From: an uncultured delta proteobacterium
GTDB taxonomy: Bacteria; Desulfobacterota; Desulfobacteria; Desulfobacterales; Desulfosalsimonadaceae
Assembly: GCA_963826785.1 (NCBI GenBank)
Contig: CAWGYD010000001.1
Coordinates: forward strand, 320,001 to 384,000
Direction of reading: 5' to 3'
DNA length: 64,000 bases
Part shown: positions 1 to 64,000 of the stretch, piece after piece
Position numbering within the stretch: the first letter of the stretch is position 1
Layout of the letters: the number at the start of each line of letters is the position of its first letter
Position numbers and translations under genes: made by a program
The notes under the pieces: model-generated
The model's database searches: none
Told to the model about the DNA's origin: nothing
Seen by the model: only the letters and a program-made list of their open reading frames with translations

Positions 1-100
1 CTGGAAATCCACCATTTTTCCGATGATCTTCAGCAGTAATCGCATTTTTTAATCCAGCTTTCGCATTCAGCGTATTGTCTTTGCTTCACTAACCTCACGT

Positions 101-379
101 TCCGGCCTTAACCGCTGTTCGGCTATTATTTCAAGTCCGGCATCGGCGAGCCACCGTTTTCAGCTTCTATGACAAAAATCTCAAATCCGTTCCTCATCTG
201 CCCGTTCACGGCTTGGCGGGGACGCAAACGGAAGACTGGTCCGCTCAATGATCTTTTTGCCTGCTTTTACAGCTGATTAGCTGTTTATTTCAAGCCAGGT
301 ATCGGCGGGCCGCCGTTTTTCGGCTTCTATGGCAAAAATCTCAAATCCGCTCCCCAGCCCCCCGTTCACGTCCCCGCCA
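101..379. repeat. Tandem degenerate copies of a ~165 bp palindromic element (complete copy 214-379, partial copy ~101-213)
   Basis: 214-379 has perfect 11-bp terminal inverted repeats TGGCGGGGACG...CGTCCCCGCCA. 128-210 is a diverged direct copy of 287-370 (TTTCAAG..ATCGGCG..GCTTCTATG[A/G]CAAAAATCTCAAATCCG..CCCGTTCACG). Confidence 0.7.
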
Positions 380-635
380 GGAGTCGCTTTGCACAAGGTT
401 GCCGTTTCATTTGTTTTCATAATGTATACTTCTGATTGCTGCTCATTTCGACTTGCTGGATTCCGCTTAAAATTGCCGGAATGACAAATTGTGATTGATA
501 TCAACCCTGTTATAAAAGCGATGATGCCCTTGAGGGGTTAAAGGGAGGTGTCCCGAGGGCACCCATTGCTTCCAAAGAACTCAATTTGGCAAACAGATTA
601 AGTGACTTCATTTTTTTGGTTATCCGCAGGTCCAA

Positions 636-795
636 CACCCCCCTTGGTCCCCCCTCGCAGGGGGGGAATAAAAAAAGGAGGCCTTCCTTGTATGGGGAAT
701 TTGATCGTAATTTCAATTCCTAATCCCCCCTTGAGGGGGGCAGGGGGGTGTACCGACGGCGACCGTTGCGATTCAAAAGTTCCTTCCTGTAAAAA
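636..795. repeat. REP-like G/C-run palindromic repeat (CCCCCCTTGAGGGGGG family), copy 1
   Basis: 699-751 matches 32703-32755 at 52/53 nt, and 775-795 is identical to 32773-32793. It contains CCCCCC-TTGA-GGGGGG hairpins. Confidence 0.85.
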
Positions 796-856
796 CACCG
801 CGCAGCGGGGTCGGGAGCTTTTTACTAAGAGCTGCTGGATTGCTGCGATTGACCCA

Positions 857-1047
857 TGACGGGGTGGTGAACAGGGGCATGGCAAGCGAATTTGATATTT
901 TTGCCGAAAAGCCGGGGGAGTTGATTCGCGTTAAGAATTTCTCATTGTCTGAGGGCGGATGCCCGAGTTTGAGAAATTTAGCGGATCAACTGCCCCGGCC
1001 GGCAAAAAGATCACTGAGCGGCCAGGCCCCTGTTCGCCATCCCGTCA
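857..1047. repeat. ~190 bp imperfect palindrome (MITE-like or structured element), inverted homologue of 214-379
   Basis: 857-883 and 1021-1047 are inverted repeats (24/27), and pairing continues inward to a GGGC-GGAT-GCCC apex. The reverse complement of 857-905 matches 331-379 at 39/49 ungapped. Confidence 0.75.
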
Positions 1048-1118
1048 GCCACCATCCCATAACCCATAAGTTAAATGACCTTCGCTAAATATATCGAAAA
1101 AAAGCCCGCTCCATTGGC

Positions 1119-2549
1119 TTACCGACTCCCGGAGTCTTTGGCATATTGCCGGATCATGCCGGTGGCGTACTTCAGGTTGGCCATTGCCACATTGTAATTG
1201 TAAAGCGCTTCGATATAGTTTCCCTGATTCTCGCCATATTTTTCAATGGCCCGGAGCATGTTTTCGGCGCTCCCGATGCCCATGTCGAAATCCGCAAACG
1301 CGGACACCACCCATTTCCTGGAAGCCACGGCCGCATCGTGATATGTTTTTGCGCTTTTCTTCCACTCGATGATTTCCTGGTATGCACTGGCCACCTGGAT
1401 GGGGATATTCATCTCGGCGGTTTTCCTGGAATAGAGAAGTTTGCTGTATTCCGCCCGGGCCTGAGCGATGCGTGCTTTTTTAATGCCGAAATCAAAATCC
1501 CATTTGGCGCCGGCCACGACTCCGGCATAGGCGTGGTTGAACTCGTCATCGATGTAGGCATTGTCCAGGTGGTCACGGCCGGGCGCCCCGGCCAGGGAGC
1601 CTTCCAGGGCCACGAAAAACGACGGGTAGAGTTCGCTGACGGCCGCGGCGGTCTGATATTCACTTGCCTTCAGGGCCGCATCGAGCTGCTTGAATTCCGG
1701 CCGGTTGGAAAGGGCATTGTGAACGAACGTATTGACATCTTCCAGTTCTCCTTTCCTGATTTCAAGCGGTTCTGCGGCGACTTCCAGGGGAGCGCCGGGG
1801 GGGAGGCCCAGCATGGCGCGCAGGGCGAACGTGGCGACTTGGACCCCTTTTTCGGCCTCGGCCTGGGAGCGGATGATGCCGGCGCGGAACGCATCGACCA
1901 TGTACAGGTCGCTCTCGCTCACGCTGGCTGCGCCGGCTTCCATGAGGCGTTTGATGCGCTGGCGGGCATCATCGAAGAACGCTTCCGCATCTTTGGCCGT
2001 TCCGATTCCCGATCGGGCGAGAATGAGCGCATAATACAGCTCGGCCACCTTCAGGGCGATTTCGTCTGCGGCTTTGTCCATCCCCAGCGCCTTGGCGGCA
2101 ACCCCGCTTTGCGCCGCCGCGCGCCCATTGGAGAGTTTACCGAAGGTATACAGGGGCTGGGTGACGGTGAAATCGAGCCGGCCGAAGACGCCGATGCTGG
2201 AGAGGCTCAAGCCCGGGGAAGGATCGTATATCCGGTTATTGACGATGACCGGTTCTTCGGCATCGTTGACCGGGCCGACCACGGCCGTGCTCTCCATCCG
2301 GGGATAGTAGGCCGCAACCACCTGATCCAGGGTACTCTGGGCCGCGGCCAGTTCACTTCTGGCCGCGCCGGCTTCCGGGCTTGCGGCAACGGCCTTTTCG
2401 ATCAGCTGCTCAAGATTCAGGCCGGCGGTTTGCTTTGCGGCTTCGGCTGCGTCCCCGCTTCTTGGCCGGAAAAGAAACATGCTGCCTGCGATAAGTCCGC
2501 ACAGAATGAAAATTCGCACAAAATGCAAATGTCCGCACTGTTTCATCAT
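1119..2549 (-). CDS. TolC-family outer membrane efflux protein
   Basis: 476 aa with a signal peptide and two OEP repeats (A..YYP, TQPLYTFGK, AL.NRPE, ELYP, C-terminal YNYNVAMANLKYATG). Confidence 0.9.
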   Translation of the reverse strand: MMKQCGHLHFVRIFILCGLIAGSMFLFRPRSGDAAEAAKQTAGLNLEQLIEKAVAASPEAGAARSELAAAQSTLDQVVAAYYPRMESTAVVGPVNDAEEPVIVNNRIYDPSPGLSLSSIGVFGRLDFTVTQPLYTFGKLSNGRAAAQSGVAAKALGMDKAADEIALKVAELYYALILARSGIGTAKDAEAFFDDARQRIKRLMEAGAASVSESDLYMVDAFRAGIIRSQAEAEKGVQVATFALRAMLGLPPGAPLEVAAEPLEIRKGELEDVNTFVHNALSNRPEFKQLDAALKASEYQTAAAVSELYPSFFVALEGSLAGAPGRDHLDNAYIDDEFNHAYAGVVAGAKWDFDFGIKKARIAQARAEYSKLLYSRKTAEMNIPIQVASAYQEIIEWKKSAKTYHDAAVASRKWVVSAFADFDMGIGSAENMLRAIEKYGENQGNYIEALYNYNVAMANLKYATGMIRQYAKDSGSR

Positions 2550-2584
2550 GGCACTGAATCTCCTTCTCCTGCCGGAGCAAGCGG

Positions 2585-3568
2585 TTAGAATTGCGTCTGC
2601 CTGTTCCTTTCAACCAGCAGCGTGGCATATAAAAACAGGCCGGCACCCGCCCAGAAAACCTGCGCCAGCCGCAAGACGACGCCATATGCCAGGCCCAGCG
2701 ATGCGGAATATCCGAGGGCCTTGAAGGCGACGACCCGGATCCCCTCCAGGGCGCCGATATCGGTTGGAATGGCAAAAATGACCAGATCCATCCAGCTGCC
2801 CAGCAGCCAGATGCCCGCGGCCGAATAAAAGGAGGACTCACGGGCGAGGAGCGTCAGAAAGAGCCAGCACTGGAGAATTCCACAGGTCATGGCCGCCATG
2901 TGGAACAGGATGGCCGCGGGCAGTCCGCCCGGATGGTCCCTGTAAAAACTTTTAAGGGCCAGATCCACCCGGTTCATTTGCAGGGATGCCTTTTGAATGA
3001 TGCTTCCGCCGATCCGGCGTCTGACCATCCAGCGGATGACCATCCCCAGCCTGCCGGTTTTCTGGATCACCAGAAAAGCGATGATCCCCAATCCGATGAG
3101 GATGCTGACCGCAAACATCAGGGACCACACCCCGAAGGGAAGGGCGACATTCCACAGGATGGTGAGCGAACCGATAATGACCAGGATCAGCTGCGCCATG
3201 GCATAGGCCAGCCGCCCGACGATGACGGCGGTGGCGGCTTCCGGGCCCTTATGGGCGCCGGCAAGGAGCGTGGCCTTGGTGACCTCCCCACCCAGGGCGG
3301 CAGTGGGTGTCAGATAGCTGATGGCATTGCCGGCAAGGAAAATCCGGTAGATCTGAAAATAGGGCAGATCCCGGTAAGGGTCCGACAGGCAGTATCGCCA
3401 TCCCATGGCGAACAGGGCGCCGGACGCCCCTTCCAGCAGGAAGAAAGGGATGAGCCCCCAGCCCAGCATGGAAAGATCGCTGTAGAGTTTTCCAAACCCG
3501 ATGGACCAGATCAGCAGGACCAGGAGGAGGGCGCCCAGCAGCATGCTGACCTGGTGAAATCTTTTCAT
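2585..3568 (-). CDS. Lysylphosphatidylglycerol synthase TM-region (flippase-like) membrane protein, paralog 1
   Basis: Multi-TM protein with GNAISYLTPTAALGGEVTK, IPTDIGALEG and LRL motifs. The ATG at 3568 overlaps the upstream stop (ATGA). Confidence 0.85.
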   Translation of the reverse strand: MKRFHQVSMLLGALLLVLLIWSIGFGKLYSDLSMLGWGLIPFFLLEGASGALFAMGWRYCLSDPYRDLPYFQIYRIFLAGNAISYLTPTAALGGEVTKATLLAGAHKGPEAATAVIVGRLAYAMAQLILVIIGSLTILWNVALPFGVWSLMFAVSILIGLGIIAFLVIQKTGRLGMVIRWMVRRRIGGSIIQKASLQMNRVDLALKSFYRDHPGGLPAAILFHMAAMTCGILQCWLFLTLLARESSFYSAAGIWLLGSWMDLVIFAIPTDIGALEGIRVVAFKALGYSASLGLAYGVVLRLAQVFWAGAGLFLYATLLVERNRQTQF

Positions 3569-4675
3569 CGGCTTTTTCCGGACTGAAAAAGCGCTCCTGT
3601 GTGCCGGCCCGTTTCGACCGGGGCGCCCCCCAGGCGATGCGACCGGTATGCAAGCTCCGTAAGATGCGTGCACCATCCGGCCTCGGTGAAATTGACGCCC
3701 CTTTTACGGGGATTTCTGACCTCCTGGTAGAAATTTTCCGCCACCGCTTTCATCCAGGCCGGGTGGTGGGACCCGGCCGAAAGGGGCGCGGGGAAATCAT
3801 ACCGGACGATAGGAGTTGCGGCCCGGGTTTCAAGGAGCAGATGGTTGTCATTGATCCGGAGGAGACCCGCATCCCCGAAGATGACGCCTTCGTTTCGCCT
3901 GCAGTCGGCGCGCCGGGTGAGGTGAAGCCGGGCCTCGGCGGTGGCAAATTGCAGGTAAAGATCGACGGTTTCTTCAATGCCGGAATCGTCTTCTACCGCA
4001 AAAGGCCATTTGCGCGCTGACAGCCGACGGAAAGTCGTCCAGGAGGGCCATGATGAGATAAATGCCGTGCCAGCCGTGGTCGAGAAGGATGCCGCCGCCG
4101 GCAGTGGCGGCGCATTGCCGCCAGTCCGAGATGCCGCCGCCCGGACCGGGCGTCCGGAAAACCGATAGCGAAACAGACTCGATATTGCCGATTTTTCCGG
4201 CCTTCACGATTTCAGCGGCTTTGATCCACAGCGGGGCATATTTCCAGTTGTTGACCACGAACAGGACCCGGTCTGCGGCATCGGCTTCCGCCCGAAGCCG
4301 GGTCAATCCCTGCCGGGAGGGGAGCAGGGGCTTTTCACAGAAAACATGGATGCCGGCCCCGCATGCCTTGCGCATCAAATCCTCGTGGAAACAGGGCGGG
4401 GCGCAGATATCCACGAAGTCCGGGCGGTCTAAAGCCATCAGGCTTTCCAGGTCGGAATGGATGACCGCTTCCGGGAGCAGGCGTTTGGCCAGCCCGACGC
4501 GTTCGGCAAGGGGCTCCACCACCGCATCGATTCGAAAACGCGGGTCTTGCAGCCAGACCGGAAGGTGGGCCTTAAGCGCCACGCCCCCGAAACCGACGAT
4601 GGCCCCGCGCAGCGGTTTGATCGAATGGGGTTTTTCAGATGGCATTTTCGAATTTTTTCTCTGTTGAGAATTCAT
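3565..4675 (-). CDS. Gfo/Idh/MocA family NAD(P)-dependent oxidoreductase (apparent +1 frameshift near 4000)
   Basis: Motifs GFGGVALKAH, HVFCEKPL and GGGILLDHGWH. Removing one T from the T run at ~4000-4003 continues the frame (AVEDDSGIEETV...GSHHPAWMKAVAENF) to the stop at 3565. Confidence 0.85.
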
Positions 4676-6019
4676 TTATGCCTTGTATGGCATCGTTCTG
4701 GCCGTAAAATCAAATACGTCATCCAGGATCTGCAGCCCTTCCTCCGCCTCCGCAAGCGTCAGGGTCAGGGGCGGATTGATCCGGAATCCGGCCTTGTAGT
4801 TCATGCAGACCATGCCCCGGGCGAGGGTTTCCAGAAAAATCTGCCGGGTGATGTCCCTGTCCAGCGGTTCCCGGGTTTTCCGGTCTTTTACCATCTCCAC
4901 CCCGATCAGGAGGCCGCGGCCGCGGACGTCTCCGATAAACTCGTATTTTTCCCGCATCCGGATAAGGCCTTGAAGCAGGTGGGCGCCGATGACCCGGGAA
5001 TTTTCCACCAGGGCGTCATTGACGATGGTCTGGATGGTTGAAAGGGCCGCCGCGCTGGCCAGGGGGTTTCCCCCGTAGCTGCTGGAAGATGAACTCGGCT
5101 TTGCAAAGGGAAGGCTCGACGTGATCTCTTGGGTGGAAATCAGGGCGCTGATGGGAAATCCGTTCCCCATTCCTTTTCCGACGGTCATGATATCCGGGCA
5201 GACGCCCGTGTGCTCGCATCCGAACATTTTCCCGGTGCGGCCGAACCCGGTGATCATTTCATCGGCAATCAAAAGCGCGCCGTGCTCGCGGGCGATCTGG
5301 GCCAGTCCGGGAAGAAATTCCGGGGGCGGGATGATGTTTCCGGCGGTTCCCTGGATGGGCTCCACGAGGATGGCCCCCAGGCTTCCGGCGGTGCTGTTCT
5401 TGATGACCTCCCGGACAAAGTCGAGGCAGTAGAGTCCGCACCCGGGGTATTGCATCTTGAATACGCATCGGTAGCAGTCCGCATAGGGGGCCAGGTGAAG
5501 ACCCGGATGCAAAACGCCCCAGTCTTTTTTAAACGGATCGCCGATGAGCCCCAGGACCCCGCCTGTTTTTCCATGGAATCCCCCCCAGAAACTCAGAACT
5601 TCGAATTTTTTCCGGGCGGATTTGGCCAGCCGGAGGGCGGCCTCCACCGCCTCTGCGCCGCCGCTGTAAAGCTGTATCCGGTTGAGGTCCGGCGGGGTCA
5701 GGGATGCGATCAGGCAGAGCAGGTCGGTCCGGCTTTCTGAGGTGAAGCTGCCCACGGTGATTTTGTCCAGCTGGTCTTTTAGCGCGGCGATATAGGCCGG
5801 ATGGGAGTGCCCCAGGCTGCACACCCCCACCCCGGCCATGAAATCAAGATAGGTGCGCCCCTCCATATCCTCCAGGTGACGGCCATCGCCCCTGCGGATC
5901 ACCAGCCGGGAAAGCTGGGCGACTTCCTGCAGCCCGGGGGAGATGAGGGCCTGTTCCTTTTGAAACAGGTATTCGGATGACTGGGGGGGAAACAGTTCCG
6001 GAAAATTATGAAATTTCAT
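4676..6019 (-). CDS. Class III PLP-dependent aminotransferase
   Basis: Motifs YLDFMAG, SGGAEAVEAA, FHGKT, EPIQGTAG, LLIADEMITGFGRTG, DIMTVGKGMGNG and YGGNPL. Likely start ATG at 6019. Confidence 0.93.
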   Translation of the reverse strand: MKFHNFPELFPPQSSEYLFQKEQALISPGLQEVAQLSRLVIRRGDGRHLEDMEGRTYLDFMAGVGVCSLGHSHPAYIAALKDQLDKITVGSFTSESRTDLLCLIASLTPPDLNRIQLYSGGAEAVEAALRLAKSARKKFEVLSFWGGFHGKTGGVLGLIGDPFKKDWGVLHPGLHLAPYADCYRCVFKMQYPGCGLYCLDFVREVIKNSTAGSLGAILVEPIQGTAGNIIPPPEFLPGLAQIAREHGALLIADEMITGFGRTGKMFGCEHTGVCPDIMTVGKGMGNGFPISALISTQEITSSLPFAKPSSSSSSYGGNPLASAAALSTIQTIVNDALVENSRVIGAHLLQGLIRMREKYEFIGDVRGRGLLIGVEMVKDRKTREPLDRDITRQIFLETLARGMVCMNYKAGFRINPPLTLTLAEAEEGLQILDDVFDFTARTMPYKA

Positions 6020-6839
6020 TGCAAACGCCTTTGCGTGCATTGTTGCGCTCAAGTTGATGGACAATCGCCCATGCGGCGGATTCCCGGCACAGGGAGAATG
6101 TCGGCCAGGCATTCAAGTCGATGAGCATCCAGGTCCCATCCGCGGCGAGAATGGCATCACCGCCATAGATATCGAGCCCCACGGCCCCGGCGGCGCTTCT
6201 GGCCGTTTCGGCCAGCTGCCCGGCCAGGGAGGTGATATCGGTTCCGGAGCCGGGCAGAAACGCCCTGAAGAAGCCGCCGGGGGCCACGCCCACGCCGTAA
6301 AATTTGGCGCAGGGGCCGTCCACGTGGGCCTGGACGAGCACATGATCGATTCCCTGCCTGCGGAAATGATCGATCGCGCAGGAGAATTCCGAACAGGAAT
6401 CGATTCTCGACACGTCACCGGGGCCTAAAGCGTGCTGATCCCCCCGCTTTATCCAGTAGCCGTATGGCTGCCTGAAAAATCCGGAAGCCTGCATGGTGCG
6501 GATGGATTCGATGCGCCCGGCCGGCATGGGGATTTCGGACCGGGAAAAGATTTCAAACAGGGACTTGCGGCAGCAGTTGCGGACGGCGGCGGGCGAGTTG
6601 AATACCGGTATGCCGGACCCGGCGGCCTGTTCGAGGACCCCGAGGCAATGCTCGGACTGGGCCATGTTCAGAATCAGATCGGCCGTTTTGATTTGGCTGC
6701 TCATCATCTCCGCGGACAGTGCAGCCGTTTTATAACCGCGGATGGAGAGGGTATATAGAACGGCATCGAGAATGGCCGCATCCTCGCGGACTTTTCCAGG
6801 AGAAAAGATCGGTTCCCTGTAGATGCCGATGATTTTCAT
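6006..6839 (-). CDS. ATP-grasp fold protein, ITPK1 (inositol phosphate kinase)-like / RimK-like
   Basis: Motifs FNSPAAVRNC, WIKRGD, LVQAHVDG..KFYGV and GLDIYGGDAI...LIDLNAWPTF. Overlaps both neighbours. Confidence 0.75.
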   Translation of the reverse strand: MKIIGIYREPIFSPGKVREDAAILDAVLYTLSIRGYKTAALSAEMMSSQIKTADLILNMAQSEHCLGVLEQAAGSGIPVFNSPAAVRNCCRKSLFEIFSRSEIPMPAGRIESIRTMQASGFFRQPYGYWIKRGDQHALGPGDVSRIDSCSEFSCAIDHFRRQGIDHVLVQAHVDGPCAKFYGVGVAPGGFFRAFLPGSGTDITSLAGQLAETARSAAGAVGLDIYGGDAILAADGTWMLIDLNAWPTFSLCRESAAWAIVHQLERNNARKGVCNEIS

Positions 6840-7549
6840 GACCGTTCACCGATTTGACGCAGATAGCGCTCCGCCCTGGCGATATCTTGCGGGTGATCCA
6901 CATCGATGGTCGTGGAAACCGGAAGACCATACAGGGGGTGGCCGCATTCGGGCAAAAGGGCCAGGAAATGGCGAAGCGCACTCAGCTCCCGGGTGCGGGA
7001 TGGGGGCACTGCGGAGAAGATTTTTGGCGAAAAGTAGTAAAATCCGGCGGTGGCATAAGGTGTTTTGCCGGCGGCCGCATCCCCCATGGCAATGATCCGG
7101 CCCCGGGGGTCGATTTCCGCCCATAAGGGTTTGTCGTCATCCGTGCAGGTGGTAAGGGCCAGCATGCCTCCGGCGCCATTCATCCGCCTGCCGGCCGCCA
7201 TCAGATTTTCCAGCGCATGGAAGGGAAATACGGCATCCACGGTCATCATCACGAAGGGGCCGCCCGACAGAAAGGGGGCCAGGGCAAGCAGGCTCTCCAT
7301 GGAGTTTTTAGTGGTCTTGACCAGCAGTTCCAGGGGAAGGGGCCATGAGCGGTTGCGGAGATATTCTGAAACCGCGGGGTGGATGTCATTTACGATGCAG
7401 GCAACGGATTCGGCGCCCAGGCGGCCGGCCGCCCGGATCAGGCGGGCGATCATCGGCTCGCCGCACAGGGGGACCAGGGGTTTGGGGATGCGGACGCCGC
7501 CCCTTGAAAGCCTTTCTCCGATTCCGGCGGCGATGATCCCCACTTTCAT
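6836..7549 (-). CDS. NTP transferase (nucleotidyltransferase; candidate inositol-phosphate cytidylyltransferase)
   Basis: IIAAGIGERL...PKPL and C-terminal IDVDHPQD. ATGA overlaps at both ends. Confidence 0.88.
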   Translation of the reverse strand: MKVGIIAAGIGERLSRGGVRIPKPLVPLCGEPMIARLIRAAGRLGAESVACIVNDIHPAVSEYLRNRSWPLPLELLVKTTKNSMESLLALAPFLSGGPFVMMTVDAVFPFHALENLMAAGRRMNGAGGMLALTTCTDDDKPLWAEIDPRGRIIAMGDAAAGKTPYATAGFYYFSPKIFSAVPPSRTRELSALRHFLALLPECGHPLYGLPVSTTIDVDHPQDIARAERYLRQIGERS

Positions 7550-8244
7550 GCCAGCACCGCCGCCAGGTCCGCCAGGCTTGAAATGCGTGCATCCGTTTGC
7601 GCGGCCAAAAGCGGTGTCCGCGGATTCGGTCCGGGAAGCCATACGGTTTTCATGCCCAGTTCCCGGGCCGGAACCATGTCCCTGTTATAGGAGTCGCCCA
7701 CGAACACTACCTTGGATGCGGGCAGCCGCAAGGCATGCAGTGCGATCTGGAAAATGCGGTGATCCGGCTTCTCCACCCCCGCGGGGACCGAATCAACGAT
7801 GACCTCAAGGGAATCCGACAACCCCGCCTCATGGCACACCACGGCCGCATTGCCGTAAAAATTGGATACCACCCCCAGCCGGCAGCACTTCTTCAACTCG
7901 TTTAGGAAAGTGGCGTTTCGCCGCAGAAACCGCTCCGATTTTGAGCAGAAGGAACGGGCCATGGCGGTTTCAGCCCCGGCTGTATCCAGGCCCAGAATCG
8001 AAAACTGCGCCCGGATGTGATAATCCACCAGGGGGCGCAGGCCCGAGCGGAGAAGGGCGGGATTTTTCTTGCAGCTGCTGCCCGCTTCATAGAAAGCGTC
8101 TTTGATCCGGGCATGCGGCAGCATCAGGCCGGCTTCTTCGTAAAGGGCGTAGAAGCGGTCGAGCCAGTGCTCCCCATCGGAATCCAGGGTGCCTCCGAAA
8201 TCAAAGAGGACGCCCTTCACCTCATGAAACTTCCCGCTGAGCAT
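7546..8244 (-). CDS. HAD-superfamily hydrolase (phosphatase)
   Basis: Motif I LFDFGGTLD, motif II VVSN, EKPD and FVGDSYNRD. Confidence 0.9.
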   Translation of the reverse strand: MLSGKFHEVKGVLFDFGGTLDSDGEHWLDRFYALYEEAGLMLPHARIKDAFYEAGSSCKKNPALLRSGLRPLVDYHIRAQFSILGLDTAGAETAMARSFCSKSERFLRRNATFLNELKKCCRLGVVSNFYGNAAVVCHEAGLSDSLEVIVDSVPAGVEKPDHRIFQIALHALRLPASKVVFVGDSYNRDMVPARELGMKTVWLPGPNPRTPLLAAQTDARISSLADLAAVLA

Positions 8245-9418
8245 GCTTTTCCTCTTGCGCCGCTGCATGGACGGGCCGTTGCGCCAACTTCCGGGGCGGA
8301 ATCACTTCTTTTACCCCCCTGTCCCTTTTGCCCAGGATGAAGGCCTCGGTCATGCGATAGGCCTCGTCATCGGTGTACTGGCGGGGGGGGTGCTTCATCA
8401 GGTAAGCCGAAGGCGCGTACAGGACGCCGCCTTCCCCCCGGTCCAGGGCCAGCTTGCAGAAACGGACCGCATCGATCACCGTTCCTGCCGAATTGGGAGA
8501 ATCCTCCACCGACAGGCGCAGTTCCAAATTCATGGGCACGTTGCCGAAAAGCGCCCCTTCCATGCGGATGAAGCAGACTTTGTTGTCCTTTTGCCAGGGC
8601 ACATAGTCGCTCGGGCCGATATGGATGTTTTCGGCTTCCAGGCGGTGCGCTGCCACCGATTGAACGGCTTCGGTCTTTGATTCCTTCTTGCTCATGAGCC
8701 GCAGACGGTTGAGCATGTTTAAAAAATCCGTATTGCCGCCCGTGTTGAGCTGGTAGGTCCGCTCCAGTTTCACCCCGCGCTTCCGGAACAGATCGGTCAG
8801 CGTGCGGTGAATGATTGTCGCTCCCATCTGGGATTTGATGTCATCGCCGATCAGCGGGATATTTTGTTCCTCAAAGCGTTTTGCCCAGGCCGGGTCACTG
8901 GCGATAAACACCGGAATATTGTTCACAAAGGCGGTGCCGGCGGCCAGGGCGCATTCCGCGTAGAAACGGGTCGCGTTTTCGGATCCCACAGGCAGATAAT
9001 TGAGCAGGATTTCAGCCCCTGATCGGACGAGGACATCGACAACTTCATCTTGATCCGGTTCGGGCAGGGCGGCCGGCAGAAAGGTGCGGTTTGCGCCATA
9101 ATCATGCATGTGCTCGGAGCAGCCGTCCAGGATACGGCCCATGCGGACCCATGTTCCGTTTGAATCGATATCGCGGCAGAAGACTTTGGTGCAGTTGGGT
9201 TCCGCAAAGACTGCTTCTGCGAGCGGCTTTCCAACCTTTCGCCGGTCGATGTCAAAGGCCGCCACCACCTCCACGGCATAGGGTTTGAATCCGCCGATGT
9301 CCCAGTGCATCAGGCCGACGGCATCCTCCGCCCGGCTGCTGCGGCAGTAATTGATCCCCTGGATCAGGGAACTGGCGCAATTTCCGATACCAACGATAGC
9401 GATTTTAATATTTTTCAT
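8222..9418 (-). CDS. ino1: Myo-inositol-1-phosphate (inositol-3-phosphate) synthase
   Basis: Motifs IVGIGNCASSL, NYLPVGSE, IGDDIKSQMGAT, YQLNTGGNTDFLNM, SKKESKT, GPSDYVPW and EDSPNSAG. Confidence 0.97.
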   Translation of the reverse strand: MKNIKIAIVGIGNCASSLIQGINYCRSSRAEDAVGLMHWDIGGFKPYAVEVVAAFDIDRRKVGKPLAEAVFAEPNCTKVFCRDIDSNGTWVRMGRILDGCSEHMHDYGANRTFLPAALPEPDQDEVVDVLVRSGAEILLNYLPVGSENATRFYAECALAAGTAFVNNIPVFIASDPAWAKRFEEQNIPLIGDDIKSQMGATIIHRTLTDLFRKRGVKLERTYQLNTGGNTDFLNMLNRLRLMSKKESKTEAVQSVAAHRLEAENIHIGPSDYVPWQKDNKVCFIRMEGALFGNVPMNLELRLSVEDSPNSAGTVIDAVRFCKLALDRGEGGVLYAPSAYLMKHPPRQYTDDEAYRMTEAFILGKRDRGVKEVIPPRKLAQRPVHAAAQEEKHAQREVS

Positions 9419-9579
9419 GCCTTTACCTTTTCCTTTGTCTCATTTACCAGTAGCTGACAACTTTAGAAAAAATAACCGCGTCCGGCAGAAACATAAATAA
9501 AGAGAACACTTTATTTTTGCAGTAATCAGACTTGATGTGTGAATGTACCGGTCTGCACCTTCAATGCCGGGGGGCCGGA

Positions 9580-10551
9580 TTACCGGAATGCATCCGCGGC
9601 CATGCCGTAAAACCGTTTAAGGCTCCAGGGCTCCTGGGCGGCCCCCCGGCAGGAATACCAGCAGCTGCCGCAGTCGGCCGCCTTGAAAAATCCGTTGCGC
9701 CACTGGCTGAAATGCCCGGCGATCCGATGATCGGAGCAGCGCTTGATCATTCCGTCGGGGGTGACCTGGAGCCAGTTTTTTCCGGCCGTGCATCCGGGGA
9801 TAAAGCGGTTTTGAAAAAACTCGGGCACCCGGTCCAGGTAATCGTCACCCGTTGTCACATTTCCCGTTTCCCTTTTCATCTGCTTTAAAGTTTCGATCAT
9901 CTTCTCAAGAGAAGAGAGTTCCGCGTCAGGGACCATGTGATGTTCATTGCCGATCCGCCAGCAGTTGTATGCGCTCAGGGATATTTTTACCCCCATGTCC
10001 GCACTTTTTTTCACGAGCTTGGGAATGTCGGCATAGTTCTCCCGCTTGATGACCACATTGAAACACAGATTGACGCCGGCCGCCCGCAGCTGCGGGACCA
10101 CGAAGAAAATCCGGTCCGTCAGGCCAGGGATCCCTCTTTCCCGGTCGTGCCGCTCGTCGGGATAATCCAGGGAGATGGACATTTCATCCAGGCCGGCCTC
10201 CCAGGCATCGAGACCCCCCTGGAAGGTCAGAAGCGATCCGTTGGTGATCAGTGAAATAAATAAAAAACCGAAGGAACTCCGCAGGGAGGCGATTAATTCC
10301 GGCAGGTCGCTCCGCAGAAAGGGCTCACCGCCGGTGATGCTCACCGACAGCGGATCCAGTGCGCGGACCACCGGGACATAATTGTTCAGTTCCGGAGGGG
10401 CCTTTTCTTTCCAGTAATCGCAGAAATCACATCGGGCGTTGCACCGCTTGGTGACCTCCAGGTTGATGTTCAAGAGGCCCCCCTTGAGCAGATACCGGAA
10501 AAATTTATATCCCCCCGCCGACATTTCCGTAAGGCTGAGTTTTCGGGACAT
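9580..10551 (-). CDS. Radical SAM protein with C-terminal twitch/SPASM-type cysteines
   Basis: CNARCDFC, TGGEP, TNG and ISLD motifs, plus CTAG...PDG..KRC and CGSCWYSC. Confidence 0.92.
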   Translation of the reverse strand: MSRKLSLTEMSAGGYKFFRYLLKGGLLNINLEVTKRCNARCDFCDYWKEKAPPELNNYVPVVRALDPLSVSITGGEPFLRSDLPELIASLRSSFGFLFISLITNGSLLTFQGGLDAWEAGLDEMSISLDYPDERHDRERGIPGLTDRIFFVVPQLRAAGVNLCFNVVIKRENYADIPKLVKKSADMGVKISLSAYNCWRIGNEHHMVPDAELSSLEKMIETLKQMKRETGNVTTGDDYLDRVPEFFQNRFIPGCTAGKNWLQVTPDGMIKRCSDHRIAGHFSQWRNGFFKAADCGSCWYSCRGAAQEPWSLKRFYGMAADAFR

Positions 10552-10566
10552 CTGATACTCCCTTTG

Positions 10567-11570
10567 CTAATTGTCTTTCAATGAGGGCTCCTCCGAGAGA
10601 TTGCGCCCGCTTTCGGCCAGAAGCGCCCAGTAGATGAAAAGCCCGATGCCGGCCCAGAAGATCTGCTCCACCCGAAGGGTCACCCCGTAGCTCAACCCGA
10701 TGGCCGATCCAAATCCCAGCAGCGTAAACACGATCACCCGGCTGGCTTCCAGGACCCCCAGATTCATGGGAATGGGAAAACTCAGCAGGTCCAGCCATGA
10801 GCCGAGAAACCACACCCCCGCCGCCAGGTTCGGGGAAGAACTGCCGGTGAGCAGGTAGAGAAAATACCAGCTCTGCAGGATGCCGCACGTCATCCCGAGA
10901 ATATGCCAGATCATGGACAGGAAAAGATCATAGGGATGCTCCCGGTAGAAAAGTTTCAGCGCGGCGTCCACTCGGGTTAACCCGTCCGCCGATTTTCGCA
11001 GGGTTTTCCCCCCGATCCGGTGGGCGGCCATCCACCGGACCAGCGCCCCCAGGCGGCCGTATTTCTGGACGGCGAGAAACCCGAGAATGCCGGCTCCCAA
11101 AAACACGCTGCCGGTGAGCATGGCCGCCCAGACCCCCGCGGGCAGCTGGACCCGCCACAGGATGATCAGGGATCCCGCCCCCACAAAAAGCAGTTTGGAC
11201 ATGGCGTATGAAAGCTTTCCGATGATCACGCCGGTGACGGCTTCGGGTCCTGAATGATTGAGCGCCAGAAGCGTGCCCTTGACCACCTCACCACCCAGGT
11301 CCGCGGTGGGGGTCAGGTAGCTGATGGACCCTCCCGCCAGCCGGATGCTGAAAATCCGGGAAATGGACAAGTCCCTGTGGGGACCGGAAAGGCAGTGCCG
11401 CCAACCAACGCGTGAAAGAGCTCCGCCAGGCCTTCTATGATGATCAGGGGGACAAGTCCCCATCCCAGAATCGAAAGCTCCCGCAAAAGTTCCCCGGGGC
11501 CGATCGTCCAGATCAGGGCCATCAGGAGAAAAACCCCGATGAGGATGGCCAAAACATGAAATCGCTTCAC
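10567..11570 (-). CDS. Lysylphosphatidylglycerol synthase TM-region (flippase-like) protein, paralog 2 (apparent frameshift near 11405)
   Basis: GTG start (MKRFHVLAILIG...). One missing G in TTG(G)GTTGG restores GWRHCLS...ISYLTPTADLGGEVVKG. Collinear with 2585-3568. Confidence 0.85.
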
Positions 11571-12838
11571 CCGGCTTCCCCTGCGGCTTCAACGGCCATG
11601 TCGCCCTGCCTGCGGTGCTGGTACAAACGCATTCCGTGCGCTGCGGCCGTCAGGGCGGCCCATGCGGCGGCAATGCCAAGCGTGTGAACGGGAAACCCGA
11701 GCGAAAATCCGATGATGAACATGAAAATGTAGATGTTTCGCCTTCCCGCGATCCGCCTGAATCTGGCATCGAAGGGGCTGAAAAGATCGATGCTTTTCCC
11801 GAACCACTTCTGGGCCAGCGTGTAAAAAACGTTATCCGCCGTATCGGAGAGGATCAGCAGCCCCGCCAGCAGGGGCGGCCCAATCCCCATCGGGGAGAGC
11901 CCGGCGCCCAGGGCCGCGTACAGGCTGTTTTCGCAGAAATAATCGATGAGCGACTCCTGCTCGCCGATCCGGGTGAAATACAGCTTGGTGCGCGCCAGTT
12001 TGCCGTCCACGCCGTCAAGGATCTGCAGCGCGAAAGCGCAGAATGCGCCGGATAGATAGAATCCGTGATAAAAAAGCCACGCCGCGGTGCCCGCAGCAAA
12101 GATGCCGAAAAGGGTCACCATGTTCGGCGTGACAGGCGTGTTTAACAGCAGAAGCGTCAGAAAATTTTCAAACGGCGGATCGATGAATTCGGCGGGCAGG
12201 TCCATTACTTGTTTCTGCTGGCTGGCGATCAGCACCCGGGTGGCGTGCCGGGCCTGTTCCTTTGAGTGCACCTCCATGAAATAGGGGGGCTGGGGCCCGC
12301 GGATGTCGGCGTTGAAGGGATCGATCATCTCCGGATAGAGCGCGTCCACTGATCCGGCTATGCCGCCGGGGCCCTGTTTGCACAGGCGCTGAAAATCCGC
12401 CCTTTTGAAAAACCCCGCCCGGACTGTCGACGATTTGCGATCAGACGGGCTGATGCAGGCGACCACCGAAATCGGGGCGCGCAAGAGATGTTCAAAAATC
12501 CTTGGGTCAAACAGATGCGCCGCGTCGACGTACAGAAAATTTTCGGCCAGATGGGAAAACGGGCCCATGGCGGCCCAGATGTCCTTTTCGACGATGATCG
12601 GCCACAGGCGCAGGCCCCCCACCCATCTTTCAAACCCGCCCAGGTCCTTTTCGCCATCGACCAACAGGTATCCCTCTTTCAATCCCAATGCCCTGAGATG
12701 ATAGAGGGTTCTTATGACAAGGGGAATGCCGCCCACGCTTTCCCAGGCCCCGGGCCGGCCGGCATTAATGAACATCAGGGGCCGCATTGGGCCTTTAAGA
12801 TCCTTTGCATGCGGATCTGGTTTTTCCGTAACTGACAT
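11567..12838 (-). CDS. CDP-alcohol phosphotransferase with degenerate N-terminal NTP-transferase-like domain
   Basis: TPNMVT and DGVDGKLAR...GEQESLID (CDP-OH-transferase motif variant). The N-terminus has VGGIPLVIRTL, typical of IPCT/DIPPS-like fusions. Confidence 0.88.
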   Translation of the reverse strand: MSVTEKPDPHAKDLKGPMRPLMFINAGRPGAWESVGGIPLVIRTLYHLRALGLKEGYLLVDGEKDLGGFERWVGGLRLWPIIVEKDIWAAMGPFSHLAENFLYVDAAHLFDPRIFEHLLRAPISVVACISPSDRKSSTVRAGFFKRADFQRLCKQGPGGIAGSVDALYPEMIDPFNADIRGPQPPYFMEVHSKEQARHATRVLIASQQKQVMDLPAEFIDPPFENFLTLLLLNTPVTPNMVTLFGIFAAGTAAWLFYHGFYLSGAFCAFALQILDGVDGKLARTKLYFTRIGEQESLIDYFCENSLYAALGAGLSPMGIGPPLLAGLLILSDTADNVFYTLAQKWFGKSIDLFSPFDARFRRIAGRRNIYIFMFIIGFSLGFPVHTLGIAAAWAALTAAAHGMRLYQHRRQGDMAVEAAGEAG

Positions 12839-13118
12839 ATCCGAGCGCCTTTTTCGGTTTCACTGAAATGCCGGCCCCCGTAATGATCACCCGGAAGTCG
12901 GCAATTGCCGCTGATGTTTAACTGTTCGGCCCGGTCCGGCCTGTTGTCAAACCGATGCCGCTCGATGCAGCCAGTTATGAAGCGCTCGGAAAAAATGCAG
13001 GAAGATTTCATTCGGGAGGCAAAAAACAGACGGCCGGACGCTTGCGCATATCCGGGTGGCATGTATTGAAGATGCTCCCATGCTTGATTGTGCCTCTCGG
13101 TTTTGCATGACCCGGCAT

Positions 13119-15863
13119 TTACCGCTTCGGGCTGGGCCCCTTGCTCACCTGTACCAGGCCCTCCGGCCGGATCCACTTGCGGTAGGCGGATTGGACCTGT
13201 TCGGCCGTGAGGGTGAGGTAATGCCGGGCCGCAAGGATCGGCTCGTCCATGGGCAGATCCATTTCCGAGCGGTGGATCAGCCCCTGGGCAATGGATTGAA
13301 AGCTCGACTCGGCAAGCGGAATTTCTCTGAGGAGCATGGCCCTGGCCTGCCGAAGTTCTTCAGGCCCCACCGGTGAATCCGCCATCCGTTTCAGGTTGTC
13401 GACGACGATCTGACGGGCACTTCCGACGTTTTCGGGGGCGCAGCCGTAGGTGACGTTGTAATCGGACCGGTGCCGGCTCACATCGAAGGCGGAATTCACG
13501 TAATAGACCAGTCCGTTCTTTTCGCGCAGATCCTGATACAGCCGGGTGGCGTAAAATCCGCCGCCCAGGACGCTGTTGCCCAGTATCAAGGCGTAATATT
13601 CCGGGTTGTCCCGGGTGATCTGAATCGTTTCGGCCAGGGTCACCTGGTCCTGGACCCGGCTTTTGTCCGGTACGGCGATGGTATCGGGCGGGTTGTCCGG
13701 AACGGCCGGCAGAAACGTGTCCGGCCGGGGTCCCGTGGCCTTCCATTTGCCGAAGTATTTCTCCACCACTTTCCGGGCTTCCTGCGGCGCGATGTTTCCC
13801 ACCACCACCAGGGTGGTCATGTCCGGCCTGAACACCTTCTGATAGTAATCTCTCACATCCTTGAGCGTCAGTCCGGACACGGACTGGACAGTGGCATGGC
13901 GAATCGCCGGGTCCCCTTTCGGATACAGTGCCTTTTGCAAGGCCAGGTTCGCCAGGAAATCCGGGCTTTCCAGTTCTCCGGCGACGCTTTGCGCCACCTG
14001 CTGCCGGACAATGGAGAAGGCCTGTTCTGGCAGACCGGGCTGGAGCTGGTTTTCGGCAAGGAGTTGTACGCCGCGCTCAACATGGTCGGCCAGCACCTCC
14101 AGTGAAAAATCGGTGCCCGCCGAAACATCTGCGCCGATCTGGTCCAGCGCCTTCTGAAAGGCGATCCGGTCGAGCTTTTCCGTGCCATACCCAAAGAGCT
14201 GTTCAAGGACGGTGTCCACCCCTTCTTTTCCGGCGGGCGCCTGGAGATCGGGGTTGTTTTGGATCTGGCCGTACATGCAGACGGTGTCGCTCACCGAAGA
14301 CGGCTGCACCATCAGTTTCATCCCGTTGGGCAGGGTGGCCGCCGTGGGGTTTACGGTGGAGGGGGGTACGGACAGCCGCTTCAGGGCGCTTTCGGCCCAG
14401 TCCGGCAAAGCGGCATTTGCGGTCTGCTTCAGGGCGATGTGCTCCTGCACGCCTCCTTTTTCAGCCTTGACCGGCTGCCCCGAGGTTTCCGGCACCAGGA
14501 TCGCCTCGATGGCCGCATCCGGCTTCAGGTGGGTTTTCAGCACCCGGTTCACGTCGGCGGTCTTTACCGCCTCCAGGTCTTTGATGACCGCATCGGGGGA
14601 TTTTCGGCCCTGGATGGCCAGGGCGGAGGACCAGGTCATGGCAAGGCCCAGGACCGAATTTTTCTGCAGCTGATTGCTCGCGCTTTCCCGGAGTTTGGCC
14701 GCTGCCACCATACTTTCGGAGACGCCCGTCTGCTGCAGCTGGGCGATGACCTTGCGCATGTCGCTGATCAGCGCCTTCCCGTCCTTATTTTTCGGAAAGG
14801 CGGCAAATGCGTAGCCCAGTCCGGCCTCGGGCAATACATCCAGGTTAAAGCCGGCCGCAAGGCTCTTGCCTTCTGCGGCCAGCGCGTACAGATCCCCCCG
14901 CTGGCTGTTCAGCACATCGGCGAGGATCTGAGACGCCGCATAGTCGGGGCTGTCATAACCGGGCATCCGAAATGAGATGACGGCCAGGCCATAGGGGAGA
15001 TCCGTTTTGTAGTGAAACGTTTCGGGCGTGACGGGGCTCAGGTTGAACCCGGGGCGGGACGGCAGCTTTTTGGAGGGAATTTTGCCGAACAGATCTTTGA
15101 CGTTGGCCAGCGCTTTTTCCGGCGCCACATCCCCGACGATCACCAGGATGGCGTTGTTGGGAACATACCATGTATCATAGAATTGTTTGAGCATCGCGCC
15201 GGTGGTTTTCTGGAAGGATGCAGTCGTGCCCAGGGGGTCGTGGGCATAGGGCGTGCCCTTGAACATGGCGGCCAGAAGCTGTGTGTAGAATTTGTATTCG
15301 GGGATGGACAGGTCCTGGGCGACTTCCTGTTCGATGGCGCCGCGCTCCTGACGCCAGAGTTTTTCAGTGTCGAGCACGCCGCGCATCCGGATGGCCTCGA
15401 TATGCAGGGCCACATCCAGGTCCTGGGACGGGAACAGAAAAAAATACTGGGTTACCATCTGCTGCGTGTCCGCATCGAACATTCCGCCCATACCGGCGGT
15501 GATGGCGGCCAGTTGACCGGCCGATAGTCCCGGGCTGCCGCGGAACATCATGTGCTCCTGGGCGTGCGCCATTCCCGGAAATCCCGGTGGGGCCTCATTC
15601 GATCCCACCCGGTAATTCATCACCGTGGCCACCACCGGCGACAGGGTATTTCGGACGATCACCACCTGAAGGCCATTGTCCAGCGTGGCACGCGTGACTT
15701 GCGTATCGGCGGCCTTATCCGTTTCCGCAGCCTCTGCCGTAAAGAATCCGGCCGACAGCATCAGCAGGGTGAAAATCACGGCGGCGCATGAAAGTCGAAC
15801 CCGAAAAGCAGCGGGTGAAAATTTTCGCAAGAAGAACCTTTTTCGCGTTTGATCCTGATCCAT
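13119..15863 (-). CDS. M16 (pitrilysin/PqqL-like) secreted zinc peptidase
   Basis: Inverted zinc motif HAQEH (GMAHAQEHMMFRGS), ERGAIEQE, RLYQDLREKNGLVYYV and a signal peptide. The start is uncertain (15863 or 15917). Confidence 0.92.
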   Translation of the reverse strand: MDQDQTRKRFFLRKFSPAAFRVRLSCAAVIFTLLMLSAGFFTAEAAETDKAADTQVTRATLDNGLQVVIVRNTLSPVVATVMNYRVGSNEAPPGFPGMAHAQEHMMFRGSPGLSAGQLAAITAGMGGMFDADTQQMVTQYFFLFPSQDLDVALHIEAIRMRGVLDTEKLWRQERGAIEQEVAQDLSIPEYKFYTQLLAAMFKGTPYAHDPLGTTASFQKTTGAMLKQFYDTWYVPNNAILVIVGDVAPEKALANVKDLFGKIPSKKLPSRPGFNLSPVTPETFHYKTDLPYGLAVISFRMPGYDSPDYAASQILADVLNSQRGDLYALAAEGKSLAAGFNLDVLPEAGLGYAFAAFPKNKDGKALISDMRKVIAQLQQTGVSESMVAAAKLRESASNQLQKNSVLGLAMTWSSALAIQGRKSPDAVIKDLEAVKTADVNRVLKTHLKPDAAIEAILVPETSGQPVKAEKGGVQEHIALKQTANAALPDWAESALKRLSVPPSTVNPTAATLPNGMKLMVQPSSVSDTVCMYGQIQNNPDLQAPAGKEGVDTVLEQLFGYGTEKLDRIAFQKALDQIGADVSAGTDFSLEVLADHVERGVQLLAENQLQPGLPEQAFSIVRQQVAQSVAGELESPDFLANLALQKALYPKGDPAIRHATVQSVSGLTLKDVRDYYQKVFRPDMTTLVVVGNIAPQEARKVVEKYFGKWKATGPRPDTFLPAVPDNPPDTIAVPDKSRVQDQVTLAETIQITRDNPEYYALILGNSVLGGGFYATRLYQDLREKNGLVYYVNSAFDVSRHRSDYNVTYGCAPENVGSARQIVVDNLKRMADSPVGPEELRQARAMLLREIPLAESSFQSIAQGLIHRSEMDLPMDEPILAARHYLTLTAEQVQSAYRKWIRPEGLVQVSKGPSPKR

Positions 15864-16154
15864 GATGCCCTTCTTTGTGTCTGATGGTTGAAACGGAAAG
15901 AGACGATCCATAGTCAACTTAATTCTGGATCATATTTTTCTGATGGGCAAATGGAGGCGTCTGTTTTTCCTTCTGCTTCAGCATTTCGGAATTCGAAGCG
16001 AAAGAAATCTTGATCTTCTTGTGCCGGGAGCGACGGGGAAAAGGGTGCGCGTTCCGGGCTGCATATGCGGATGGATAAGCCGGCAACGAAAATGCCGAGG
16101 ACGGTCAGGCAGGGGGCATCAATTTCAAATTTTTTTTTCTTAGGCGCCGGGCGT

Positions 16155-18041
16155 TTATTTTTCCAGCGACTCCCAGCGGGCATAGGCTTCCGCAATGGCC
16201 TTTTCGAGTTGCTCCAGGCGGGCTCTTTCCCGGGCGATGGCTTCTGTTCCTTTTTTGTAGAATTCGGGATCGGCCATGGCCGTGTACAGGACGGCATGTT
16301 CGGATTCCAGTTTTTCGATCTGCCCGGGAAGGGCTTCCAGTTCCCGCAGCGCCTTGTACCCGAGTTTGGCGGGCTGCCCCGAACGGGGTTTGGCTTTCTT
16401 TGCCGGCGGGGGCGGCGGGCTGGCCGGCTGCCGGTCGACCATCCCCTGTTTGCGCTGGATCTGCCAGTCGTCATAGCCGCCCGCGTATTCGATGATGTTG
16501 CCGTCTTCCTCGAAGACGATGCTGCTGGTGACCACGTTGTTTAAAAATGCCCGGTCATGGCTGACCAGCAGGAGGGTCCCCGTGAAATTGAACAGGAGCT
16601 CTTCCAGCAGTTCAAGGGTTTCGATGTCCAGGTCGTTGGTGGGCTCGTCTAAAACCAGGACATTGGCCGGCCGGGTGAACAGCCGGGCAAGCAGCAGGCG
16701 GTGCTTTTCCCCGCCGGAGAGGATGTGGACGGGGGTGCGGGCCCGTTCCGGGGAAAAGAGGAAATCCTTCAGATACCCGATGACGTGCCGCTTTTCACCG
16801 TTGAAAACAATAAAGTTGTTCCCCTCGCCGATGTTTTCCGACACTGTTTTTGATTCATCGAGTTCGGCCCGCAGCTGATCGAAATAGGCCACTTCCAGGT
16901 TCGTCCCGTGGATCACCCTGCCGGCATCCGGGGTGAGCCGCTTGAGCAGGATGTTGAGCAGGGTGGTTTTTCCCGCGCCGTTTTCGCCGATGATCCCCAC
17001 CCGGTCCCCCCGCAGGATCAGGGTGGAAAAATCACGGATCACCGGCTTTCCGTCATAGGCGTAGTAAACGTTTTCGGCCTCGATCACCTGTTTGCCGCTC
17101 CGCTGTGCATCCTGGATCTGCAGGCGGGCATTGCCGGTCTTTTCCCGGCGCATGCGCCGGGCTTCGCGCATCTTCTGCAGTTCCCGGACCCTTCCCTCGT
17201 TGCGGGTCCTGCGGGCCTTGATCCCCTGCCGGATCCACACTTCCTCCCGGGAGAGTTTCTTGTCGAACTCCGACTGCTGCTTTTCTTCGGCGTCCAGTGC
17301 GGCCTGCCGGCGCTCCAGGTAGCGGTCGTAGCCGCAGGCGTAGGAAAAGATCCGCCCCCGGTCGAGTTCCATGATCCGGGTGGCCGTCCGTTTCAGGAAC
17401 TGCCGGTCATGGGTGATGAACATCAGGGTCAACGGGCTTTTTAAAAGGTATTCTTCCATCCAGGCGATGGCCGCGATGTCTAAATGGTTGGTGGGCTCGT
17501 CCAGCAGCAAAAGATCGGGGTCGCGGGCAATGGCCCGGGCAAACAGCGCTCTTCGTTTCATCCCGGCCGAGAGCCCCGCAAACGGCAGGTCCGGGGCAAG
17601 CCCGGTGCGGGAAAGGACGCTTTCCACCCGGTTGAGCATCTCCCATCCCCGGGTCGGGTCAAGCGATTGTGAAAGTGTTTCGGCGGCATCCGGGGCGGTT
17701 TCCTTTTCACGGGCCATATCACGAAAAGCGGACAGGGCCGCTCCGTTGACATCCAGACCGCCGGCCACCGCATCAAAGAGGGTCCCCTCAAATCCCGGCG
17801 GGACTTCCTGCTCCAGTGCGGCCACGGTGATGCCCTGCTGCCGCCAGATTTCCCCGCTGTCGGGGCGCATCTGTCCGGTCAGCAGTTTAAAGAGCGTCGA
17901 TTTGCCCGCCCCGTTTCGCCCCAAAAGGCCGACCCGCTCCCCTTTTTCAATATTGAAGGTGATGTTTTCCAGCAGGGGCGTGCCGCCGAATCCCCAGCAC
18001 ACCTCCCGCATTCCGATCAGTGCGTCAGATTTGCGGCTCAT
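16155..18041 (-). CDS. uup: ABC-F family ATPase Uup
   Basis: Two ABC domains (GRNGAGKST, LLLDEPTNHLD; GENGAGKTT, LSGGEK), WIRQGIKARRTRNEGRVR linker and a C-terminal coiled coil ending YARWESLE. Confidence 0.93.
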   Translation of the reverse strand: MSRKSDALIGMREVCWGFGGTPLLENITFNIEKGERVGLLGRNGAGKSTLFKLLTGQMRPDSGEIWRQQGITVAALEQEVPPGFEGTLFDAVAGGLDVNGAALSAFRDMAREKETAPDAAETLSQSLDPTRGWEMLNRVESVLSRTGLAPDLPFAGLSAGMKRRALFARAIARDPDLLLLDEPTNHLDIAAIAWMEEYLLKSPLTLMFITHDRQFLKRTATRIMELDRGRIFSYACGYDRYLERRQAALDAEEKQQSEFDKKLSREEVWIRQGIKARRTRNEGRVRELQKMREARRMRREKTGNARLQIQDAQRSGKQVIEAENVYYAYDGKPVIRDFSTLILRGDRVGIIGENGAGKTTLLNILLKRLTPDAGRVIHGTNLEVAYFDQLRAELDESKTVSENIGEGNNFIVFNGEKRHVIGYLKDFLFSPERARTPVHILSGGEKHRLLLARLFTRPANVLVLDEPTNDLDIETLELLEELLFNFTGTLLLVSHDRAFLNNVVTSSIVFEEDGNIIEYAGGYDDWQIQRKQGMVDRQPASPPPPPAKKAKPRSGQPAKLGYKALRELEALPGQIEKLESEHAVLYTAMADPEFYKKGTEAIARERARLEQLEKAIAEAYARWESLEK

Positions 18042-18819
18042 TTGACCCCCGATCCTTTTCGAACAGTTCCCGCATCTGTATGGGGATGCCGGCAGTTTCA
18101 ATCGTTAAGGGCGCTGTTTCGCCGGGCGGGCAAAAGGTCAGGGAGAGGGCGTGCAGCCCGAGCCGGTCAAAGGCATGGTTTGTTTTTAAAAAATTTATTG
18201 CCCGGGTGGAGCCGTACCGGTCGTCCCCCGCCACCGGATGGCCGGCCAGTTTGGCATGCCGCCGGATCTGGTGTTTTCGGCCGGTGAGAATTTCAATCTC
18301 CGCCAGGCTGTAGTGAACGCTTCGGTAAAGGACCCGGTACCGGGTTTCACAGAAAACCTTCGGACCGCTTCCGGCCGGATTTTTTCGTCCCCCGGCCTCC
18401 TTTGCCAGTGGCCACTGCCAGGTTCCCCAAGCCTTCTCGGCCTCAGGTCGCTCATTTGAATCGGGGGGTACAACCGGGCCGTGCAGAATGGCAATGTAGC
18501 GCTTTTGGATCCTTCGGGACTCAAACTGCATGGACAACAATCGAAAGGTCTCGCGTTCTGCGGCCATCAGCAGCACCCCGCTGGTCTCCTTGTCCAGGCG
18601 GTGCACCGGGTGGATCCCAAAATCCGTATACGGCCCCATATCCGTATACAGTGCCGGCTTTTCCCGGATATCGCGGTCCATGATGGTGCACAGGTCCCGG
18701 CCGGTTTCATTGTGGACCGTCAGCCCGGCCGGTTTATCCACCGCCAGCCACCCCTTTCCCAGGGCAAGCACCGGTATTTCTACGGATTTAAAATAAATAG
18801 TGAAAAAATGTCTTGACAT
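18025..18819 (-). CDS. RluA-family pseudouridine synthase
   Basis: Motifs VDKPAGLTVH, VHRLDKETSG, TGRKHQIRRH, GDDRYG and LHA. Confidence 0.93.
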   Translation of the reverse strand: MSRHFFTIYFKSVEIPVLALGKGWLAVDKPAGLTVHNETGRDLCTIMDRDIREKPALYTDMGPYTDFGIHPVHRLDKETSGVLLMAAERETFRLLSMQFESRRIQKRYIAILHGPVVPPDSNERPEAEKAWGTWQWPLAKEAGGRKNPAGSGPKVFCETRYRVLYRSVHYSLAEIEILTGRKHQIRRHAKLAGHPVAGDDRYGSTRAINFLKTNHAFDRLGLHALSLTFCPPGETAPLTIETAGIPIQMRELFEKDRGSNEPQI

Positions 18820-18842
18820 GGGATAAATTATAGCACATCCTT

Positions 18843-18858
18843 GCGTACAAGTGTACGA
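18843..18858. promoter_or_regulatory. FabR-type operator palindrome
   Basis: GCGTACA-AG-TGTACGA has a perfect CGTACA-NN-TGTACG core resembling the E. coli FabR box. A FabR-like gene lies 2.2 kb downstream on the same strand. Confidence 0.65.
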
Positions 18859-18953
18859 ACATTTGTTTTTACAATTAAAAAAACAATTAAACGATCAATT
18901 GTATCTCATATGACTTTTCAAAATTTTAAAATACTGAATCAAGGAGACCGTCA

Positions 18954-19904
18954 ATGACACCACAAGCCAACGCAAACGTTGAAGCATTTAAAATCCGGGG
19001 CCGCGGTTTTGCCGGCGGCGGCGGAAAAGGCGTTCAGATGAAGAAATTTGCGCCCTACACCGACTTTGTTTTAAAGCATCTGGTGGGGCAGGGGGAGATC
19101 ATCAATCCGGAGGCCCTGCTCCCCACCGACGGCCGGCCGGTGGTGGCGGTGGTTTCCCATGGCCCCGGCGCCGCGTGGATTCCCCTGGTGGCACTGGTGG
19201 GGAAATATTTCATCGACAACGGCTTCGGCGATATCGTCGGCGGCATGTACCCGCACAAGGCCCTGTTTCTGATCCCCGGCTTGAAAGACTACTACCGGCG
19301 GGTGCTGGGGACCCCCACCGACGTCCAGACGGTCGATGATGTGGCCGCCCTGTTGAAAAACAGGGAAATCGGGCTGACCGGCACCGCGCCCGAAGGGGCC
19401 AACTGCCTGCTCTCCTTTAGCGATTACGTGGCCCCGTTTCGTTCCAAAGGGATGATTGCGGCCGCCATCAAGGCGGATGCCGCCGTCTGCCTGATGGCCC
19501 ACCAGGGCGCGGAATCGTGGAACATCCGGATCAATCTGCCCCTGGGCCTGAGTATCCCCCGGACAAACGGGCTGCGGGGGATTAACATTACCCTGCCGCC
19601 ATATCGCAAAATTAATCATTATATGGTGATGTGCAGAAGGTATCAACCCTCCATTTCATCGGCGGACCTCGCCGCGTGTTCAAAGGATGCCGCCCGGCAT
19701 CTCATCGGCATGGAAATCGAAACCATGCGCAGGCAGATGAACGCCATGACCGATGAATTAAAAGTCATGATGACCGGCAAAACGGTTGAGGAAACACGGC
19801 AGAGAAGGCAATCCGCCCGCCTGCGGCGGCAGGAGAAAAAGGCCATGATCGCCGCCGCGCTGTTTCCGGATGATGAAGCATACCTGATGCCAGTTCACCA
19901 CTAA
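18954..19904 (+). CDS. Divergent lysophospholipid acyltransferase-like protein
   Basis: RBS AAGGAG, VVSH motif, APEG motif and F..GMI.AAI. Fold assignment is tentative. Confidence 0.55.
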   Translation: MTPQANANVEAFKIRGRGFAGGGGKGVQMKKFAPYTDFVLKHLVGQGEIINPEALLPTDGRPVVAVVSHGPGAAWIPLVALVGKYFIDNGFGDIVGGMYPHKALFLIPGLKDYYRRVLGTPTDVQTVDDVAALLKNREIGLTGTAPEGANCLLSFSDYVAPFRSKGMIAAAIKADAAVCLMAHQGAESWNIRINLPLGLSIPRTNGLRGINITLPPYRKINHYMVMCRRYQPSISSADLAACSKDAARHLIGMEIETMRRQMNAMTDELKVMMTGKTVEETRQRRQSARLRRQEKKAMIAAALFPDDEAYLMPVHH

Positions 19905-19932
19905 ATTGTTGAGATGAAAAGGAGTTTTGTCA

Positions 19933-20908
19933 ATGAACGTATCGCCGCCAACCATGGTTGAATCCGGCCAGCATCTTTTCAACGGCGCCCTGATGGGCAT
20001 GGCCGCCCCTCTGCGCAAATTCGTTTACCCGGAAGTCGGGATTTCGAAAACCGCATCCGACCGCCTGGCCGAAGGCATCAGCGATGTGATCGGCCACCGG
20101 ACCGAGGAATGGACGGTGGCGCCCCAAAATAAAGCGGCCATGGAGCGGCAGATGATGGTGTGGGATATCCTTCTGGACTATTATTTCCGCTCCGAGACCA
20201 CCGGGTGGGAGCGCCTGCCGGCGCGACCCGTCCATGCTCGTCGGCATCCATTCCGGCACCTGGCTGACCATGGACGCCTGGACCCTGTGCGCGGAATGGT
20301 ACCGGCATTTCAAGGAAAAGCGCATCCTTCACGGCACCGCCCATGATGTGCTGATGGCCCTGCCGGTGCTCGGGAGCTATTTCCGCAATGTGGGGGTGAT
20401 CCCGGCCAAACGCGAAGCCGTGGGCGCAGCGTTTGCGGCCGGCCACGACGTGGTCATCTGGCCGGGCGGGGAGGTGGATGCCATGCGCTCCTGGAAAAAG
20501 CGCGATACGGTCGTGCTGGGCGGCCGCAAGGGGTTTATCCGCCAGGCGATCCGATCCGGCGTGCCCATCGTGCCGGTGGCCACCATCGGCGGGCATGACA
20601 CGGTCTTTGTACTGTCCGAATGCCGCAAACTGGCTAAAATGCTTCGCCTGAAAAAATTGCTGAGATGCGATATCGCCCCCCTGGTTTTGGGTTTTCCGTT
20701 CGGCCTGACCCTCGAAGCCTTTCCCATGCACATTCCGCTGCCGGCCAAGATCCGCACCGAAATTCTCGATCCCGTGGACATCGACGATGACCCGGACCGG
20801 GCCAATGACGGCAGATACGTGGACGGCAAATACAGGGAAATCGAAGACCGCATCCAGGACGGGGTCAACCGCCTGGCCAAAAAGCGGCGGGGTTGGGTGT
20901 TCAGATAA
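19933..20908 (+). CDS. Lysophospholipid/DGAT2-like acyltransferase (apparent frameshift near 20228)
   Basis: Removing an extra C in CGACCCGTCC joins YFRSETTGWERLP to MLVGIHSGTWLTMD, WPGGEVD, GRKGFIRQAIRSGVPIVPVA and PLPAK. Confidence 0.85.
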
Positions 20909-21028
20909 GGGTCTTCATCCACTGTGGACAAACACCACGATCATAAATCAGATTTGAAATCGTTTAAAATTCTGATAACAACAAGATTTATCATAAAGAG
21001 ATTGTGAAATATTTCGGGGAGAAAACAG

Positions 21029-21700
21029 ATGGCTTCTCGCAATGAAGCAAAACAGCAGAAAGAAAAGACCAGCCAGACCCTGATCGAGTCGGCCCTGGAA
21101 CTCTGTGCGGAAGAAGGCTACGCCAGTTTAAGCCTGCGGTCGGTGGCCCGGAAAGCCGGCATCGCGCCCACCTCTTTTTACCGGCATTTCCGTGAAATCG
21201 ATGAGATGGGCGTGGCCATGGTAGATCAGGCAAAAGCGGTTTTAGCGGATTGGCTCGCCGGGGCGGGGAAAAAAATGACTATTGCGGCAACCAAACCCGG
21301 GGATGCCCCTGAAAAAATGCTTTCCGCTGTCGAGCACCTGACCCGCCCTTTTGTTAAGACGTTCACGGACTGTTTTTGCGCCAACTTTCGTCTGCTCCAC
21401 CTGTTTTTCCAGGAGCGCACCGGATGCGCCGACCCCCTTCGCGCCGCCATAACCGATGCCATAGACGACTTGATCCGCAAACTGGCCGAAATTCTGAAAC
21501 AGCCCGGCAGCCCATTTGCCGGCCAAAGCAAAAAAGCGGCCATGATCGCCCAGACCCTGATCACCATTGTCAGCCGCGATGTCATGGAAAGCGCCTCACC
21601 GTCAGACGCTTCACCCGATTTCGACACGGAGTCGACCATCGTCAAATCAAACCTCCTGTTGCTGGGGGCGCTCATTCACAAACAGATCAAACAGGAGTAG
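21029..21700 (+). CDS. fabR: TetR-family regulator, FabR-like
   Basis: QQKEKT...ASLSLRSVARKAGIAPTSFYRHF...MVD closely resembles the FabR N-terminal HTH. Confidence 0.75.
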   Translation: MASRNEAKQQKEKTSQTLIESALELCAEEGYASLSLRSVARKAGIAPTSFYRHFREIDEMGVAMVDQAKAVLADWLAGAGKKMTIAATKPGDAPEKMLSAVEHLTRPFVKTFTDCFCANFRLLHLFFQERTGCADPLRAAITDAIDDLIRKLAEILKQPGSPFAGQSKKAAMIAQTLITIVSRDVMESASPSDASPDFDTESTIVKSNLLLLGALIHKQIKQE

Positions 21701-21702
21701 CC

Positions 21703-22845
21703 ATGGAAGCGATGAGATTGGACAAGGCGATCAAGATTTTACTGGAAGCCCATGTGCAGCATGAACTGGGCCGCTTCAAATCCGGAAAGTACCGGCAGAC
21801 GATCCGGGAGGAAACAGCGGCAATGTTTCGCTGGATCAAAAAAATTAAACTTTTGGAAATCATCACCCCCGAACAGGTGATCGGTCTGATCGACAGAAAC
21901 GTGGTTCAAATGCCCGTGGCCGGGGGGATCACCGAACTGGCCGGTGAAATGAGCCAGCGGGTCCTGGCCTCCCCGCAGAATCAAGACACCGCCCTGGAAG
22001 ACATTTTCCCCCGCAAGCCCTATGATGACATTGTGGACAAGATCGGCGGCCTGGACCGCGCCAGAAAAGATCTCATCGGGCGGCTGGTCAACAGTTCCGT
22101 TTACGCCCAGCAGATCTCAGAGGTGCTGTTTACCGGGATCAAGGAATACCTGCTGGCTGAAAACATTTTCGCCCAGAAGGTGCCCGGCGTGGCATCGCTG
22201 ATCAGGCTGGGCAAATTTGCCGTCAGCAAGACCCTGCATCCCCTGGAGGTCGCGGTGGAAAAAACCGTCAAGACCTACATCGAAAACAATCTCGGCAACA
22301 CCATCCGCCGAAGCGAAACCTCTTTAAACGCCTATTTCGACGAACCCCATATCATCGAAATGGGCGATGAAATCTGGGAATCGATTTCAGACACCCGGTT
22401 ATCGGAATACTTCAAGATGTTAAACGCCGATGACATGGAGGATTTTATCATCATCGGGCATGATTTCTGGCTTCATTTCCGCAAAACGCCATATTTTAAG
22501 GGTATTTATACCGACCTGGTGCATTTTTTCTTTGAAAAATACGGTGACCGGGAACTCGATCTCATTGCCGAGGATGTGGGGGTGACTGAAGAAATGGTGG
22601 TCAACGAACTGACCCAGACCCTGTCCCACGGCATTGAAAAGGCGCTTTCCAGCGGGTACCTGGAAGAGCGCATCCGGGCCCGGCTGGAAGATTTTTACCT
22701 GTCGTCCCGGACCGCGGCCCTGCTGGGTTCTCTGACGGGGCCGCCCGAGGCTGCCGAAACGCTCCCCCCGCAAAGCGTTTCCGCGCTGCCGGCGCAAGGC
22801 AAAAAGAAAAAAGGCACCGGCAAACCGGCAGTCAAAAAGAACTGA
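21703..22845 (+). CDS. Hypothetical alpha-helical protein
   Basis: ATG 3 nt after the fabR stop with RBS AGGAG; 380 aa open frame; no recognisable motif. Confidence 0.8.
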   Translation: MEAMRLDKAIKILLEAHVQHELGRFKSGKYRQTIREETAAMFRWIKKIKLLEIITPEQVIGLIDRNVVQMPVAGGITELAGEMSQRVLASPQNQDTALEDIFPRKPYDDIVDKIGGLDRARKDLIGRLVNSSVYAQQISEVLFTGIKEYLLAENIFAQKVPGVASLIRLGKFAVSKTLHPLEVAVEKTVKTYIENNLGNTIRRSETSLNAYFDEPHIIEMGDEIWESISDTRLSEYFKMLNADDMEDFIIIGHDFWLHFRKTPYFKGIYTDLVHFFFEKYGDRELDLIAEDVGVTEEMVVNELTQTLSHGIEKALSSGYLEERIRARLEDFYLSSRTAALLGSLTGPPEAAETLPPQSVSALPAQGKKKKGTGKPAVKKN

Positions 22846-22885
22846 AAACGTTTTCAAAGAAGTTTTAGCTGAGTGGTTTAAAGGG

Positions 22886-23798
22886 TCAGGCGGCCATATC
22901 CGTATCCAGCTTTTTTTTGACCGCGGCGATTTTGGCGGTCAGGTTGAGAAGATAGGCGGGTTCGGGCTGCTTGGGCTCGGGTTGGGGGTCGTATTCCTTC
23001 TGTTTTACCCGTTCTACTGTTTTTTCCATATCCCCTTTTTCTTCTTTGAGGCATTGCCGGATCAGGTCAAAAAATATTTCCGCCTGCCCCAGGGACCGGT
23101 CGGGGAGAATCTGCGCGTCGCGGCCGGAAAAGACTTTGTAGTGGCCCAGGCAGATGATGTTGGCATCCAATTGACGAAGCTTTTGTATGGAGTGGATGTA
23201 ATCGTCATAGTCATAGAGCCATTCCGAATAGATATACCCGGTCTGGTCGACAATGCCCAGCGATTCGCCCGGAAACAGGATCCCGGATTCGGCGAATAAA
23301 ATAGCTCAGGCAGTCCCGGGTATGGCCCGGGGTTTCGATGATCCGAACGGTCAGATCGCCGGACAGGGCGATTTGGTCGCCTTCTTCGGCAATGATATCC
23401 ACCTCGAAGGGCTCAAAGGCGATGCTCCCGGCCTCTGGCTGCAACGGGTCCGAGGCTGCCGAGAGAAAACCGTTTAAACGGGTGATCACGTCGATGACCC
23501 GGGGACGTTTGAAATTTTGCCGGGCGATAGGGGAGGCGACGACTTTGAGGCCCGGAAAGGCATCCTTCAGCTGGGCCACGCTTCCGCAGTGGTCGTAGTG
23601 GGAATGGGTGAGAAACAGGTAGCGCGGCGGCCTGCCTTGTAAAATCCGCTGGATGTCCCGTATATAAGCGGGGCCGAAAACCGTTGCCCCGGCGTCAAAC
23701 AGGGCCGGTTCCGGCGCATCCAGCAGGAACGCGGGCGCTTCCGGCTGGCCGAGCAGGTAAAGATTGTCTTTGATTATACCGTTTTGCTGAAAATTCAT
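22886..23798 (-). CDS. MBL-fold metallo-hydrolase (apparent frameshift near 23295)
   Basis: THSHYDHCGS and TPGHTRD. Removing one base continues AESGILFPGESLG...ICLGH to the stop at 22886. Confidence 0.85.
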
Positions 23799-23930
23799 TT
23801 ATTAATCACATTCTCTTCGATGGCTGCTTTACATTTTACAGGAATCCGGAAATCTCATGTTGGCTCGAAAAGCCATTTTGCGCGGGCACAAGGGGATCCT
23901 TTACGCGTGGATGTGTGGTTGAAATGCCCG

Positions 23931-24386
23931 TCACCATGCTTCGGGGTATCCGATGTCCACAAAGGCGTTTTCCATTTTGAGTTTGTGCCGGCGCTCCATG
24001 GCGGCCAAATCCAGAAAAATCCGCTTCTGTTCCGGGTCGGTGCACCCGTCGGCCAGGCGGGTGTAGCGATCCATGGCCTCGGCCTCCTTTTTCATGGCCA
24101 GCGCAAACGCATCGGCCGGACTCATGTCCGCGGACACCTCGGGGCGGGCCACCGTTTCGGCCACATGGTAGTCCCGGGTTTCCTCGAAAGGGAGGGTATC
24201 GGAAACGGTGGACAGGAAGCCGCTGAGAATTTTTTCATGGTTTTTTTCCTCCGCGGCAAATTCCGTAAACATCTCTTGTAAAAAGGCATCCTGCATCCGT
24301 CCGGCCGCATCCCGGTAAAACTGCTGGGATTCGATTTCGCCTTGAATGGCATCGGCTATGATTTTTTCATATTCCAAACGATCCAT
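23931..24386 (-). CDS. Ferritin-like / rubrerythrin-family protein
   Basis: Two E...FY/Y and EExH diiron repeats (EEKNH, MERRH). Confidence 0.9.
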   Translation of the reverse strand: MDRLEYEKIIADAIQGEIESQQFYRDAAGRMQDAFLQEMFTEFAAEEKNHEKILSGFLSTVSDTLPFEETRDYHVAETVARPEVSADMSPADAFALAMKKEAEAMDRYTRLADGCTDPEQKRIFLDLAAMERRHKLKMENAFVDIGYPEAW

Positions 24387-24593
24387 CAGCTGTCTCCTTT
24401 TCTGATCGTGAACTGCAATCGCCTAATGTATAGAGGGCGCGCGTCCGGGTGTCAATTTTTAATCCGCATGCGTCCGGACGCGTTTTAAACCTTCCGGCCG
24501 ACCTTATTCGGAAACGGTTATTGAAATTATGAGCGGATCATGTAAAATACAGGGTATTTTTCGGCACTAAACCCCTTCAAGAGGAAACGGCGC

Positions 24594-25424
24594 ATGGCTG
24601 AGGAAACGAAAATCATCGATGCGTGGCTGCAGCACCCCACCCTGGCGTTTATCAATCATCCCATTTTTGCGTCCCTGCGCCGATGGATGGGCGTGGACCG
24701 TCTCACCGAGGAAATTCCTGTGGAAATGACGCTTGCGGCCATGGATGAGGCGGGAATTGAAACCGCGCTGGCCAGCGCCTGGTATGGTCCGAACGGCCCG
24801 ATGATTCCAAACGAGGCGGTGGCGGACCTCATAGAGAAGCATCCCCATCGATTTGCGGGGATCGCCTCCGTGAACCTGTATACCCCCATGCCCGCCATCC
24901 GCGAACTGCGCCGGTGGGTCAATGACTACGGCTTCAAAGGGCTGCGGATCCTGCAGTGGCTGTGGAATCTGCCCGCCACCGACCGCCGGTATGCCCCGCT
25001 GTTTGCCGAATGCGTCCAACTGGATATTCCGGTCTGCTTCCAGGTGGGGCACACCGGACCCCTGTGCCCCTCGGAGCCGGGCCGGCCCATCCCCTACATC
25101 GACGAGGTGGCCATCGATTTTCCCGAACTGAAAATCGTGTGCGGCCATATCGGGTATCCCTGGACCACGGAGATGATCGCCGTGGCCACCAAGCACGCAA
25201 ACGTCTTTATCGACACATCCGCCTATACGGCCAAACGCTATCCCGCCGAACTGGTGGCATACATGAAATCAAACGGCCGCAAAAAGGTGTTGTTCGGTTC
25301 CAACTATCCCATGATCACTCCGGCCAAATGCCTCAGGGATATTGACGATCTGGGACTCGATCCCGAGGTCAAAACGCTCTTTTTATCTGAAAACGCCCGG
25401 CGGGTATACCAGCTCGACAAATAA
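24594..25424 (+). CDS. Amidohydrolase family (amidohydro_2) protein
   Basis: Motifs IIDAW.QH, QVGHTGP, CGHIGYPW, FIDTSAY and LFGSNYP. Confidence 0.9.
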   Translation: MAEETKIIDAWLQHPTLAFINHPIFASLRRWMGVDRLTEEIPVEMTLAAMDEAGIETALASAWYGPNGPMIPNEAVADLIEKHPHRFAGIASVNLYTPMPAIRELRRWVNDYGFKGLRILQWLWNLPATDRRYAPLFAECVQLDIPVCFQVGHTGPLCPSEPGRPIPYIDEVAIDFPELKIVCGHIGYPWTTEMIAVATKHANVFIDTSAYTAKRYPAELVAYMKSNGRKKVLFGSNYPMITPAKCLRDIDDLGLDPEVKTLFLSENARRVYQLDK

Positions 25425-25594
25425 CTGTTTTATCGGTCAAATCCTTATCTTAAATGAATCCCGGTGGCCGTATCAAATGCCACCTGATCCCGGTTGCAAT
25501 CTTTACAGCCGGATGATAAGGCAGATCCATTAACCACTTCAGAAAATCATTTTTCAGCCCTCTGTCGACCCTCTTTTAAGCGCATGGAGTCCAT

Positions 25595-26392
25595 TTGAAA
25601 CCGTTGAACCGCTTTAAAATCCTCGTTTTTCGACGAAGCCGTCCGCTCCTTTGCCGGCCACGGAATATTCTGCCGTGGAGCGCCCTCGCATTGCTCATCG
25701 TCCTGGGGGGCTCCGCCGCCGCCTGCGGCAGCCTGAAAACGACACCTCCAGAACCATCTGATACGCTCATGAATGCCACACTGCCTTCCGATGCGCTCAT
25801 CCGTCGCGATGACCGCGGCATTGTCTATTACGTGAAGGGGGAAAATCTTTCCGGCCCGCTTGAATCAAGCCCCCGATTCCGGAAGCTCCAGTCGGAAAAT
25901 AATCTGGCTGAAATTTCGCTTTTCTTTATTTCAGCCCACCACGATCTGTTTGCCCTCTCCCGGCCGGAAGCGGAACTGACCGTCCTTTCGGCGGTGACCG
26001 ACGACCTCGGCCTCTCCCATGTCAAATTCCAGCAGGTATACAGAAAAATTCCCGTATGGGGATCGGAAATGATCGTTCATCTGGATCGCGAAAACCGGGT
26101 CTACCTGGTCCAGGGCCGGCATATTCCGACGCCGGATGGGATCCGCCTCCAGCCCGATATCACCGCGGCCGATGCTGCGCGGATCGTGGCCAGAGACCTT
26201 GATGCGCACTCCTCAAAATGTCCGATGTGCCGCACCGAGTTGGTCATCTACACCCCGGAAGCGACGGGGCGTCCCTGTCTGGCCTACCGCATTTCCGCGT
26301 CCATGCGTCCGGATGCGGGGTGGATGTATTTCATCGACGCGTCCACCGGTGAAATCCTTGAAAAGCTCTCCACCGTCCGGACGGGCGGATAA
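25595..26392 (+). CDS. Stand-alone thermolysin-type propeptide (FTP + PepSY) lipoprotein
   Basis: Lipobox-like AAAC, DDLGLSHVKFQQVYRKIPVWGSEMIVH (FTP) and LAYRI...YFIDASTGEIL (PepSY). No catalytic domain; start uncertain. Confidence 0.75.
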   Translation: MKPLNRFKILVFRRSRPLLCRPRNILPWSALALLIVLGGSAAACGSLKTTPPEPSDTLMNATLPSDALIRRDDRGIVYYVKGENLSGPLESSPRFRKLQSENNLAEISLFFISAHHDLFALSRPEAELTVLSAVTDDLGLSHVKFQQVYRKIPVWGSEMIVHLDRENRVYLVQGRHIPTPDGIRLQPDITAADAARIVARDLDAHSSKCPMCRTELVIYTPEATGRPCLAYRISASMRPDAGWMYFIDASTGEILEKLSTVRTGG

Positions 26393-26413
26393 TTATCCAA
26401 TCCAGGTTCTTTA

Positions 26414-29400
26414 ATGAAATATTTAAACATGTTTTTCAGCCGGTTTCTGTTTGCCGCGGCCCTGGGCTGCGCGCTGATGTTTGTATTTTCACCAGATGGC
26501 CTCGCCCGGGAAAAAGATCCTGCTTCGGCCATGAAGCTCATCCCTCTTCCCAAAGCCGCATCCATTCCGTCGCCGTCAGTGAAATCCGGTAAAGTTGATG
26601 ATGTGCGGCTCAAAAAGATCAAAGATCGGCTTCAAAATCTGCACCCGGCCGGGCATACGGCGGTTTCCGGCGCCCGTCCGGCCGCCCGGGAAAAAAAGGC
26701 GGACAGGGTCCGGCGGCTTCGAAGGGCCCTGTCCGCCGAAATGCAAATCAAATTGCGGCCGCATTCCCGCACGCCCCGTCAGATCAAGGTCGGATCAATC
26801 GCCCGCCGGGAAGGAAAGGTGCTCCAGCAGGCGGTCTTCGGCAGCGGTTCCCGACGGGAACGGGATGAAAACACCGCCGGCGCTTTTTTAAAATCCCGAA
26901 AAGGCCTGCTGCGGATAAGTGAACCGGAAAAGGAGATGCGTCTTGCGCGATATTTTGAAGATTTCCTGGGGCGGCGGCATGTGCGCTATACCCAACGCTA
27001 TCGCGGACTGCCGGTCTGGCCTGCGGAATTAAATGTTCACCTGGACGCAAGCGGAGATGTGGACCTGGTCAACGGCGCCTATGTTCCCACCCCCCGGCGG
27101 ATGGTGACGGTGCCGGTCTGGTCGGCAGAAGAAGCGCTGGAGAAGGCACGGATTGAAATTGCCGGCGGGGACCTGGCCGAAGCGCCGGGTCCGGAGCTGA
27201 TCATCTATGCGCCGGGGGACCGTTCCCCGCGCCTGGCCTGGAAGACCGAACTCGCCATCTCCCTTGAGGAAAACTGGCTGGTGGTGGTGGATGCCGCCAA
27301 TGGTAAGATCCTGACGGCCTACAACCAGGTGCCCGGCGAACGCGTATCCGGCTCCGGCATCGACCTGTTCGGGGATACCCGGCTCCTGGATGTTTGGAGC
27401 GAAAAAGGGCGCTATTACATGGTCAATACCGCAAAACCGATGTACAACCCGGCCTCCGACCCGTCCGTCATCGATAAAATCGATGGGGGCATCATTATCC
27501 TGGATCTGGAAAACCAGGCGCTTCCCGACTCGGGGAACCTGTATGCCCCCCGGGCCTCTTCCGCGTCTCCCGACGCCGGCTGGGTCCCGGATGCGGTCAG
27601 CCTGGCGTATAACCTGTCTGAAACCTATGACTATTTCCGGAAGCGGCACGGCCGGGATTCCATCAATGCCGAAGGGGGATCGATACTGGGGTTTGTGCGG
27701 GTGGATGAAAATTACAACAATGCCTTCTGGACCAGTGAATATAACGGCGTCTTTTTCGGGGACGCCAACCCCTATGCGGGCGTGCTGGACGTGGTAGCCC
27801 ATGAATGCACCCACGGCGTGACCGCCTATACCTGCAACCTGGTCTACCGGGACCAGCCGGGGGCATTGAATGAAGCCCTGTCCGATATTTTCGGGGAAAT
27901 GGTTGAAGCCTGGTCCACCGGCGCCACCGACTGGCAGAACAGCACGGGCCTGGCCGACCGGCGAAATCTGAGCGACCCGTCCTCCGTGAGTATCCTGCCC
28001 GGATATCCCTATCCCGGGAAAATGAGTGAATTCTACAGCCGAAGCGACCCCCTCCTGCAGCGATTAAAAGACCAGGACTACGGCGGCGTCCACGTCAACA
28101 TGACCATCGTCTCTCATTGTTTCTACCTGCTGGCCGAAGGCATGCCCGGTGCCATCGGCCTGGAAGATGCCGCCAAAATTTTCTACCGGGCCCAGACCGT
28201 CCACCTGGTATCCGGCTCCCAGTTCGTGGACGCCCGGCTGGCCTGCATTGCCTCCGCCGAGGAGCTGTTCGGCTGCCGGTTCGGTTCAGGCGGAAAAAGT
28301 GGCGCAGGCCTTTGATGCGGTGGAAATTTTTGAGGACAGCGCCACTCCGGAACCTGCGCCGTCCAAGCCCGTCAGCGGGCCTGATGCCGCTGTGTTCATC
28401 AGCACGGACCCGGATCGGGCCGGATCATCCTTTCTGGCCCGTTACGAAAGCGCCCGGGGAGATCAACTGCCGGGGGTATGGCTGTCCTGCGACAAGGTGA
28501 TGGCTTCCCGGCCGTCTGTAAGCGGCGACGGCAGCACGCTGTTTTTCGTCGATGCCGTAAATGATGCCTGCTTTATCGATACCAACGGCACCGGATGTGA
28601 AATCCCGCTGGAACTCGACGATCAAATCTATTCCGTGGCCATGTCCCCGGACCAGCAGATCTATGGTTTTGTTTTGATGGAAGATGGAGAGCCTGCCGAT
28701 TCCATTTCCGTAATCGACCTGCGCCCCGGTGGACGAAGCGCGGACCTTTCCCCTGGTGGCACCGGCCACGGAAGGCGCCGTGATCAATTCCGTGGCATAT
28801 GCCGAAGCCATGGATTTCACGTCGGACAACCGCTATCTGATCTACGATGCCTATAACGTGCTCAAGTTCCAGGACGGCAGCAGTATCGGGGTGTGGAGCA
28901 TCTATGCGCTCGACCTGGAAACAGAGCAGACCCTCCCCCTGGTGGGCCCGTTTACGGATGCGGATGTGGGCTTTCCGTCTTTGAGCCAGACTTCCGATCA
29001 TCTGATCACCTTTGATCTGGTGGATGCGGAAACCGGCCGGACGGAAATCATCGCGGAAAACCTGATCACCGGCGATTTTCAAATCGTAGATACGGTGTCC
29101 GACGCCTGGACGGCCCCCGTTTATACCGGAGATGACCGCGCCATCGTCTTTTCCCGGTCGGATTCAACCACACCCACCGGTTATTCCCTGGTGCGGCAAC
29201 CCCTGAACGAAGACCGGATCACGCCGGATGGGGCGCCCGATATCTGGATTTCCGATGCCAATTACGGGGTGGTCTACCGCAGGGGCGAATTCGCTTCGCC
29301 AAAACCCGACATCACCCTGTCCGCCGATCATCTTTTTTTCGGTCAGGCCGTTTTGGGCAAAACCGTCAGCCGGACGCTGAGCATATCGAATGCGGGTACG

Positions 29401-29712
29401 GGCGACCTCATGATCAATGCGGCTTCCTTGTCCGGTGCGGCGCGTCCGGATTTTTCCATCCGGGGCGGATGCGCCGGCCAGAAGCTGCCCGCCTCGGGCG
29501 TCTGCCAGTTCTATGTCGACTTCGTCCCCAGCGCCGCCGGGGCCCGATCCGCCACCCTGACCGTCTCCTCGGATGACCCGGATCAGCCGGCCGTTGCCAT
29601 CGAGCTAACCGGGACCGGCATGGATGCTGATAATGGCACGGTTGGGGACAGCGGAAACGATAAAGGCGGCGGCGGGGGCGGCTGTTTTATCGAATCGGCC
29701 GCTGGGAGATGA
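26414..29712 (+). CDS. Large secreted M4 (thermolysin-family) metalloprotease with propeller-like region, Ig-like domain and GGGGGGCFI tail (two apparent frameshifts, ~28273 and ~28727)
   Basis: Signal peptide, FTP/PepSY, NNAFW, HECTH, GALNEALSD and DYGGVHVN. Frame repair gives ELFGAGSVQAEKVAQAFDAV. C-terminal ISNAGTGDL...SSDDPD...LTGTG and GGGGGGCFIES. Confidence 0.88.
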
Positions 29713-29815
29713 TGGGGCCCGGACGCTTGACGATCAGGATGTTCTGAATACATTAAGGTCAGGCTTGCCCTCCCGATCGGGCGACAAACCGGTATTCAGG
29801 CGTTAGGCTTAAAAA

Positions 29816-30667
29816 ATGATGAAATGGATTTATCAACCCCAGTTCAAAATCGTATTTATCTATATTATACTGGGTCTGGCATGGATATTTTTGTCCGATT
29901 ATGTCACCGACGCATTGTTCGGGGCGGGCGGGTATGTCTCTTATGCCCAGACCGTCAAGGGAATCGTCTTTATCGTTTTTACCGGGCTGCTCCTGTTTTT
30001 TTTGATCAAACGCGATATCGGTGCCGTCACAGCGATAAACCAGAAACTGGTCAAAAGTTACCAGGAGACCATTTGCGGCTGGGTGAATGTTATGGATCTG
30101 CGTCACAAGGAGACGCATGACCATAGCGCGCGCGTGACCATGATGACGCTGGAACTGGCCAAACAAGCCGGCATTACGGATAAAAAAGAACTCGATCACA
30201 TCGAACGGGGTGCCATACTTCACGATATCGGGAAAATCGGCATTCCGGATTCTATTTTGATCAAACCCGACCGGCTGGATGAGAAAGAATGGGTTCAGAT
30301 GAGAAAGCACCCGGGCATCGGGTATGATATCCTGTCGGATATCGATTTTTTGCAGTCGAGCATGGATATTCCTTACTACCATCATGAGAAATGGGATGGC
30401 AGTGGCTATCCATTTGGCCTCAAGGGCGAAGAAATACCCATTGCGGCCAGAATTTTTGCGGTGATCGATGTGTGGGATGCGCTGACCCATGCCCGCGTCT
30501 ACAAGTCCGCCTGGCCGGAAGACAAGGTTCTAAATTACCTGAAAGATCAATCCGGAAAGCATTTCGATCCCAAAGTGGTGCAAATATTTACTGACCATTA
30601 CGATGAGATCAAACAAAGCGCAAAAGCCGCCGGGGCAAATGGGATCAAAACAGGCTGCCAGGCCTGA
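29816..30667 (+). CDS. Membrane-anchored HD-GYP domain phosphodiesterase
   Basis: Two N-terminal TM helices, THDHSARV, LHDIGK, HHEKWDGSGYP and HFDP. Confidence 0.93.
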   Translation: MMKWIYQPQFKIVFIYIILGLAWIFLSDYVTDALFGAGGYVSYAQTVKGIVFIVFTGLLLFFLIKRDIGAVTAINQKLVKSYQETICGWVNVMDLRHKETHDHSARVTMMTLELAKQAGITDKKELDHIERGAILHDIGKIGIPDSILIKPDRLDEKEWVQMRKHPGIGYDILSDIDFLQSSMDIPYYHHEKWDGSGYPFGLKGEEIPIAARIFAVIDVWDALTHARVYKSAWPEDKVLNYLKDQSGKHFDPKVVQIFTDHYDEIKQSAKAAGANGIKTGCQA

Positions 30668-30693
30668 TGGACAATAGATGGTGGGCATACTTT

Positions 30694-30736
30694 TCCTTTC
30701 CGGGGCATCCGCCCTGAAGGGATTGCCCCGGAAAGG
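30694..30736. terminator. GC-rich hairpin downstream of the HD-GYP gene
   Basis: CCTTTCCGGGGCA...TGCCCCGGAAAGG forms a 13-bp stem; no clear U tract. Confidence 0.35.
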
Positions 30737-31046
30737 ATGTTGTACGCCGCCTGGACCGAATCGTTTTTATTCCCGTCCATCTGCGAACTCCCCATTGAGA
30801 GACCGAAAAGCGAAAAGCCCTGTCTGCGTGCAGTATAACTCGCGGTGGCATGCTCTGTTTTTGCCTTGACCACCGGGACGCTTTGCCGTATGTAACGGCT
30901 TTACCAAACTTTGGATAATGAGGCTGGAGAATTTTCTTTTTAAATCAAGGTGATCTGAAAGTCAGACACCCTTTCCGGATGCCCGGCCCTTCGGGTATCG
31001 CGTTAAAATTCCCAGACCCCGACCCTGAAATGGAAGCGATATCAAC

Positions 31047-31938
31047 ATGACTGAACTGTACCGAAACTGGTTTCTGGCCAGCCGCCCCTGGTCATTTACC
31101 ATGACGGCAATGTCCGTGGCGGTGGGCGGGTCCGTTGCGGCCGCCGACGGGCCGTTTTACTGGGGACTGTTTCTGCTCACTTTGATCGGCGCGGTATTCC
31201 TGCATGCGGCCACCAACCTGATCAACGACTACTATGATGTAAAAAGCGGTGTGGACACCATCGAGGTTTCCACCGCCCAGTACCGGCCGCACCCGTTAGT
31301 GGAGGGAAAAATACAGCCCCGCAGCGTGCTGGCGGCCGCTAGTCCTCCTTTTTGCCGTGGCCACCGTGATCGGCCTCTGGCTGGCCGCGGACCGGGGCTG
31401 GCCCCTGGTGGTCATCGGCGTGGTGGGCATCCTGGCCAGCCTCACCTACACCGCCCCGCCCGTCAGCTACAAATACGTGGCCCTGGGGGAATTGTCGGTG
31501 TTTCTGATGTGGGGGCCGCTGATGGTGGAAGGGGCTTATTTCGTCCAGCGGCAGACGTTCAGTGCCGATGCGCTGTGGATCAGCATCCCCTTCGGGGTGA
31601 TCGTGGCCCTGGTCCTGCTGGCCAACAACCTGCGCGACATCAACCACGACAAGAGCCGGGGCATCCGCACCATCGCCATTCTCCTGGGAGCGCAAAAAGG
31701 GTTCTACCTCTATGCGGTGCTGATTTCACTGGCCTACCTGTCCATCCTGGTGATGGTTATTTTCGGGCCGCTTTCACTCTGGTCGCTGCTGGTCTTTTTT
31801 TCGCTGCCCATCGCCGTGAAACTGCTCAAGCTCATGGCCCAAAAGATCCCGGATGATGCCGATGCCCGCACCGCGCAACTCGATACCGCGTTCGGGGCAC
31901 TGCTGGTCATCTCCCTGGTTCTGGGGGCATTGTTATGA
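31047..31938 (+). CDS. menA: 1,4-dihydroxy-2-naphthoate prenyltransferase (UbiA family; apparent frameshift near 31340)
   Basis: Motifs RPWSF, NLINDYYD..SGVD, YTAPP..YKY.ALGE and LLANNLRD..HD...GIRT. Confidence 0.85.
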
Positions 31939-32564
31939 CGCGGGAAAATACCGGCGGATTGGCGGCGGTGACCGGCACGGTGGTACTGGCCGCTGCTTTG
32001 TGGTTTTTCACCTTCTATGTCCAATGGGGCGTTTTCTGGTACAAGATCTCTGTTTCCGCGCTCACCCTGACGGCCCTGTCGTTCGTATTCCAATCCCCCC
32101 GCAAGCTGCACCTGAAATTTGACCTGCGCGCGGCCGCCCTGGGCCTGGCATCCGCTGTTCTGCTGTACCTGGTCTTCTGGGCGGGAAAGACCGTTGCCGC
32201 GATGATCCTGCCCTTTGCCGGCGACCAGATCGGCTCCATTTATGGAAAAGGGGAGGGGACCGCCATCTGGAAAATCGCCCTGCTGCTCTTCTTTGTCACC
32301 GGACCCTGTGAAGAATTCTACTGGCGGGGATTCCTGCAGCGCCGGCTGATGGGCCGGTTCGGAAATCTACAGGGATGGGTCATCGCCACCGTGCTTTATG
32401 CCGGCGTGCATATCTCATCGCTCAATTTCATGCTCATCGGGGCCGCCGGTGTCGCCGGCGCTTTCTGGGGCGCCATGTACTGGCGCTTCAAAGACCTCAC
32501 CCCGGTCATCATCTCCCATTCCATCTGGAGTACGGTTATTTTTGCCATTCTCCCGGTGCCGTAG
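31935..32564 (+). CDS. CPBP (CAAX/Abi) family intramembrane protease
   Basis: EEFYWRG, YAGVH and ISHSIW. ATGA overlap with menA. Confidence 0.9.
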   Translation: MTRENTGGLAAVTGTVVLAAALWFFTFYVQWGVFWYKISVSALTLTALSFVFQSPRKLHLKFDLRAAALGLASAVLLYLVFWAGKTVAAMILPFAGDQIGSIYGKGEGTAIWKIALLLFFVTGPCEEFYWRGFLQRRLMGRFGNLQGWVIATVLYAGVHISSLNFMLIGAAGVAGAFWGAMYWRFKDLTPVIISHSIWSTVIFAILPVP

Positions 32565-32793
32565 GGACACCCCCCAAGCCCCCCTCAAGGGGGGAATAAA
32601 AAAGGGAGGCCCCCTCAAGGGGGGAATTGGAAAGGAGTCCCCCTCAAGGGGGGAATAAAAAAGGGAGGCCCCCTTGAGGGGGCTTGGGGGGCTTGGGGGG
32701 GGATTTGATCGTAATTTCAAGTCCTAATCCCCCCTTGAGGGGGGCAGGGGGGTGTCCTTTCGGCTGCCGCTGAAAAGTTCCTTCCTGTAAAAA
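32565..32793. repeat. REP-like G/C-run palindromic repeat cluster, copy 2
   Basis: CCCCCTCAAGGGGGGAAT occurs three times at ~30-bp spacing, followed by inverted CCCCTTGAGGGGGG units. Shares 53-nt and 21-nt blocks with 699-795. Confidence 0.9.
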
Positions 32794-32813
32794 AGAGCGC
32801 ATGAGGCATTCAC

Positions 32814-33589
32814 ATGATCGGTGCCATTGCCGGCGATATCATCGGCTCCGTGTATGAGCACTTCCCCATCAAAACCAAGGATTTTCCCCTCTTTGATCCC
32901 GCATGCCGCTTTACCGATGACAGTGTTCTGACCATTGCCGTGGCCAGCGCCATTCTCACCGGCCAATCATACGAGCGGCCATCCGGGAGATCGGCCGGCG
33001 CTACCCCGACGCGGGATATGGCGGCTCGTTTATCCGCTGGTTGTTTTCGGACCACCCGCAGCCCTACAACAGCTGGGGAAACGGTGCGGCCATGCGGGTC
33101 AGTCCAATCGGGTTTGCCTTCTCAACCGAAGACGAAGTGCTGGAGGCGGCCGGGAAAAGTGCCTCGATCACCCACGACCACCCCGAGGGCATCAAGGGCG
33201 CCCGGGCCACCGCACTGGCGGTCTTTCTGGCCCGGACAGGGCACCCGAAGGAGACCATCCGCTCCACGATCGGCCGGCGTTTCGGGTATCATCTGACCCG
33301 GGACGTCGACGAAATCCGCCCCGGCTATGCGTTTAATATTTCCTGCCAGAAAACCGTGCCCGAGGCCATCATCGCCTTTCTCGATTCCGACTCCTATGAG
33401 GACGCCGTCCGCAATGCGGTATCGCTGGGCGGGGACAGCGATACCCTGGCCTGCATCACCGGCGGCATCGCAGAGGCTTTCTACGGGGGCGTGCCCGATT
33501 CCATCCGGGAAAAAGTACGGGGCATCCTTCCCCCGGACCTGATGCAAATCGCCGAAACCTTCTGCAGGCAATTTGGAAATCGGGCCTAA
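32814..33589 (+). CDS. ADP-ribosylglycohydrolase family protein (apparent frameshift near 32978)
   Basis: Motifs GAIAGDIIGS, FTDD, GNGAAMRVSP, ITHDH and GGDSDT. Confidence 0.9.
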
Positions 33590-33789
33590 AGCATAATTTT
33601 AACAGAATTCCCCGGGTTGAATGCGGAAAGGCGAAAATGCCGATCGCCATAAATGAGTTGCAGGCCGTTTGAAAAACAGAGATAATCTGTTTGATCTGAA
33701 TCGAGCAGATAAAAGATGGCAGGCAGCAGAATTTTTTCCGACAATGCGGTTTCCCCAACACAAAAAGAACCCACATCAAGGAGGCGGTG

Positions 33790-35799
33790 ATGGCTTTTGC
33801 ATACCAGCAGGAAGATACCCAGTCCGGGCTTTTTTTCAGGCAGGCGGAGAATTTCAGCAATGACGTGTTCATGCGGGCCAAAATCAAAGACGGCATTTCC
33901 TGCGATGAATGGATCGACACCACCTGGGGGAAAGCCGCACAGGAGGCGCGCTGCATGGGGGCCGGGCTGATCGAAATGGGGATCGGCAAAAATGACCGGG
34001 TCGGGATTTTCTCCCACAACCGGCCCCGGTGGGTCATCGCGGATCTGGCGATTCAGGGGGCCGGCGCTGTCGGCGTGCCCATCTATCCCACCAGCACCGA
34101 TCACCAGCTGTCGTTTATTTTAAACGACTGCGAGGCAAAGGCGGTGATTTCCGGGGACGAATCGCTTCTGGAGCAGGTCCTTCGGGTCCTGCCGGAAGTG
34201 CCAACGCTTAAATTCATCGGATGCCTCTCCCCGGTCAAAAAAGCCGTGGACGACCGGGTTATCGATTTTGATGCCCTGGTGAAGAAGGGGGCGGATTCCG
34301 CTTCCGGCCTGGCGGCGTTTAAGAAAAGAAGCGATCAATTGAAGGCGGAAGATACCGCAGCCATCATTTATACTTCAGGAACCACCGGAAACCCCAAGGG
34401 GGTCGTGCTGAGCCAGGCCAATTTCAAGGCCCAGACCGATGTGCTTCTGAGCACGCCGCTTCCCCAGAAGATCATGGAGCGCAATATCCGCCTGGAAAGC
34501 CTCTGCTTTCTCCCCCTGTGTCATGTCATGGGCAGGGCGACCGATTACCACATGCAGATGGCCATGGGGACGACGATCAATTTCGCCGAAGGCATCAAGA
34601 CCATTCAAAAAGATCTCCTGGAGGTTCGTCCCAATATCTTCTTTTCCGTGCCGCGGCTTTACGAGAAAATTTATGAAGGCGTGAATCTGCATGCCCGGAA
34701 GCTGACGGGTTTTTCAAAAAAGATGTACGACTGGGCCATCAAGACCGGCGATGTGGCCTCGGATCACATGATCGAAGGGACGCCGCTTCCTCCGGCGCTC
34801 GGTCTGAAATTCGCCCTGGCCAACGTCATGGTGTACGACAAGATTCGCAAGATGACCGGCTTTGACCGCCTGGTGGTGGCGGGCAGCGGGGGGGCCGCCC
34901 TTCCCAGGGATATCGCCAAATTTTTCCGCAGCATGAACATCACCATCACCGAAGGGTATGGGCTGACGGAAACCACATCGGCCATCACCTCGAACGCGCC
35001 CATATTCACGGAGCCCCTGCCGGATAAATGGATTTACAAAAAGGCGATGGACTGGCTCGTGGATACCATGGTGATCATGCAGGGAAGCGGCAAAAGCCCC
35101 TTTAAGACCCTCAAAGGGGGCCTCAAGATGACCGTCGTCTCGAAGCTGATTTCGCCGCGTTTTATCATCAAGCCCGGATTTGTCGGCCGGCCCTGCAAGG
35201 ATACGGAAATCAAAATCGCCGAAGACGGCGAGGTGCTGGCAAGAGGGCCCCAGGTGTTCTGTCGGGAGAGCGGCTATTTCAACCAAAGCGGCAAAACAGA
35301 AGAGGTGTTCACCAAAGACGGCTTCTTTAAAACAGGCGATATCGGGGAGATCGATGAAGACGGCTTCCTGAAAATAACGGATCGCAAGAAGGAGCTCATC
35401 GTGACCTCCGGGGGAAAGAACATCGCCCCGCACCCCATCGAAATGGCGCTCAACCTGAACATGTATGTGGATCAGGCCTGCATCATCGGGGACGGCCGCA
35501 ATTACATCACCGCCCTGATCGTCCCGCATTATGCGCTTCTCGAAGAAATGGCCCGGGAGAAGGGGATCTCCTATGACACGATGGCCGGCCTGCTCCGCTC
35601 CCCTGAGATCGTCGGATTTTTCGATGAGCAGGTAAAAAAAGTCAACGAGGGACTGGCCCGCTATGAGCAGATCAAAAAATACTGCCTGCTGGCCGCGCCC
35701 TTCAGCGAGGAAACGGGTGAGCTCACCCCCACCCAGAAGATGAAGCGCAGAATCATATTCGAAAAATACAAGCCCGAAATCGATGCGCTGTACCAATAA
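33790..35799 (+). CDS. Long-chain fatty acid--CoA ligase (AMP-binding) with internal insertion
   Basis: IIYTSGTTGNPKG, LPLCH, GYGLTET, TGDIG, TDRKKELIVTSGGKNIAP and ELTPTQK. RBS AAGGAGG. Confidence 0.93.
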   Translation: MAFAYQQEDTQSGLFFRQAENFSNDVFMRAKIKDGISCDEWIDTTWGKAAQEARCMGAGLIEMGIGKNDRVGIFSHNRPRWVIADLAIQGAGAVGVPIYPTSTDHQLSFILNDCEAKAVISGDESLLEQVLRVLPEVPTLKFIGCLSPVKKAVDDRVIDFDALVKKGADSASGLAAFKKRSDQLKAEDTAAIIYTSGTTGNPKGVVLSQANFKAQTDVLLSTPLPQKIMERNIRLESLCFLPLCHVMGRATDYHMQMAMGTTINFAEGIKTIQKDLLEVRPNIFFSVPRLYEKIYEGVNLHARKLTGFSKKMYDWAIKTGDVASDHMIEGTPLPPALGLKFALANVMVYDKIRKMTGFDRLVVAGSGGAALPRDIAKFFRSMNITITEGYGLTETTSAITSNAPIFTEPLPDKWIYKKAMDWLVDTMVIMQGSGKSPFKTLKGGLKMTVVSKLISPRFIIKPGFVGRPCKDTEIKIAEDGEVLARGPQVFCRESGYFNQSGKTEEVFTKDGFFKTGDIGEIDEDGFLKITDRKKELIVTSGGKNIAPHPIEMALNLNMYVDQACIIGDGRNYITALIVPHYALLEEMAREKGISYDTMAGLLRSPEIVGFFDEQVKKVNEGLARYEQIKKYCLLAAPFSEETGELTPTQKMKRRIIFEKYKPEIDALYQ

Positions 35800-35812
35800 G
35801 AAGATAAGCTGA

Positions 35813-37651
35813 TCAATACATCGCTTCGATCATGTCCGAAAAGGCCTGGTTGACGTATTTTCGTTTCACCTTCAGGGTGGGGGTGACTTCCCCGTCTTCT
35901 TCGTAGAGCTTCTTGGGGAGTATGGTGAACCTGCGGATGTTTTCCACCCGGGCCAGGGCCGAATTCACCTGCTCGATTTCCCGGCCGATCAGTTCGTTCA
36001 CCTTTCGGTGCTGCGCCAGGTCCCGGTAGGTGGAAAACTGAATTTTTGCGTCCTGGGCGAATTTCACCACGTTGTCCTCGTCGATCATGATCAGTGCGGT
36101 CAAATACTTGCGCCGATCTCCGATGACCACGGCATCGTTGATGTAGATGCTGGCCTTTAGCATGTTTTCGATGTACTGGGGTGAAATATTCTTACCGCCG
36201 GCCGTGATGATGATGTCTTTTTTCCGGTCTGTAATTTTCAAAAAGCCATCTTCATCCATGGTCCCCACGTCACCCGAGTGCAGCCATCCGTCCACCAGAG
36301 TCTCGCCTGTGGCCGTCTCGTTTTTGAAATATCCCGCAAACACACCCGGTGATTTCACCAGGATCTCTCCATCTTCGGCAATTTTTACTTCCGTTCCCGG
36401 TACCGGGGTGCCCACGGTGCCGAATCGTGTTTTTCCCACCCGGGAAGCGCAGGTAACCCCGGTCCCTTCCGTCTGCCCGTATCCTTCGACCAGGTCAAGC
36501 CCAATGGATTGATAGAAATGAAGGACATTGGGCGAAATGGGTGCCGCGCCGGAATAGGCGACCCGGATCCGTTCAAACCCGAGCCTTTCTTTTAGTTTGC
36601 GGAAGACGGCCAGATGGGCGATTCGGAACAAAATCTCCAGACCGAAGGGGACTTTCTGTGAATTCATCTGAAAGAGGGCCCGGCGCTGTCCGATTTTTAA
36701 CGCCGCATGAAATGCCAGCCGTTTCATGCGGGTGGCATCCGACATCCGGATCAGTATGCCCGAATAATATTTTTCCCAGATGCGCGGGACGGCATATCCC
36801 ACTGTGGGGGATACCTCGACCATGTTGTCGGTAATCGTGTCCGGTTTTTCGACGAAGTTCACCACGTAGCCGTGCCGGATATGGGCGAATACGGAAAAGA
36901 GGCGTTCGAAGATGTGGCACAGGGGCAGGAAGGAAAGGACCTCGTCTTTTTCGTGCATGGGGTTTTGGCTTTCGATGGCCTCGGCCATCCAGGTGACATT
37001 CCGGTGGGTCAGCATGGCCCCCTTGGGCGGTCCGGTGGTGCCCGAGGTGTAGATCAGAACGCACAGGTCGCCGGGAGACAGGTTGTCGCTGCGCGCATCC
37101 ACCTTTTGCAGGTCCAGCTTCCTTCCGTGTTCGACCAGTGCCTCATAGGACATCACCATCGGGTCATCAAACTCCCGCAGTCCCTTGGTGTCCCAGACAA
37201 TGACCTTTTTAAGCCCCGGCGCGCGATCCCGGAAATTGAGCCACTTATCCAGCTGCTCTTCATTTTCGGCGAACAGGAAAACCGACTCGGAGTGGGTGAC
37301 CACGTATTCGACCTCCTGCCAGGCGTTGGTCGTGTAAATGCCCACTGAAACACCGCCGGCGCACTGGACCCCCATGTCGATCATCACCCATTCGGGGCAG
37401 TTGTCGCCGATCACCGAAACACAGCCCCCCGGGGGCAGCCCCAGGTCAATCAGGGCGGCCCCGATCTGCCGGGCGGTCTGGTAATAGCGGTTCCACGAAA
37501 TATCGTGCCACACCCCGTATTTCTTGTGGCGCAAGGCAACCGCATCACCTTTGGCGCGTGTCATGCGTTTAAACACCTCAGGGGTGGTCGGCCGCTGCGT
37601 CGATGCGTTTTTCACTCCGGTTTTCACTCTGGGTCCTGCAGGATCCTTCAT
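35813..37651 (-). CDS. Long-chain fatty acid--CoA ligase (AMP-binding)
   Basis: IYTSGTTGPPKG, GYGQTE, SGDVG and TDRKKDIIITAGGKNISP. TAATG coupling to the upstream ATPase gene. Confidence 0.93.
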   Translation of the reverse strand: MKDPAGPRVKTGVKNASTQRPTTPEVFKRMTRAKGDAVALRHKKYGVWHDISWNRYYQTARQIGAALIDLGLPPGGCVSVIGDNCPEWVMIDMGVQCAGGVSVGIYTTNAWQEVEYVVTHSESVFLFAENEEQLDKWLNFRDRAPGLKKVIVWDTKGLREFDDPMVMSYEALVEHGRKLDLQKVDARSDNLSPGDLCVLIYTSGTTGPPKGAMLTHRNVTWMAEAIESQNPMHEKDEVLSFLPLCHIFERLFSVFAHIRHGYVVNFVEKPDTITDNMVEVSPTVGYAVPRIWEKYYSGILIRMSDATRMKRLAFHAALKIGQRRALFQMNSQKVPFGLEILFRIAHLAVFRKLKERLGFERIRVAYSGAAPISPNVLHFYQSIGLDLVEGYGQTEGTGVTCASRVGKTRFGTVGTPVPGTEVKIAEDGEILVKSPGVFAGYFKNETATGETLVDGWLHSGDVGTMDEDGFLKITDRKKDIIITAGGKNISPQYIENMLKASIYINDAVVIGDRRKYLTALIMIDEDNVVKFAQDAKIQFSTYRDLAQHRKVNELIGREIEQVNSALARVENIRRFTILPKKLYEEDGEVTPTLKVKRKYVNQAFSDMIEAMY

Positions 37652-38418
37652 TAACGCCACACCTTTTTTCGTTTCCACCGCTGGTAGCCCTTGGCCGATT
37701 CCTGCGATCGCATGCCCATGTAAAATTCCCTGACGTTTTCATCCTTCATCAGTTCGCTCGATCTGCCCGTGAGGACGAATCGCCCGTTTTCGAGGATCAG
37801 TGCATGGTCGGATATCTCCAGGGCCTTGCGGGCGTTTTGCTCCACCAGCAGAATGGTGACCCCTTCCCGGTTGATCTGGCCGATGATCCTGAAAATTTCT
37901 TTGACCAGCAGCGGTGAAAGTCCCAGGGAGGGCTCATCGAGAAAAAGAAGCCGCGGACGGCTCATTAACGCCCTGCCCATGGCCAGCATCTGCTGCTCCC
38001 CTCCGGAGAGGGTGCCCGCCCACTGGTTGATTCGCTGGGAAAGCACCGGGAAATAGGCGAAGATCCGGTTAAAATCACGATCAATGCCTTTTTTGTCCTT
38101 GCGGATGTATGCCCCCATCATCAGGTTTTCGCGGACCGTGAGTTCCTCGAATACTTCGCGGCCCTCGGGAACACAGGAAATCCCCAGCCGGACAATCTGC
38201 TCCGTATCCAAACCATCGATCCGCCGGCCTTCAAATTCGATCGTCCCTTTATCCGGCTGATCCTTGAGAAGCCCCATGACGGTTCGTAAAATAGTGGTTT
38301 TTCCCGCCCCATTGTTGCCGAGAATGGCGGTGATGCTCCCTTCCGCGACACTCAGCGAAGCGCCCCGGATCGCATAGATCAGGTCGTAATAGGTCTCGAT
38401 GTTTTTTATTTCAAGCAT
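37651..38418 (-). CDS. livF: Liv-type ABC transporter ATP-binding protein
   Basis: GNNGAGKTT, VPEGR, LSGGEQQML and DEPSLGLSP. Confidence 0.9.
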   Translation of the reverse strand: MLEIKNIETYYDLIYAIRGASLSVAEGSITAILGNNGAGKTTILRTVMGLLKDQPDKGTIEFEGRRIDGLDTEQIVRLGISCVPEGREVFEELTVRENLMMGAYIRKDKKGIDRDFNRIFAYFPVLSQRINQWAGTLSGGEQQMLAMGRALMSRPRLLFLDEPSLGLSPLLVKEIFRIIGQINREGVTILLVEQNARKALEISDHALILENGRFVLTGRSSELMKDENVREFYMGMRSQESAKGYQRWKRKKVWR

Positions 38419-38523
38419 TCAGCCCTTTTCGTCAATAAATGGGATGATTTTGCACCCGTATGCGGCCGCCCCATGATCCCGGCCCCCAGCAAACCCGATT
38501 GCTCGGTCCTGGTGAAAATCGTT

Positions 38524-39354
38524 TCAGTCAGCTGAAATGACATCCGGGAGCACGGGCTCCGGAGCGCTGTCTGCTTCTGCGTCATCGGCTTCCCCGAGAT
38601 AGGCCGTGAGGACATCGGGGTGTATCCTCACCGCATCGGGAGTCCCTTCGGCAATGGGGCGCCCGAAATTCAGGGCCAGTATCCGGTCGGATATGTCCAT
38701 CACCATGTTCATGTCGTGTTCGATGAGCAGGATGGTGATGCCGAGTTCATCCTGGATATCCTTGATCCAGAAAATCATGTCCTGTTTTTCTTCGGCGTTC
38801 ATCCCGGCACAGGGCTCATCCAGCAAAAGCAGTTCGGGTTCGGCGGCAAGCGCCCGGCCGAGTTCGATTTTTTTCTGGATGCCGTAGGCAAGGCCCCCCA
38901 CCATCTTATTCCGGACCGCCTGGAGTTCCAGCAGATCGATGATCTCCTCCACCTTGCGCCGGTGGGCGATTTCCTCTTTTCCCGCAAACGAATGTTTCCC
39001 CCACATCAATCCGCCCCGGAACAGCCCGGTTTTCATGAACAGGTGCCGGCCCAGCATGATATTTTCCATGGTGTTCATCTTGGAAAACAGCTCGATATTC
39101 TGAAATGTCCGGGCGATCCCCGCCTGGGCCACCTGGTAGGGCTTTTTCCCCTGCATGTTCCGGCCCTTGAAAATGACACTGCCCGCCGATGGGGGATAAA
39201 TGCCGTTGATGCAGTTGAACATGGTGGTTTTGCCTGCACCGTTGGGGCCGATGATGGCATAAACCTCTCCTTTGCCGACTTCGAAGGTGACGCCGTCCAG
39301 GGCAGTCAAGCCGCCGAAGGACATGGAAAGGGATTGTACCGCAAAAAATGTCAT
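38524..39354 (-). CDS. livG: Liv-type ABC transporter ATP-binding protein
   Basis: FGGL.AL, GPNGAGKTT, ARTFQN, IEHDM and AYLG. Confidence 0.9.
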   Translation of the reverse strand: MTFFAVQSLSMSFGGLTALDGVTFEVGKGEVYAIIGPNGAGKTTMFNCINGIYPPSAGSVIFKGRNMQGKKPYQVAQAGIARTFQNIELFSKMNTMENIMLGRHLFMKTGLFRGGLMWGKHSFAGKEEIAHRRKVEEIIDLLELQAVRNKMVGGLAYGIQKKIELGRALAAEPELLLLDEPCAGMNAEEKQDMIFWIKDIQDELGITILLIEHDMNMVMDISDRILALNFGRPIAEGTPDAVRIHPDVLTAYLGEADDAEADSAPEPVLPDVISAD

Positions 39355-39430
39355 GCGCGGATCTCCCGGGATGAGGGGAGTTCAGCGAATCTGAAATCCC
39401 CCCATCTTGTTTGGGGCTCCCAAAAGACCA

Positions 39431-40675
39431 TCAGTCCCCCGTCGGGATATAGGTGGTTTTGATCCAGTCGGTGAGGATCTTGGATTTTCCGTCCGCCGTG
39501 CACTGCTGCAGGTAGATTTCATTCTGGCCCAGCCGGCACTGAGGATCATCGGGGTTGAACGGGGCATAGCTGATATTTCCCATGAGCCCCTTGAAATTCT
39601 TCATTTTCTCGAGTTCCTGGACCAGTTTTTCACGGGTCAGCTCCGGACCGCACCGCTTCAGCGCCTCCACCAGGGGTTCGGCCAGGCCGATACCCGTAGT
39701 GAAGGTGTATCCCCACCGTTCATCTTTGGCAGCGAACTGGTCGTAGACTTCTTTTTTATATTTGGCCAGAAGCGCCAGGCTCGGATTTTCGATGCCCTGT
39801 ATTTCGCCGACGTTTCCGGTCGGCTGTGCCATGCCGAAGCTTGCCGTGATCACGCCTTCATATAAACCCTTGGTGATATCCATCATCAGGGGAAAATCCC
39901 CGCATGTGGTCGAACTCATCCACTGGGGTTGAAACTGCATCGCCTTGCCCGTGCCGATCATCCGGGCCACAATGCCGGGGGTGACGAAAAGAAGGACGGC
40001 ATCCGCATCGGCCTGCTTGAGCTTCATGACATGCGGTTTCATATCCGTTTCGGTGACCGCCACGGGCACTTCCGCGATGAGTTTTTTCCCCATCTTGTCC
40101 AGAATGTACCGGGCACCCTCCAGCCCCTGTTTGCCGTAGTCGTCGTTCTGGTAAAGGATGGCGATGTTCTTTTTGCCCATTTCATTTACGGCATACCGGG
40201 TGAGCACCTGGGCGTCCCCCAGGTATAGCGGATAGACGTTGAAGAGGTATTTCTGGGGCGGCTGCACCCAGTGGCGAGAACCGGACGACGGCCCGACCCA
40301 GGGGATCTTGCGCTCCATGAGATAATCCTCCACCGCAAGACCCGGTGCCGTGCCGACCCCGGAAACCCAGGCGAACATGCCGGTCTGCTCCTGGAGCTGT
40401 TTGACGCCGGCCTTGGTCTTGGCCGGGTTGTAGGCATCATCGAAGTAGTGGTGCACCAGTTTGCGTCCGTTGATCCCGCCGTTGGCATTGATCCATTTGA
40501 AATAGGCGTCCGTGCCCCGGGCGACAGCGCCCCAGGGTGCTGCCGGGCCGGTCTGGGGACTCCACTGTCCGATGTGAATTTCCGTGTCCGTCACGCCGAC
40601 TTCACAATTGCCGGCGGCGCCCAGGGCGAAGACCAATACGAAACCGATTAATGCGGTCATCCATTTTCTTCTCAT
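39431..40675 (-). CDS. Liv-type (PBP1) ABC transporter substrate-binding protein
   Basis: Signal peptide, GVTDTEI.IG, INANGGINGRK, DDAYNP and QNDDYG. Confidence 0.9.
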   Translation of the reverse strand: MRRKWMTALIGFVLVFALGAAGNCEVGVTDTEIHIGQWSPQTGPAAPWGAVARGTDAYFKWINANGGINGRKLVHHYFDDAYNPAKTKAGVKQLQEQTGMFAWVSGVGTAPGLAVEDYLMERKIPWVGPSSGSRHWVQPPQKYLFNVYPLYLGDAQVLTRYAVNEMGKKNIAILYQNDDYGKQGLEGARYILDKMGKKLIAEVPVAVTETDMKPHVMKLKQADADAVLLFVTPGIVARMIGTGKAMQFQPQWMSSTTCGDFPLMMDITKGLYEGVITASFGMAQPTGNVGEIQGIENPSLALLAKYKKEVYDQFAAKDERWGYTFTTGIGLAEPLVEALKRCGPELTREKLVQELEKMKNFKGLMGNISYAPFNPDDPQCRLGQNEIYLQQCTADGKSKILTDWIKTTYIPTGD

Positions 40676-40748
40676 CGGGACCTTCCTTTCTTATTGGTTA
40701 AACGCAAAATTCCGACCCGTCATCCGATTGAAAATTGTCCCGGGCCGG

Positions 40749-41624
40749 TCACACTTTTTTCACATAATGCCGCGCGAACAATCCGCTCGGCTTGATGCAC
40801 AACACAATGACGATTACCGCAAAGGCCACCACCGACTTGAACTCGATGGATATGTATCCGCCGAAGAGATGTTCGACGATGCCGACGATATAAGCGCCGA
40901 ATACCGCTCCCGGCAGAGACGTCATTCCCCCCACCACGGCCCCGGCAAATCCCTTGAGCAGCGGGTCCCACATCATATAGGGCTCCATGATGGTCGGCGC
41001 GATCAGAAGCCCGGCCACCGTTCCCACCATGGCGGAGATCCCCCAGGTCATCATTTTGACCCGGTTGGTCCTGATTCCCATAAGGCGTGCGGCGGTTTCG
41101 TTCTGCTGGGTGGCTTTCATGGCCACGCCGAGCCTGGAAAAGCGAAAGAAGAGAAACAACCCGGTCATCAGGACGAGGGCAACCACCAGCGTCAGCAGAT
41201 CGAGCAGGCTGATGTACATGCCGCCGAACATCACGCTCGCATAGGGGGAGATCGGAAAGGGCATGGTCCGCTGGTCGGCCCCGAATTTCCATGACACCAG
41301 CCCCATCAGCATCATCTCCATTCCGATGGTGATAATAATCAGACCGAGAATATTGGGTTCCTTGGCCCTGCGGACGACGGCAAACTCCAGAAAACATCCC
41401 AGGAAAGCGGCAAAGAGAAGTGCGCCGGCAAATGCCGCCCATAGGGGAAGGCCGTAGGAATGGATGATCAAATAAGCGATGAAAACGGGCAGGAGCGCCA
41501 TTTCCCCCTGCACGAAATTGGGGACTTCAGAGGCTTTGTAGATTAGGACCATACCCAGTCCCATCAGCGCATAGGAGCTTCCCACCGCGATTCCGCTGAT
41601 GACCATCTGCAAAAATTCAATCAT
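40749..41624 (-). CDS. livH: Liv-type ABC transporter permease
   Basis: YAL...G..LIY...NF.QG, G.AMKA...A.LMGI and GG..S..G. Confidence 0.9.
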   Translation of the reverse strand: MIEFLQMVISGIAVGSSYALMGLGMVLIYKASEVPNFVQGEMALLPVFIAYLIIHSYGLPLWAAFAGALLFAAFLGCFLEFAVVRRAKEPNILGLIIITIGMEMMLMGLVSWKFGADQRTMPFPISPYASVMFGGMYISLLDLLTLVVALVLMTGLFLFFRFSRLGVAMKATQQNETAARLMGIRTNRVKMMTWGISAMVGTVAGLLIAPTIMEPYMMWDPLLKGFAGAVVGGMTSLPGAVFGAYIVGIVEHLFGGYISIEFKSVVAFAVIVIVLCIKPSGLFARHYVKKV

Positions 41625-41645
41625 GGCAGTGCGATTTCCTCCGGA

Positions 41646-42695
41646 TTAAAAGGGCCAGGTTTTCCAGTATTTTTTGGTGCGGATCCAGAAACCGTAAATT
41701 CCCATCGGCTCGAAGATGATGATGAGCACCAGAATCGCCCCGAAAATGATGAACTGGATGTTTGAAACGCCGGTGAGCGAGAAATAATTTTCCGAAAGCT
41801 GCCTCAGCCAGGTCCCCACGTAAGGGATGGATAGAACATTTCGCAGTTCAAGGTCGAGCCAGCTCAACAGGATCGCCCCGGCAATCGGACCCATGATTGA
41901 ACCCAGTCCGCCCACCACCGCCATGGTCAAAAACATGATCGACATGAACATGGAAAACAGGTCGGGTTCGATAAACCGGAGTACAAAGGCGTATAAACCG
42001 CCGGCAATCCCGGCATAGAAGGCGCTGAGGGCAAAGGCCATGGTTTTGTAGAGCACCAGGTTCACCCCCATGGTTTCGGCGGCGATTTCCGCATCCCGTA
42101 TGGCGATAAAGGCCCTGCCGACTTTGGTCCTGGTTACGTTTCGCGCAAACAGAACGAGCAGAATGGTGATGCCCATCACCACAAAATATAATTCCCGATC
42201 GGTATCCAGGTGCCGGCCCCAAATGACCAACTCCGGTGCATGCAGGCCCATCCTGCCGCCGAGCAGTTCGATCTTGCCGATAATCTGGGTAATGGTCAGG
42301 CCGAAACCGAGTGTGGCGATGGCAAGGTAAGGTCCTTCCAGGCGCAGTGCCGGAAGCCCCAGGAGGAAGCCCAGGGATGCGGCCGTCAATCCGCCTGCGG
42401 CAAGGGCGGCCGGAAAGGGGAAATGGGCCAGAGACATGAGGGCGATTGTCGCATAGGCGCCGACGGCAAAAAAGCCGGCATGCCCCAGGGATATGTGCCC
42501 GGTATATCCCACCAGCAAATTGAGCCCGACAACGACGATGATATTGATGGCGATGTAATTGGCGACATAGACATCATAGTTTTTGGCAAAAAACGGAAAG
42601 AAACCGAGAAAAACGATCAGGGCGGCAAACCAGAAGAGGACTGCACCCGAGGAAAAGAAAGCGACATCTTCATAGTAGCTTCTTTTTATATCCAT
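41646..42695 (-). CDS. livM: Liv-type ABC transporter permease
   Basis: GLNLLVGYTG.ISLGHAGF, LRLEGPYLAIATL and GRAFIAIRD. Confidence 0.9.
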   Translation of the reverse strand: MDIKRSYYEDVAFFSSGAVLFWFAALIVFLGFFPFFAKNYDVYVANYIAINIIVVVGLNLLVGYTGHISLGHAGFFAVGAYATIALMSLAHFPFPAALAAGGLTAASLGFLLGLPALRLEGPYLAIATLGFGLTITQIIGKIELLGGRMGLHAPELVIWGRHLDTDRELYFVVMGITILLVLFARNVTRTKVGRAFIAIRDAEIAAETMGVNLVLYKTMAFALSAFYAGIAGGLYAFVLRFIEPDLFSMFMSIMFLTMAVVGGLGSIMGPIAGAILLSWLDLELRNVLSIPYVGTWLRQLSENYFSLTGVSNIQFIIFGAILVLIIIFEPMGIYGFWIRTKKYWKTWPF

Positions 42696-43102
42696 GAGGA
42701 TGATCTTTCGAGGGAAAGGCGGATGAGAAGGAAAACCCGTTTACGGGCCTGTCTGGAGCGATCTCGAGATGAAATGGACGAGGTCTTGGTAAACATTGTT
42801 TAATAACCTAAACGGAAATTTTTACCATGTCAACAAAAGTTCGACAGGAAAAGCCGAAGTTTTCCGGAGGGATGCAGCTGTGCTCGCAAATACGGCGGAT
42901 CGGCCCTGGCCCCGCCGGTCCCACCGAAGGCGCGCGTGCGCGCTTCCGGGCGCCTTGTCCGGGAAAATCCGTAATTCATCGCTTGCATCGATCTCAACCG
43001 GTGTTAGGCTTTTTCTGTATCAGTATTGGCGAATGGTGAAATTACCGAAAATTCCAAACCGTGCCCATCCCTGATGGATGGATCACAAGGCAAGGAGCGG
43101 CC

Positions 43103-43832
43103 ATGGAAGAAATTTCAGGAAAAGTGGCATTGGTAACCGGGGCAAACCGGGGCATCGGAAGGGCAATCGCGCTTGGCCTTGCCCAAATCGGCCTCGATGT
43201 GGGGGTGCATTTTCTCTCCGATGAAGAAAAGGCGGAATCGGTCTGTGCCCGTATACGCGAACTCGGCCGGCAAGCGGTCAAAATTCAAGCCGATGTATCA
43301 CAAGCGGCAAATATCACCCGGATGGCAAAAACGATCGAGCAGGAACTCGGCACGATCCAGGTGCTGGTGAACAACGCCGGGATCGCCCACCAGGGCAAAC
43401 TGGAAGATCTTACCGAAGCCGAATGGGACAGAATCATGGCGGTGAACCTCAAATCGGCCTTCCTGTTGACCCAGGCGTGCCTGGCCGGCATGCGGGAGAA
43501 AAAGTGGGGCCGGATCATCAATATTTCCTCGGTGGCCGCCCAGACCGGCGGTGTCACCAGCCCCCTCTATGTCACCTCCAAGGCCGGGCTCATCGGCCTG
43601 ACCCATTCGTATGCCGCCATCCTCATCAAGGAAGGGATCACGGCAAACGCCATCGCCCCGGCGCTGATCGACACGGACATGGTCCGTGAACTGGGGGCAA
43701 AACCCGAAAAAATTCCGGTGGGCCGGTTCGGCACGCCCGGAAGAAGTCGCCCAGGTCGCGGCAATGCTGATCCAAAACGGATATATCACCGGCCAGACCC
43801 TCAACGTCAATGGCGGATGGTACTTCAGTTAG
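43103..43832 (+). CDS. FabG-like SDR oxidoreductase (apparent frameshift near 43737)
   Basis: TGANRGIG, NNAG and YVTSK. Removing one C gives GTPEEVAQ...YITGQTLNVNGGWYFS*. Confidence 0.88.
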
Positions 43833-44300
43833 GCAATTTATTCGCTGCCCCATATTTTGAGTCATCAAATTTCTTGAAATCCTTCTAAATCCCCCTTTTC
43901 CAAAGGGGGACTTTTCTGCCCCGATTCAGGTATCGCCTCACCCCAAAATCTGCCCCCCAAAAAAAATTTGAGCACGATTATGGTCAAATATCAAACACCT
44001 CTGCTCCCCGTGCAGGGTGCCGATATAATTTGTCACCTGATAACAAGGTTTCCTATTGTAAACCCAGTTTTTTGCTGTTAAGAGAACGGGGAAATATGTC
44101 AAACGCATGATCCCCCAAGGATTGTCATCAGCGGATTTGAAGCGTGTCCTTTTTCGGACACCCCCAACAGCGAGAAACTGGCGGCAGACGGCAATGCAAA
44201 TGCAGTCTATTCAAAACGCGACAGGCCGAGGTGATATCGATTTGAACATATTATCCGATAATTGGATGGTCATTACCTCAACAGAAAAAAAGGAGAATTT

Positions 44301-44900
44301 ATGTCAGAAAATCACACCTTCGTTTCCCCCGGCCCGGCAGGACTTGGCGCTCTGGCAGTTGCATGTTTCGGTTTCGGGGCGGTATTTACCGGCAAGGTCG
44401 GATTGGGCGGGCTGCCCCTTCTGGCTGCATGGCTCATCGGGGGCGGAATTGTACAGTTCACCGTTGCGGTCATGGAATTGAAAGACCACAACATGACCGG
44501 CGGCAATGTATTTCTTTTCTTCTCCGCTTTTTTCATGTTCGGCGCCGCCCTGTCCGTATTTGCCAAATTCCTGATGCTTTCCGGTCTCATGGGCACCACG
44601 CCGCCCCAGTCCATGGTGGAAGGTTTTTGCTGGATGGCGGGCGCTGCCTTCCTCACCGCGGTAACCCCTGCCTATTTGAAGAGCCCCAAGCCCCTGTGCT
44701 TGATTGTCATCCTTATTGACATCGCCCTTTGGCTCATCGTCGGGCTGGATATGGGCCTGATCGGCGCTTCCATGAAACCCGTGGTCGGCTACCTTCTTTT
44801 CGGCGCCGGCTGGCTGGCCGTCTATATCGTTGCCGCCGTCGTCAATAATCATGTATACGGCAGGGTCGTGATTCCCACATTCGGCACCTTCGTTAAATAA
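44301..44900 (+). CDS. satP: GPR1/FUN34/YaaH (SatP) family acetate/carboxylate uptake channel
   Basis: SPGPAGLG (NPAPLGL-like), GG.VQF, six hydrophobic helices and RBS AAGGAG. Confidence 0.8.
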   Translation: MSENHTFVSPGPAGLGALAVACFGFGAVFTGKVGLGGLPLLAAWLIGGGIVQFTVAVMELKDHNMTGGNVFLFFSAFFMFGAALSVFAKFLMLSGLMGTTPPQSMVEGFCWMAGAAFLTAVTPAYLKSPKPLCLIVILIDIALWLIVGLDMGLIGASMKPVVGYLLFGAGWLAVYIVAAVVNNHVYGRVVIPTFGTFVK

Positions 44901-44925
44901 GTTTCTAAAGAGAGCTTAAACCCGG

Positions 44926-44976
44926 AGCGGGTGATCTGCGCGCAAACCTTGCAGCGCACATCACCCGCTTTTTTTT
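44926..44976 (+). terminator. Rho-independent terminator
   Basis: AGCGGGTGAT...ATCACCCGCT stem followed by a T run. Confidence 0.8.
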
Positions 44977-45195
44977 ATGGCAACGCCTGGGCACCTGCGG
45001 GGCAAAATGCGGTGATGGAGTTTGATTCAACTCATGAACGGTAAATGGCAGATCATAGGGCCATAGGGCCAGAAATTTTCAATTATGTAGCCGATCGGAG
45101 GACCGGGTTGGTATTTTATATTTGATTTTGTCTTACCGACCATTTAAAGTCCATTTTCTTAATTTATTGCACCATAAACAGGTATTGGACGAGAA

Positions 45196-45408
45196 ATGAA
45201 GGGACGAATCGAAATCAACCGGGAACTGTGCAAGGGATGTGAAATCTGCATCTTCTTTTGCCCGAAAAAATCGATCACGCTTTCGGACGAACTGAATGCC
45301 GCGGGCTATCTGCCGTCGACTTTTACCAACGACGGCGGGGAGTGCACCGGGTGCGCCATCTGCGCGCTGGTGTGCCCGGATGTGGCGATAGAGGTGTATC
45401 GTGGCTGA
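45196..45408 (+). CDS. 2[4Fe-4S] ferredoxin-like delta subunit of 2-oxoacid:ferredoxin oxidoreductase
   Basis: CKGCEICIFFCP and CTGCAICALVCP. Confidence 0.92.
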   Translation: MKGRIEINRELCKGCEICIFFCPKKSITLSDELNAAGYLPSTFTNDGGECTGCAICALVCPDVAIEVYRG

Positions 45409-46477
45409 TGAAAAGGTATTGATGACAGGAAACGCCGCCATCGGCGAGGCCGCCATAAGGGCCGGCTGCCAGTCCTATTTCGGCTATCCCATTACACCGC
45501 AGAATGAATTGACGGAATATATGGCGGCGAAACTGAGCCGGAGGCCGGGATGCGCCTTCGTGCAGGCCGAAAGCGAGATCGCGGCGATCAACATGGTTTA
45601 CGGCGCAAGCGTTGCGGGCGTGCGGGCCATGACCTCCTCCTCCAGCCCCGGGATCAGCCTGAAGCAGGAAGGCATATCCTATCTGGCCGCGTGCCAGCTC
45701 CCGGCGGTCATCGTGAACATGTCGAGGGGCGGTCCGGGACTCGGGAGCATCAGCGCGGCCCAATCCGACTATTTTCAGTCCACCCGGGGCGGCGGGCACG
45801 GGGATTACCGGACCATCGTGCTGGGCCCGGGCTCGGTGCAGGAACTGGCGGATCTCACCCGGCACGCCTTCGAACTGACCGATAAATTTCTTATCCCCGT
45901 CATCATCCTGGGGGACGGCATGCTGGGCCAGATGATGGAGCCGGTGAAATTTCAGCACGAAGCCCCCAAGGTTCCGCCGGTAAGAAAAGACGCGCTCAGG
46001 GGAGCGAAAGACCGGCCGAGCCGGTTTGTGCGCACGTTCACCTCCAACCCCCCTGATCTGGAAGAGCTGAACTGGAGCCTGTTCAGGCGCTATCAGCTTC
46101 TGCAGAAACAGGAAGTGATGTGGGAAAATTATATGACCGAAGATGCAAGGCTCATCGTGACCGCCTTCGGCATAGCGGCCCGGATCGCCAAGGGGGCCAT
46201 CAGGCAGGCCCGGGACATGGGCCTCAAGATCGGGATGTTCAGGCCGATCACCCTCTGGCCGTTCCCCTCAGAGCCGCTCCGGGAACTGTCAAATACCACG
46301 AAATACTTTCTCGATTTCGAGATGAACATGGGGCAGATGATCGAGGACGTGAAGCTGTCCCTCGAAGGCCGTGGTGACGTCTCCTTCCACGGAAGACCGG
46401 GCGGCGTGATCCCCACCCCGTCCGAGGTGCTGCGCATCATCACGCGCATTTACTATCAAAAGGGTTTGAACAAATAG
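45401..46477 (+). CDS. vorB: 2-oxoacid:ferredoxin oxidoreductase alpha subunit (3-methyl-2-oxobutanoate dehydrogenase VorB-like)
   Basis: GYPITPQNE, QAESEIAA, TSSSSPGISL, GGGHGDY and EMNMGQM. Confidence 0.9.
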   Translation: MADEKVLMTGNAAIGEAAIRAGCQSYFGYPITPQNELTEYMAAKLSRRPGCAFVQAESEIAAINMVYGASVAGVRAMTSSSSPGISLKQEGISYLAACQLPAVIVNMSRGGPGLGSISAAQSDYFQSTRGGGHGDYRTIVLGPGSVQELADLTRHAFELTDKFLIPVIILGDGMLGQMMEPVKFQHEAPKVPPVRKDALRGAKDRPSRFVRTFTSNPPDLEELNWSLFRRYQLLQKQEVMWENYMTEDARLIVTAFGIAARIAKGAIRQARDMGLKIGMFRPITLWPFPSEPLRELSNTTKYFLDFEMNMGQMIEDVKLSLEGRGDVSFHGRPGGVIPTPSEVLRIITRIYYQKGLNK

Positions 46478-47232
46478 TGAAAAAGATATTCAGCCATCCC
46501 AAATCGTTGAAAAAGGCCGTTTTTCACTACTGCCCCGGATGCGGGCATTCCATCATCCACCGGATCACCTGCGAGGTGATCGACGAACTCGGCATCCAGG
46601 AGCGGGCCATCGGCGTCCCGCCGCCGGGCTGCTCGGTATTTGCCTATTACTATTTCGATGTCGATATGGTCGAGTCCGCCCACGGCAGGGGCGCGGCAGT
46701 CGCCACCGGGATCAAACGGGCCTATCCGGAATCCATCGTGTTCACTTACCAGGGCGACGGGGACCTTGCGGCCATCGGGACGACCGAAACGCTGCACGCC
46801 GCGAACCGGGGCGAGAATATCACGGCCATTTTCATCAACAATGCGGTTTACGGTATGACCGGCGGCCAGATGGCCCCGACCACCATGCTGGGGATGAAGA
46901 CCACGACCTCTCCTTTCGGCCGGGACGGCAAGTTTGAAGGACATCCCATCAAGATGAGCGAAATCCTCGGACAGGTCCAGGGGAGCTGCTACGTGGAGCG
47001 GGTCGCGGTAAATTCGCCGGCCAATATCAAAAAAGCGAAGAAAGCCATCAAAAAAGCCTTCCAGAATCAGATCGAGGAAAAAGGCTACTCCCTTGTGGAG
47101 ATACTCTCCCCATGCCCCACGAACTGGAAGATGAGCCCGGTAAAATCATGGCAGTGGGTGGATGAAGTCATGGCAAAGGAATTTCCTCTCGGATTAATCA
47201 AGGATACCACGGGTAAGAAAAGTGCTGATTAA
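46477..47232 (+). CDS. 2-oxoacid:ferredoxin oxidoreductase beta (TPP-binding) subunit
   Basis: YCPGCGH, HGR, YQGDGD...NN..YGMTGGQ and SPCPTNW. Confidence 0.92.
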   Translation: MKKIFSHPKSLKKAVFHYCPGCGHSIIHRITCEVIDELGIQERAIGVPPPGCSVFAYYYFDVDMVESAHGRGAAVATGIKRAYPESIVFTYQGDGDLAAIGTTETLHAANRGENITAIFINNAVYGMTGGQMAPTTMLGMKTTTSPFGRDGKFEGHPIKMSEILGQVQGSCYVERVAVNSPANIKKAKKAIKKAFQNQIEEKGYSLVEILSPCPTNWKMSPVKSWQWVDEVMAKEFPLGLIKDTTGKKSAD

Positions 47233-47752
47233 AATCATTTTCGCCGGTTTCGGCGGACAGGGCGTATTGTCGATGGGGCTTAACCTGGCTCAGGCCGCCA
47301 TGCTGGAAGGAAGACATGTGACGTACCTTCCGGCCTACGGTGCGGAAGTGCGGGGGGGCACGGCAAACTGCACGGTGTCGGTGTCCGACGAGGAGATCGC
47401 CTCCCCGGTGGCCTCCTCTCCCAGCTATATCGTGGCCATGAACCAGCCGTCCATGGTGAGGTTCCAGAACAAGCTGCAGTCAGGCGGCCTGTTTTTTTTA
47501 AATTCCACCTTGATCAAAGAGCCGGTCAGCCGCGGAGACATCGAATTCGTAAATGTACCGGCCAATGCCATGGCCGAGGAACTGGGCAACATCAAATCGG
47601 CCAACATGATCATGCTGGGGGCCTTTATCAAGAAGAGCAATTTGCTAAAAATCGACAGCCTGATCGACGGACTGACGGTTGCAATGAAGGGCAAACAGAA
47701 GATTATCGACATCAACAAAAAGGCCCTGACCGCCGGGTACAGTATGGCTTAA
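47222..47752 (+). CDS. 2-oxoacid:ferredoxin oxidoreductase gamma subunit
   Basis: AGFGGQGV, YGAEVRGG and NMIMLGA. Confidence 0.92.
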   Translation: MLIKIIFAGFGGQGVLSMGLNLAQAAMLEGRHVTYLPAYGAEVRGGTANCTVSVSDEEIASPVASSPSYIVAMNQPSMVRFQNKLQSGGLFFLNSTLIKEPVSRGDIEFVNVPANAMAEELGNIKSANMIMLGAFIKKSNLLKIDSLIDGLTVAMKGKQKIIDINKKALTAGYSMA

Positions 47753-47771
47753 CACTTTTCTGGAGAGACTC

Positions 47772-48203
47772 ATGTCCATCAAACAGATATCCGTCAGTCT
47801 TGACAACACCCCGGGAAAATTCCTGAGCATCAGCGAATACCTGGCCACCGAAGGGATCAACATCCGGGCCATCACCGTGGCCGATACCTCCGATATCAGC
47901 ACGGTGCGCTTCGTCACCAACGATCCTCAGAAGACCGTGACCACTTTGAAAAGTCACGGATTCTCGCCGAAGGAGACGGACGTGATCGCAGTAGAAGTTC
48001 CCGACCATCCGGGAGGCCTCAGGGCGATCCTGAAACCGCTGAAATCCGCAAACATCAACGTGCTCTATTTTTATCCCTTTCTCGGAAGGGGCGAGAGCGG
48101 CCAGCCCGTCGTGATCCTGGGGGTCGACAAGACCGAGGAAGCCATGGCGGTATTGAAGAAAAACTGGGTGCACACGTTCGGCGGGGAAATCTATTCTCTG
48201 TAG
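47772..48203 (+). CDS. ACT domain-containing protein
   Basis: QISV.L.N.PG...INI and VEVPDHPGGL...INV.Y.Y form tandem ACT repeats. Confidence 0.88.
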   Translation: MSIKQISVSLDNTPGKFLSISEYLATEGINIRAITVADTSDISTVRFVTNDPQKTVTTLKSHGFSPKETDVIAVEVPDHPGGLRAILKPLKSANINVLYFYPFLGRGESGQPVVILGVDKTEEAMAVLKKNWVHTFGGEIYSL

Positions 48204-48217
48204 GCGTCGCGCCTGTT

Positions 48218-49135
48218 TTAATTTGCTTCCGGAACAGGTTTGATGAAGCCGGGCTTTGAAAACGCCGGATCCGGATAAGCATAAAAGCCCTTGCCCGTTT
48301 TTTCCCCCAGTTCGCCTTTGTCCACATAACGCCTCATGAATTCGGCATTCTTCATCTGCTGGGGATCTTTCACGATTTTGGCCCAGTAATCGGTGAGCTT
48401 CCACACCGTATCAATGCCGATGCTGTCCATGATCCCGAAAGGGCCCATCAGTGTGTGCATAACCCCCATCCAGGCCCGGTCGATGTCTTGAATGGTGGCC
48501 ACGCCGTTGGCGGCCAGGGTCTGGGCGGACTTAAAAAGCTCCATCAGCATCGCGTTAAAAACATAACCGAAATTTTCCCTCTTCAACACAATGGGTATCT
48601 GGCCGATGCGAACGGCAAAGGCTTCTATCAATGCCGCCACTTCCGGCAATGTGCCCGGATGGGGCATGATGTCGACAACCTGTGTGACCCGCGTGTCATG
48701 GAAATGAAACGCCGCAAACCGTTCAGGCCGCCCCGTGGCTTCCGCAATCATGGAGGGCACCAAAGAAGATGTGTTGGTGGTGAAAATGGTATGGGCGGGG
48801 CAGATCTCATGAAACTGGGCAAATACTTTTGCTTTGAGTTTCGGATCTTCGGGGACGGATTCACTGACGAAATCAGCATCTGCGCCCGCGATCACGGGGT
48901 CTGTCGTCATTTGCATTCTGGACCTGGCCGCCCCAGCGGTTTCTTTTGTCAGCCGGCCGCTGGAAATATATGACCGGGACAGCTTATCCAATCGATTGTT
49001 CGCCGTTTGCAGCATGTCCTCGGAGATATCGTACATCACGACGTCAAATTCGCAAACCGCGCATTGAAAACCGATCTGCTGGCCCATGGTGCCGGCTCCG
49101 ATAATCAGTATGGTCTTGATATCTTCCAGCTTCAT
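48218..49135 (-). CDS. 3-hydroxyacyl-CoA dehydrogenase
   Basis: GAGTMG, ESVPE, TNTSS, GPF..MD.IG and LGEKTGKGFY. Confidence 0.92.
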   Translation of the reverse strand: MKLEDIKTILIIGAGTMGQQIGFQCAVCEFDVVMYDISEDMLQTANNRLDKLSRSYISSGRLTKETAGAARSRMQMTTDPVIAGADADFVSESVPEDPKLKAKVFAQFHEICPAHTIFTTNTSSLVPSMIAEATGRPERFAAFHFHDTRVTQVVDIMPHPGTLPEVAALIEAFAVRIGQIPIVLKRENFGYVFNAMLMELFKSAQTLAANGVATIQDIDRAWMGVMHTLMGPFGIMDSIGIDTVWKLTDYWAKIVKDPQQMKNAEFMRRYVDKGELGEKTGKGFYAYPDPAFSKPGFIKPVPEAN

Positions 49136-49438
49136 GTTGTCCTCCTCCATTTTGAAGTAATCTGATCCGCTGATATTCGCGTGCGCCTGAATTTAGTCAG
49201 TGCCGCCGATTTTTATACAGCAGAAACAATAAGTCAATAAAATAACGAACGCTCGCTCTATATTTTTATTGACAAGCATTCCGCTACTCTTTTATGAATT
49301 TATAATCGAGTTTTCCATTTTCTTTTATGGCAGGAAAACAGAATTCATTCATCGGATTCACAGAGCTCAAACAGGTGAATCGATTTACCCGCATGCTCTG
49401 TGGAGAATCTTTGCAATTCAAAACAAAAAGGAGCAGTC

Positions 49439-50197
49439 ATGGTGTCATTTGATTTAAAAGACAAAATCGCCGTTGTCACCGGCGCCAGCCGGGGCATCGG
49501 CCGGGCGATCGCCGAAACGTTTGCGAGCCGCGGTGCCGAGGTGGTGCTGGTCAGCCGAAAAATAGACGCCGTAACAGAGGCCGCCGATGCCATCGCGGCC
49601 AAAGGCGGAAAAGCACGGCCGGCTGCCTGCCATACGGGCGATCTCAATGCCATTGAGACGCTTTTCAACATGATTGAAAAGACATATGGCCGCCTGGATA
49701 TTCTGGTGAACAATGCGGCCACCAACCCCTACTTCGGGGAAATGGCCGGTGTAGACGAAAGCGCCTGGAACAAGACATTTGATGTCAATCTCAAAGGCCC
49801 CTTTTTCATGATCAAGGCCGCCATCCCCCTGATGAAAGCCGCCGGAGGGGGCGCCATTGTCAATGTGTCGTCGGTCAACGGCCGGCGTCCGGCCCCGTTC
49901 CAGGGAATTTATTCCGTCACCAAAGGGGCGCTGATCACCATGACCCAGGCCTATGCCAAAGAACTTGCACCCTTCAAAATCCGCGTCAACGCGCTGCTGC
50001 CGGGATTTACGGATACCAAGTTTTCCGCCGCCCTGATGCAGCAGGATTCAATTTATAAACATGTCATCGCCCAGATTCCCATGGGCAGACATGCCGACCC
50101 TGAAGAAATGGCCGGTGCCGCGCTGTACCTGGTCTCGGATGCTGCTTCTTTTACCACCGGCACCTGTATCACCTGCGATGGCGGCTATCTTGCCTGA
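49439..50197 (+). CDS. SDR oxidoreductase (DHRS4-like)
   Basis: TGASRGIG, NNAATNPYFG, YSVTK and PMGR. Confidence 0.92.
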   Translation: MVSFDLKDKIAVVTGASRGIGRAIAETFASRGAEVVLVSRKIDAVTEAADAIAAKGGKARPAACHTGDLNAIETLFNMIEKTYGRLDILVNNAATNPYFGEMAGVDESAWNKTFDVNLKGPFFMIKAAIPLMKAAGGGAIVNVSSVNGRRPAPFQGIYSVTKGALITMTQAYAKELAPFKIRVNALLPGFTDTKFSAALMQQDSIYKHVIAQIPMGRHADPEEMAGAALYLVSDAASFTTGTCITCDGGYLA

Positions 50198-50325
50198 TCT
50201 GCGCCGGAATATCGACAACGGCAGCCGGCGGGGCTGAGCAATAGTTCTCCGAGTGCGGCTGTAATGGTGATATGATCCTTTCAACTCATGTGGTACTGTT
50301 TACAAAAATGGCGAAAGGGATGATC

Positions 50326-51111
50326 ATGAAAACAGCCGTTGTTTCAGGCGCTTCGAAGGGCATTGGCGCTGCCGTAGCTTCCGCTCTTGTTGAAAACGGA
50401 TATAAGGTCTGGGGCTTGTGCCGCACTAAACCAGCCGACAAAAAAATCTGTTTCCTTTCCTGCGATGTCACCGATGCAAAACGCGTGGGCGAATGCTTCA
50501 AAACAGTATTTGACACTGACGGGAAAATCGACATTTTGATCAATAATGCTGGCATGGGCATTTCCGGAGCGGTTGAATTTGCCTCTGACAAAGATATAAA
50601 GCACCAGATGGAAGTGAATTTCATGGGAGCCGTAAACTGCGTGCGGTCTGCAGTTCCTTATATGCGTGAATCAGGCGGAGGAAAAATATTATTCACATCA
50701 TCCCTTGCAGCCGTCTTTCCGTTGCCATTTCAAGCTTATTATTCGGCAAGTAAAGCGGCGGTCAGCATCTTTAGTGATGCTTTGCGGCTGGAAACATCAC
50801 CGTTTAAAATCAAAACCTGTTCGTTGCTTCTCGGCGATATAAAGACCGCATTCACGTCAAACAGAATTAAAAATGATAGGGGGGATGCGGTCTATTCGGG
50901 CCGCATATCGAAATCGGTTGCCGTAATGGAACGTGATGAGCAAAACGGGATGTCTCCGGATTCTGTTGCGAAGATAGTGGTTTCGCTTCTTGGCAAAAAA
51001 CACCTTCCATCCAAGAAGGTGGTGGGATTCAATTATAAATTCTTTTATCTTCTTTCAAAAATTCTACCGTCATCTCTTACCCTCAGGATCGTTGGCCTGA
51101 TTTATGCGTGA
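50326..51111 (+). CDS. SDR oxidoreductase (AT-richer, likely acquired)
   Basis: SGASKGIG, NNAG and YSASK. Codon usage is visibly AT-richer than the flanks. Confidence 0.88.
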   Translation: MKTAVVSGASKGIGAAVASALVENGYKVWGLCRTKPADKKICFLSCDVTDAKRVGECFKTVFDTDGKIDILINNAGMGISGAVEFASDKDIKHQMEVNFMGAVNCVRSAVPYMRESGGGKILFTSSLAAVFPLPFQAYYSASKAAVSIFSDALRLETSPFKIKTCSLLLGDIKTAFTSNRIKNDRGDAVYSGRISKSVAVMERDEQNGMSPDSVAKIVVSLLGKKHLPSKKVVGFNYKFFYLLSKILPSSLTLRIVGLIYA

Positions 51112-51275
51112 GGTTATCGCTCAGGGGATAGGGGATAATATGCGGATAACTTGTCAGCATCTGTTTAATATTGCCTCTCAAACCCCCTGAACACTGGATC
51201 TGGCAATCCCCACCCGCGATAGATTTCCAGGAATGCCGGTCCATAGCCGGAATATGCATCGGGAGCAAAACATCT

Positions 51276-51420
51276 TTAAGTCAATGGCCACTCGACCGTG
51301 ATGGCGGTTCCATGGCCGGGCCCGGATTCAATCTTAAAATTTCCGCCTGAAAGCTCAACGCGCTCTCTCATGCTGGTCAACCCGAGCCCTTGCCGATGAT
51401 TTTCCATGTCAAATCCCACC
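51276..51420 (-). pseudogene. C-terminal remnant of a NarX/DegS-type histidine kinase HATPase domain
   Basis: GFD...GLGLTSMRERVELSGG.F.IES.PG.GT.I with no upstream kinase sequence. Confidence 0.7.
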
Positions 51421-51672
51421 CAATGAGGATCGGTATGTATGAATTGAGTAATCGAGGAGCAAGGGCAATGAATCTTAAAGAGGAACTTGAACACCTCATT
51501 CCTGGTGTCGAACAAAGCCCGTGGCGGAACCATGAGCATGACCGAGGATATGGAGTCTTCGGTTTCGTACAAGAAGAGAACTGGGGGTATCTGAACATTA
51601 TGCCGGAGGATGATGCAGATTCGTCATGACTGTTTTTCTTGATCCTTAAAGATAATTACTTACTATTGGAAT

Positions 51673-52614
51673 ATGTCTATTTTCCAACAAAAAAGCTTAA
51701 TCGGCGCCCTCATCAAAGGCATGTGCATCCTGGCTGTAAGCTGGTTTGTGTTCATATGCGTTATTGTGCGCGCGGAAAATAAGGCGGACGCGTTTCCGGA
51801 GATGCCCCGGCCGGACCACGTTGTCATCGTGATCATGGAGAACAAGTCATTTTCTGACATTATCGGCAATTCGGAGGCACCGTATATCAATTCGCTTGCC
51901 CGGAGCGGAGCGCTTTTGTCCCGTTCTTACGGCATCTCCCATCCAAGCGAGCCCAATTATCTGGCATTGTTTTCCGGTTCTACCCAGGGAATTTATAGCG
52001 ACTCCTGCCCGCACACGTTTACCAGTCCGAATCTCGGGAGCGAACTGCTGGGCATGGGCCTGAGCTTCGGTACATTTTCTGAATCGATTCCATCGACGGG
52101 GTTCACCGGCTGTGTCCACGGCCAGTATTACCGCAAGCACAACCCGGCGGTGAACTGGCAGGGCGTAAATATCCCTCCTGAAACAAATTTGTCTTTTTCA
52201 AGCTTTCCATCAGATTACAACCTGCTGCCCACAGTGTCCCTGGTCATCCCCAACATCATCAACGACATGCATGATGGGAGTATTGCCGCGGGCGATAAGT
52301 GGCTAAAGGATAATCTGGATGGTTATATCGCATGGGCACGCACCCACAACAGCTTGCTGATTCTGACCTGGGATGAAGGCAAAACCTGGTTTGGCTTTAT
52401 AGGGGGCAATCATATCCCCACCATTCTGGTCGGAGAGGATGTGCAAAATGGCGTGTACAATCGGCGGGTGGATCACTATGACATGCTGAGAACCATTTTG
52501 GAAATGTACGGATTGAATCCAATCGGTAAAAGTGGAGATGCCAGGCCGCTTGTGGACATATGGAAGAAATCAGAATCCAATCAACCGGCGGATAGTGCAC
52601 GAAAGAACTTCTGA
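51673..52614 (+). CDS. Secreted phosphoesterase / acid phosphatase (SapM-like)
   Basis: HVVIVIMENKS, HPSEPNYLALFSG, Y.RKHNP, NDMHDG, TWDE and DHY. Confidence 0.88.
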   Translation: MSIFQQKSLIGALIKGMCILAVSWFVFICVIVRAENKADAFPEMPRPDHVVIVIMENKSFSDIIGNSEAPYINSLARSGALLSRSYGISHPSEPNYLALFSGSTQGIYSDSCPHTFTSPNLGSELLGMGLSFGTFSESIPSTGFTGCVHGQYYRKHNPAVNWQGVNIPPETNLSFSSFPSDYNLLPTVSLVIPNIINDMHDGSIAAGDKWLKDNLDGYIAWARTHNSLLILTWDEGKTWFGFIGGNHIPTILVGEDVQNGVYNRRVDHYDMLRTILEMYGLNPIGKSGDARPLVDIWKKSESNQPADSARKNF

Positions 52615-52670
52615 AAGGCTTGGTTTTTAGGGAGTTTCTGTATCGGATGGGATCTGCTTGGATTGTAATT

Positions 52671-52693
52671 TGGTGGTCCGAATGGGAATTGAA
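52671..52693 (-). mobile_element. Degenerate duplicate of the tRNA-Glu 3' end (att-like site)
   Basis: TGGTGGTCCGAATGGGAATTGAA versus TGGTGGTCCCAACGGGAATCGAA at 53699-53721: 20/23 identical, same orientation. Confidence 0.75.
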
Positions 52694-52772
52694 AAGAAAG
52701 GATAATAGTCTGATAAATAAAATAATAAGGAGTTTGATTTTAAAAAACGCGCCCGAATTGGAGATTACTTTT

Positions 52773-53015
52773 TTACAGATAAGAATAAAACTCTTGTTTA
52801 GTTAATCCGGATTGTTCAATCATTTTGCCAAGCAACCTGTGCCCGTATTTTTCTTTTTTACTTTTCATATGGTCCACTGTCACAATTCGCCTCTTGCCAT
52901 TTACGTATCCCTCCCATTGGGCGTGACTTGCCTTCTGGCGCTTTACTGTAAATCCTGCTTTGGTTAAGATTTGTTCAACTTGCTGGCGGTCAAGAGGCGG
53001 GAATTTTTCTCCCAT
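52773..53015 (-). CDS. hicA: HicA-family toxin (dsRBD-like mRNA interferase)
   Basis: 80 aa, IL.KAGF..KRQKASH...IVTV...L..MIEQSGLTKQEF. TAATG coupling with the upstream gene. Confidence 0.85.
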   Translation of the reverse strand: MGEKFPPLDRQQVEQILTKAGFTVKRQKASHAQWEGYVNGKRRIVTVDHMKSKKEKYGHRLLGKMIEQSGLTKQEFYSYL

Positions 53016-53353
53016 TAGCACTCATTGGCTAAGTGGAACGGAATAAACTCATTAAAAACGAGCTTATCCTTAAAATCGCGGAATGAAACAATTGCTTTAA
53101 TGCCGTAATAAATCAACCAGTCTTTAATTGGAGCTTTGCGGGAGAGCAACTCGGGAATGGAATTATGGTTATCTGTGTCTGTAACAGCCTCAATATAGCT
53201 ATATATCGTATCGGCAAGTTTCTCTTTTAAAGATTCGAGCGACTCTGCCTCTACCGCTATGTTGAGATCAAGGCAAACACCATACCAATCTCCAGAATCT
53301 AATCTATGCCCATAACACCGCAACACAAGTTTGCTAATTGAAATATTGGCCAC
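53015..53353 (-). CDS. hicB: HicB-like antitoxin (RNase H-like N-domain, no evident DNA-binding domain)
   Basis: WYGVCLDLNIAVEAESLESLKEKLADTI..YIE. GTG start with GGAG RBS. Confidence 0.7.
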   Translation of the reverse strand: MANISISKLVLRCYGHRLDSGDWYGVCLDLNIAVEAESLESLKEKLADTIYSYIEAVTDTDNHNSIPELLSRKAPIKDWLIYYGIKAIVSFRDFKDKLVFNEFIPFHLANEC

Positions 53354-53656
53354 GGCTCCACCCCCCAATCAATCGTTAATTTTTCATCCAAATTCAATAA
53401 TATATATTTTAATTTCATCGTCAAGGAAATTCTATAAATTTCACAATGCTTCCTCATTGACTCCAAGGGACATTTTCAACTTGTCCAACCCTTCTTTGCT
53501 TCAACCTGTTCCAATATTGCCCTGACTGGATGAATGATCAAGGGATAACCTGAAATTGTATTACCTCTGATTCAGGGTGGCTCTTCAAGGGGGCGATTTT
53601 GGAAAATGCTTCTTCAGGTTGGAAATAGCTTTGGAAAAGAAAATTCTAAAAATGTG

Positions 53657-53688
53657 AAAGGGGGTCACAGAATCGTTGTAACCCCCTT
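53657..53688 (-). terminator. Hairpin/terminator immediately 3' of tRNA-Glu
   Basis: Minus-strand AAGGGGGTTACA-ACGATTC-TGTGACCCCCTTT. Confidence 0.65.
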
Positions 53689-53698
53689 AAATTATTGC

Positions 53699-53774
53699 TG
53701 GTGGTCCCAACGGGAATCGAACCCGTGTTTTCGGCGTGAGAGGCCGACGTCCTAGGCCGCTAGACGATGGGACC
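53699..53774 (-). tRNA. tRNA-Glu (anticodon CTC)
   Basis: 76-nt cloverleaf GGTCCCATCGTCTAGCGGCCTAGGACGTCGGCCT-CTC-ACGCCGAAAACACGGGTTCGATTCCCGTTGGGACCACCA with encoded CCA. Confidence 0.97.
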
Positions 53775-53962
53775 AGAGAGGGTAAATCCGTGTGCGGGGC
53801 GGATGTCGATTCGTGCTGAAGTGAATGGGCGCCCGCCAAAATCTGCCAAAACATAGTCGGGCGGCGGACTTTTGTCAATTAATATTTCGCTGCATCGAAT
53901 CCGGTGCGGGCGGGTTTCCAAAGGACATGAAAAATAAGCGCCCTGGTGTTTCCGGCCGGGTT

Positions 53963-54172
53963 TTACTGGGGTTGCCGGACGCCTCGACGGAACCCGATAA
54001 TCAGATAGATCAGCCATCCCACAAAGGGGATAAGGGACACGATCCACCAGAAGATTTTTTCGCCGGTGGAGGGAAACTGCTTTACCGCGACATTGATCAG
54101 TGCCCACAGGGTCAGCAGAAAAAAAGGGATCGTTGCTGCGAACACCAGGGCGACTGTCTGGAGATTGATCAT
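53963..54172 (-). CDS. Small membrane protein with PLDc_N-like domain
   Basis: WALI...F....K.FW.IV..IPFVGWLIYL.IG.R. Confidence 0.8.
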   Translation of the reverse strand: MINLQTVALVFAATIPFFLLTLWALINVAVKQFPSTGEKIFWWIVSLIPFVGWLIYLIIGFRRGVRQPQ

Positions 54173-54175
54173 TAT

Positions 54176-55078
54176 TTAATAGCCTTTAAGTTTCTCCGAG
54201 ATATTCAAGACGGTGTTCACGTAATAGCTGCTGTGATTGTAATTGTATACCACCTTTTCGGCATCCTTCCGGCTGATGCCGGGAACCCATCCGTAATATT
54301 TAAGGTAATTGGCGATGCTGGCGATGGCGTCCGCATGGTGAAACAGGTTGACTTTTCCATCCTTGTTGCCGTCCTGGGCCAGAATGAGAATGTTGCTGGG
54401 CATGAACTGGGCGATCCCCATGGCACCGGCATATGAGCCGTTGATTTCAACGGGATCGATCTGCTCCCGGTCGGCATACTTGAGAAATGCCTTGAGCTCC
54501 TTGTAGGCCCACTCCGATTTCTGTTTCGCTTTCCGGTCATATTCCGCCCGGGTGATCCGGTTTTGAACCGGGATTTCATCCCAGAACTCCGCCTGAATTT
54601 TGGGATCGGACAGGGCCGCCATGGTGGCGAGGATCCCCAGGACCGAACGGTTGCCCACGTAAGTGCCCAGCCGGGTTTCCACCAGCATGATGGCTGTGAT
54701 CACGTGCCGGTCCACCCCGTATTCCATTTCCGCCTTCAACAGATCGGCATGATACCGCTCCATGTATTTTTTGGCCTTTGAAATGGAATCCTCCTGGAGG
54801 AACTGGTCGTAATTGAGCTTGCTTTCCTGGTGCCGGAAGTACGATGAGATCCCCTTGACATCGAAATCCAGTTCCGAATTGTTGAATATGGCGGCGATCG
54901 CCTCCGGGTCGAATTTGTCATCGGGATCTGCGATGAGCCGCTGCTGGAGACTGTTGAAATTGAGCTCTTTTTCGGCCCGGCAAGCGGTAAAGGACAGGGC
55001 GATAAATGCAATGGTGAAAAACAGGTGAAAACAGCAGGTGATGAATGGTCTGGGATACAAACGGTTATAAGCGGTCAC
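54176..55078 (-). CDS. mltB: Lytic murein transglycosylase (MltB/SLT_2 family)
   Basis: VETRLG, GSYAGAMGIAQFMPS, DAIASIANYL and YNHS.YY. Confidence 0.9.
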   Translation of the reverse strand: MTAYNRLYPRPFITCCFHLFFTIAFIALSFTACRAEKELNFNSLQQRLIADPDDKFDPEAIAAIFNNSELDFDVKGISSYFRHQESKLNYDQFLQEDSISKAKKYMERYHADLLKAEMEYGVDRHVITAIMLVETRLGTYVGNRSVLGILATMAALSDPKIQAEFWDEIPVQNRITRAEYDRKAKQKSEWAYKELKAFLKYADREQIDPVEINGSYAGAMGIAQFMPSNILILAQDGNKDGKVNLFHHADAIASIANYLKYYGWVPGISRKDAEKVVYNYNHSSYYVNTVLNISEKLKGY

Positions 55079-55910
55079 ACTGCCTCCGGAATTGGGGTTT
55101 GTCGAATGATAAAGCGATCGGGTCTATTGGAATCTGATAGCGGCGCCGGCGATGAAAACCGGTCAGATGATGGTATCCGGATGCCTGCAGCAGTTTGATT
55201 GCTTTGTCAAAATGCTGCCCGACACTGTCCGGTCGGTGGGCGTCTGATCCGAGCGTCATTGGGATGCCTTTTTGCCGGCATTTTTCCACCAGCGCGGCAT
55301 CCGGATAACTCTCCTTAGCCGGGTGGTTGAACCCGCTGGTATTGAGTTCGACTACGATATTTTTATAGCTGATTATGTCCAGTATTGCATCAAGTTTTTC
55401 GAAAAAGCGGATAGTGGCGCGCCGGCCGAACTTCTTGACCACGTCTATGTGGCAGATCATGTCAAACCAGTCGCATTGAAGCATCGCCTCCAGGTGCTCA
55501 AGGTATGACTCGCAGATAAAGTCCATGTCGGCATTTTCCCTGGCTTCGGTCTGGCGGCTGCTGACCAGGTTGATGTCGTAAATAAAATGGACCGAGGCGC
55601 CGATGACATCGAAAGCCAACGGCGCGATGATTGCGGCGATGCGGCCGGCATTTTCGGGGTCGTAATCTATTTCCAGCCCCGCTTTTATGTCGATCCTATC
55701 CCTGTACCGGTGGGCCAGCCCCCGGACCGCATTGAGGTAAAGGGGAAGGTCGCCCGGCGTCATGGACAGATGACTTCCCCCCCTGTGCAGGGTGAGATGT
55801 TCCAGGAAGCAGATTTCCGAGAGCCCTTTTGCGACGGCTGCTTCGATGTACTGGATCATGCTTCCCCGGGCATGACGGCACAGGGGTGTGTGCATGTGGT
55901 AGTCGATCAT
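55065..55910 (-). CDS. PHP-family histidinol-phosphatase (HisJ/HisK family)
   Basis: DYHMHTPLC.HA.G, GLEIDY, SVH, ELNTSG and GSDAH. Confidence 0.88.
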   Translation of the reverse strand: MIDYHMHTPLCRHARGSMIQYIEAAVAKGLSEICFLEHLTLHRGGSHLSMTPGDLPLYLNAVRGLAHRYRDRIDIKAGLEIDYDPENAGRIAAIIAPLAFDVIGASVHFIYDINLVSSRQTEARENADMDFICESYLEHLEAMLQCDWFDMICHIDVVKKFGRRATIRFFEKLDAILDIISYKNIVVELNTSGFNHPAKESYPDAALVEKCRQKGIPMTLGSDAHRPDSVGQHFDKAIKLLQASGYHHLTGFHRRRRYQIPIDPIALSFDKPQFRRQCDRL

Positions 55911-56058
55911 GGCTAAAAAGAACTTTAAATCATTTGGAAAATCATTATAATAAACCCGTCGGGGCGCAACGGGGCAATGAATCGATCATGCCATTTGACC
56001 GCGGCGCTGTCAACGTGAACCGGCATGCTTGTGCGGCGCCGGAAAATGAATTGGGAAA

Positions 56059-57429
56059 ATGATAAAGAAAAGCAGCCTCAAAACTCTGTACTGCTGCCGG
56101 GAATGCGGGCATTCGGCCCCCAAGTGGATGGGCCGGTGTCCGGACTGCGGCGGGTGGGATACGTTTGTCCAGGAGCAAAAAAAAGAGGGGCGCCCCTATG
56201 GGTCGGCATCTTCAGCTACCGGTTTCGCCCGGCCGGTGCCCATCGATTCGGTGGTCCTGGAGGACGAATTCCGGATATCCACCGGGATCAATGAATTTGA
56301 CCGGGTCCTGGGGGGCGGGGTGATTCCCGGCAGCCTGGTGCTGATCGGCGGCGACCCGGGAATCGGCAAGTCGACCCTGCTGCTGCAGGTGTTTCATCAG
56401 CTGGCCAACAGCGGCCGCAAGGTGCTCTACGTGTCCGGGGAGGAATCGGTGCGGCAGCTGAAAATGCGCAGCCAGCGCCTCAATGCCGTATCCCCCAACA
56501 TGCTGGTGGTATCTGAAATCGATATGGAGTCGGTCCTGTCCATGGTGGATTCGGTCAAACCCGACGCCCTGGTGATCGACTCCATCCAGACCATGTATTC
56601 ACACGATGCGGGATCGGCCCCCGGCAGCGTCAGCCAGGTTCGGGAAGCCACCATGAAGCTGATGGTCATGGCGAAGAACACCAACGTGCCCACCTTTCTC
56701 ATCGGCCATGTCACCAAGGAGGGTGCCATCGCCGGGCCGCGGATCATGGAGCACATGGTGGACACGGTGCTCTATTTCGAGGGGGATCAGAATCATGTAT
56801 TCCGCATCCTGCGGGCGGTGAAGAACCGGTTCGGCTCCACCAACGAGATCGGGGTGTTTGAAATGAAGGAATTCGGCCTTGCCGAGGTGCCCAATCCCTC
56901 GGCCGTGTTCCTGGCCGAGCGGGCCGCCAATGCGCCCGGTTCGGTGGTGACCGCCTGCATGGAAGGCACCCGGCCGATCCTCATCGAACTGCAGGCGCTC
57001 ATCAGCAGCGCGGGTTTCGGAACCCCCCGGCGTACGGTGCTGGGTCTGGATTACAACCGGGTTTCCCTGCTGGTGGCGGTGATGGAGAAGAAACTGGGGC
57101 TGAACATGGCCGGCCAGGACATCTTCATGAACGTGGCCGGCGGGGTGAAGGTCACCGAACCGGCGGTGGACCTGGGGATCGCGGCCGCAGTGGCGTCGAG
57201 CTTTTTGGATCGCCCCATCCCGGAGGGGACCCTGTTGCTGGGGGAGGTGGGCCTGTCAGGAGAGGTGCGGGGGATCTCCCACCTGGAAAGCCGGGTCGCA
57301 GAGATCCGGAAAATGGGCTTTACCCGGTGCCTGGTGCCCGCCAGCAGCTTAAAGCCTCTGAAGAAGATGAGCGGTATCGAGCTGATCGGGATCCGGCAGC
57401 TCGCCGAGGTGATGGAAATCCTGTTTTAA
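56059..57429 (+). CDS. radA: DNA repair protein RadA/Sms
   Basis: C4 zinc finger, GDPGIGKSTLLLQ, KNRFG motif and Lon-like C-terminal domain. Confidence 0.97.
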   Translation: MIKKSSLKTLYCCRECGHSAPKWMGRCPDCGGWDTFVQEQKKEGRPYGSASSATGFARPVPIDSVVLEDEFRISTGINEFDRVLGGGVIPGSLVLIGGDPGIGKSTLLLQVFHQLANSGRKVLYVSGEESVRQLKMRSQRLNAVSPNMLVVSEIDMESVLSMVDSVKPDALVIDSIQTMYSHDAGSAPGSVSQVREATMKLMVMAKNTNVPTFLIGHVTKEGAIAGPRIMEHMVDTVLYFEGDQNHVFRILRAVKNRFGSTNEIGVFEMKEFGLAEVPNPSAVFLAERAANAPGSVVTACMEGTRPILIELQALISSAGFGTPRRTVLGLDYNRVSLLVAVMEKKLGLNMAGQDIFMNVAGGVKVTEPAVDLGIAAAVASSFLDRPIPEGTLLLGEVGLSGEVRGISHLESRVAEIRKMGFTRCLVPASSLKPLKKMSGIELIGIRQLAEVMEILF

Positions 57430-57549
57430 ATCTGAAAAATTCTGACTCCCCATTTCGTACAAGCGGGGCAGGGCGGGGCACCAAATCCCCTGAATCTCTC
57501 TTTAATGGATGCGGAAGGCCTTGACGCGGGGCGGTATTAGGTATAGAAA

Positions 57550-58206
57550 ATGGCAAAAAAGCAATCCAGACCCGGTAAGCTGAAAAGCCGGTATCAGACC
57601 GATTTTTACGCGCAGAAAGCCAAAAAAGAAAATTTCGCGGCGCGCTCGGTTTACAAATTAAAGGAAATCCAGCAGAAATATGCCCTGATCCGCAAAGGGG
57701 GCAGGGTGCTTGACCTGGGCTGTGCGCCGGGATCCTGGCTGGAATTTGCCGCAGAGATCACCGGTCCGGCGGGTTTAGTGACGGGGATCGATTTGAAACC
57801 GGTGGACCGCAGGTTTCCCTGCCATGTCCGGGTATTCACCGGCGATGTCCTGGAAATGGCCGGGGTGTCGGAAGGCGAGTTGGCGGATCGGATCGGGGAC
57901 GGCTTCCAGGCCGTGCTGAGCGACATGGCCCCGTCCACCACCGGACGCAAGGAAGTGGATGCGGCCCGGTCCTATCATCTCTGCCGGGCCGCCCTCAAGA
58001 TCGCGGAAAAAGCCCTGGAACCCGGCGGCAATTTCGTGTGCAAGATTTTCCAGGGGGAGGATTTCACCGATTTTGCGGCGTCGGTGCAGGGCGCTTTTGA
58101 GATGTCGAAAATTTTCAAACCGCAGAGTTGCCGCAAGGAAAGCAAAGAAATCTATATCATCGGCATGATGAAAAAAAAAGAGGAGGATCGAAATGTCAGG
58201 ACATAG
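57550..58206 (+). CDS. rlmE: 23S rRNA Um2552 methyltransferase RlmE
   Basis: [30 protein letters not shown] and KP.S.R.ES.E.Y. Confidence 0.93.
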
Positions 58207-58942
58207 CAAGTGGGCGAATATCAAGCATAAAAAAGGTGCTGAAGACGCCAAGCGGGGGAAAGTATTTACCAAGATCGTAAAAGAGATCATCGTGGCCGCC
58301 CGTACCGGCGGCGGTGACCCCACCGGCAACCCCCTGCTGCGCACCGCCCTGGCAAAGGCCAAAACCAACAATGTCCCCAAGGACAATATCGAGCGGGCCA
58401 TCAAGAAGGGGACGGGCGAACTGGAAGGGGCCAACTACGAGGAATCCACCTATGAAGGATACGGGCCCGGCGGCGCGGCCGTGCTCATTGAATCGCTTTC
58501 GGACAACAAGAACCGCACCGTGGCCGAGATCCGCCATATCTTTTCCAAGCACGCCGGAAATCTGGGGGAAAACGGGTGTGTTGGCTGGATGTTCGAAAAA
58601 AAAGGGTGGTTTGCTGTCAGCCGGAAAGACACGGACGAGGAAACCCTGATGTCCGTGGCACTGGACGCGGGGGCAGAAGACATCAAGGATGAAGGCGAAG
58701 ATAATTTCGAGATCATTACCGCGCCGCAGGATTTTGATGCGGTAAAGGAAGCGCTGGAAAAGGCTTCCATTCCCGTTGAAGATGCCGAAGTCACCATGCT
58801 GCCCCAGAACTATGTCAGCCTGACCGGCAAGGAAGCCGAGCAGATGGTTAAACTCATGGGCGCACTGGAAGACAACGACGATATCCAGAACGTCTACACC
58901 AACGCCGATATCGATGAGGAATCGATTCAGGAAATGGCATAG
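58193..58942 (+). CDS. yebC: YebC/PmpR family protein
   Basis: [23 protein letters not shown] and DDIQNVYTN. Confidence 0.96.
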
Positions 58943-59056
58943 GCGCTGTTGCAGTATAGTTGGGGTTCAGTCCTTGAGGGGGGCGTTTTTCACCCCCCCT
59001 GTCCCCTCCCGTCATGGGAGGCGAATTTGAAAGCGATATTCCGCCAATGAGCGGAA

Positions 59057-59154
59057 TTCATTCCATCATTCCATCATTCCATCATTCCATCATTCCATCA
59101 TTCCATCATTCCATCATTCCATCATTCCATCATTCCATCATTCCATCATTCCAT
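59057..59154. repeat. 8-bp tandem repeat (TTCCATCA) x11 plus partial units
   Basis: Perfect array at 59061-59148, between convergent yebC and nadA. Confidence 0.95.
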
Positions 59155-59163
59155 TTTTTCCCC

Positions 59164-60066
59164 CTATTTCAATTCGATCATCCGCTGCACCGAGGAGAGG
59201 GCGGGCAAGCGGATTTCTTCGGGTACTCTGACTTCGTTTTCCAGGGTTTCCAGGGTGGACCGCACGTCGGCCACGGTGATTTTTTTCATGTCTTTACATT
59301 CCATGGCTTCGGATGCCGGGTAGAAGGTTTTTTCCGGATTCTTTTTTTTCAGGGGGTAGAGGAGGCCGACTTCGGTGCCCACGATGAATTCGCGCTTTGA
59401 GGATTCTTCGGCATACCGGAGCATGCCCGAGGTGCTGGTGACCACATCGGCGATATCCAGTACCTCCTGCCGGCATTCGGGATGGGCCATGACCACGGCA
59501 TCGGGGTGCGCAGCCTTTTGAGAAAGGAGCATTTCTGCACTCAGCTTGTCGTGAAAGGGGCAGTAGCCGTCCCATGCATGGATGATTTTGTCGGTTTTGG
59601 CGGCGGTGTAGGCGGCCAGGTTCCGGTCGGGAACCATCAGGACTTCTTTTTGGGGAAGGCTTTGCACCACTTTGATGGAATTGGCGGAAGTGCAGCAGAT
59701 AGTGGTCAGGGCCTTTACCGCTGCAGATGAATTCACATAGGTGACCACCGGCAGACCGGGGAATCGGGCCATTTTCGCCTTGAGCGCATCCGGGGTGACC
59801 ATGTCGGCCATGGGGCATCCGGCGGACCGGTTGGGCAGCAGCACCGTTTTTTCCGGGGAGAGGATGGATGCGGTTTCCGCCATGAAGTGGACCCCGCAGA
59901 AGACGATAATCTGCGCATCGGTTTTGGCGGCCCGGATGCTCAATTCCAAAGAATCGCCGCACAGATCGGCGATCTCCTGGATTTCCGGCGGCTGGTAGTT
60001 GTGTGCTAAAATGACGGCGTTTTTTTCCCTCGCCAGTTTACGGATGAGCTCTTTTTCTGAGGGCAT
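59164..60066 (-). CDS. nadA: Quinolinate synthase
   Basis: ILAHNYQ, GDSLEL, FCGVHFMAETA, GCPMAD, YVNSSA, CTSAN, HPEC and STSGM. Confidence 0.96.
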   Translation of the reverse strand: MPSEKELIRKLAREKNAVILAHNYQPPEIQEIADLCGDSLELSIRAAKTDAQIIVFCGVHFMAETASILSPEKTVLLPNRSAGCPMADMVTPDALKAKMARFPGLPVVTYVNSSAAVKALTTICCTSANSIKVVQSLPQKEVLMVPDRNLAAYTAAKTDKIIHAWDGYCPFHDKLSAEMLLSQKAAHPDAVVMAHPECRQEVLDIADVVTSTSGMLRYAEESSKREFIVGTEVGLLYPLKKKNPEKTFYPASEAMECKDMKKITVADVRSTLETLENEVRVPEEIRLPALSSVQRMIELK

Positions 60067-60180
60067 GCGTTTTCCTGTTTCCGGGGCGGACACCCCAAGC
60101 CCCTGAAAGGGGATTTGGTTAATGATCGCGGTTATCCGCTTGCTCCGGCATAACCGAGGTTCTTTAAAAAGCAACAGGCG

Positions 60181-60867
60181 CTATTTGTCGAGTTCCACTA
60201 CATCGGATCCCGGGGGGATTTGGAACTCGAACAGGCTCTGGGCCAGGTTATCGGAAAATTTAAGGTTGGAAAACCGCAGTTTGGTTTCATCGCCATAGGC
60301 GTTTTTCGTAATCACCTGGAGGATGTCAAACGTCTGCCTGTCGATATTGACGATGATGGCGCTCAGATCAAGCTGCTGTTCCCGGGGGACCAGCTTGAGG
60401 GTGTACACGCCGTCTCCTGCAGGCGGCTCCCGGGTCACCGTGAACATTTCTTTGAGCAGGCTCATGTTGGAGAGAAAGCTTGCGCCCTTGCCGTTGCCGA
60501 AGTAGGCGGAGGCATCCCCCACCACCACCTGGTTGTCCACCGGCCGGTAGATCCACAGGGTTTTTCCGTCGGTGATAATCGCGTGTTTCTCCGGAGTTTC
60601 ATATTCCCAGCGCATCATGCCGGGATGCTTGAACCATGCTTTTCCGGTGGCCGTATCCGTGATGTCCATGGCCTGGAGCGTCGATTCCTGGGAAAAATCT
60701 GCGGAAAAATCTTTGCCCGTATAGCGGTTTTCGAGCCGGGCGATGATTTCCGGGGTGGACAAGCCGGCTGCCGGGGATTGATCTCTTTGTGTTGCGTCCT
60801 GTGCAAAACCGGCTGCGGGCAGGACGGTAATGATGAGCAAAATATAAAATATTCTAAGCATTTGCAA
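60181..60867 (-). CDS. lolA: Outer membrane lipoprotein carrier LolA family protein
   Basis: Signal peptide, ADF.Q, G..WFK.PG.MRWEY, ITDGKTLWIY and F.F.IPPG.DV. Confidence 0.88.
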   Translation of the reverse strand: MQMLRIFYILLIITVLPAAGFAQDATQRDQSPAAGLSTPEIIARLENRYTGKDFSADFSQESTLQAMDITDTATGKAWFKHPGMMRWEYETPEKHAIITDGKTLWIYRPVDNQVVVGDASAYFGNGKGASFLSNMSLLKEMFTVTREPPAGDGVYTLKLVPREQQLDLSAIIVNIDRQTFDILQVITKNAYGDETKLRFSNLKFSDNLAQSLFEFQIPPGSDVVELDK

Positions 60868-61098
60868 TATTTCCTTGGGGTCGTTTTTTTGCGTAAAATA
60901 CCAAATATCCCTACCATATAATGTTCGGTGTGTAAAATAAATGTTGTCCGATTGAAAATCGCTTTTTTTTCAAACGAAAACGCGTTTGAGGCAATTCTGC
61001 AAATCAACAGGGATACGCGATTTATCCTATGGTTCTTTACGGGGCGATGATCTGAAGTTTCGCCCGAGTCGATAAATCATTTTTTATTGGTCCGCGAC

Positions 61099-61112
61099 TG
61101 AATGGTTATTCA
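61099..61112. promoter_or_regulatory. Palindromic operator candidate upstream of the beta-oxidation operon
   Basis: TGAAT-GGTT-ATTCA, followed by TTGACA (61187-61192) and TG-T-TAAGAG (-10-like, 61211-61216). Confidence 0.45.
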
Positions 61113-61284
61113 TTGGAATCTACCGGGTTTGCGATAAGTTTCGGAATTTATAATTAAATGTCGGGTCTTTACGATCGAGTTTTTTCTTGACACCGAAAAA
61201 AGCACTCTGTTAAGAGTAATCTTTTGCCTTTTTTGAGGGGTTTGTGGCATTTTTGCTAAACACTATATATCTCAGGAGGTCATT

Positions 61285-63693
61285 ATGCAAAGAAGAATCA
61301 GGAAGGTAGCCGTCATCGGTTCCGGTATCATGGGCGGGGGGATCGCTGCCCTTCTTGCCAGTGCCGGAGTGGAAGTCCTGCTGTTGGACATCGTACCATT
61401 CGATTTAAAGGAAGAGGAAAAAAACAATCCGAAGGCCAGAAACCGGATCGTTCAGGGCGGCCTGGATGCCACCGTTAAATCAAAACCGCCGCTGTTCATG
61501 GACAAAAAAAATGATCTGGCCCTGGTATCCACCGGCAACCTGGAAGACGACATCGACAAACTGTCCGACTGCGACTGGATCGTCGAGGTGGTGGTGGAGA
61601 ACCTGAATATCAAGAAAAACCTGTTCAAGAAGATCGAAGGCGTCCGGAAAAAGGGAACCATTGTCAGCTCAAACACCTCCGGTATTCCGCTCAAAGACAT
61701 GTCGGCCGATTTGAACCCGGAAATGCGGCAGCACTTCCTGGGCACCCATTTTTTCAATCCCGTCCGCTACATGCATCTCCTCGAGATCATCGCCGGTGAG
61801 GAAACCCTGCCGGAAGTTTTAGATTTCATGGCCGATTTTGGTGAAAAAATGCTTGGCAAGGGAATCGTCTGGGCAAAAGACACCCCCAACTTCATCGGCA
61901 ACCGCATCGGCGTCCAGGGCATCGGCATGGCCATGCAGGCCATGCTGGAGCATGACATGACCATCCCGGAAGTGGATGCCCTGTTCGGTCCTCCCATGGG
62001 CCGGCCCAAGACCGCAATTTTCAAGACCTCCGACCTGGTGGGTCTGGACACCATGAAGCACGTGTCCGACAACTGCTATGAGTTGTGCCCCAATGATGAA
62101 ATGCGCGACACCATGAAAGTGCCGGATTTTGTCAACAAGATGGTGGAAAACAAGCAGCTGGGAAACAAGACCAAGGGCGGTTTTTACAAGAAGGAGCTGA
62201 CCCCGGAATGGAAGCAGATCCGCAAGGTCATCAATCCCAAGACCGGCGAATATGAGGAATACGGCAAGCCCGATTTCCCCTGCCTCGCCGAAGCCAAAAA
62301 AGCCGCCACCCTGCCTGAAAAAATGAAGGCCATCGTCTACGGTGACGACAAGGGTGCCAAGTACGCCTGGGATGTGGTGGCCAACGGCATGATCTACTCC
62401 GCCAACCGGATTCCCGAAATCTCCGACACCATCGTGGACATCGACAATGCCATGAAGTGGGGCTACAACTGGGAACTGGGCCCGTTTGAATCCTGGGATG
62501 CCATCGGCGTGAAAAAATCCGTGGAGAAAATGGAGAAAGACGGCCGCAACGTTCCGGAAAAGGTCAAGAAGATGCTGGCCTCCGGCAATGAAACCTTCTA
62601 CAAGCTGGAAGGCAGCCAGCGCATGTTCTATGATTTCGCCTCCGGTTCCTACAAACCCGTGCCCACCAATGCCAAGCAGATCATCCTGGCCGACCTGAAG
62701 GCCGACAACAAGGTGGTCAAATCCGTTCCCTCCTGCTCGCTCATCGACCTGGGTGACGGCGTGTTCGACCTGGAATTCCATTCCAAGATGAACGCCATCA
62801 ACAAGGAAATGGTCGATTTCATGATGGAAGCCGGTGAATACGTCCTGGAAAACGGCGTCGGCATGGTGATCGGCAACCAGGCTTCGGGCATGCCCGCACC
62901 GTTCTCCGCGGGCGGCGATCTTGCCTACATGCTGGGCCTGGCCAAGGCCGGCAAATTTTCCGAAATCGATGATTTCATCAAGAACGTGCACAAGGGCATC
63001 ATGGGCACCAAGTATGCACCGTACCCGGTGGTGGCGGCCCCCTACGGCCTGGCCCTGGGCGGCGGATGCGAAGTCTGCCTGGCAGCCGACAAGATCGTGG
63101 CCCACGCGGACCTGTTCATGGGGCTGGTGGAAATCGGCGCGGGTCTGGTCCCCGGCGGCTGCGGCATGATCAACCTGTGGCAGAATTACGTCAATGCGAA
63201 GCCGGAAGCGGCCAGCCTGACCGACCTGGGCGGCTTCTTTATCCAGGCTTTCATGAACGTGGCCCAGGCCAAGGTGTCCAATTCCGCGGCGGACGCCCGG
63301 AACAAGGGCTTCCTGCGGGCAACGGACCGGATCGTGTACAACCGGGATTTCCTCATCGGCGAAGCCAAGAAGGAAGTCTTGAAGATGGTGGACGACGGTT
63401 ATGTCGCGCCCCGGAAGAAGGATGTCACCGTATTCGGCCGGGAAGCGCACGGCATGCTGTGGGCTGAGATGCTCAACATGAAATCCGGCGGCTACATCAC
63501 TCCGCACATGGAATTCATCGCCAAGAAGGCGGCATTCTGCATGTCCGGCGGCGATGTGCCTTCAGGGACCAAGGTCAGTGAAGATTACCTGCAGACGCTG
63601 GAAAGAGAAGCGTTTGTGGATTTGTGGAAGACTGAAAACACCCAGAAGATGGCCGAGAGCATGATGACCACCGGCAAGCCGTTGTTCCTTTAA
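61285..63693 (+). CDS. fadN: 3-hydroxyacyl-CoA dehydrogenase / enoyl-CoA hydratase fusion (FadN-type)
   Basis: GSGIMGGGIA, SSNTSGIP, THFFNPVRYM.LLE, DTPNFIGNRIG and LGGGCE...GLVE.G.GL.PGG. Confidence 0.92.
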   Translation: MQRRIRKVAVIGSGIMGGGIAALLASAGVEVLLLDIVPFDLKEEEKNNPKARNRIVQGGLDATVKSKPPLFMDKKNDLALVSTGNLEDDIDKLSDCDWIVEVVVENLNIKKNLFKKIEGVRKKGTIVSSNTSGIPLKDMSADLNPEMRQHFLGTHFFNPVRYMHLLEIIAGEETLPEVLDFMADFGEKMLGKGIVWAKDTPNFIGNRIGVQGIGMAMQAMLEHDMTIPEVDALFGPPMGRPKTAIFKTSDLVGLDTMKHVSDNCYELCPNDEMRDTMKVPDFVNKMVENKQLGNKTKGGFYKKELTPEWKQIRKVINPKTGEYEEYGKPDFPCLAEAKKAATLPEKMKAIVYGDDKGAKYAWDVVANGMIYSANRIPEISDTIVDIDNAMKWGYNWELGPFESWDAIGVKKSVEKMEKDGRNVPEKVKKMLASGNETFYKLEGSQRMFYDFASGSYKPVPTNAKQIILADLKADNKVVKSVPSCSLIDLGDGVFDLEFHSKMNAINKEMVDFMMEAGEYVLENGVGMVIGNQASGMPAPFSAGGDLAYMLGLAKAGKFSEIDDFIKNVHKGIMGTKYAPYPVVAAPYGLALGGGCEVCLAADKIVAHADLFMGLVEIGAGLVPGGCGMINLWQNYVNAKPEAASLTDLGGFFIQAFMNVAQAKVSNSAADARNKGFLRATDRIVYNRDFLIGEAKKEVLKMVDDGYVAPRKKDVTVFGREAHGMLWAEMLNMKSGGYITPHMEFIAKKAAFCMSGGDVPSGTKVSEDYLQTLEREAFVDLWKTENTQKMAESMMTTGKPLFL

Positions 63694-63730
63694 TGTTCGT
63701 ATACATAAATTATTTCAGGAGGAAACACTC

Positions 63731-64000
63731 ATGAGAGAAGCATATATCGTTAGCGCCGTTCGTACCCCCGGCTGCAGGAGAAACAAAGGAGCACTGGCGC
63801 AGACCCGGCCGGAAGACCTGCTGGTCACCGCCTTGAACGGCGTCATGGACCGTGTACAGGGCGTGGAAAAAGGCGCCGTGGAAGACCTGATGATCGGATG
63901 CGCCTTTCCGGAAGCGGAGCAGGGGCTCAACATCGGCCGGATCGCCGCCCAGATGGCGGGATTCCCGGATGACACCTGCGGCGCCACGGTCAACCGGTTC
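63731..64000 (+). CDS. fadA: Acetyl-CoA C-acyltransferase (thiolase), 5' part, truncated by window end
   Basis: MREAYIVSAVRTP...TRPEDL...GCAFPEAEQGLNIGR...TVNRF. RBS AGGAGG. Confidence 0.9.
   Translation, partial: MREAYIVSAVRTPGCRRNKGALAQTRPEDLLVTALNGVMDRVQGVEKGAVEDLMIGCAFPEAEQGLNIGRIAAQMAGFPDDTCGATVNRF

Follow-up and report, generated by a model that had tools for sequence, protein, structure and literature searches.

A predicted operon for a CDP-activated, probably aminated inositol head group adjoins hopanoid genes in an uncultured member of the Desulfosalsimonadaceae

The window analysed here (the whole stretch of 64,000 nucleotides, positions 320,001 to 384,000 of contig CAWGYD010000001.1) contains eleven co-oriented genes near its left end. 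All of them lie on the minus strand, with the boundaries and overlaps listed in a first-pass annotation; in transcription order, the intergenic distances are -4, +15, +161, -23, -4, -4, -14, 0, -4 and +35 nt. Profile searches returned the proposed families for ten genes (CDP-OH_P_transf, LPG_synthase_TM twice, Radical_SAM, Inos-1-P_synth, HAD, NTP_transf_3, Aminotran_3, GFO_IDH_MocA and OEP). The ATP-grasp protein had no Pfam or NCBIfam match at the thresholds used, and its fold was assigned from an AlphaFold model. The features are, in transcription order:

11567-12838, minus: CDP-alcohol phosphotransferase of the CDP1 type, with an extra N-terminal domain (PF01066, over cut-off)
10567-11570, minus: HpnL-like LPG_synthase_TM (flippase-like) protein, copy 2 (PF03706 and TIGR03476, both below cut-off)
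9580-10551, minus: radical SAM protein, accessory (PF04055)
8222-9418, minus: inositol-3-phosphate synthase, Ino1 (PF01658, 123.7 bits)
7546-8244, minus: HAD-IA phosphatase, core (profile match and homology to Bacteroidota proteins)
6836-7549, minus: nucleotidyltransferase, core; predicted CTP:(amino)inositol-phosphate cytidylyltransferase (NTP_transf_3)
6006-6839, minus: ATP-grasp protein, core; predicted cyclitol(-phosphate) kinase (model, motifs, fusions and Bacteroidota homologues)
4676-6019, minus: class III PLP aminotransferase; predicted inosose aminotransferase (PF00202)
3565-4675, minus: Gfo/Idh/MocA dehydrogenase, frameshifted (GFO_IDH_MocA)
2585-3568, minus: HpnL-like LPG_synthase_TM (flippase-like) protein, copy 1 (PF03706, 90.4 bits; TIGR03476, 92.4 bits against a cut-off of 195.65)
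1119-2549, minus: TolC-family outer-membrane protein (PF02321)
46-1118, no strand: tolC-hpnN gap of 1073 bp, with a genome-dispersed repeat at about 568-832
1-45, minus: start of an hpnN-like MMPL transporter gene

The locus runs on to the left of the window (contig positions 309864-320045) with hpnN, hpnM, a second CDP-alcohol transferase, a B12 radical SAM protein, hpnJ, hpnI, hpnK and a small membrane protein. HpnJ and HpnK scored over their cut-offs, while HpnN, HpnM and HpnI were the best matches but remained below them. Squalene-hopene cyclase (SHC) and HpnH were also found over cut-off in the host genome. Thus one of the two acceptor sources suggested beforehand, SHC, was recovered; for the other, serine palmitoyltransferase (SPT), a BioF/SPT search of the host genome (87.8% complete) returned no SPT-like gene besides BioF. 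The hopanoid context had been missed by the first-pass annotation.

The Gfo gene is frameshifted in the assembly, with the break near 3993. An independent short-read contig from another run is without one base at this position, and the frameshift is an assembly error. Flippase-like copy 2 switches frame near 11406-11409 relative to an intact relative, which is likely an assembly error too; elsewhere in the genome, frame switches appeared in 7/91 orthologue tests. The two flippase-like copies are 54% identical to each other, and with copy 2 reaching 70.6 bits against the same curated TIGR03476 (HpnL) cut-off, both can be called HpnL-like only.

Searches with the ATP-grasp protein yielded 80 related loci, 44 of them full-length. 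These loci contained an NTP transferase (72), a HAD phosphatase (71), the aminotransferase (66), a CDP-alcohol transferase (55) and Gfo (47), and a GmhB-like bisphosphate phosphatase was added in 33. A hopanoid gene was present within 10 kb in 47/80 loci (32/44 full-length loci). Only a single locus of the 80 combined all ten gene types; the eleven-gene set is one local layout of a smaller unit that is conserved, namely HAD, nucleotidyltransferase, ATP-grasp, class III aminotransferase and Gfo. The genes do co-occur widely in other genomes, and among the carrier strains is Desulfoferrobacter suflitae, in which a homologue is present. The initial division into a core and tailoring enzymes needs revising. 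The ATP-grasp gene, formerly regarded as a tailoring addition, belongs to the core. Ino1, formerly part of it, is adjacent in only 11/80 loci and is usually encoded elsewhere in the genome. TolC and radical SAM belong with the hopanoid genes and not with the inositol core: in relatives, which have no 1073-bp gap, TolC lies directly before hpnN, and 13 of the 15 TolC-bearing loci have an adjoining HpnN. The radical SAM gene (7/80 loci; PDB matches of the MoaA/PqqE type only) follows hpnN in several relatives. The CDP1-type transferase was detected in 12/80 loci.

In a sample of 301 genomes of the phylum, strong ATP-grasp matches (E<1e-60) and aminotransferase orthologues occupied the identical 20 genomes from 10 families. 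SHC was over cut-off in every one of these 20 carriers, compared with 53/301 genomes overall, and Ino1 was present in 19/20 carriers compared with 184/301 (61%). In one family, SHC occurred in 8/9 genomes, and ATP-grasp, aminotransferase and Ino1 all occurred in the same 3/9. Conversely, 33 of the 53 SHC-positive genomes were without the cassette. Related genomes are not independent in these counts, and some of the 20 genomes are probably among the sources of the 80 loci, so that P values calculated for these associations are overstated.

As anticipated, the core has a homologous counterpart in the "alternative" inositol-lipid cluster proposed for Bacteroides vulgatus and Prevotella (Heaver et al. 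2022, PMC9246714). In three named species, the cluster HAD is 28-34% identical to ours (E 1e-21 to 1e-36) and the NTP transferase 32-35% (E 1e-37 to 1e-44). A full-length ATP-grasp homologue (29-35%) lies between the genes for these two functions, NTP transferase and CDP-transferase, but carries no name there. Both systems also share Ino1 and LPG_synthase_TM, each has a CDP-alcohol transferase, and a flippase-like gene is likewise overlapped into the Bacteroides finegoldii cluster. Unlike the Bacteroidota clusters, the cassette adds the class III aminotransferase and Gfo, sits in a hopanoid locus of a genome in which no SPT was found, and has different, longer CDP-transferases: the Bacteroidota enzymes, though of the same Pfam family, match only our second copy, and weakly (E 1e-7 to 1e-12), with CDP1 not matched at E<1e-3. 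The window Ino1 is of a different subtype, 25.5% identical to that of Bacteroides. Two species with the alternative cluster make phosphoinositol-ceramide; the HAD was proposed as PI-DHC synthase, and the ATP-grasp protein was given no role, the term having 0 occurrences in the paper (PMC9246714).

The AlphaFold model of the ATP-grasp protein (pLDDT 92) has an ATP-grasp fold. Its nearest folds are ArgX, RimK and LysX (Z 21.6-23.2, rmsd 2.6-2.8, about 250 aligned residues), followed by PPIP5K2 (Z 19.1) and four ITPK structures (Z 16.5-18.6, rmsd 3.2-3.7, 240-249 aligned); RimK, ArgX and LysX outrank ITPK1 by about 4 Z units. The motifs point the other way. K131, K179-F-Y, D228 and D241-x-N243 are conserved at 98-100% in 151 sequences (K179 99%, D241 99%, N243 100%), and D-x-N (the metal motif) and K-F-Y (K-x-Y, with the substrate lysine) align to the same letters in ITPK1 and ITPK4, including human ITPK1. 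RimK has E-x-N and D-x-R at these places; both are absent from the family, its F-R-S-N loop is not conserved there, and PF08443 gave 13.7 bits against a threshold of 21. It is because of these ITPK1-like motifs, despite the fold being closer to RimK/LysX, that we lean slightly towards a putative inositol(-phosphate) or cyclitol kinase. ITPK1 kinases occur in eukaryotes and Asgard archaea; ITPK1 phosphorylates inositol-3-P, and the Asgard genes flank Ino1 (PMC6900528), a linkage that the cassette shares. The ATP-grasp protein differs from ITPK1, which makes soluble polyphosphates, in its coupling to a nucleotidyltransferase and in being about 50 residues shorter. Moreover, PF05770 (ITPK1) never matched over cut-off, with weak, partial hits at E<=0.1 in 6/24 members (best 0.0034), and it picks a different protein in the host genome.

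The nearest folds, together with PsnB and RimK ranking high in the profile search, could instead indicate a RimK/LysX-type ligase that decorates the head group, through an amide or ester bond, with an amino acid or some other acid. The HpnL-like proteins would then flip the acylated lipid, replacing a tRNA-dependent MprF. HpnL has indeed been suggested to link carboxylates to hopanoid polyols (PMC12324291). This alternative, which concerns one step and fits either acceptor discussed below, seems rather unlikely. Besides the motif differences, the gene also occurs in Bacteroidota clusters near which neither an aminotransferase nor a dehydrogenase is encoded and whose reported lipids bear plain phosphoinositol, and it is fused to core enzymes. 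Fusion to the nucleotidyltransferase was seen in 57/60 longer homologues, and NTP+grasp+CDP-transferase, HAD+NTP+grasp, grasp+HAD and grasp+CDP-transferase fusions also occur.

The first-pass annotation had pointed to an IPCT-type nucleotidyltransferase, which is not demonstrable: among solved structures, the enzyme stands nearest to sugar-1-phosphate nucleotidyltransferases, with no IPCT among its 28 PDB matches (RmlA/GMPP/UGPase-type), and its score with NF041135 (IPCT/DIPPS), 25 bits, is weaker than with the GlmU and AglF models. Across the locus, NF041135 scores were 25-69 bits against a cut-off of 580. For CDP1, the best PDB match is the A. fulgidus IPCT/DIPPS 4MND (E 4e-8). The second copy, encoded outside the window, has the canonical motif DxxDGxxAR...GxxxDxxxD, while the third Asp is Glu in the CDP1 subfamily (12/13 members with the motif). 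The cassette resembles IPCT/DIPPS and the Rhodothermus marinus IPCT/BEPIS in its predicted CDP-activated inositol donor, and departs from both in its extra kinase-like, phosphatase, dehydrogenase and aminotransferase genes.

Taken together, the findings make it likely that the operon supplies an inositol phosphate in CDP-activated and probably aminated form, which is predicted to be transferred as a phosphodiester head group to a membrane-lipid alcohol, most likely a bacteriohopanepolyol; we give this reading as a whole a probability of about 0.45. Its parts differ in strength. A CDP-cyclitol head group on a lipid is very probable, and the earlier proposal of a modified inositol lipid is still the best reading. 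Ring amination of the cyclitol is probable, and for a hopanoid as acceptor the odds are about even. Enzymes of the Ino1 family convert glucose-6-P to inositol-3-P, and Ino1 would do so here. The HAD phosphatase and ATP-grasp kinase would jointly shift the phosphate to a position accepted by the nucleotidyltransferase; kinase, phosphatase and nucleotidyltransferase follow the same logic in NDP-heptose synthesis. A single hydroxyl of the ring might be oxidised by Gfo and then exchanged for an amine by the class III aminotransferase, so that an inosamine results; the ring could at this stage be free, phosphorylated or CDP-linked. The nucleotidyltransferase would form CDP-cyclitol, a CDP-alcohol phosphotransferase would move the head group onto the lipid, the HpnL-like proteins may flip the product, and HpnN, HpnM and TolC may carry it to the outer membrane.

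The hopanoid context is the strongest clue to the acceptor. In a wide variety of gene orders, hpnA/G/H/I/J/K/N/M and shc are intermingled with the aminated cassette, and hpnJ/I/K/N/M adjoin the operon itself, which encodes two HpnL-like proteins. HpnI/K/J make a cyclitol from GlcNAc by a glycosidic route, and an MlaA-like HpnS is described in the place taken here by TolC, a name with 0 occurrences in that paper (PMC12324291). By contrast, the cassette would attach a phosphodiester-linked inositol, giving a cyclitol-amine head group comparable in charge to the BHT cyclitol ether. Nevertheless, the core does not need a hopanoid, because the same core works in Bacteroidota with ceramide and diacylglycerol acceptors, and genomic linkage cannot name the acceptor. 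The same head group might be placed on an ordinary glycerolipid (diacyl- or dialkylglycerol), yielding an amino form of phosphatidylinositol; the clustering of the genes would then reflect a partnership of this lipid with hopanoids in ordered membranes. To our knowledge, all characterised CDP-alcohol transferases use glycerolipid, ceramide or small polyol acceptors. The Bacteroidota core yields both PI-DAG and PI-DHC, and Rhodothermus BEPIS moves CDP-inositol to dialkylglycerol, according to the summary given in PMC4587543. We nevertheless consider the glycerolipid unlikely: the aminated version was found only in SHC-positive genomes (20/20), the interleaving with hpn genes and shc recurs in many orders, and the CDP-transferases differ from the Bacteroidota enzyme.

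Ring amination, as postulated for the inositol head group, has a parallel in the proposed neo-inosamine route of hygromycin A, where an inositol-phosphate synthase, a phosphatase, a Gfo/Idh/MocA dehydrogenase and an aminotransferase act (Hyg18, Hyg25, Hyg17 and Hyg8; PMC10949010). The likeness is one of enzyme classes only, and that antibiotic pathway is without CDP activation or lipid transfer. The nearest solved relatives of our aminotransferase are GABA transaminases, racemases and dialkylglycine decarboxylase, not cyclitol enzymes, and those of Gfo are GFOR-type oxidoreductases; for an intact Gfo relative, the best NCBIfam model was inositol 2-dehydrogenase IolG (76 bits against a cut-off of 355). 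Possibly, both enzymes modify the hopanoid side chain (HpnO-like amination or ribosylhopane reduction), leaving inositol to Ino1, HAD, NTP transferase, ATP-grasp and CDP-transferase. HpnO is a class III aminotransferase (IPR005814; PMC12324291), and the dehydrogenase/aminotransferase pair is missing from the Bacteroidota clusters (four) and occurs exclusively alongside SHC. This is improbable, however, as the aminotransferase tracks ATP-grasp exactly (20/20), could not be detected in any of the remaining 33 SHC-positive genomes, and is translationally coupled to ATP-grasp, in one locus within a shared open frame. One locus also has, beside the cassette, a separate PigE-like class III enzyme, presumably of the type associated with HpnO; with the distribution, this argues against an HpnO identity. 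Finally, a soluble compatible solute (di-myo-inositol phosphate, glycerophosphoinositol or an amino variant), with the membrane genes as bystanders, is very improbable: CDP1's best PDB match and the DIP gene set (Ino1, cytidylyltransferase, CDP-transferase and phosphatase) would suit it, but the flippase-like genes overlapped into this operon and the B. finegoldii cluster, the complete SHC linkage and the low NF041135 scores speak against it.

For the gut Bacteroidota, the published model of the alternative route leaves out a constant gene, and assigning the ATP-grasp protein, as a likely kinase, would complete the route; it may also supply the inositol kinase not found in Tannerella forsythia (PMC4587543). 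At its boldest, and with rather low confidence, the product could be an inosamine-phosphate hopanoid, a "phosphoinositide of a hopanoid", exported by HpnN-HpnM-TolC. The ATP-grasp protein would in that case be the first bacterial inositol kinase with ITPK1-like chemistry, the same enzyme enabling gut Bacteroidota, including species without Ino1, to make inositol lipids via CDP-inositol. The coupling of HpnL-like genes to a specified head-group pathway may give a lead on the function of HpnL. Even with a glycerolipid as acceptor, the product would be an undescribed amino-phosphatidylinositol; if the main reading is true, a phospho-aminoinositol hopanoid would represent a new lipid class of anaerobic sediment and soil bacteria, with a bearing on hopanoid biomarkers.

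Gene calls confirmed the minus-strand operon of eleven genes (window 1119..12838, here the cassette) described in the first-pass annotation. Its transcription order is CDP-alcohol phosphotransferase (CDP1, 11567..12838), HpnL-like flippase domain, radical SAM protein, Ino1 (inositol-3-phosphate synthase, MIPS), HAD, nucleotidyltransferase (NTP transferase), ATP-grasp, class III aminotransferase, Gfo dehydrogenase, second HpnL-like protein and TolC. The gene overlaps reported earlier also stood: of ten junctions, six overlap and one abuts, the remaining gaps being 15, 161 and 35 nt. Scans for promoters and terminators did not rise above shuffled sequences (4 vs 5.3; 22 vs 16.0 +/- 4.4). Relative to intact relatives, the frame switches in the Gfo gene and in the first flippase-like gene. 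The short-read evidence consists of small pieces from two DNA runs, which span position 3993 and not the second (flippase-like) frameshift; at 3993, one base is absent in a contig of another run that is >99% alike. The break in the Gfo gene is an assembly error, and that in the flippase-like gene is presumably one as well. Elsewhere in this assembly, frame switches appeared in 7 of 91 orthologue tests against a same-family genome, although some of the seven may be shadow frames. Pseudogene decay of the cassette was dismissed, since an independent contig lacks one of the breaks and two affected genes of eleven fit this background (P ~0.2).

Other parts of the window contain an ORF without Pfam match followed by an apparently split DAGAT-family acyltransferase ORF (18954-20905), a thermolysin-family (M4) protease whose propeptide motif recurs in a separate ORF ahead of it (25595-28312), and a stretch of 45-48% G+C, against ~56% elsewhere, around a phosphoesterase-family gene (50001-54000).

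To the left of base 1, the contig goes on with genes for an MMPL transporter resembling HpnN and for an HpnM-like protein, followed by a convergent second CDP-alcohol transferase with a B12 radical SAM gene, and then by HpnJ, HpnI and HpnK. Of these, HpnJ and HpnK passed the cut-off, and HpnN, HpnM and HpnI were named from best matches under it. The tolC-hpnN gap measures 1073 bp (window 46-1118) and contains a dispersed repeat (~568-832) and a direct repeat (~102-210 and 260-370); in relatives, the two genes are adjacent. The gap element (~260 bp) looks like a MITE or REP-like sequence and is present in dozens of copies, 70-90% identical, across many contigs, one of them just upstream of shc (contig C3, 297752-298013).

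The first-pass annotation had named squalene-hopene cyclase (SHC) and serine palmitoyltransferase (SPT) as possible acceptor sources. SHC was detected over cut-off, together with HpnH, on another contig, beside HpnG- and HpnA-like genes named from sequence and position. As for SPT, a BioF/SPT search of the genome (87.8% complete) returned BioF and one weak partial match only, and because no SPT-like gene was found, a sphingolipid acceptor in this bacterium is judged unlikely. The region next to the shc locus (C3 302987-311846) contains an Mla-like ABC set together with a second HpnI-like glycosyltransferase, a paralogue (27%) of the cassette radical SAM and another frameshifted B12 radical SAM gene. 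A second, divergent Ino1 on contig C8 (457182-459940) neighbours a sugar-phosphate-isomerase-like ORF, methyltransferase-like ORFs and a UbiA-like ORF; these names and that of the Mla-like set come from sequence only. A recent survey of hopanoid loci gives the function of HpnL as unknown and leaves TolC unmentioned (PMC12324291).

With the ATP-grasp alignment as query, 413 loci were confirmed in GTDB genomes; the best 80 of these, mostly from Desulfobacterales, Syntrophobacteraceae and Binatia, were used for counting. As contig ends cut many loci, the counts are lower bounds.

Gene types present, by bit-score thresholds, in the best 80 of 413 loci
NTP transferase, 72/80
HAD, 71/80
Aminotransferase, 66/80
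Any CDP-alcohol transferase, 55/80
Gfo, 47/80
HpnL-like, 25/80
HpnN, 15/80
TolC, 14/80
Ino1, 11/80
Cassette radical SAM, 7/80

HAD, NTP transferase, ATP-grasp, aminotransferase and Gfo form the conserved core, but the window's full set of ten gene types shares a locus only once (1/80). The order HAD, NTP transferase, ATP-grasp, aminotransferase is invariant. A hopanoid gene lies <=10 kb away in 47 of the best 80 loci, and in 32/44 full-length ones. Ino1-like matches occurred somewhere in the genome in 31 of 32 cases (14 strong, 17 weak partial), these genomes having been picked mostly for no adjacent Ino1.

Several variants were observed among the loci. A second phosphatase (best models GmhB and HisB) is added in 33 of the best 80, namely a HAD-IIIA gene directly 3' of the aminotransferase at L054:12239-12712 and in 32 other Binatia-type loci. 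At five of the 80 (L026, L031, L035, L037, L069) the ATP-grasp is without other cassette genes in the fetched flank; in two of these five genomes, Ino1-HAD-NTP is found elsewhere (L085, L086), and therefore the operon can split. One genome (G109) possesses three ATP-grasp copies (L133 on its contig C8, and L143); two of them share a locus, one preceding a B12 radical SAM gene and one the aminotransferase. At L059:9992-12145, a single open frame of 718 codons runs through ATP-grasp and aminotransferase, with an internal Met where the two join, representing either a fusion or a lost stop.

As a control, 301 genomes sampled evenly from the phylum, a set that probably overlaps the best 80 loci, were searched four times. 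Strong ATP-grasp matches were present in 20 genomes (leaving out 9 further weak matches, E > 1e-10), and aminotransferase orthologues (E < 1e-100) in exactly the same 20. SHC was detected in 53 genomes, including 20/20 carriers, and Ino1 in 184, including 19/20. The carriers represent 10 families, all within the 22 SHC-positive families of 94. The nominal hypergeometric P values for this overlap (3e-17 by genome, 7e-8 by family) overstate the association, because kin are not independent. The converse fails: the cassette is missing in 33 of the 53 SHC-positive genomes.

Judged by its sequence relatives, the ATP-grasp is a core gene of the cassette, and not the extra tailoring enzyme that it had been taken for, given homologues inside Bacteroidota clusters and fusions. 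Searching a plasmid collection with it gave four full-length matches, all from Bacteroidales, with profile E values of 1e-61 to 1e-72 and identities of 29-35%. Three of them, from Bacteroides finegoldii, Prevotella nigrescens and Parabacteroides distasonis, are hypothetical proteins between NTP transferase and CDP-alcohol transferase, adjoined by HAD in each case and accompanied by Ino1 in two; the fourth, unannotated record contains the same genes. The corresponding gene of Phocaeicola vulgatus is situated between BVU_RS13095 and BVU_RS13105. Neither aminotransferase nor Gfo is annotated near these homologues. These loci are the alternative inositol-lipid cluster that Heaver et al. described (PMC9246714); their paper reports that B. 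vulgatus and P. veroralis contain a phosphoinositol-ceramide type lipid (PI-DHC), names NTP transferase, CDP-transferase and HAD with functions left unconfirmed, and nowhere mentions an ATP-grasp. A nucleotidyltransferase occupies the same chain in 57 of 60 longer homologues, and triple fusions of NTP transferase and ATP-grasp with CDP-transferase or HAD, as well as pair fusions with each, also occur. The family is large (543 clusters of 50% identity at E < 1e-30), and a homologue is also present in the cultured Desulfoferrobacter suflitae; an Atlas look-up returned unnamed clusters only, plus one in which 16% of members are RimK.

Whether the ATP-grasp is a kinase or a ligase was approached through fold and motifs. 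The model from a 64-row alignment (pLDDT 92; single-sequence folding, 33) is a predicted ATP-grasp fold nearest to RimK, ArgX and LysX (Z 21.6-23.2), followed by PPIP5K2 (Z 19.1) and four ITPK structures (Z 16.5-18.6). In the profile search, no more than four orders of magnitude separate PsnB, plant ITPK4, RimK and human ITPK1; one Bacteroides ATP-grasp sequence, used alone, gave nothing meaningful against PDB. The active site (K179-F-Y, G-G-D228, D241-x-N243-x-W-P-S-F) is conserved 95-100% in 151 sequences. While the fold favours the RimK/LysX/ArgX group, these motifs differ from those of RimK, which has D-I-R and E-V-N at the aligned positions and whose F-R-S-N loop is unconserved in the family. 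ITPK1 and ITPK4, by contrast, share the active-site letters (K-F-Y and D-L-N-Y-L-P-S-F of ITPK4 align letter for letter), but are less close in fold, and the Pfam ITPK1 model, the most frequent weak match (6/24 members), never passed its cut-off. Run on nine genomes and two plasmid records, this model hit the cassette gene weakly in two genomes and other proteins in four, the present genome among them, and had no match in the others. The motif comparison with ITPK1 rests on HMMER alignments, the ITPK1 residues given in one paper being Lys157 and Gln188. ITPK1 phosphorylates inositol-3-P but does not act on free inositol, and in Asgard archaea its genes lie beside Ino1 (PMC6900528). We do not class the cassette protein as an ITPK1. 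A kinase role, to which we assign a probability slightly above one half, would explain the constant HAD partner and the nucleotidyltransferase fusion, as in heptose activation with its kinase, phosphatase and nucleotidyltransferase logic.

The best solved relative of CDP1 is the CDP-inositol-using IPCT/DIPPS. Glu replaces the third Asp of the CDP1 motif, which is canonical in the second copy. The latter is coupled to the B12 radical SAM gene, frameshifted here (both at 314095-316656 of contig G000 C1, on which the window spans 320001-384000); among the best 80 of 413 loci, 34 have this pair facing the HAD-NTP-grasp core, more than have CDP1, and it may comprise the true core transferase and a methylase. 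The IPCT-type assignment of the nucleotidyltransferase gained no clear support: its 28 PDB matches include no IPCT, so cytidylylation of inositol phosphate is something we infer from context. The aminotransferase belongs to a class III group of its own, which is highly conserved and has GABA transaminases, racemases and a decarboxylase as solved relatives, and the Gfo dehydrogenase best fits the NCBIfam model IolG, far under cut-off. The same enzyme classes as Ino1, HAD, Gfo and aminotransferase constitute the route proposed for the neo-inosamine of hygromycin A (inositol-phosphate synthase, phosphatase, Gfo dehydrogenase, aminotransferase), in which Hyg17 was verified as a myo-inositol dehydrogenase (PMC10949010). 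No informative relative of the radical SAM was found; because it follows hpnN in several loci, we assign it to the hopanoid genes.

In the likeliest pathway, in which we infer every step after Ino1, inositol-3-P would have its phosphate relocated by HAD and the kinase (ATP-grasp), and the inositol would be oxidized and then aminated. The head group would be activated with CDP, transferred to a lipid alcohol, flipped by the HpnL-like proteins and exported through HpnN, HpnM and TolC. The lipid acceptor is the weakest link. It could be ceramide or diacylglycerol, which the core is able to serve in its Bacteroidota version, but the 20/20 SHC linkage and the interleaving with hopanoid genes lead us to favour bacteriohopanepolyol instead. 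In the literature searched, which covered few subscription journals, neither the cassette, nor a hopanoid carrying inositol or phosphate, nor any ITPK1-like enzyme from bacteria was described.

In 130 of the 162 rows of Supplementary Table 5 of PMC9246714, the alternative trio stands without MIPS in 11 species and that of the other Bacteroidota cluster (BT-type) in 7, with 2 in both; with regard to the idea that only the alternative cluster occurs without Ino1, these numbers do not discriminate. From the same rows, Prevotella oralis, multisaccharivorax, buccalis and timonensis have the BT-type cluster and no MIPS, and keep the alternative NTP transferase. Tannerella forsythia, whose genus is absent from that table, takes up inositol from outside to make inositol-phosphoceramide, no kinase candidate having been found in it (PMC4587543). 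If the ATP-grasp stays with the alternative NTP transferase in the MIPS-less Prevotella, it could provide them with inositol phosphate made from external inositol.
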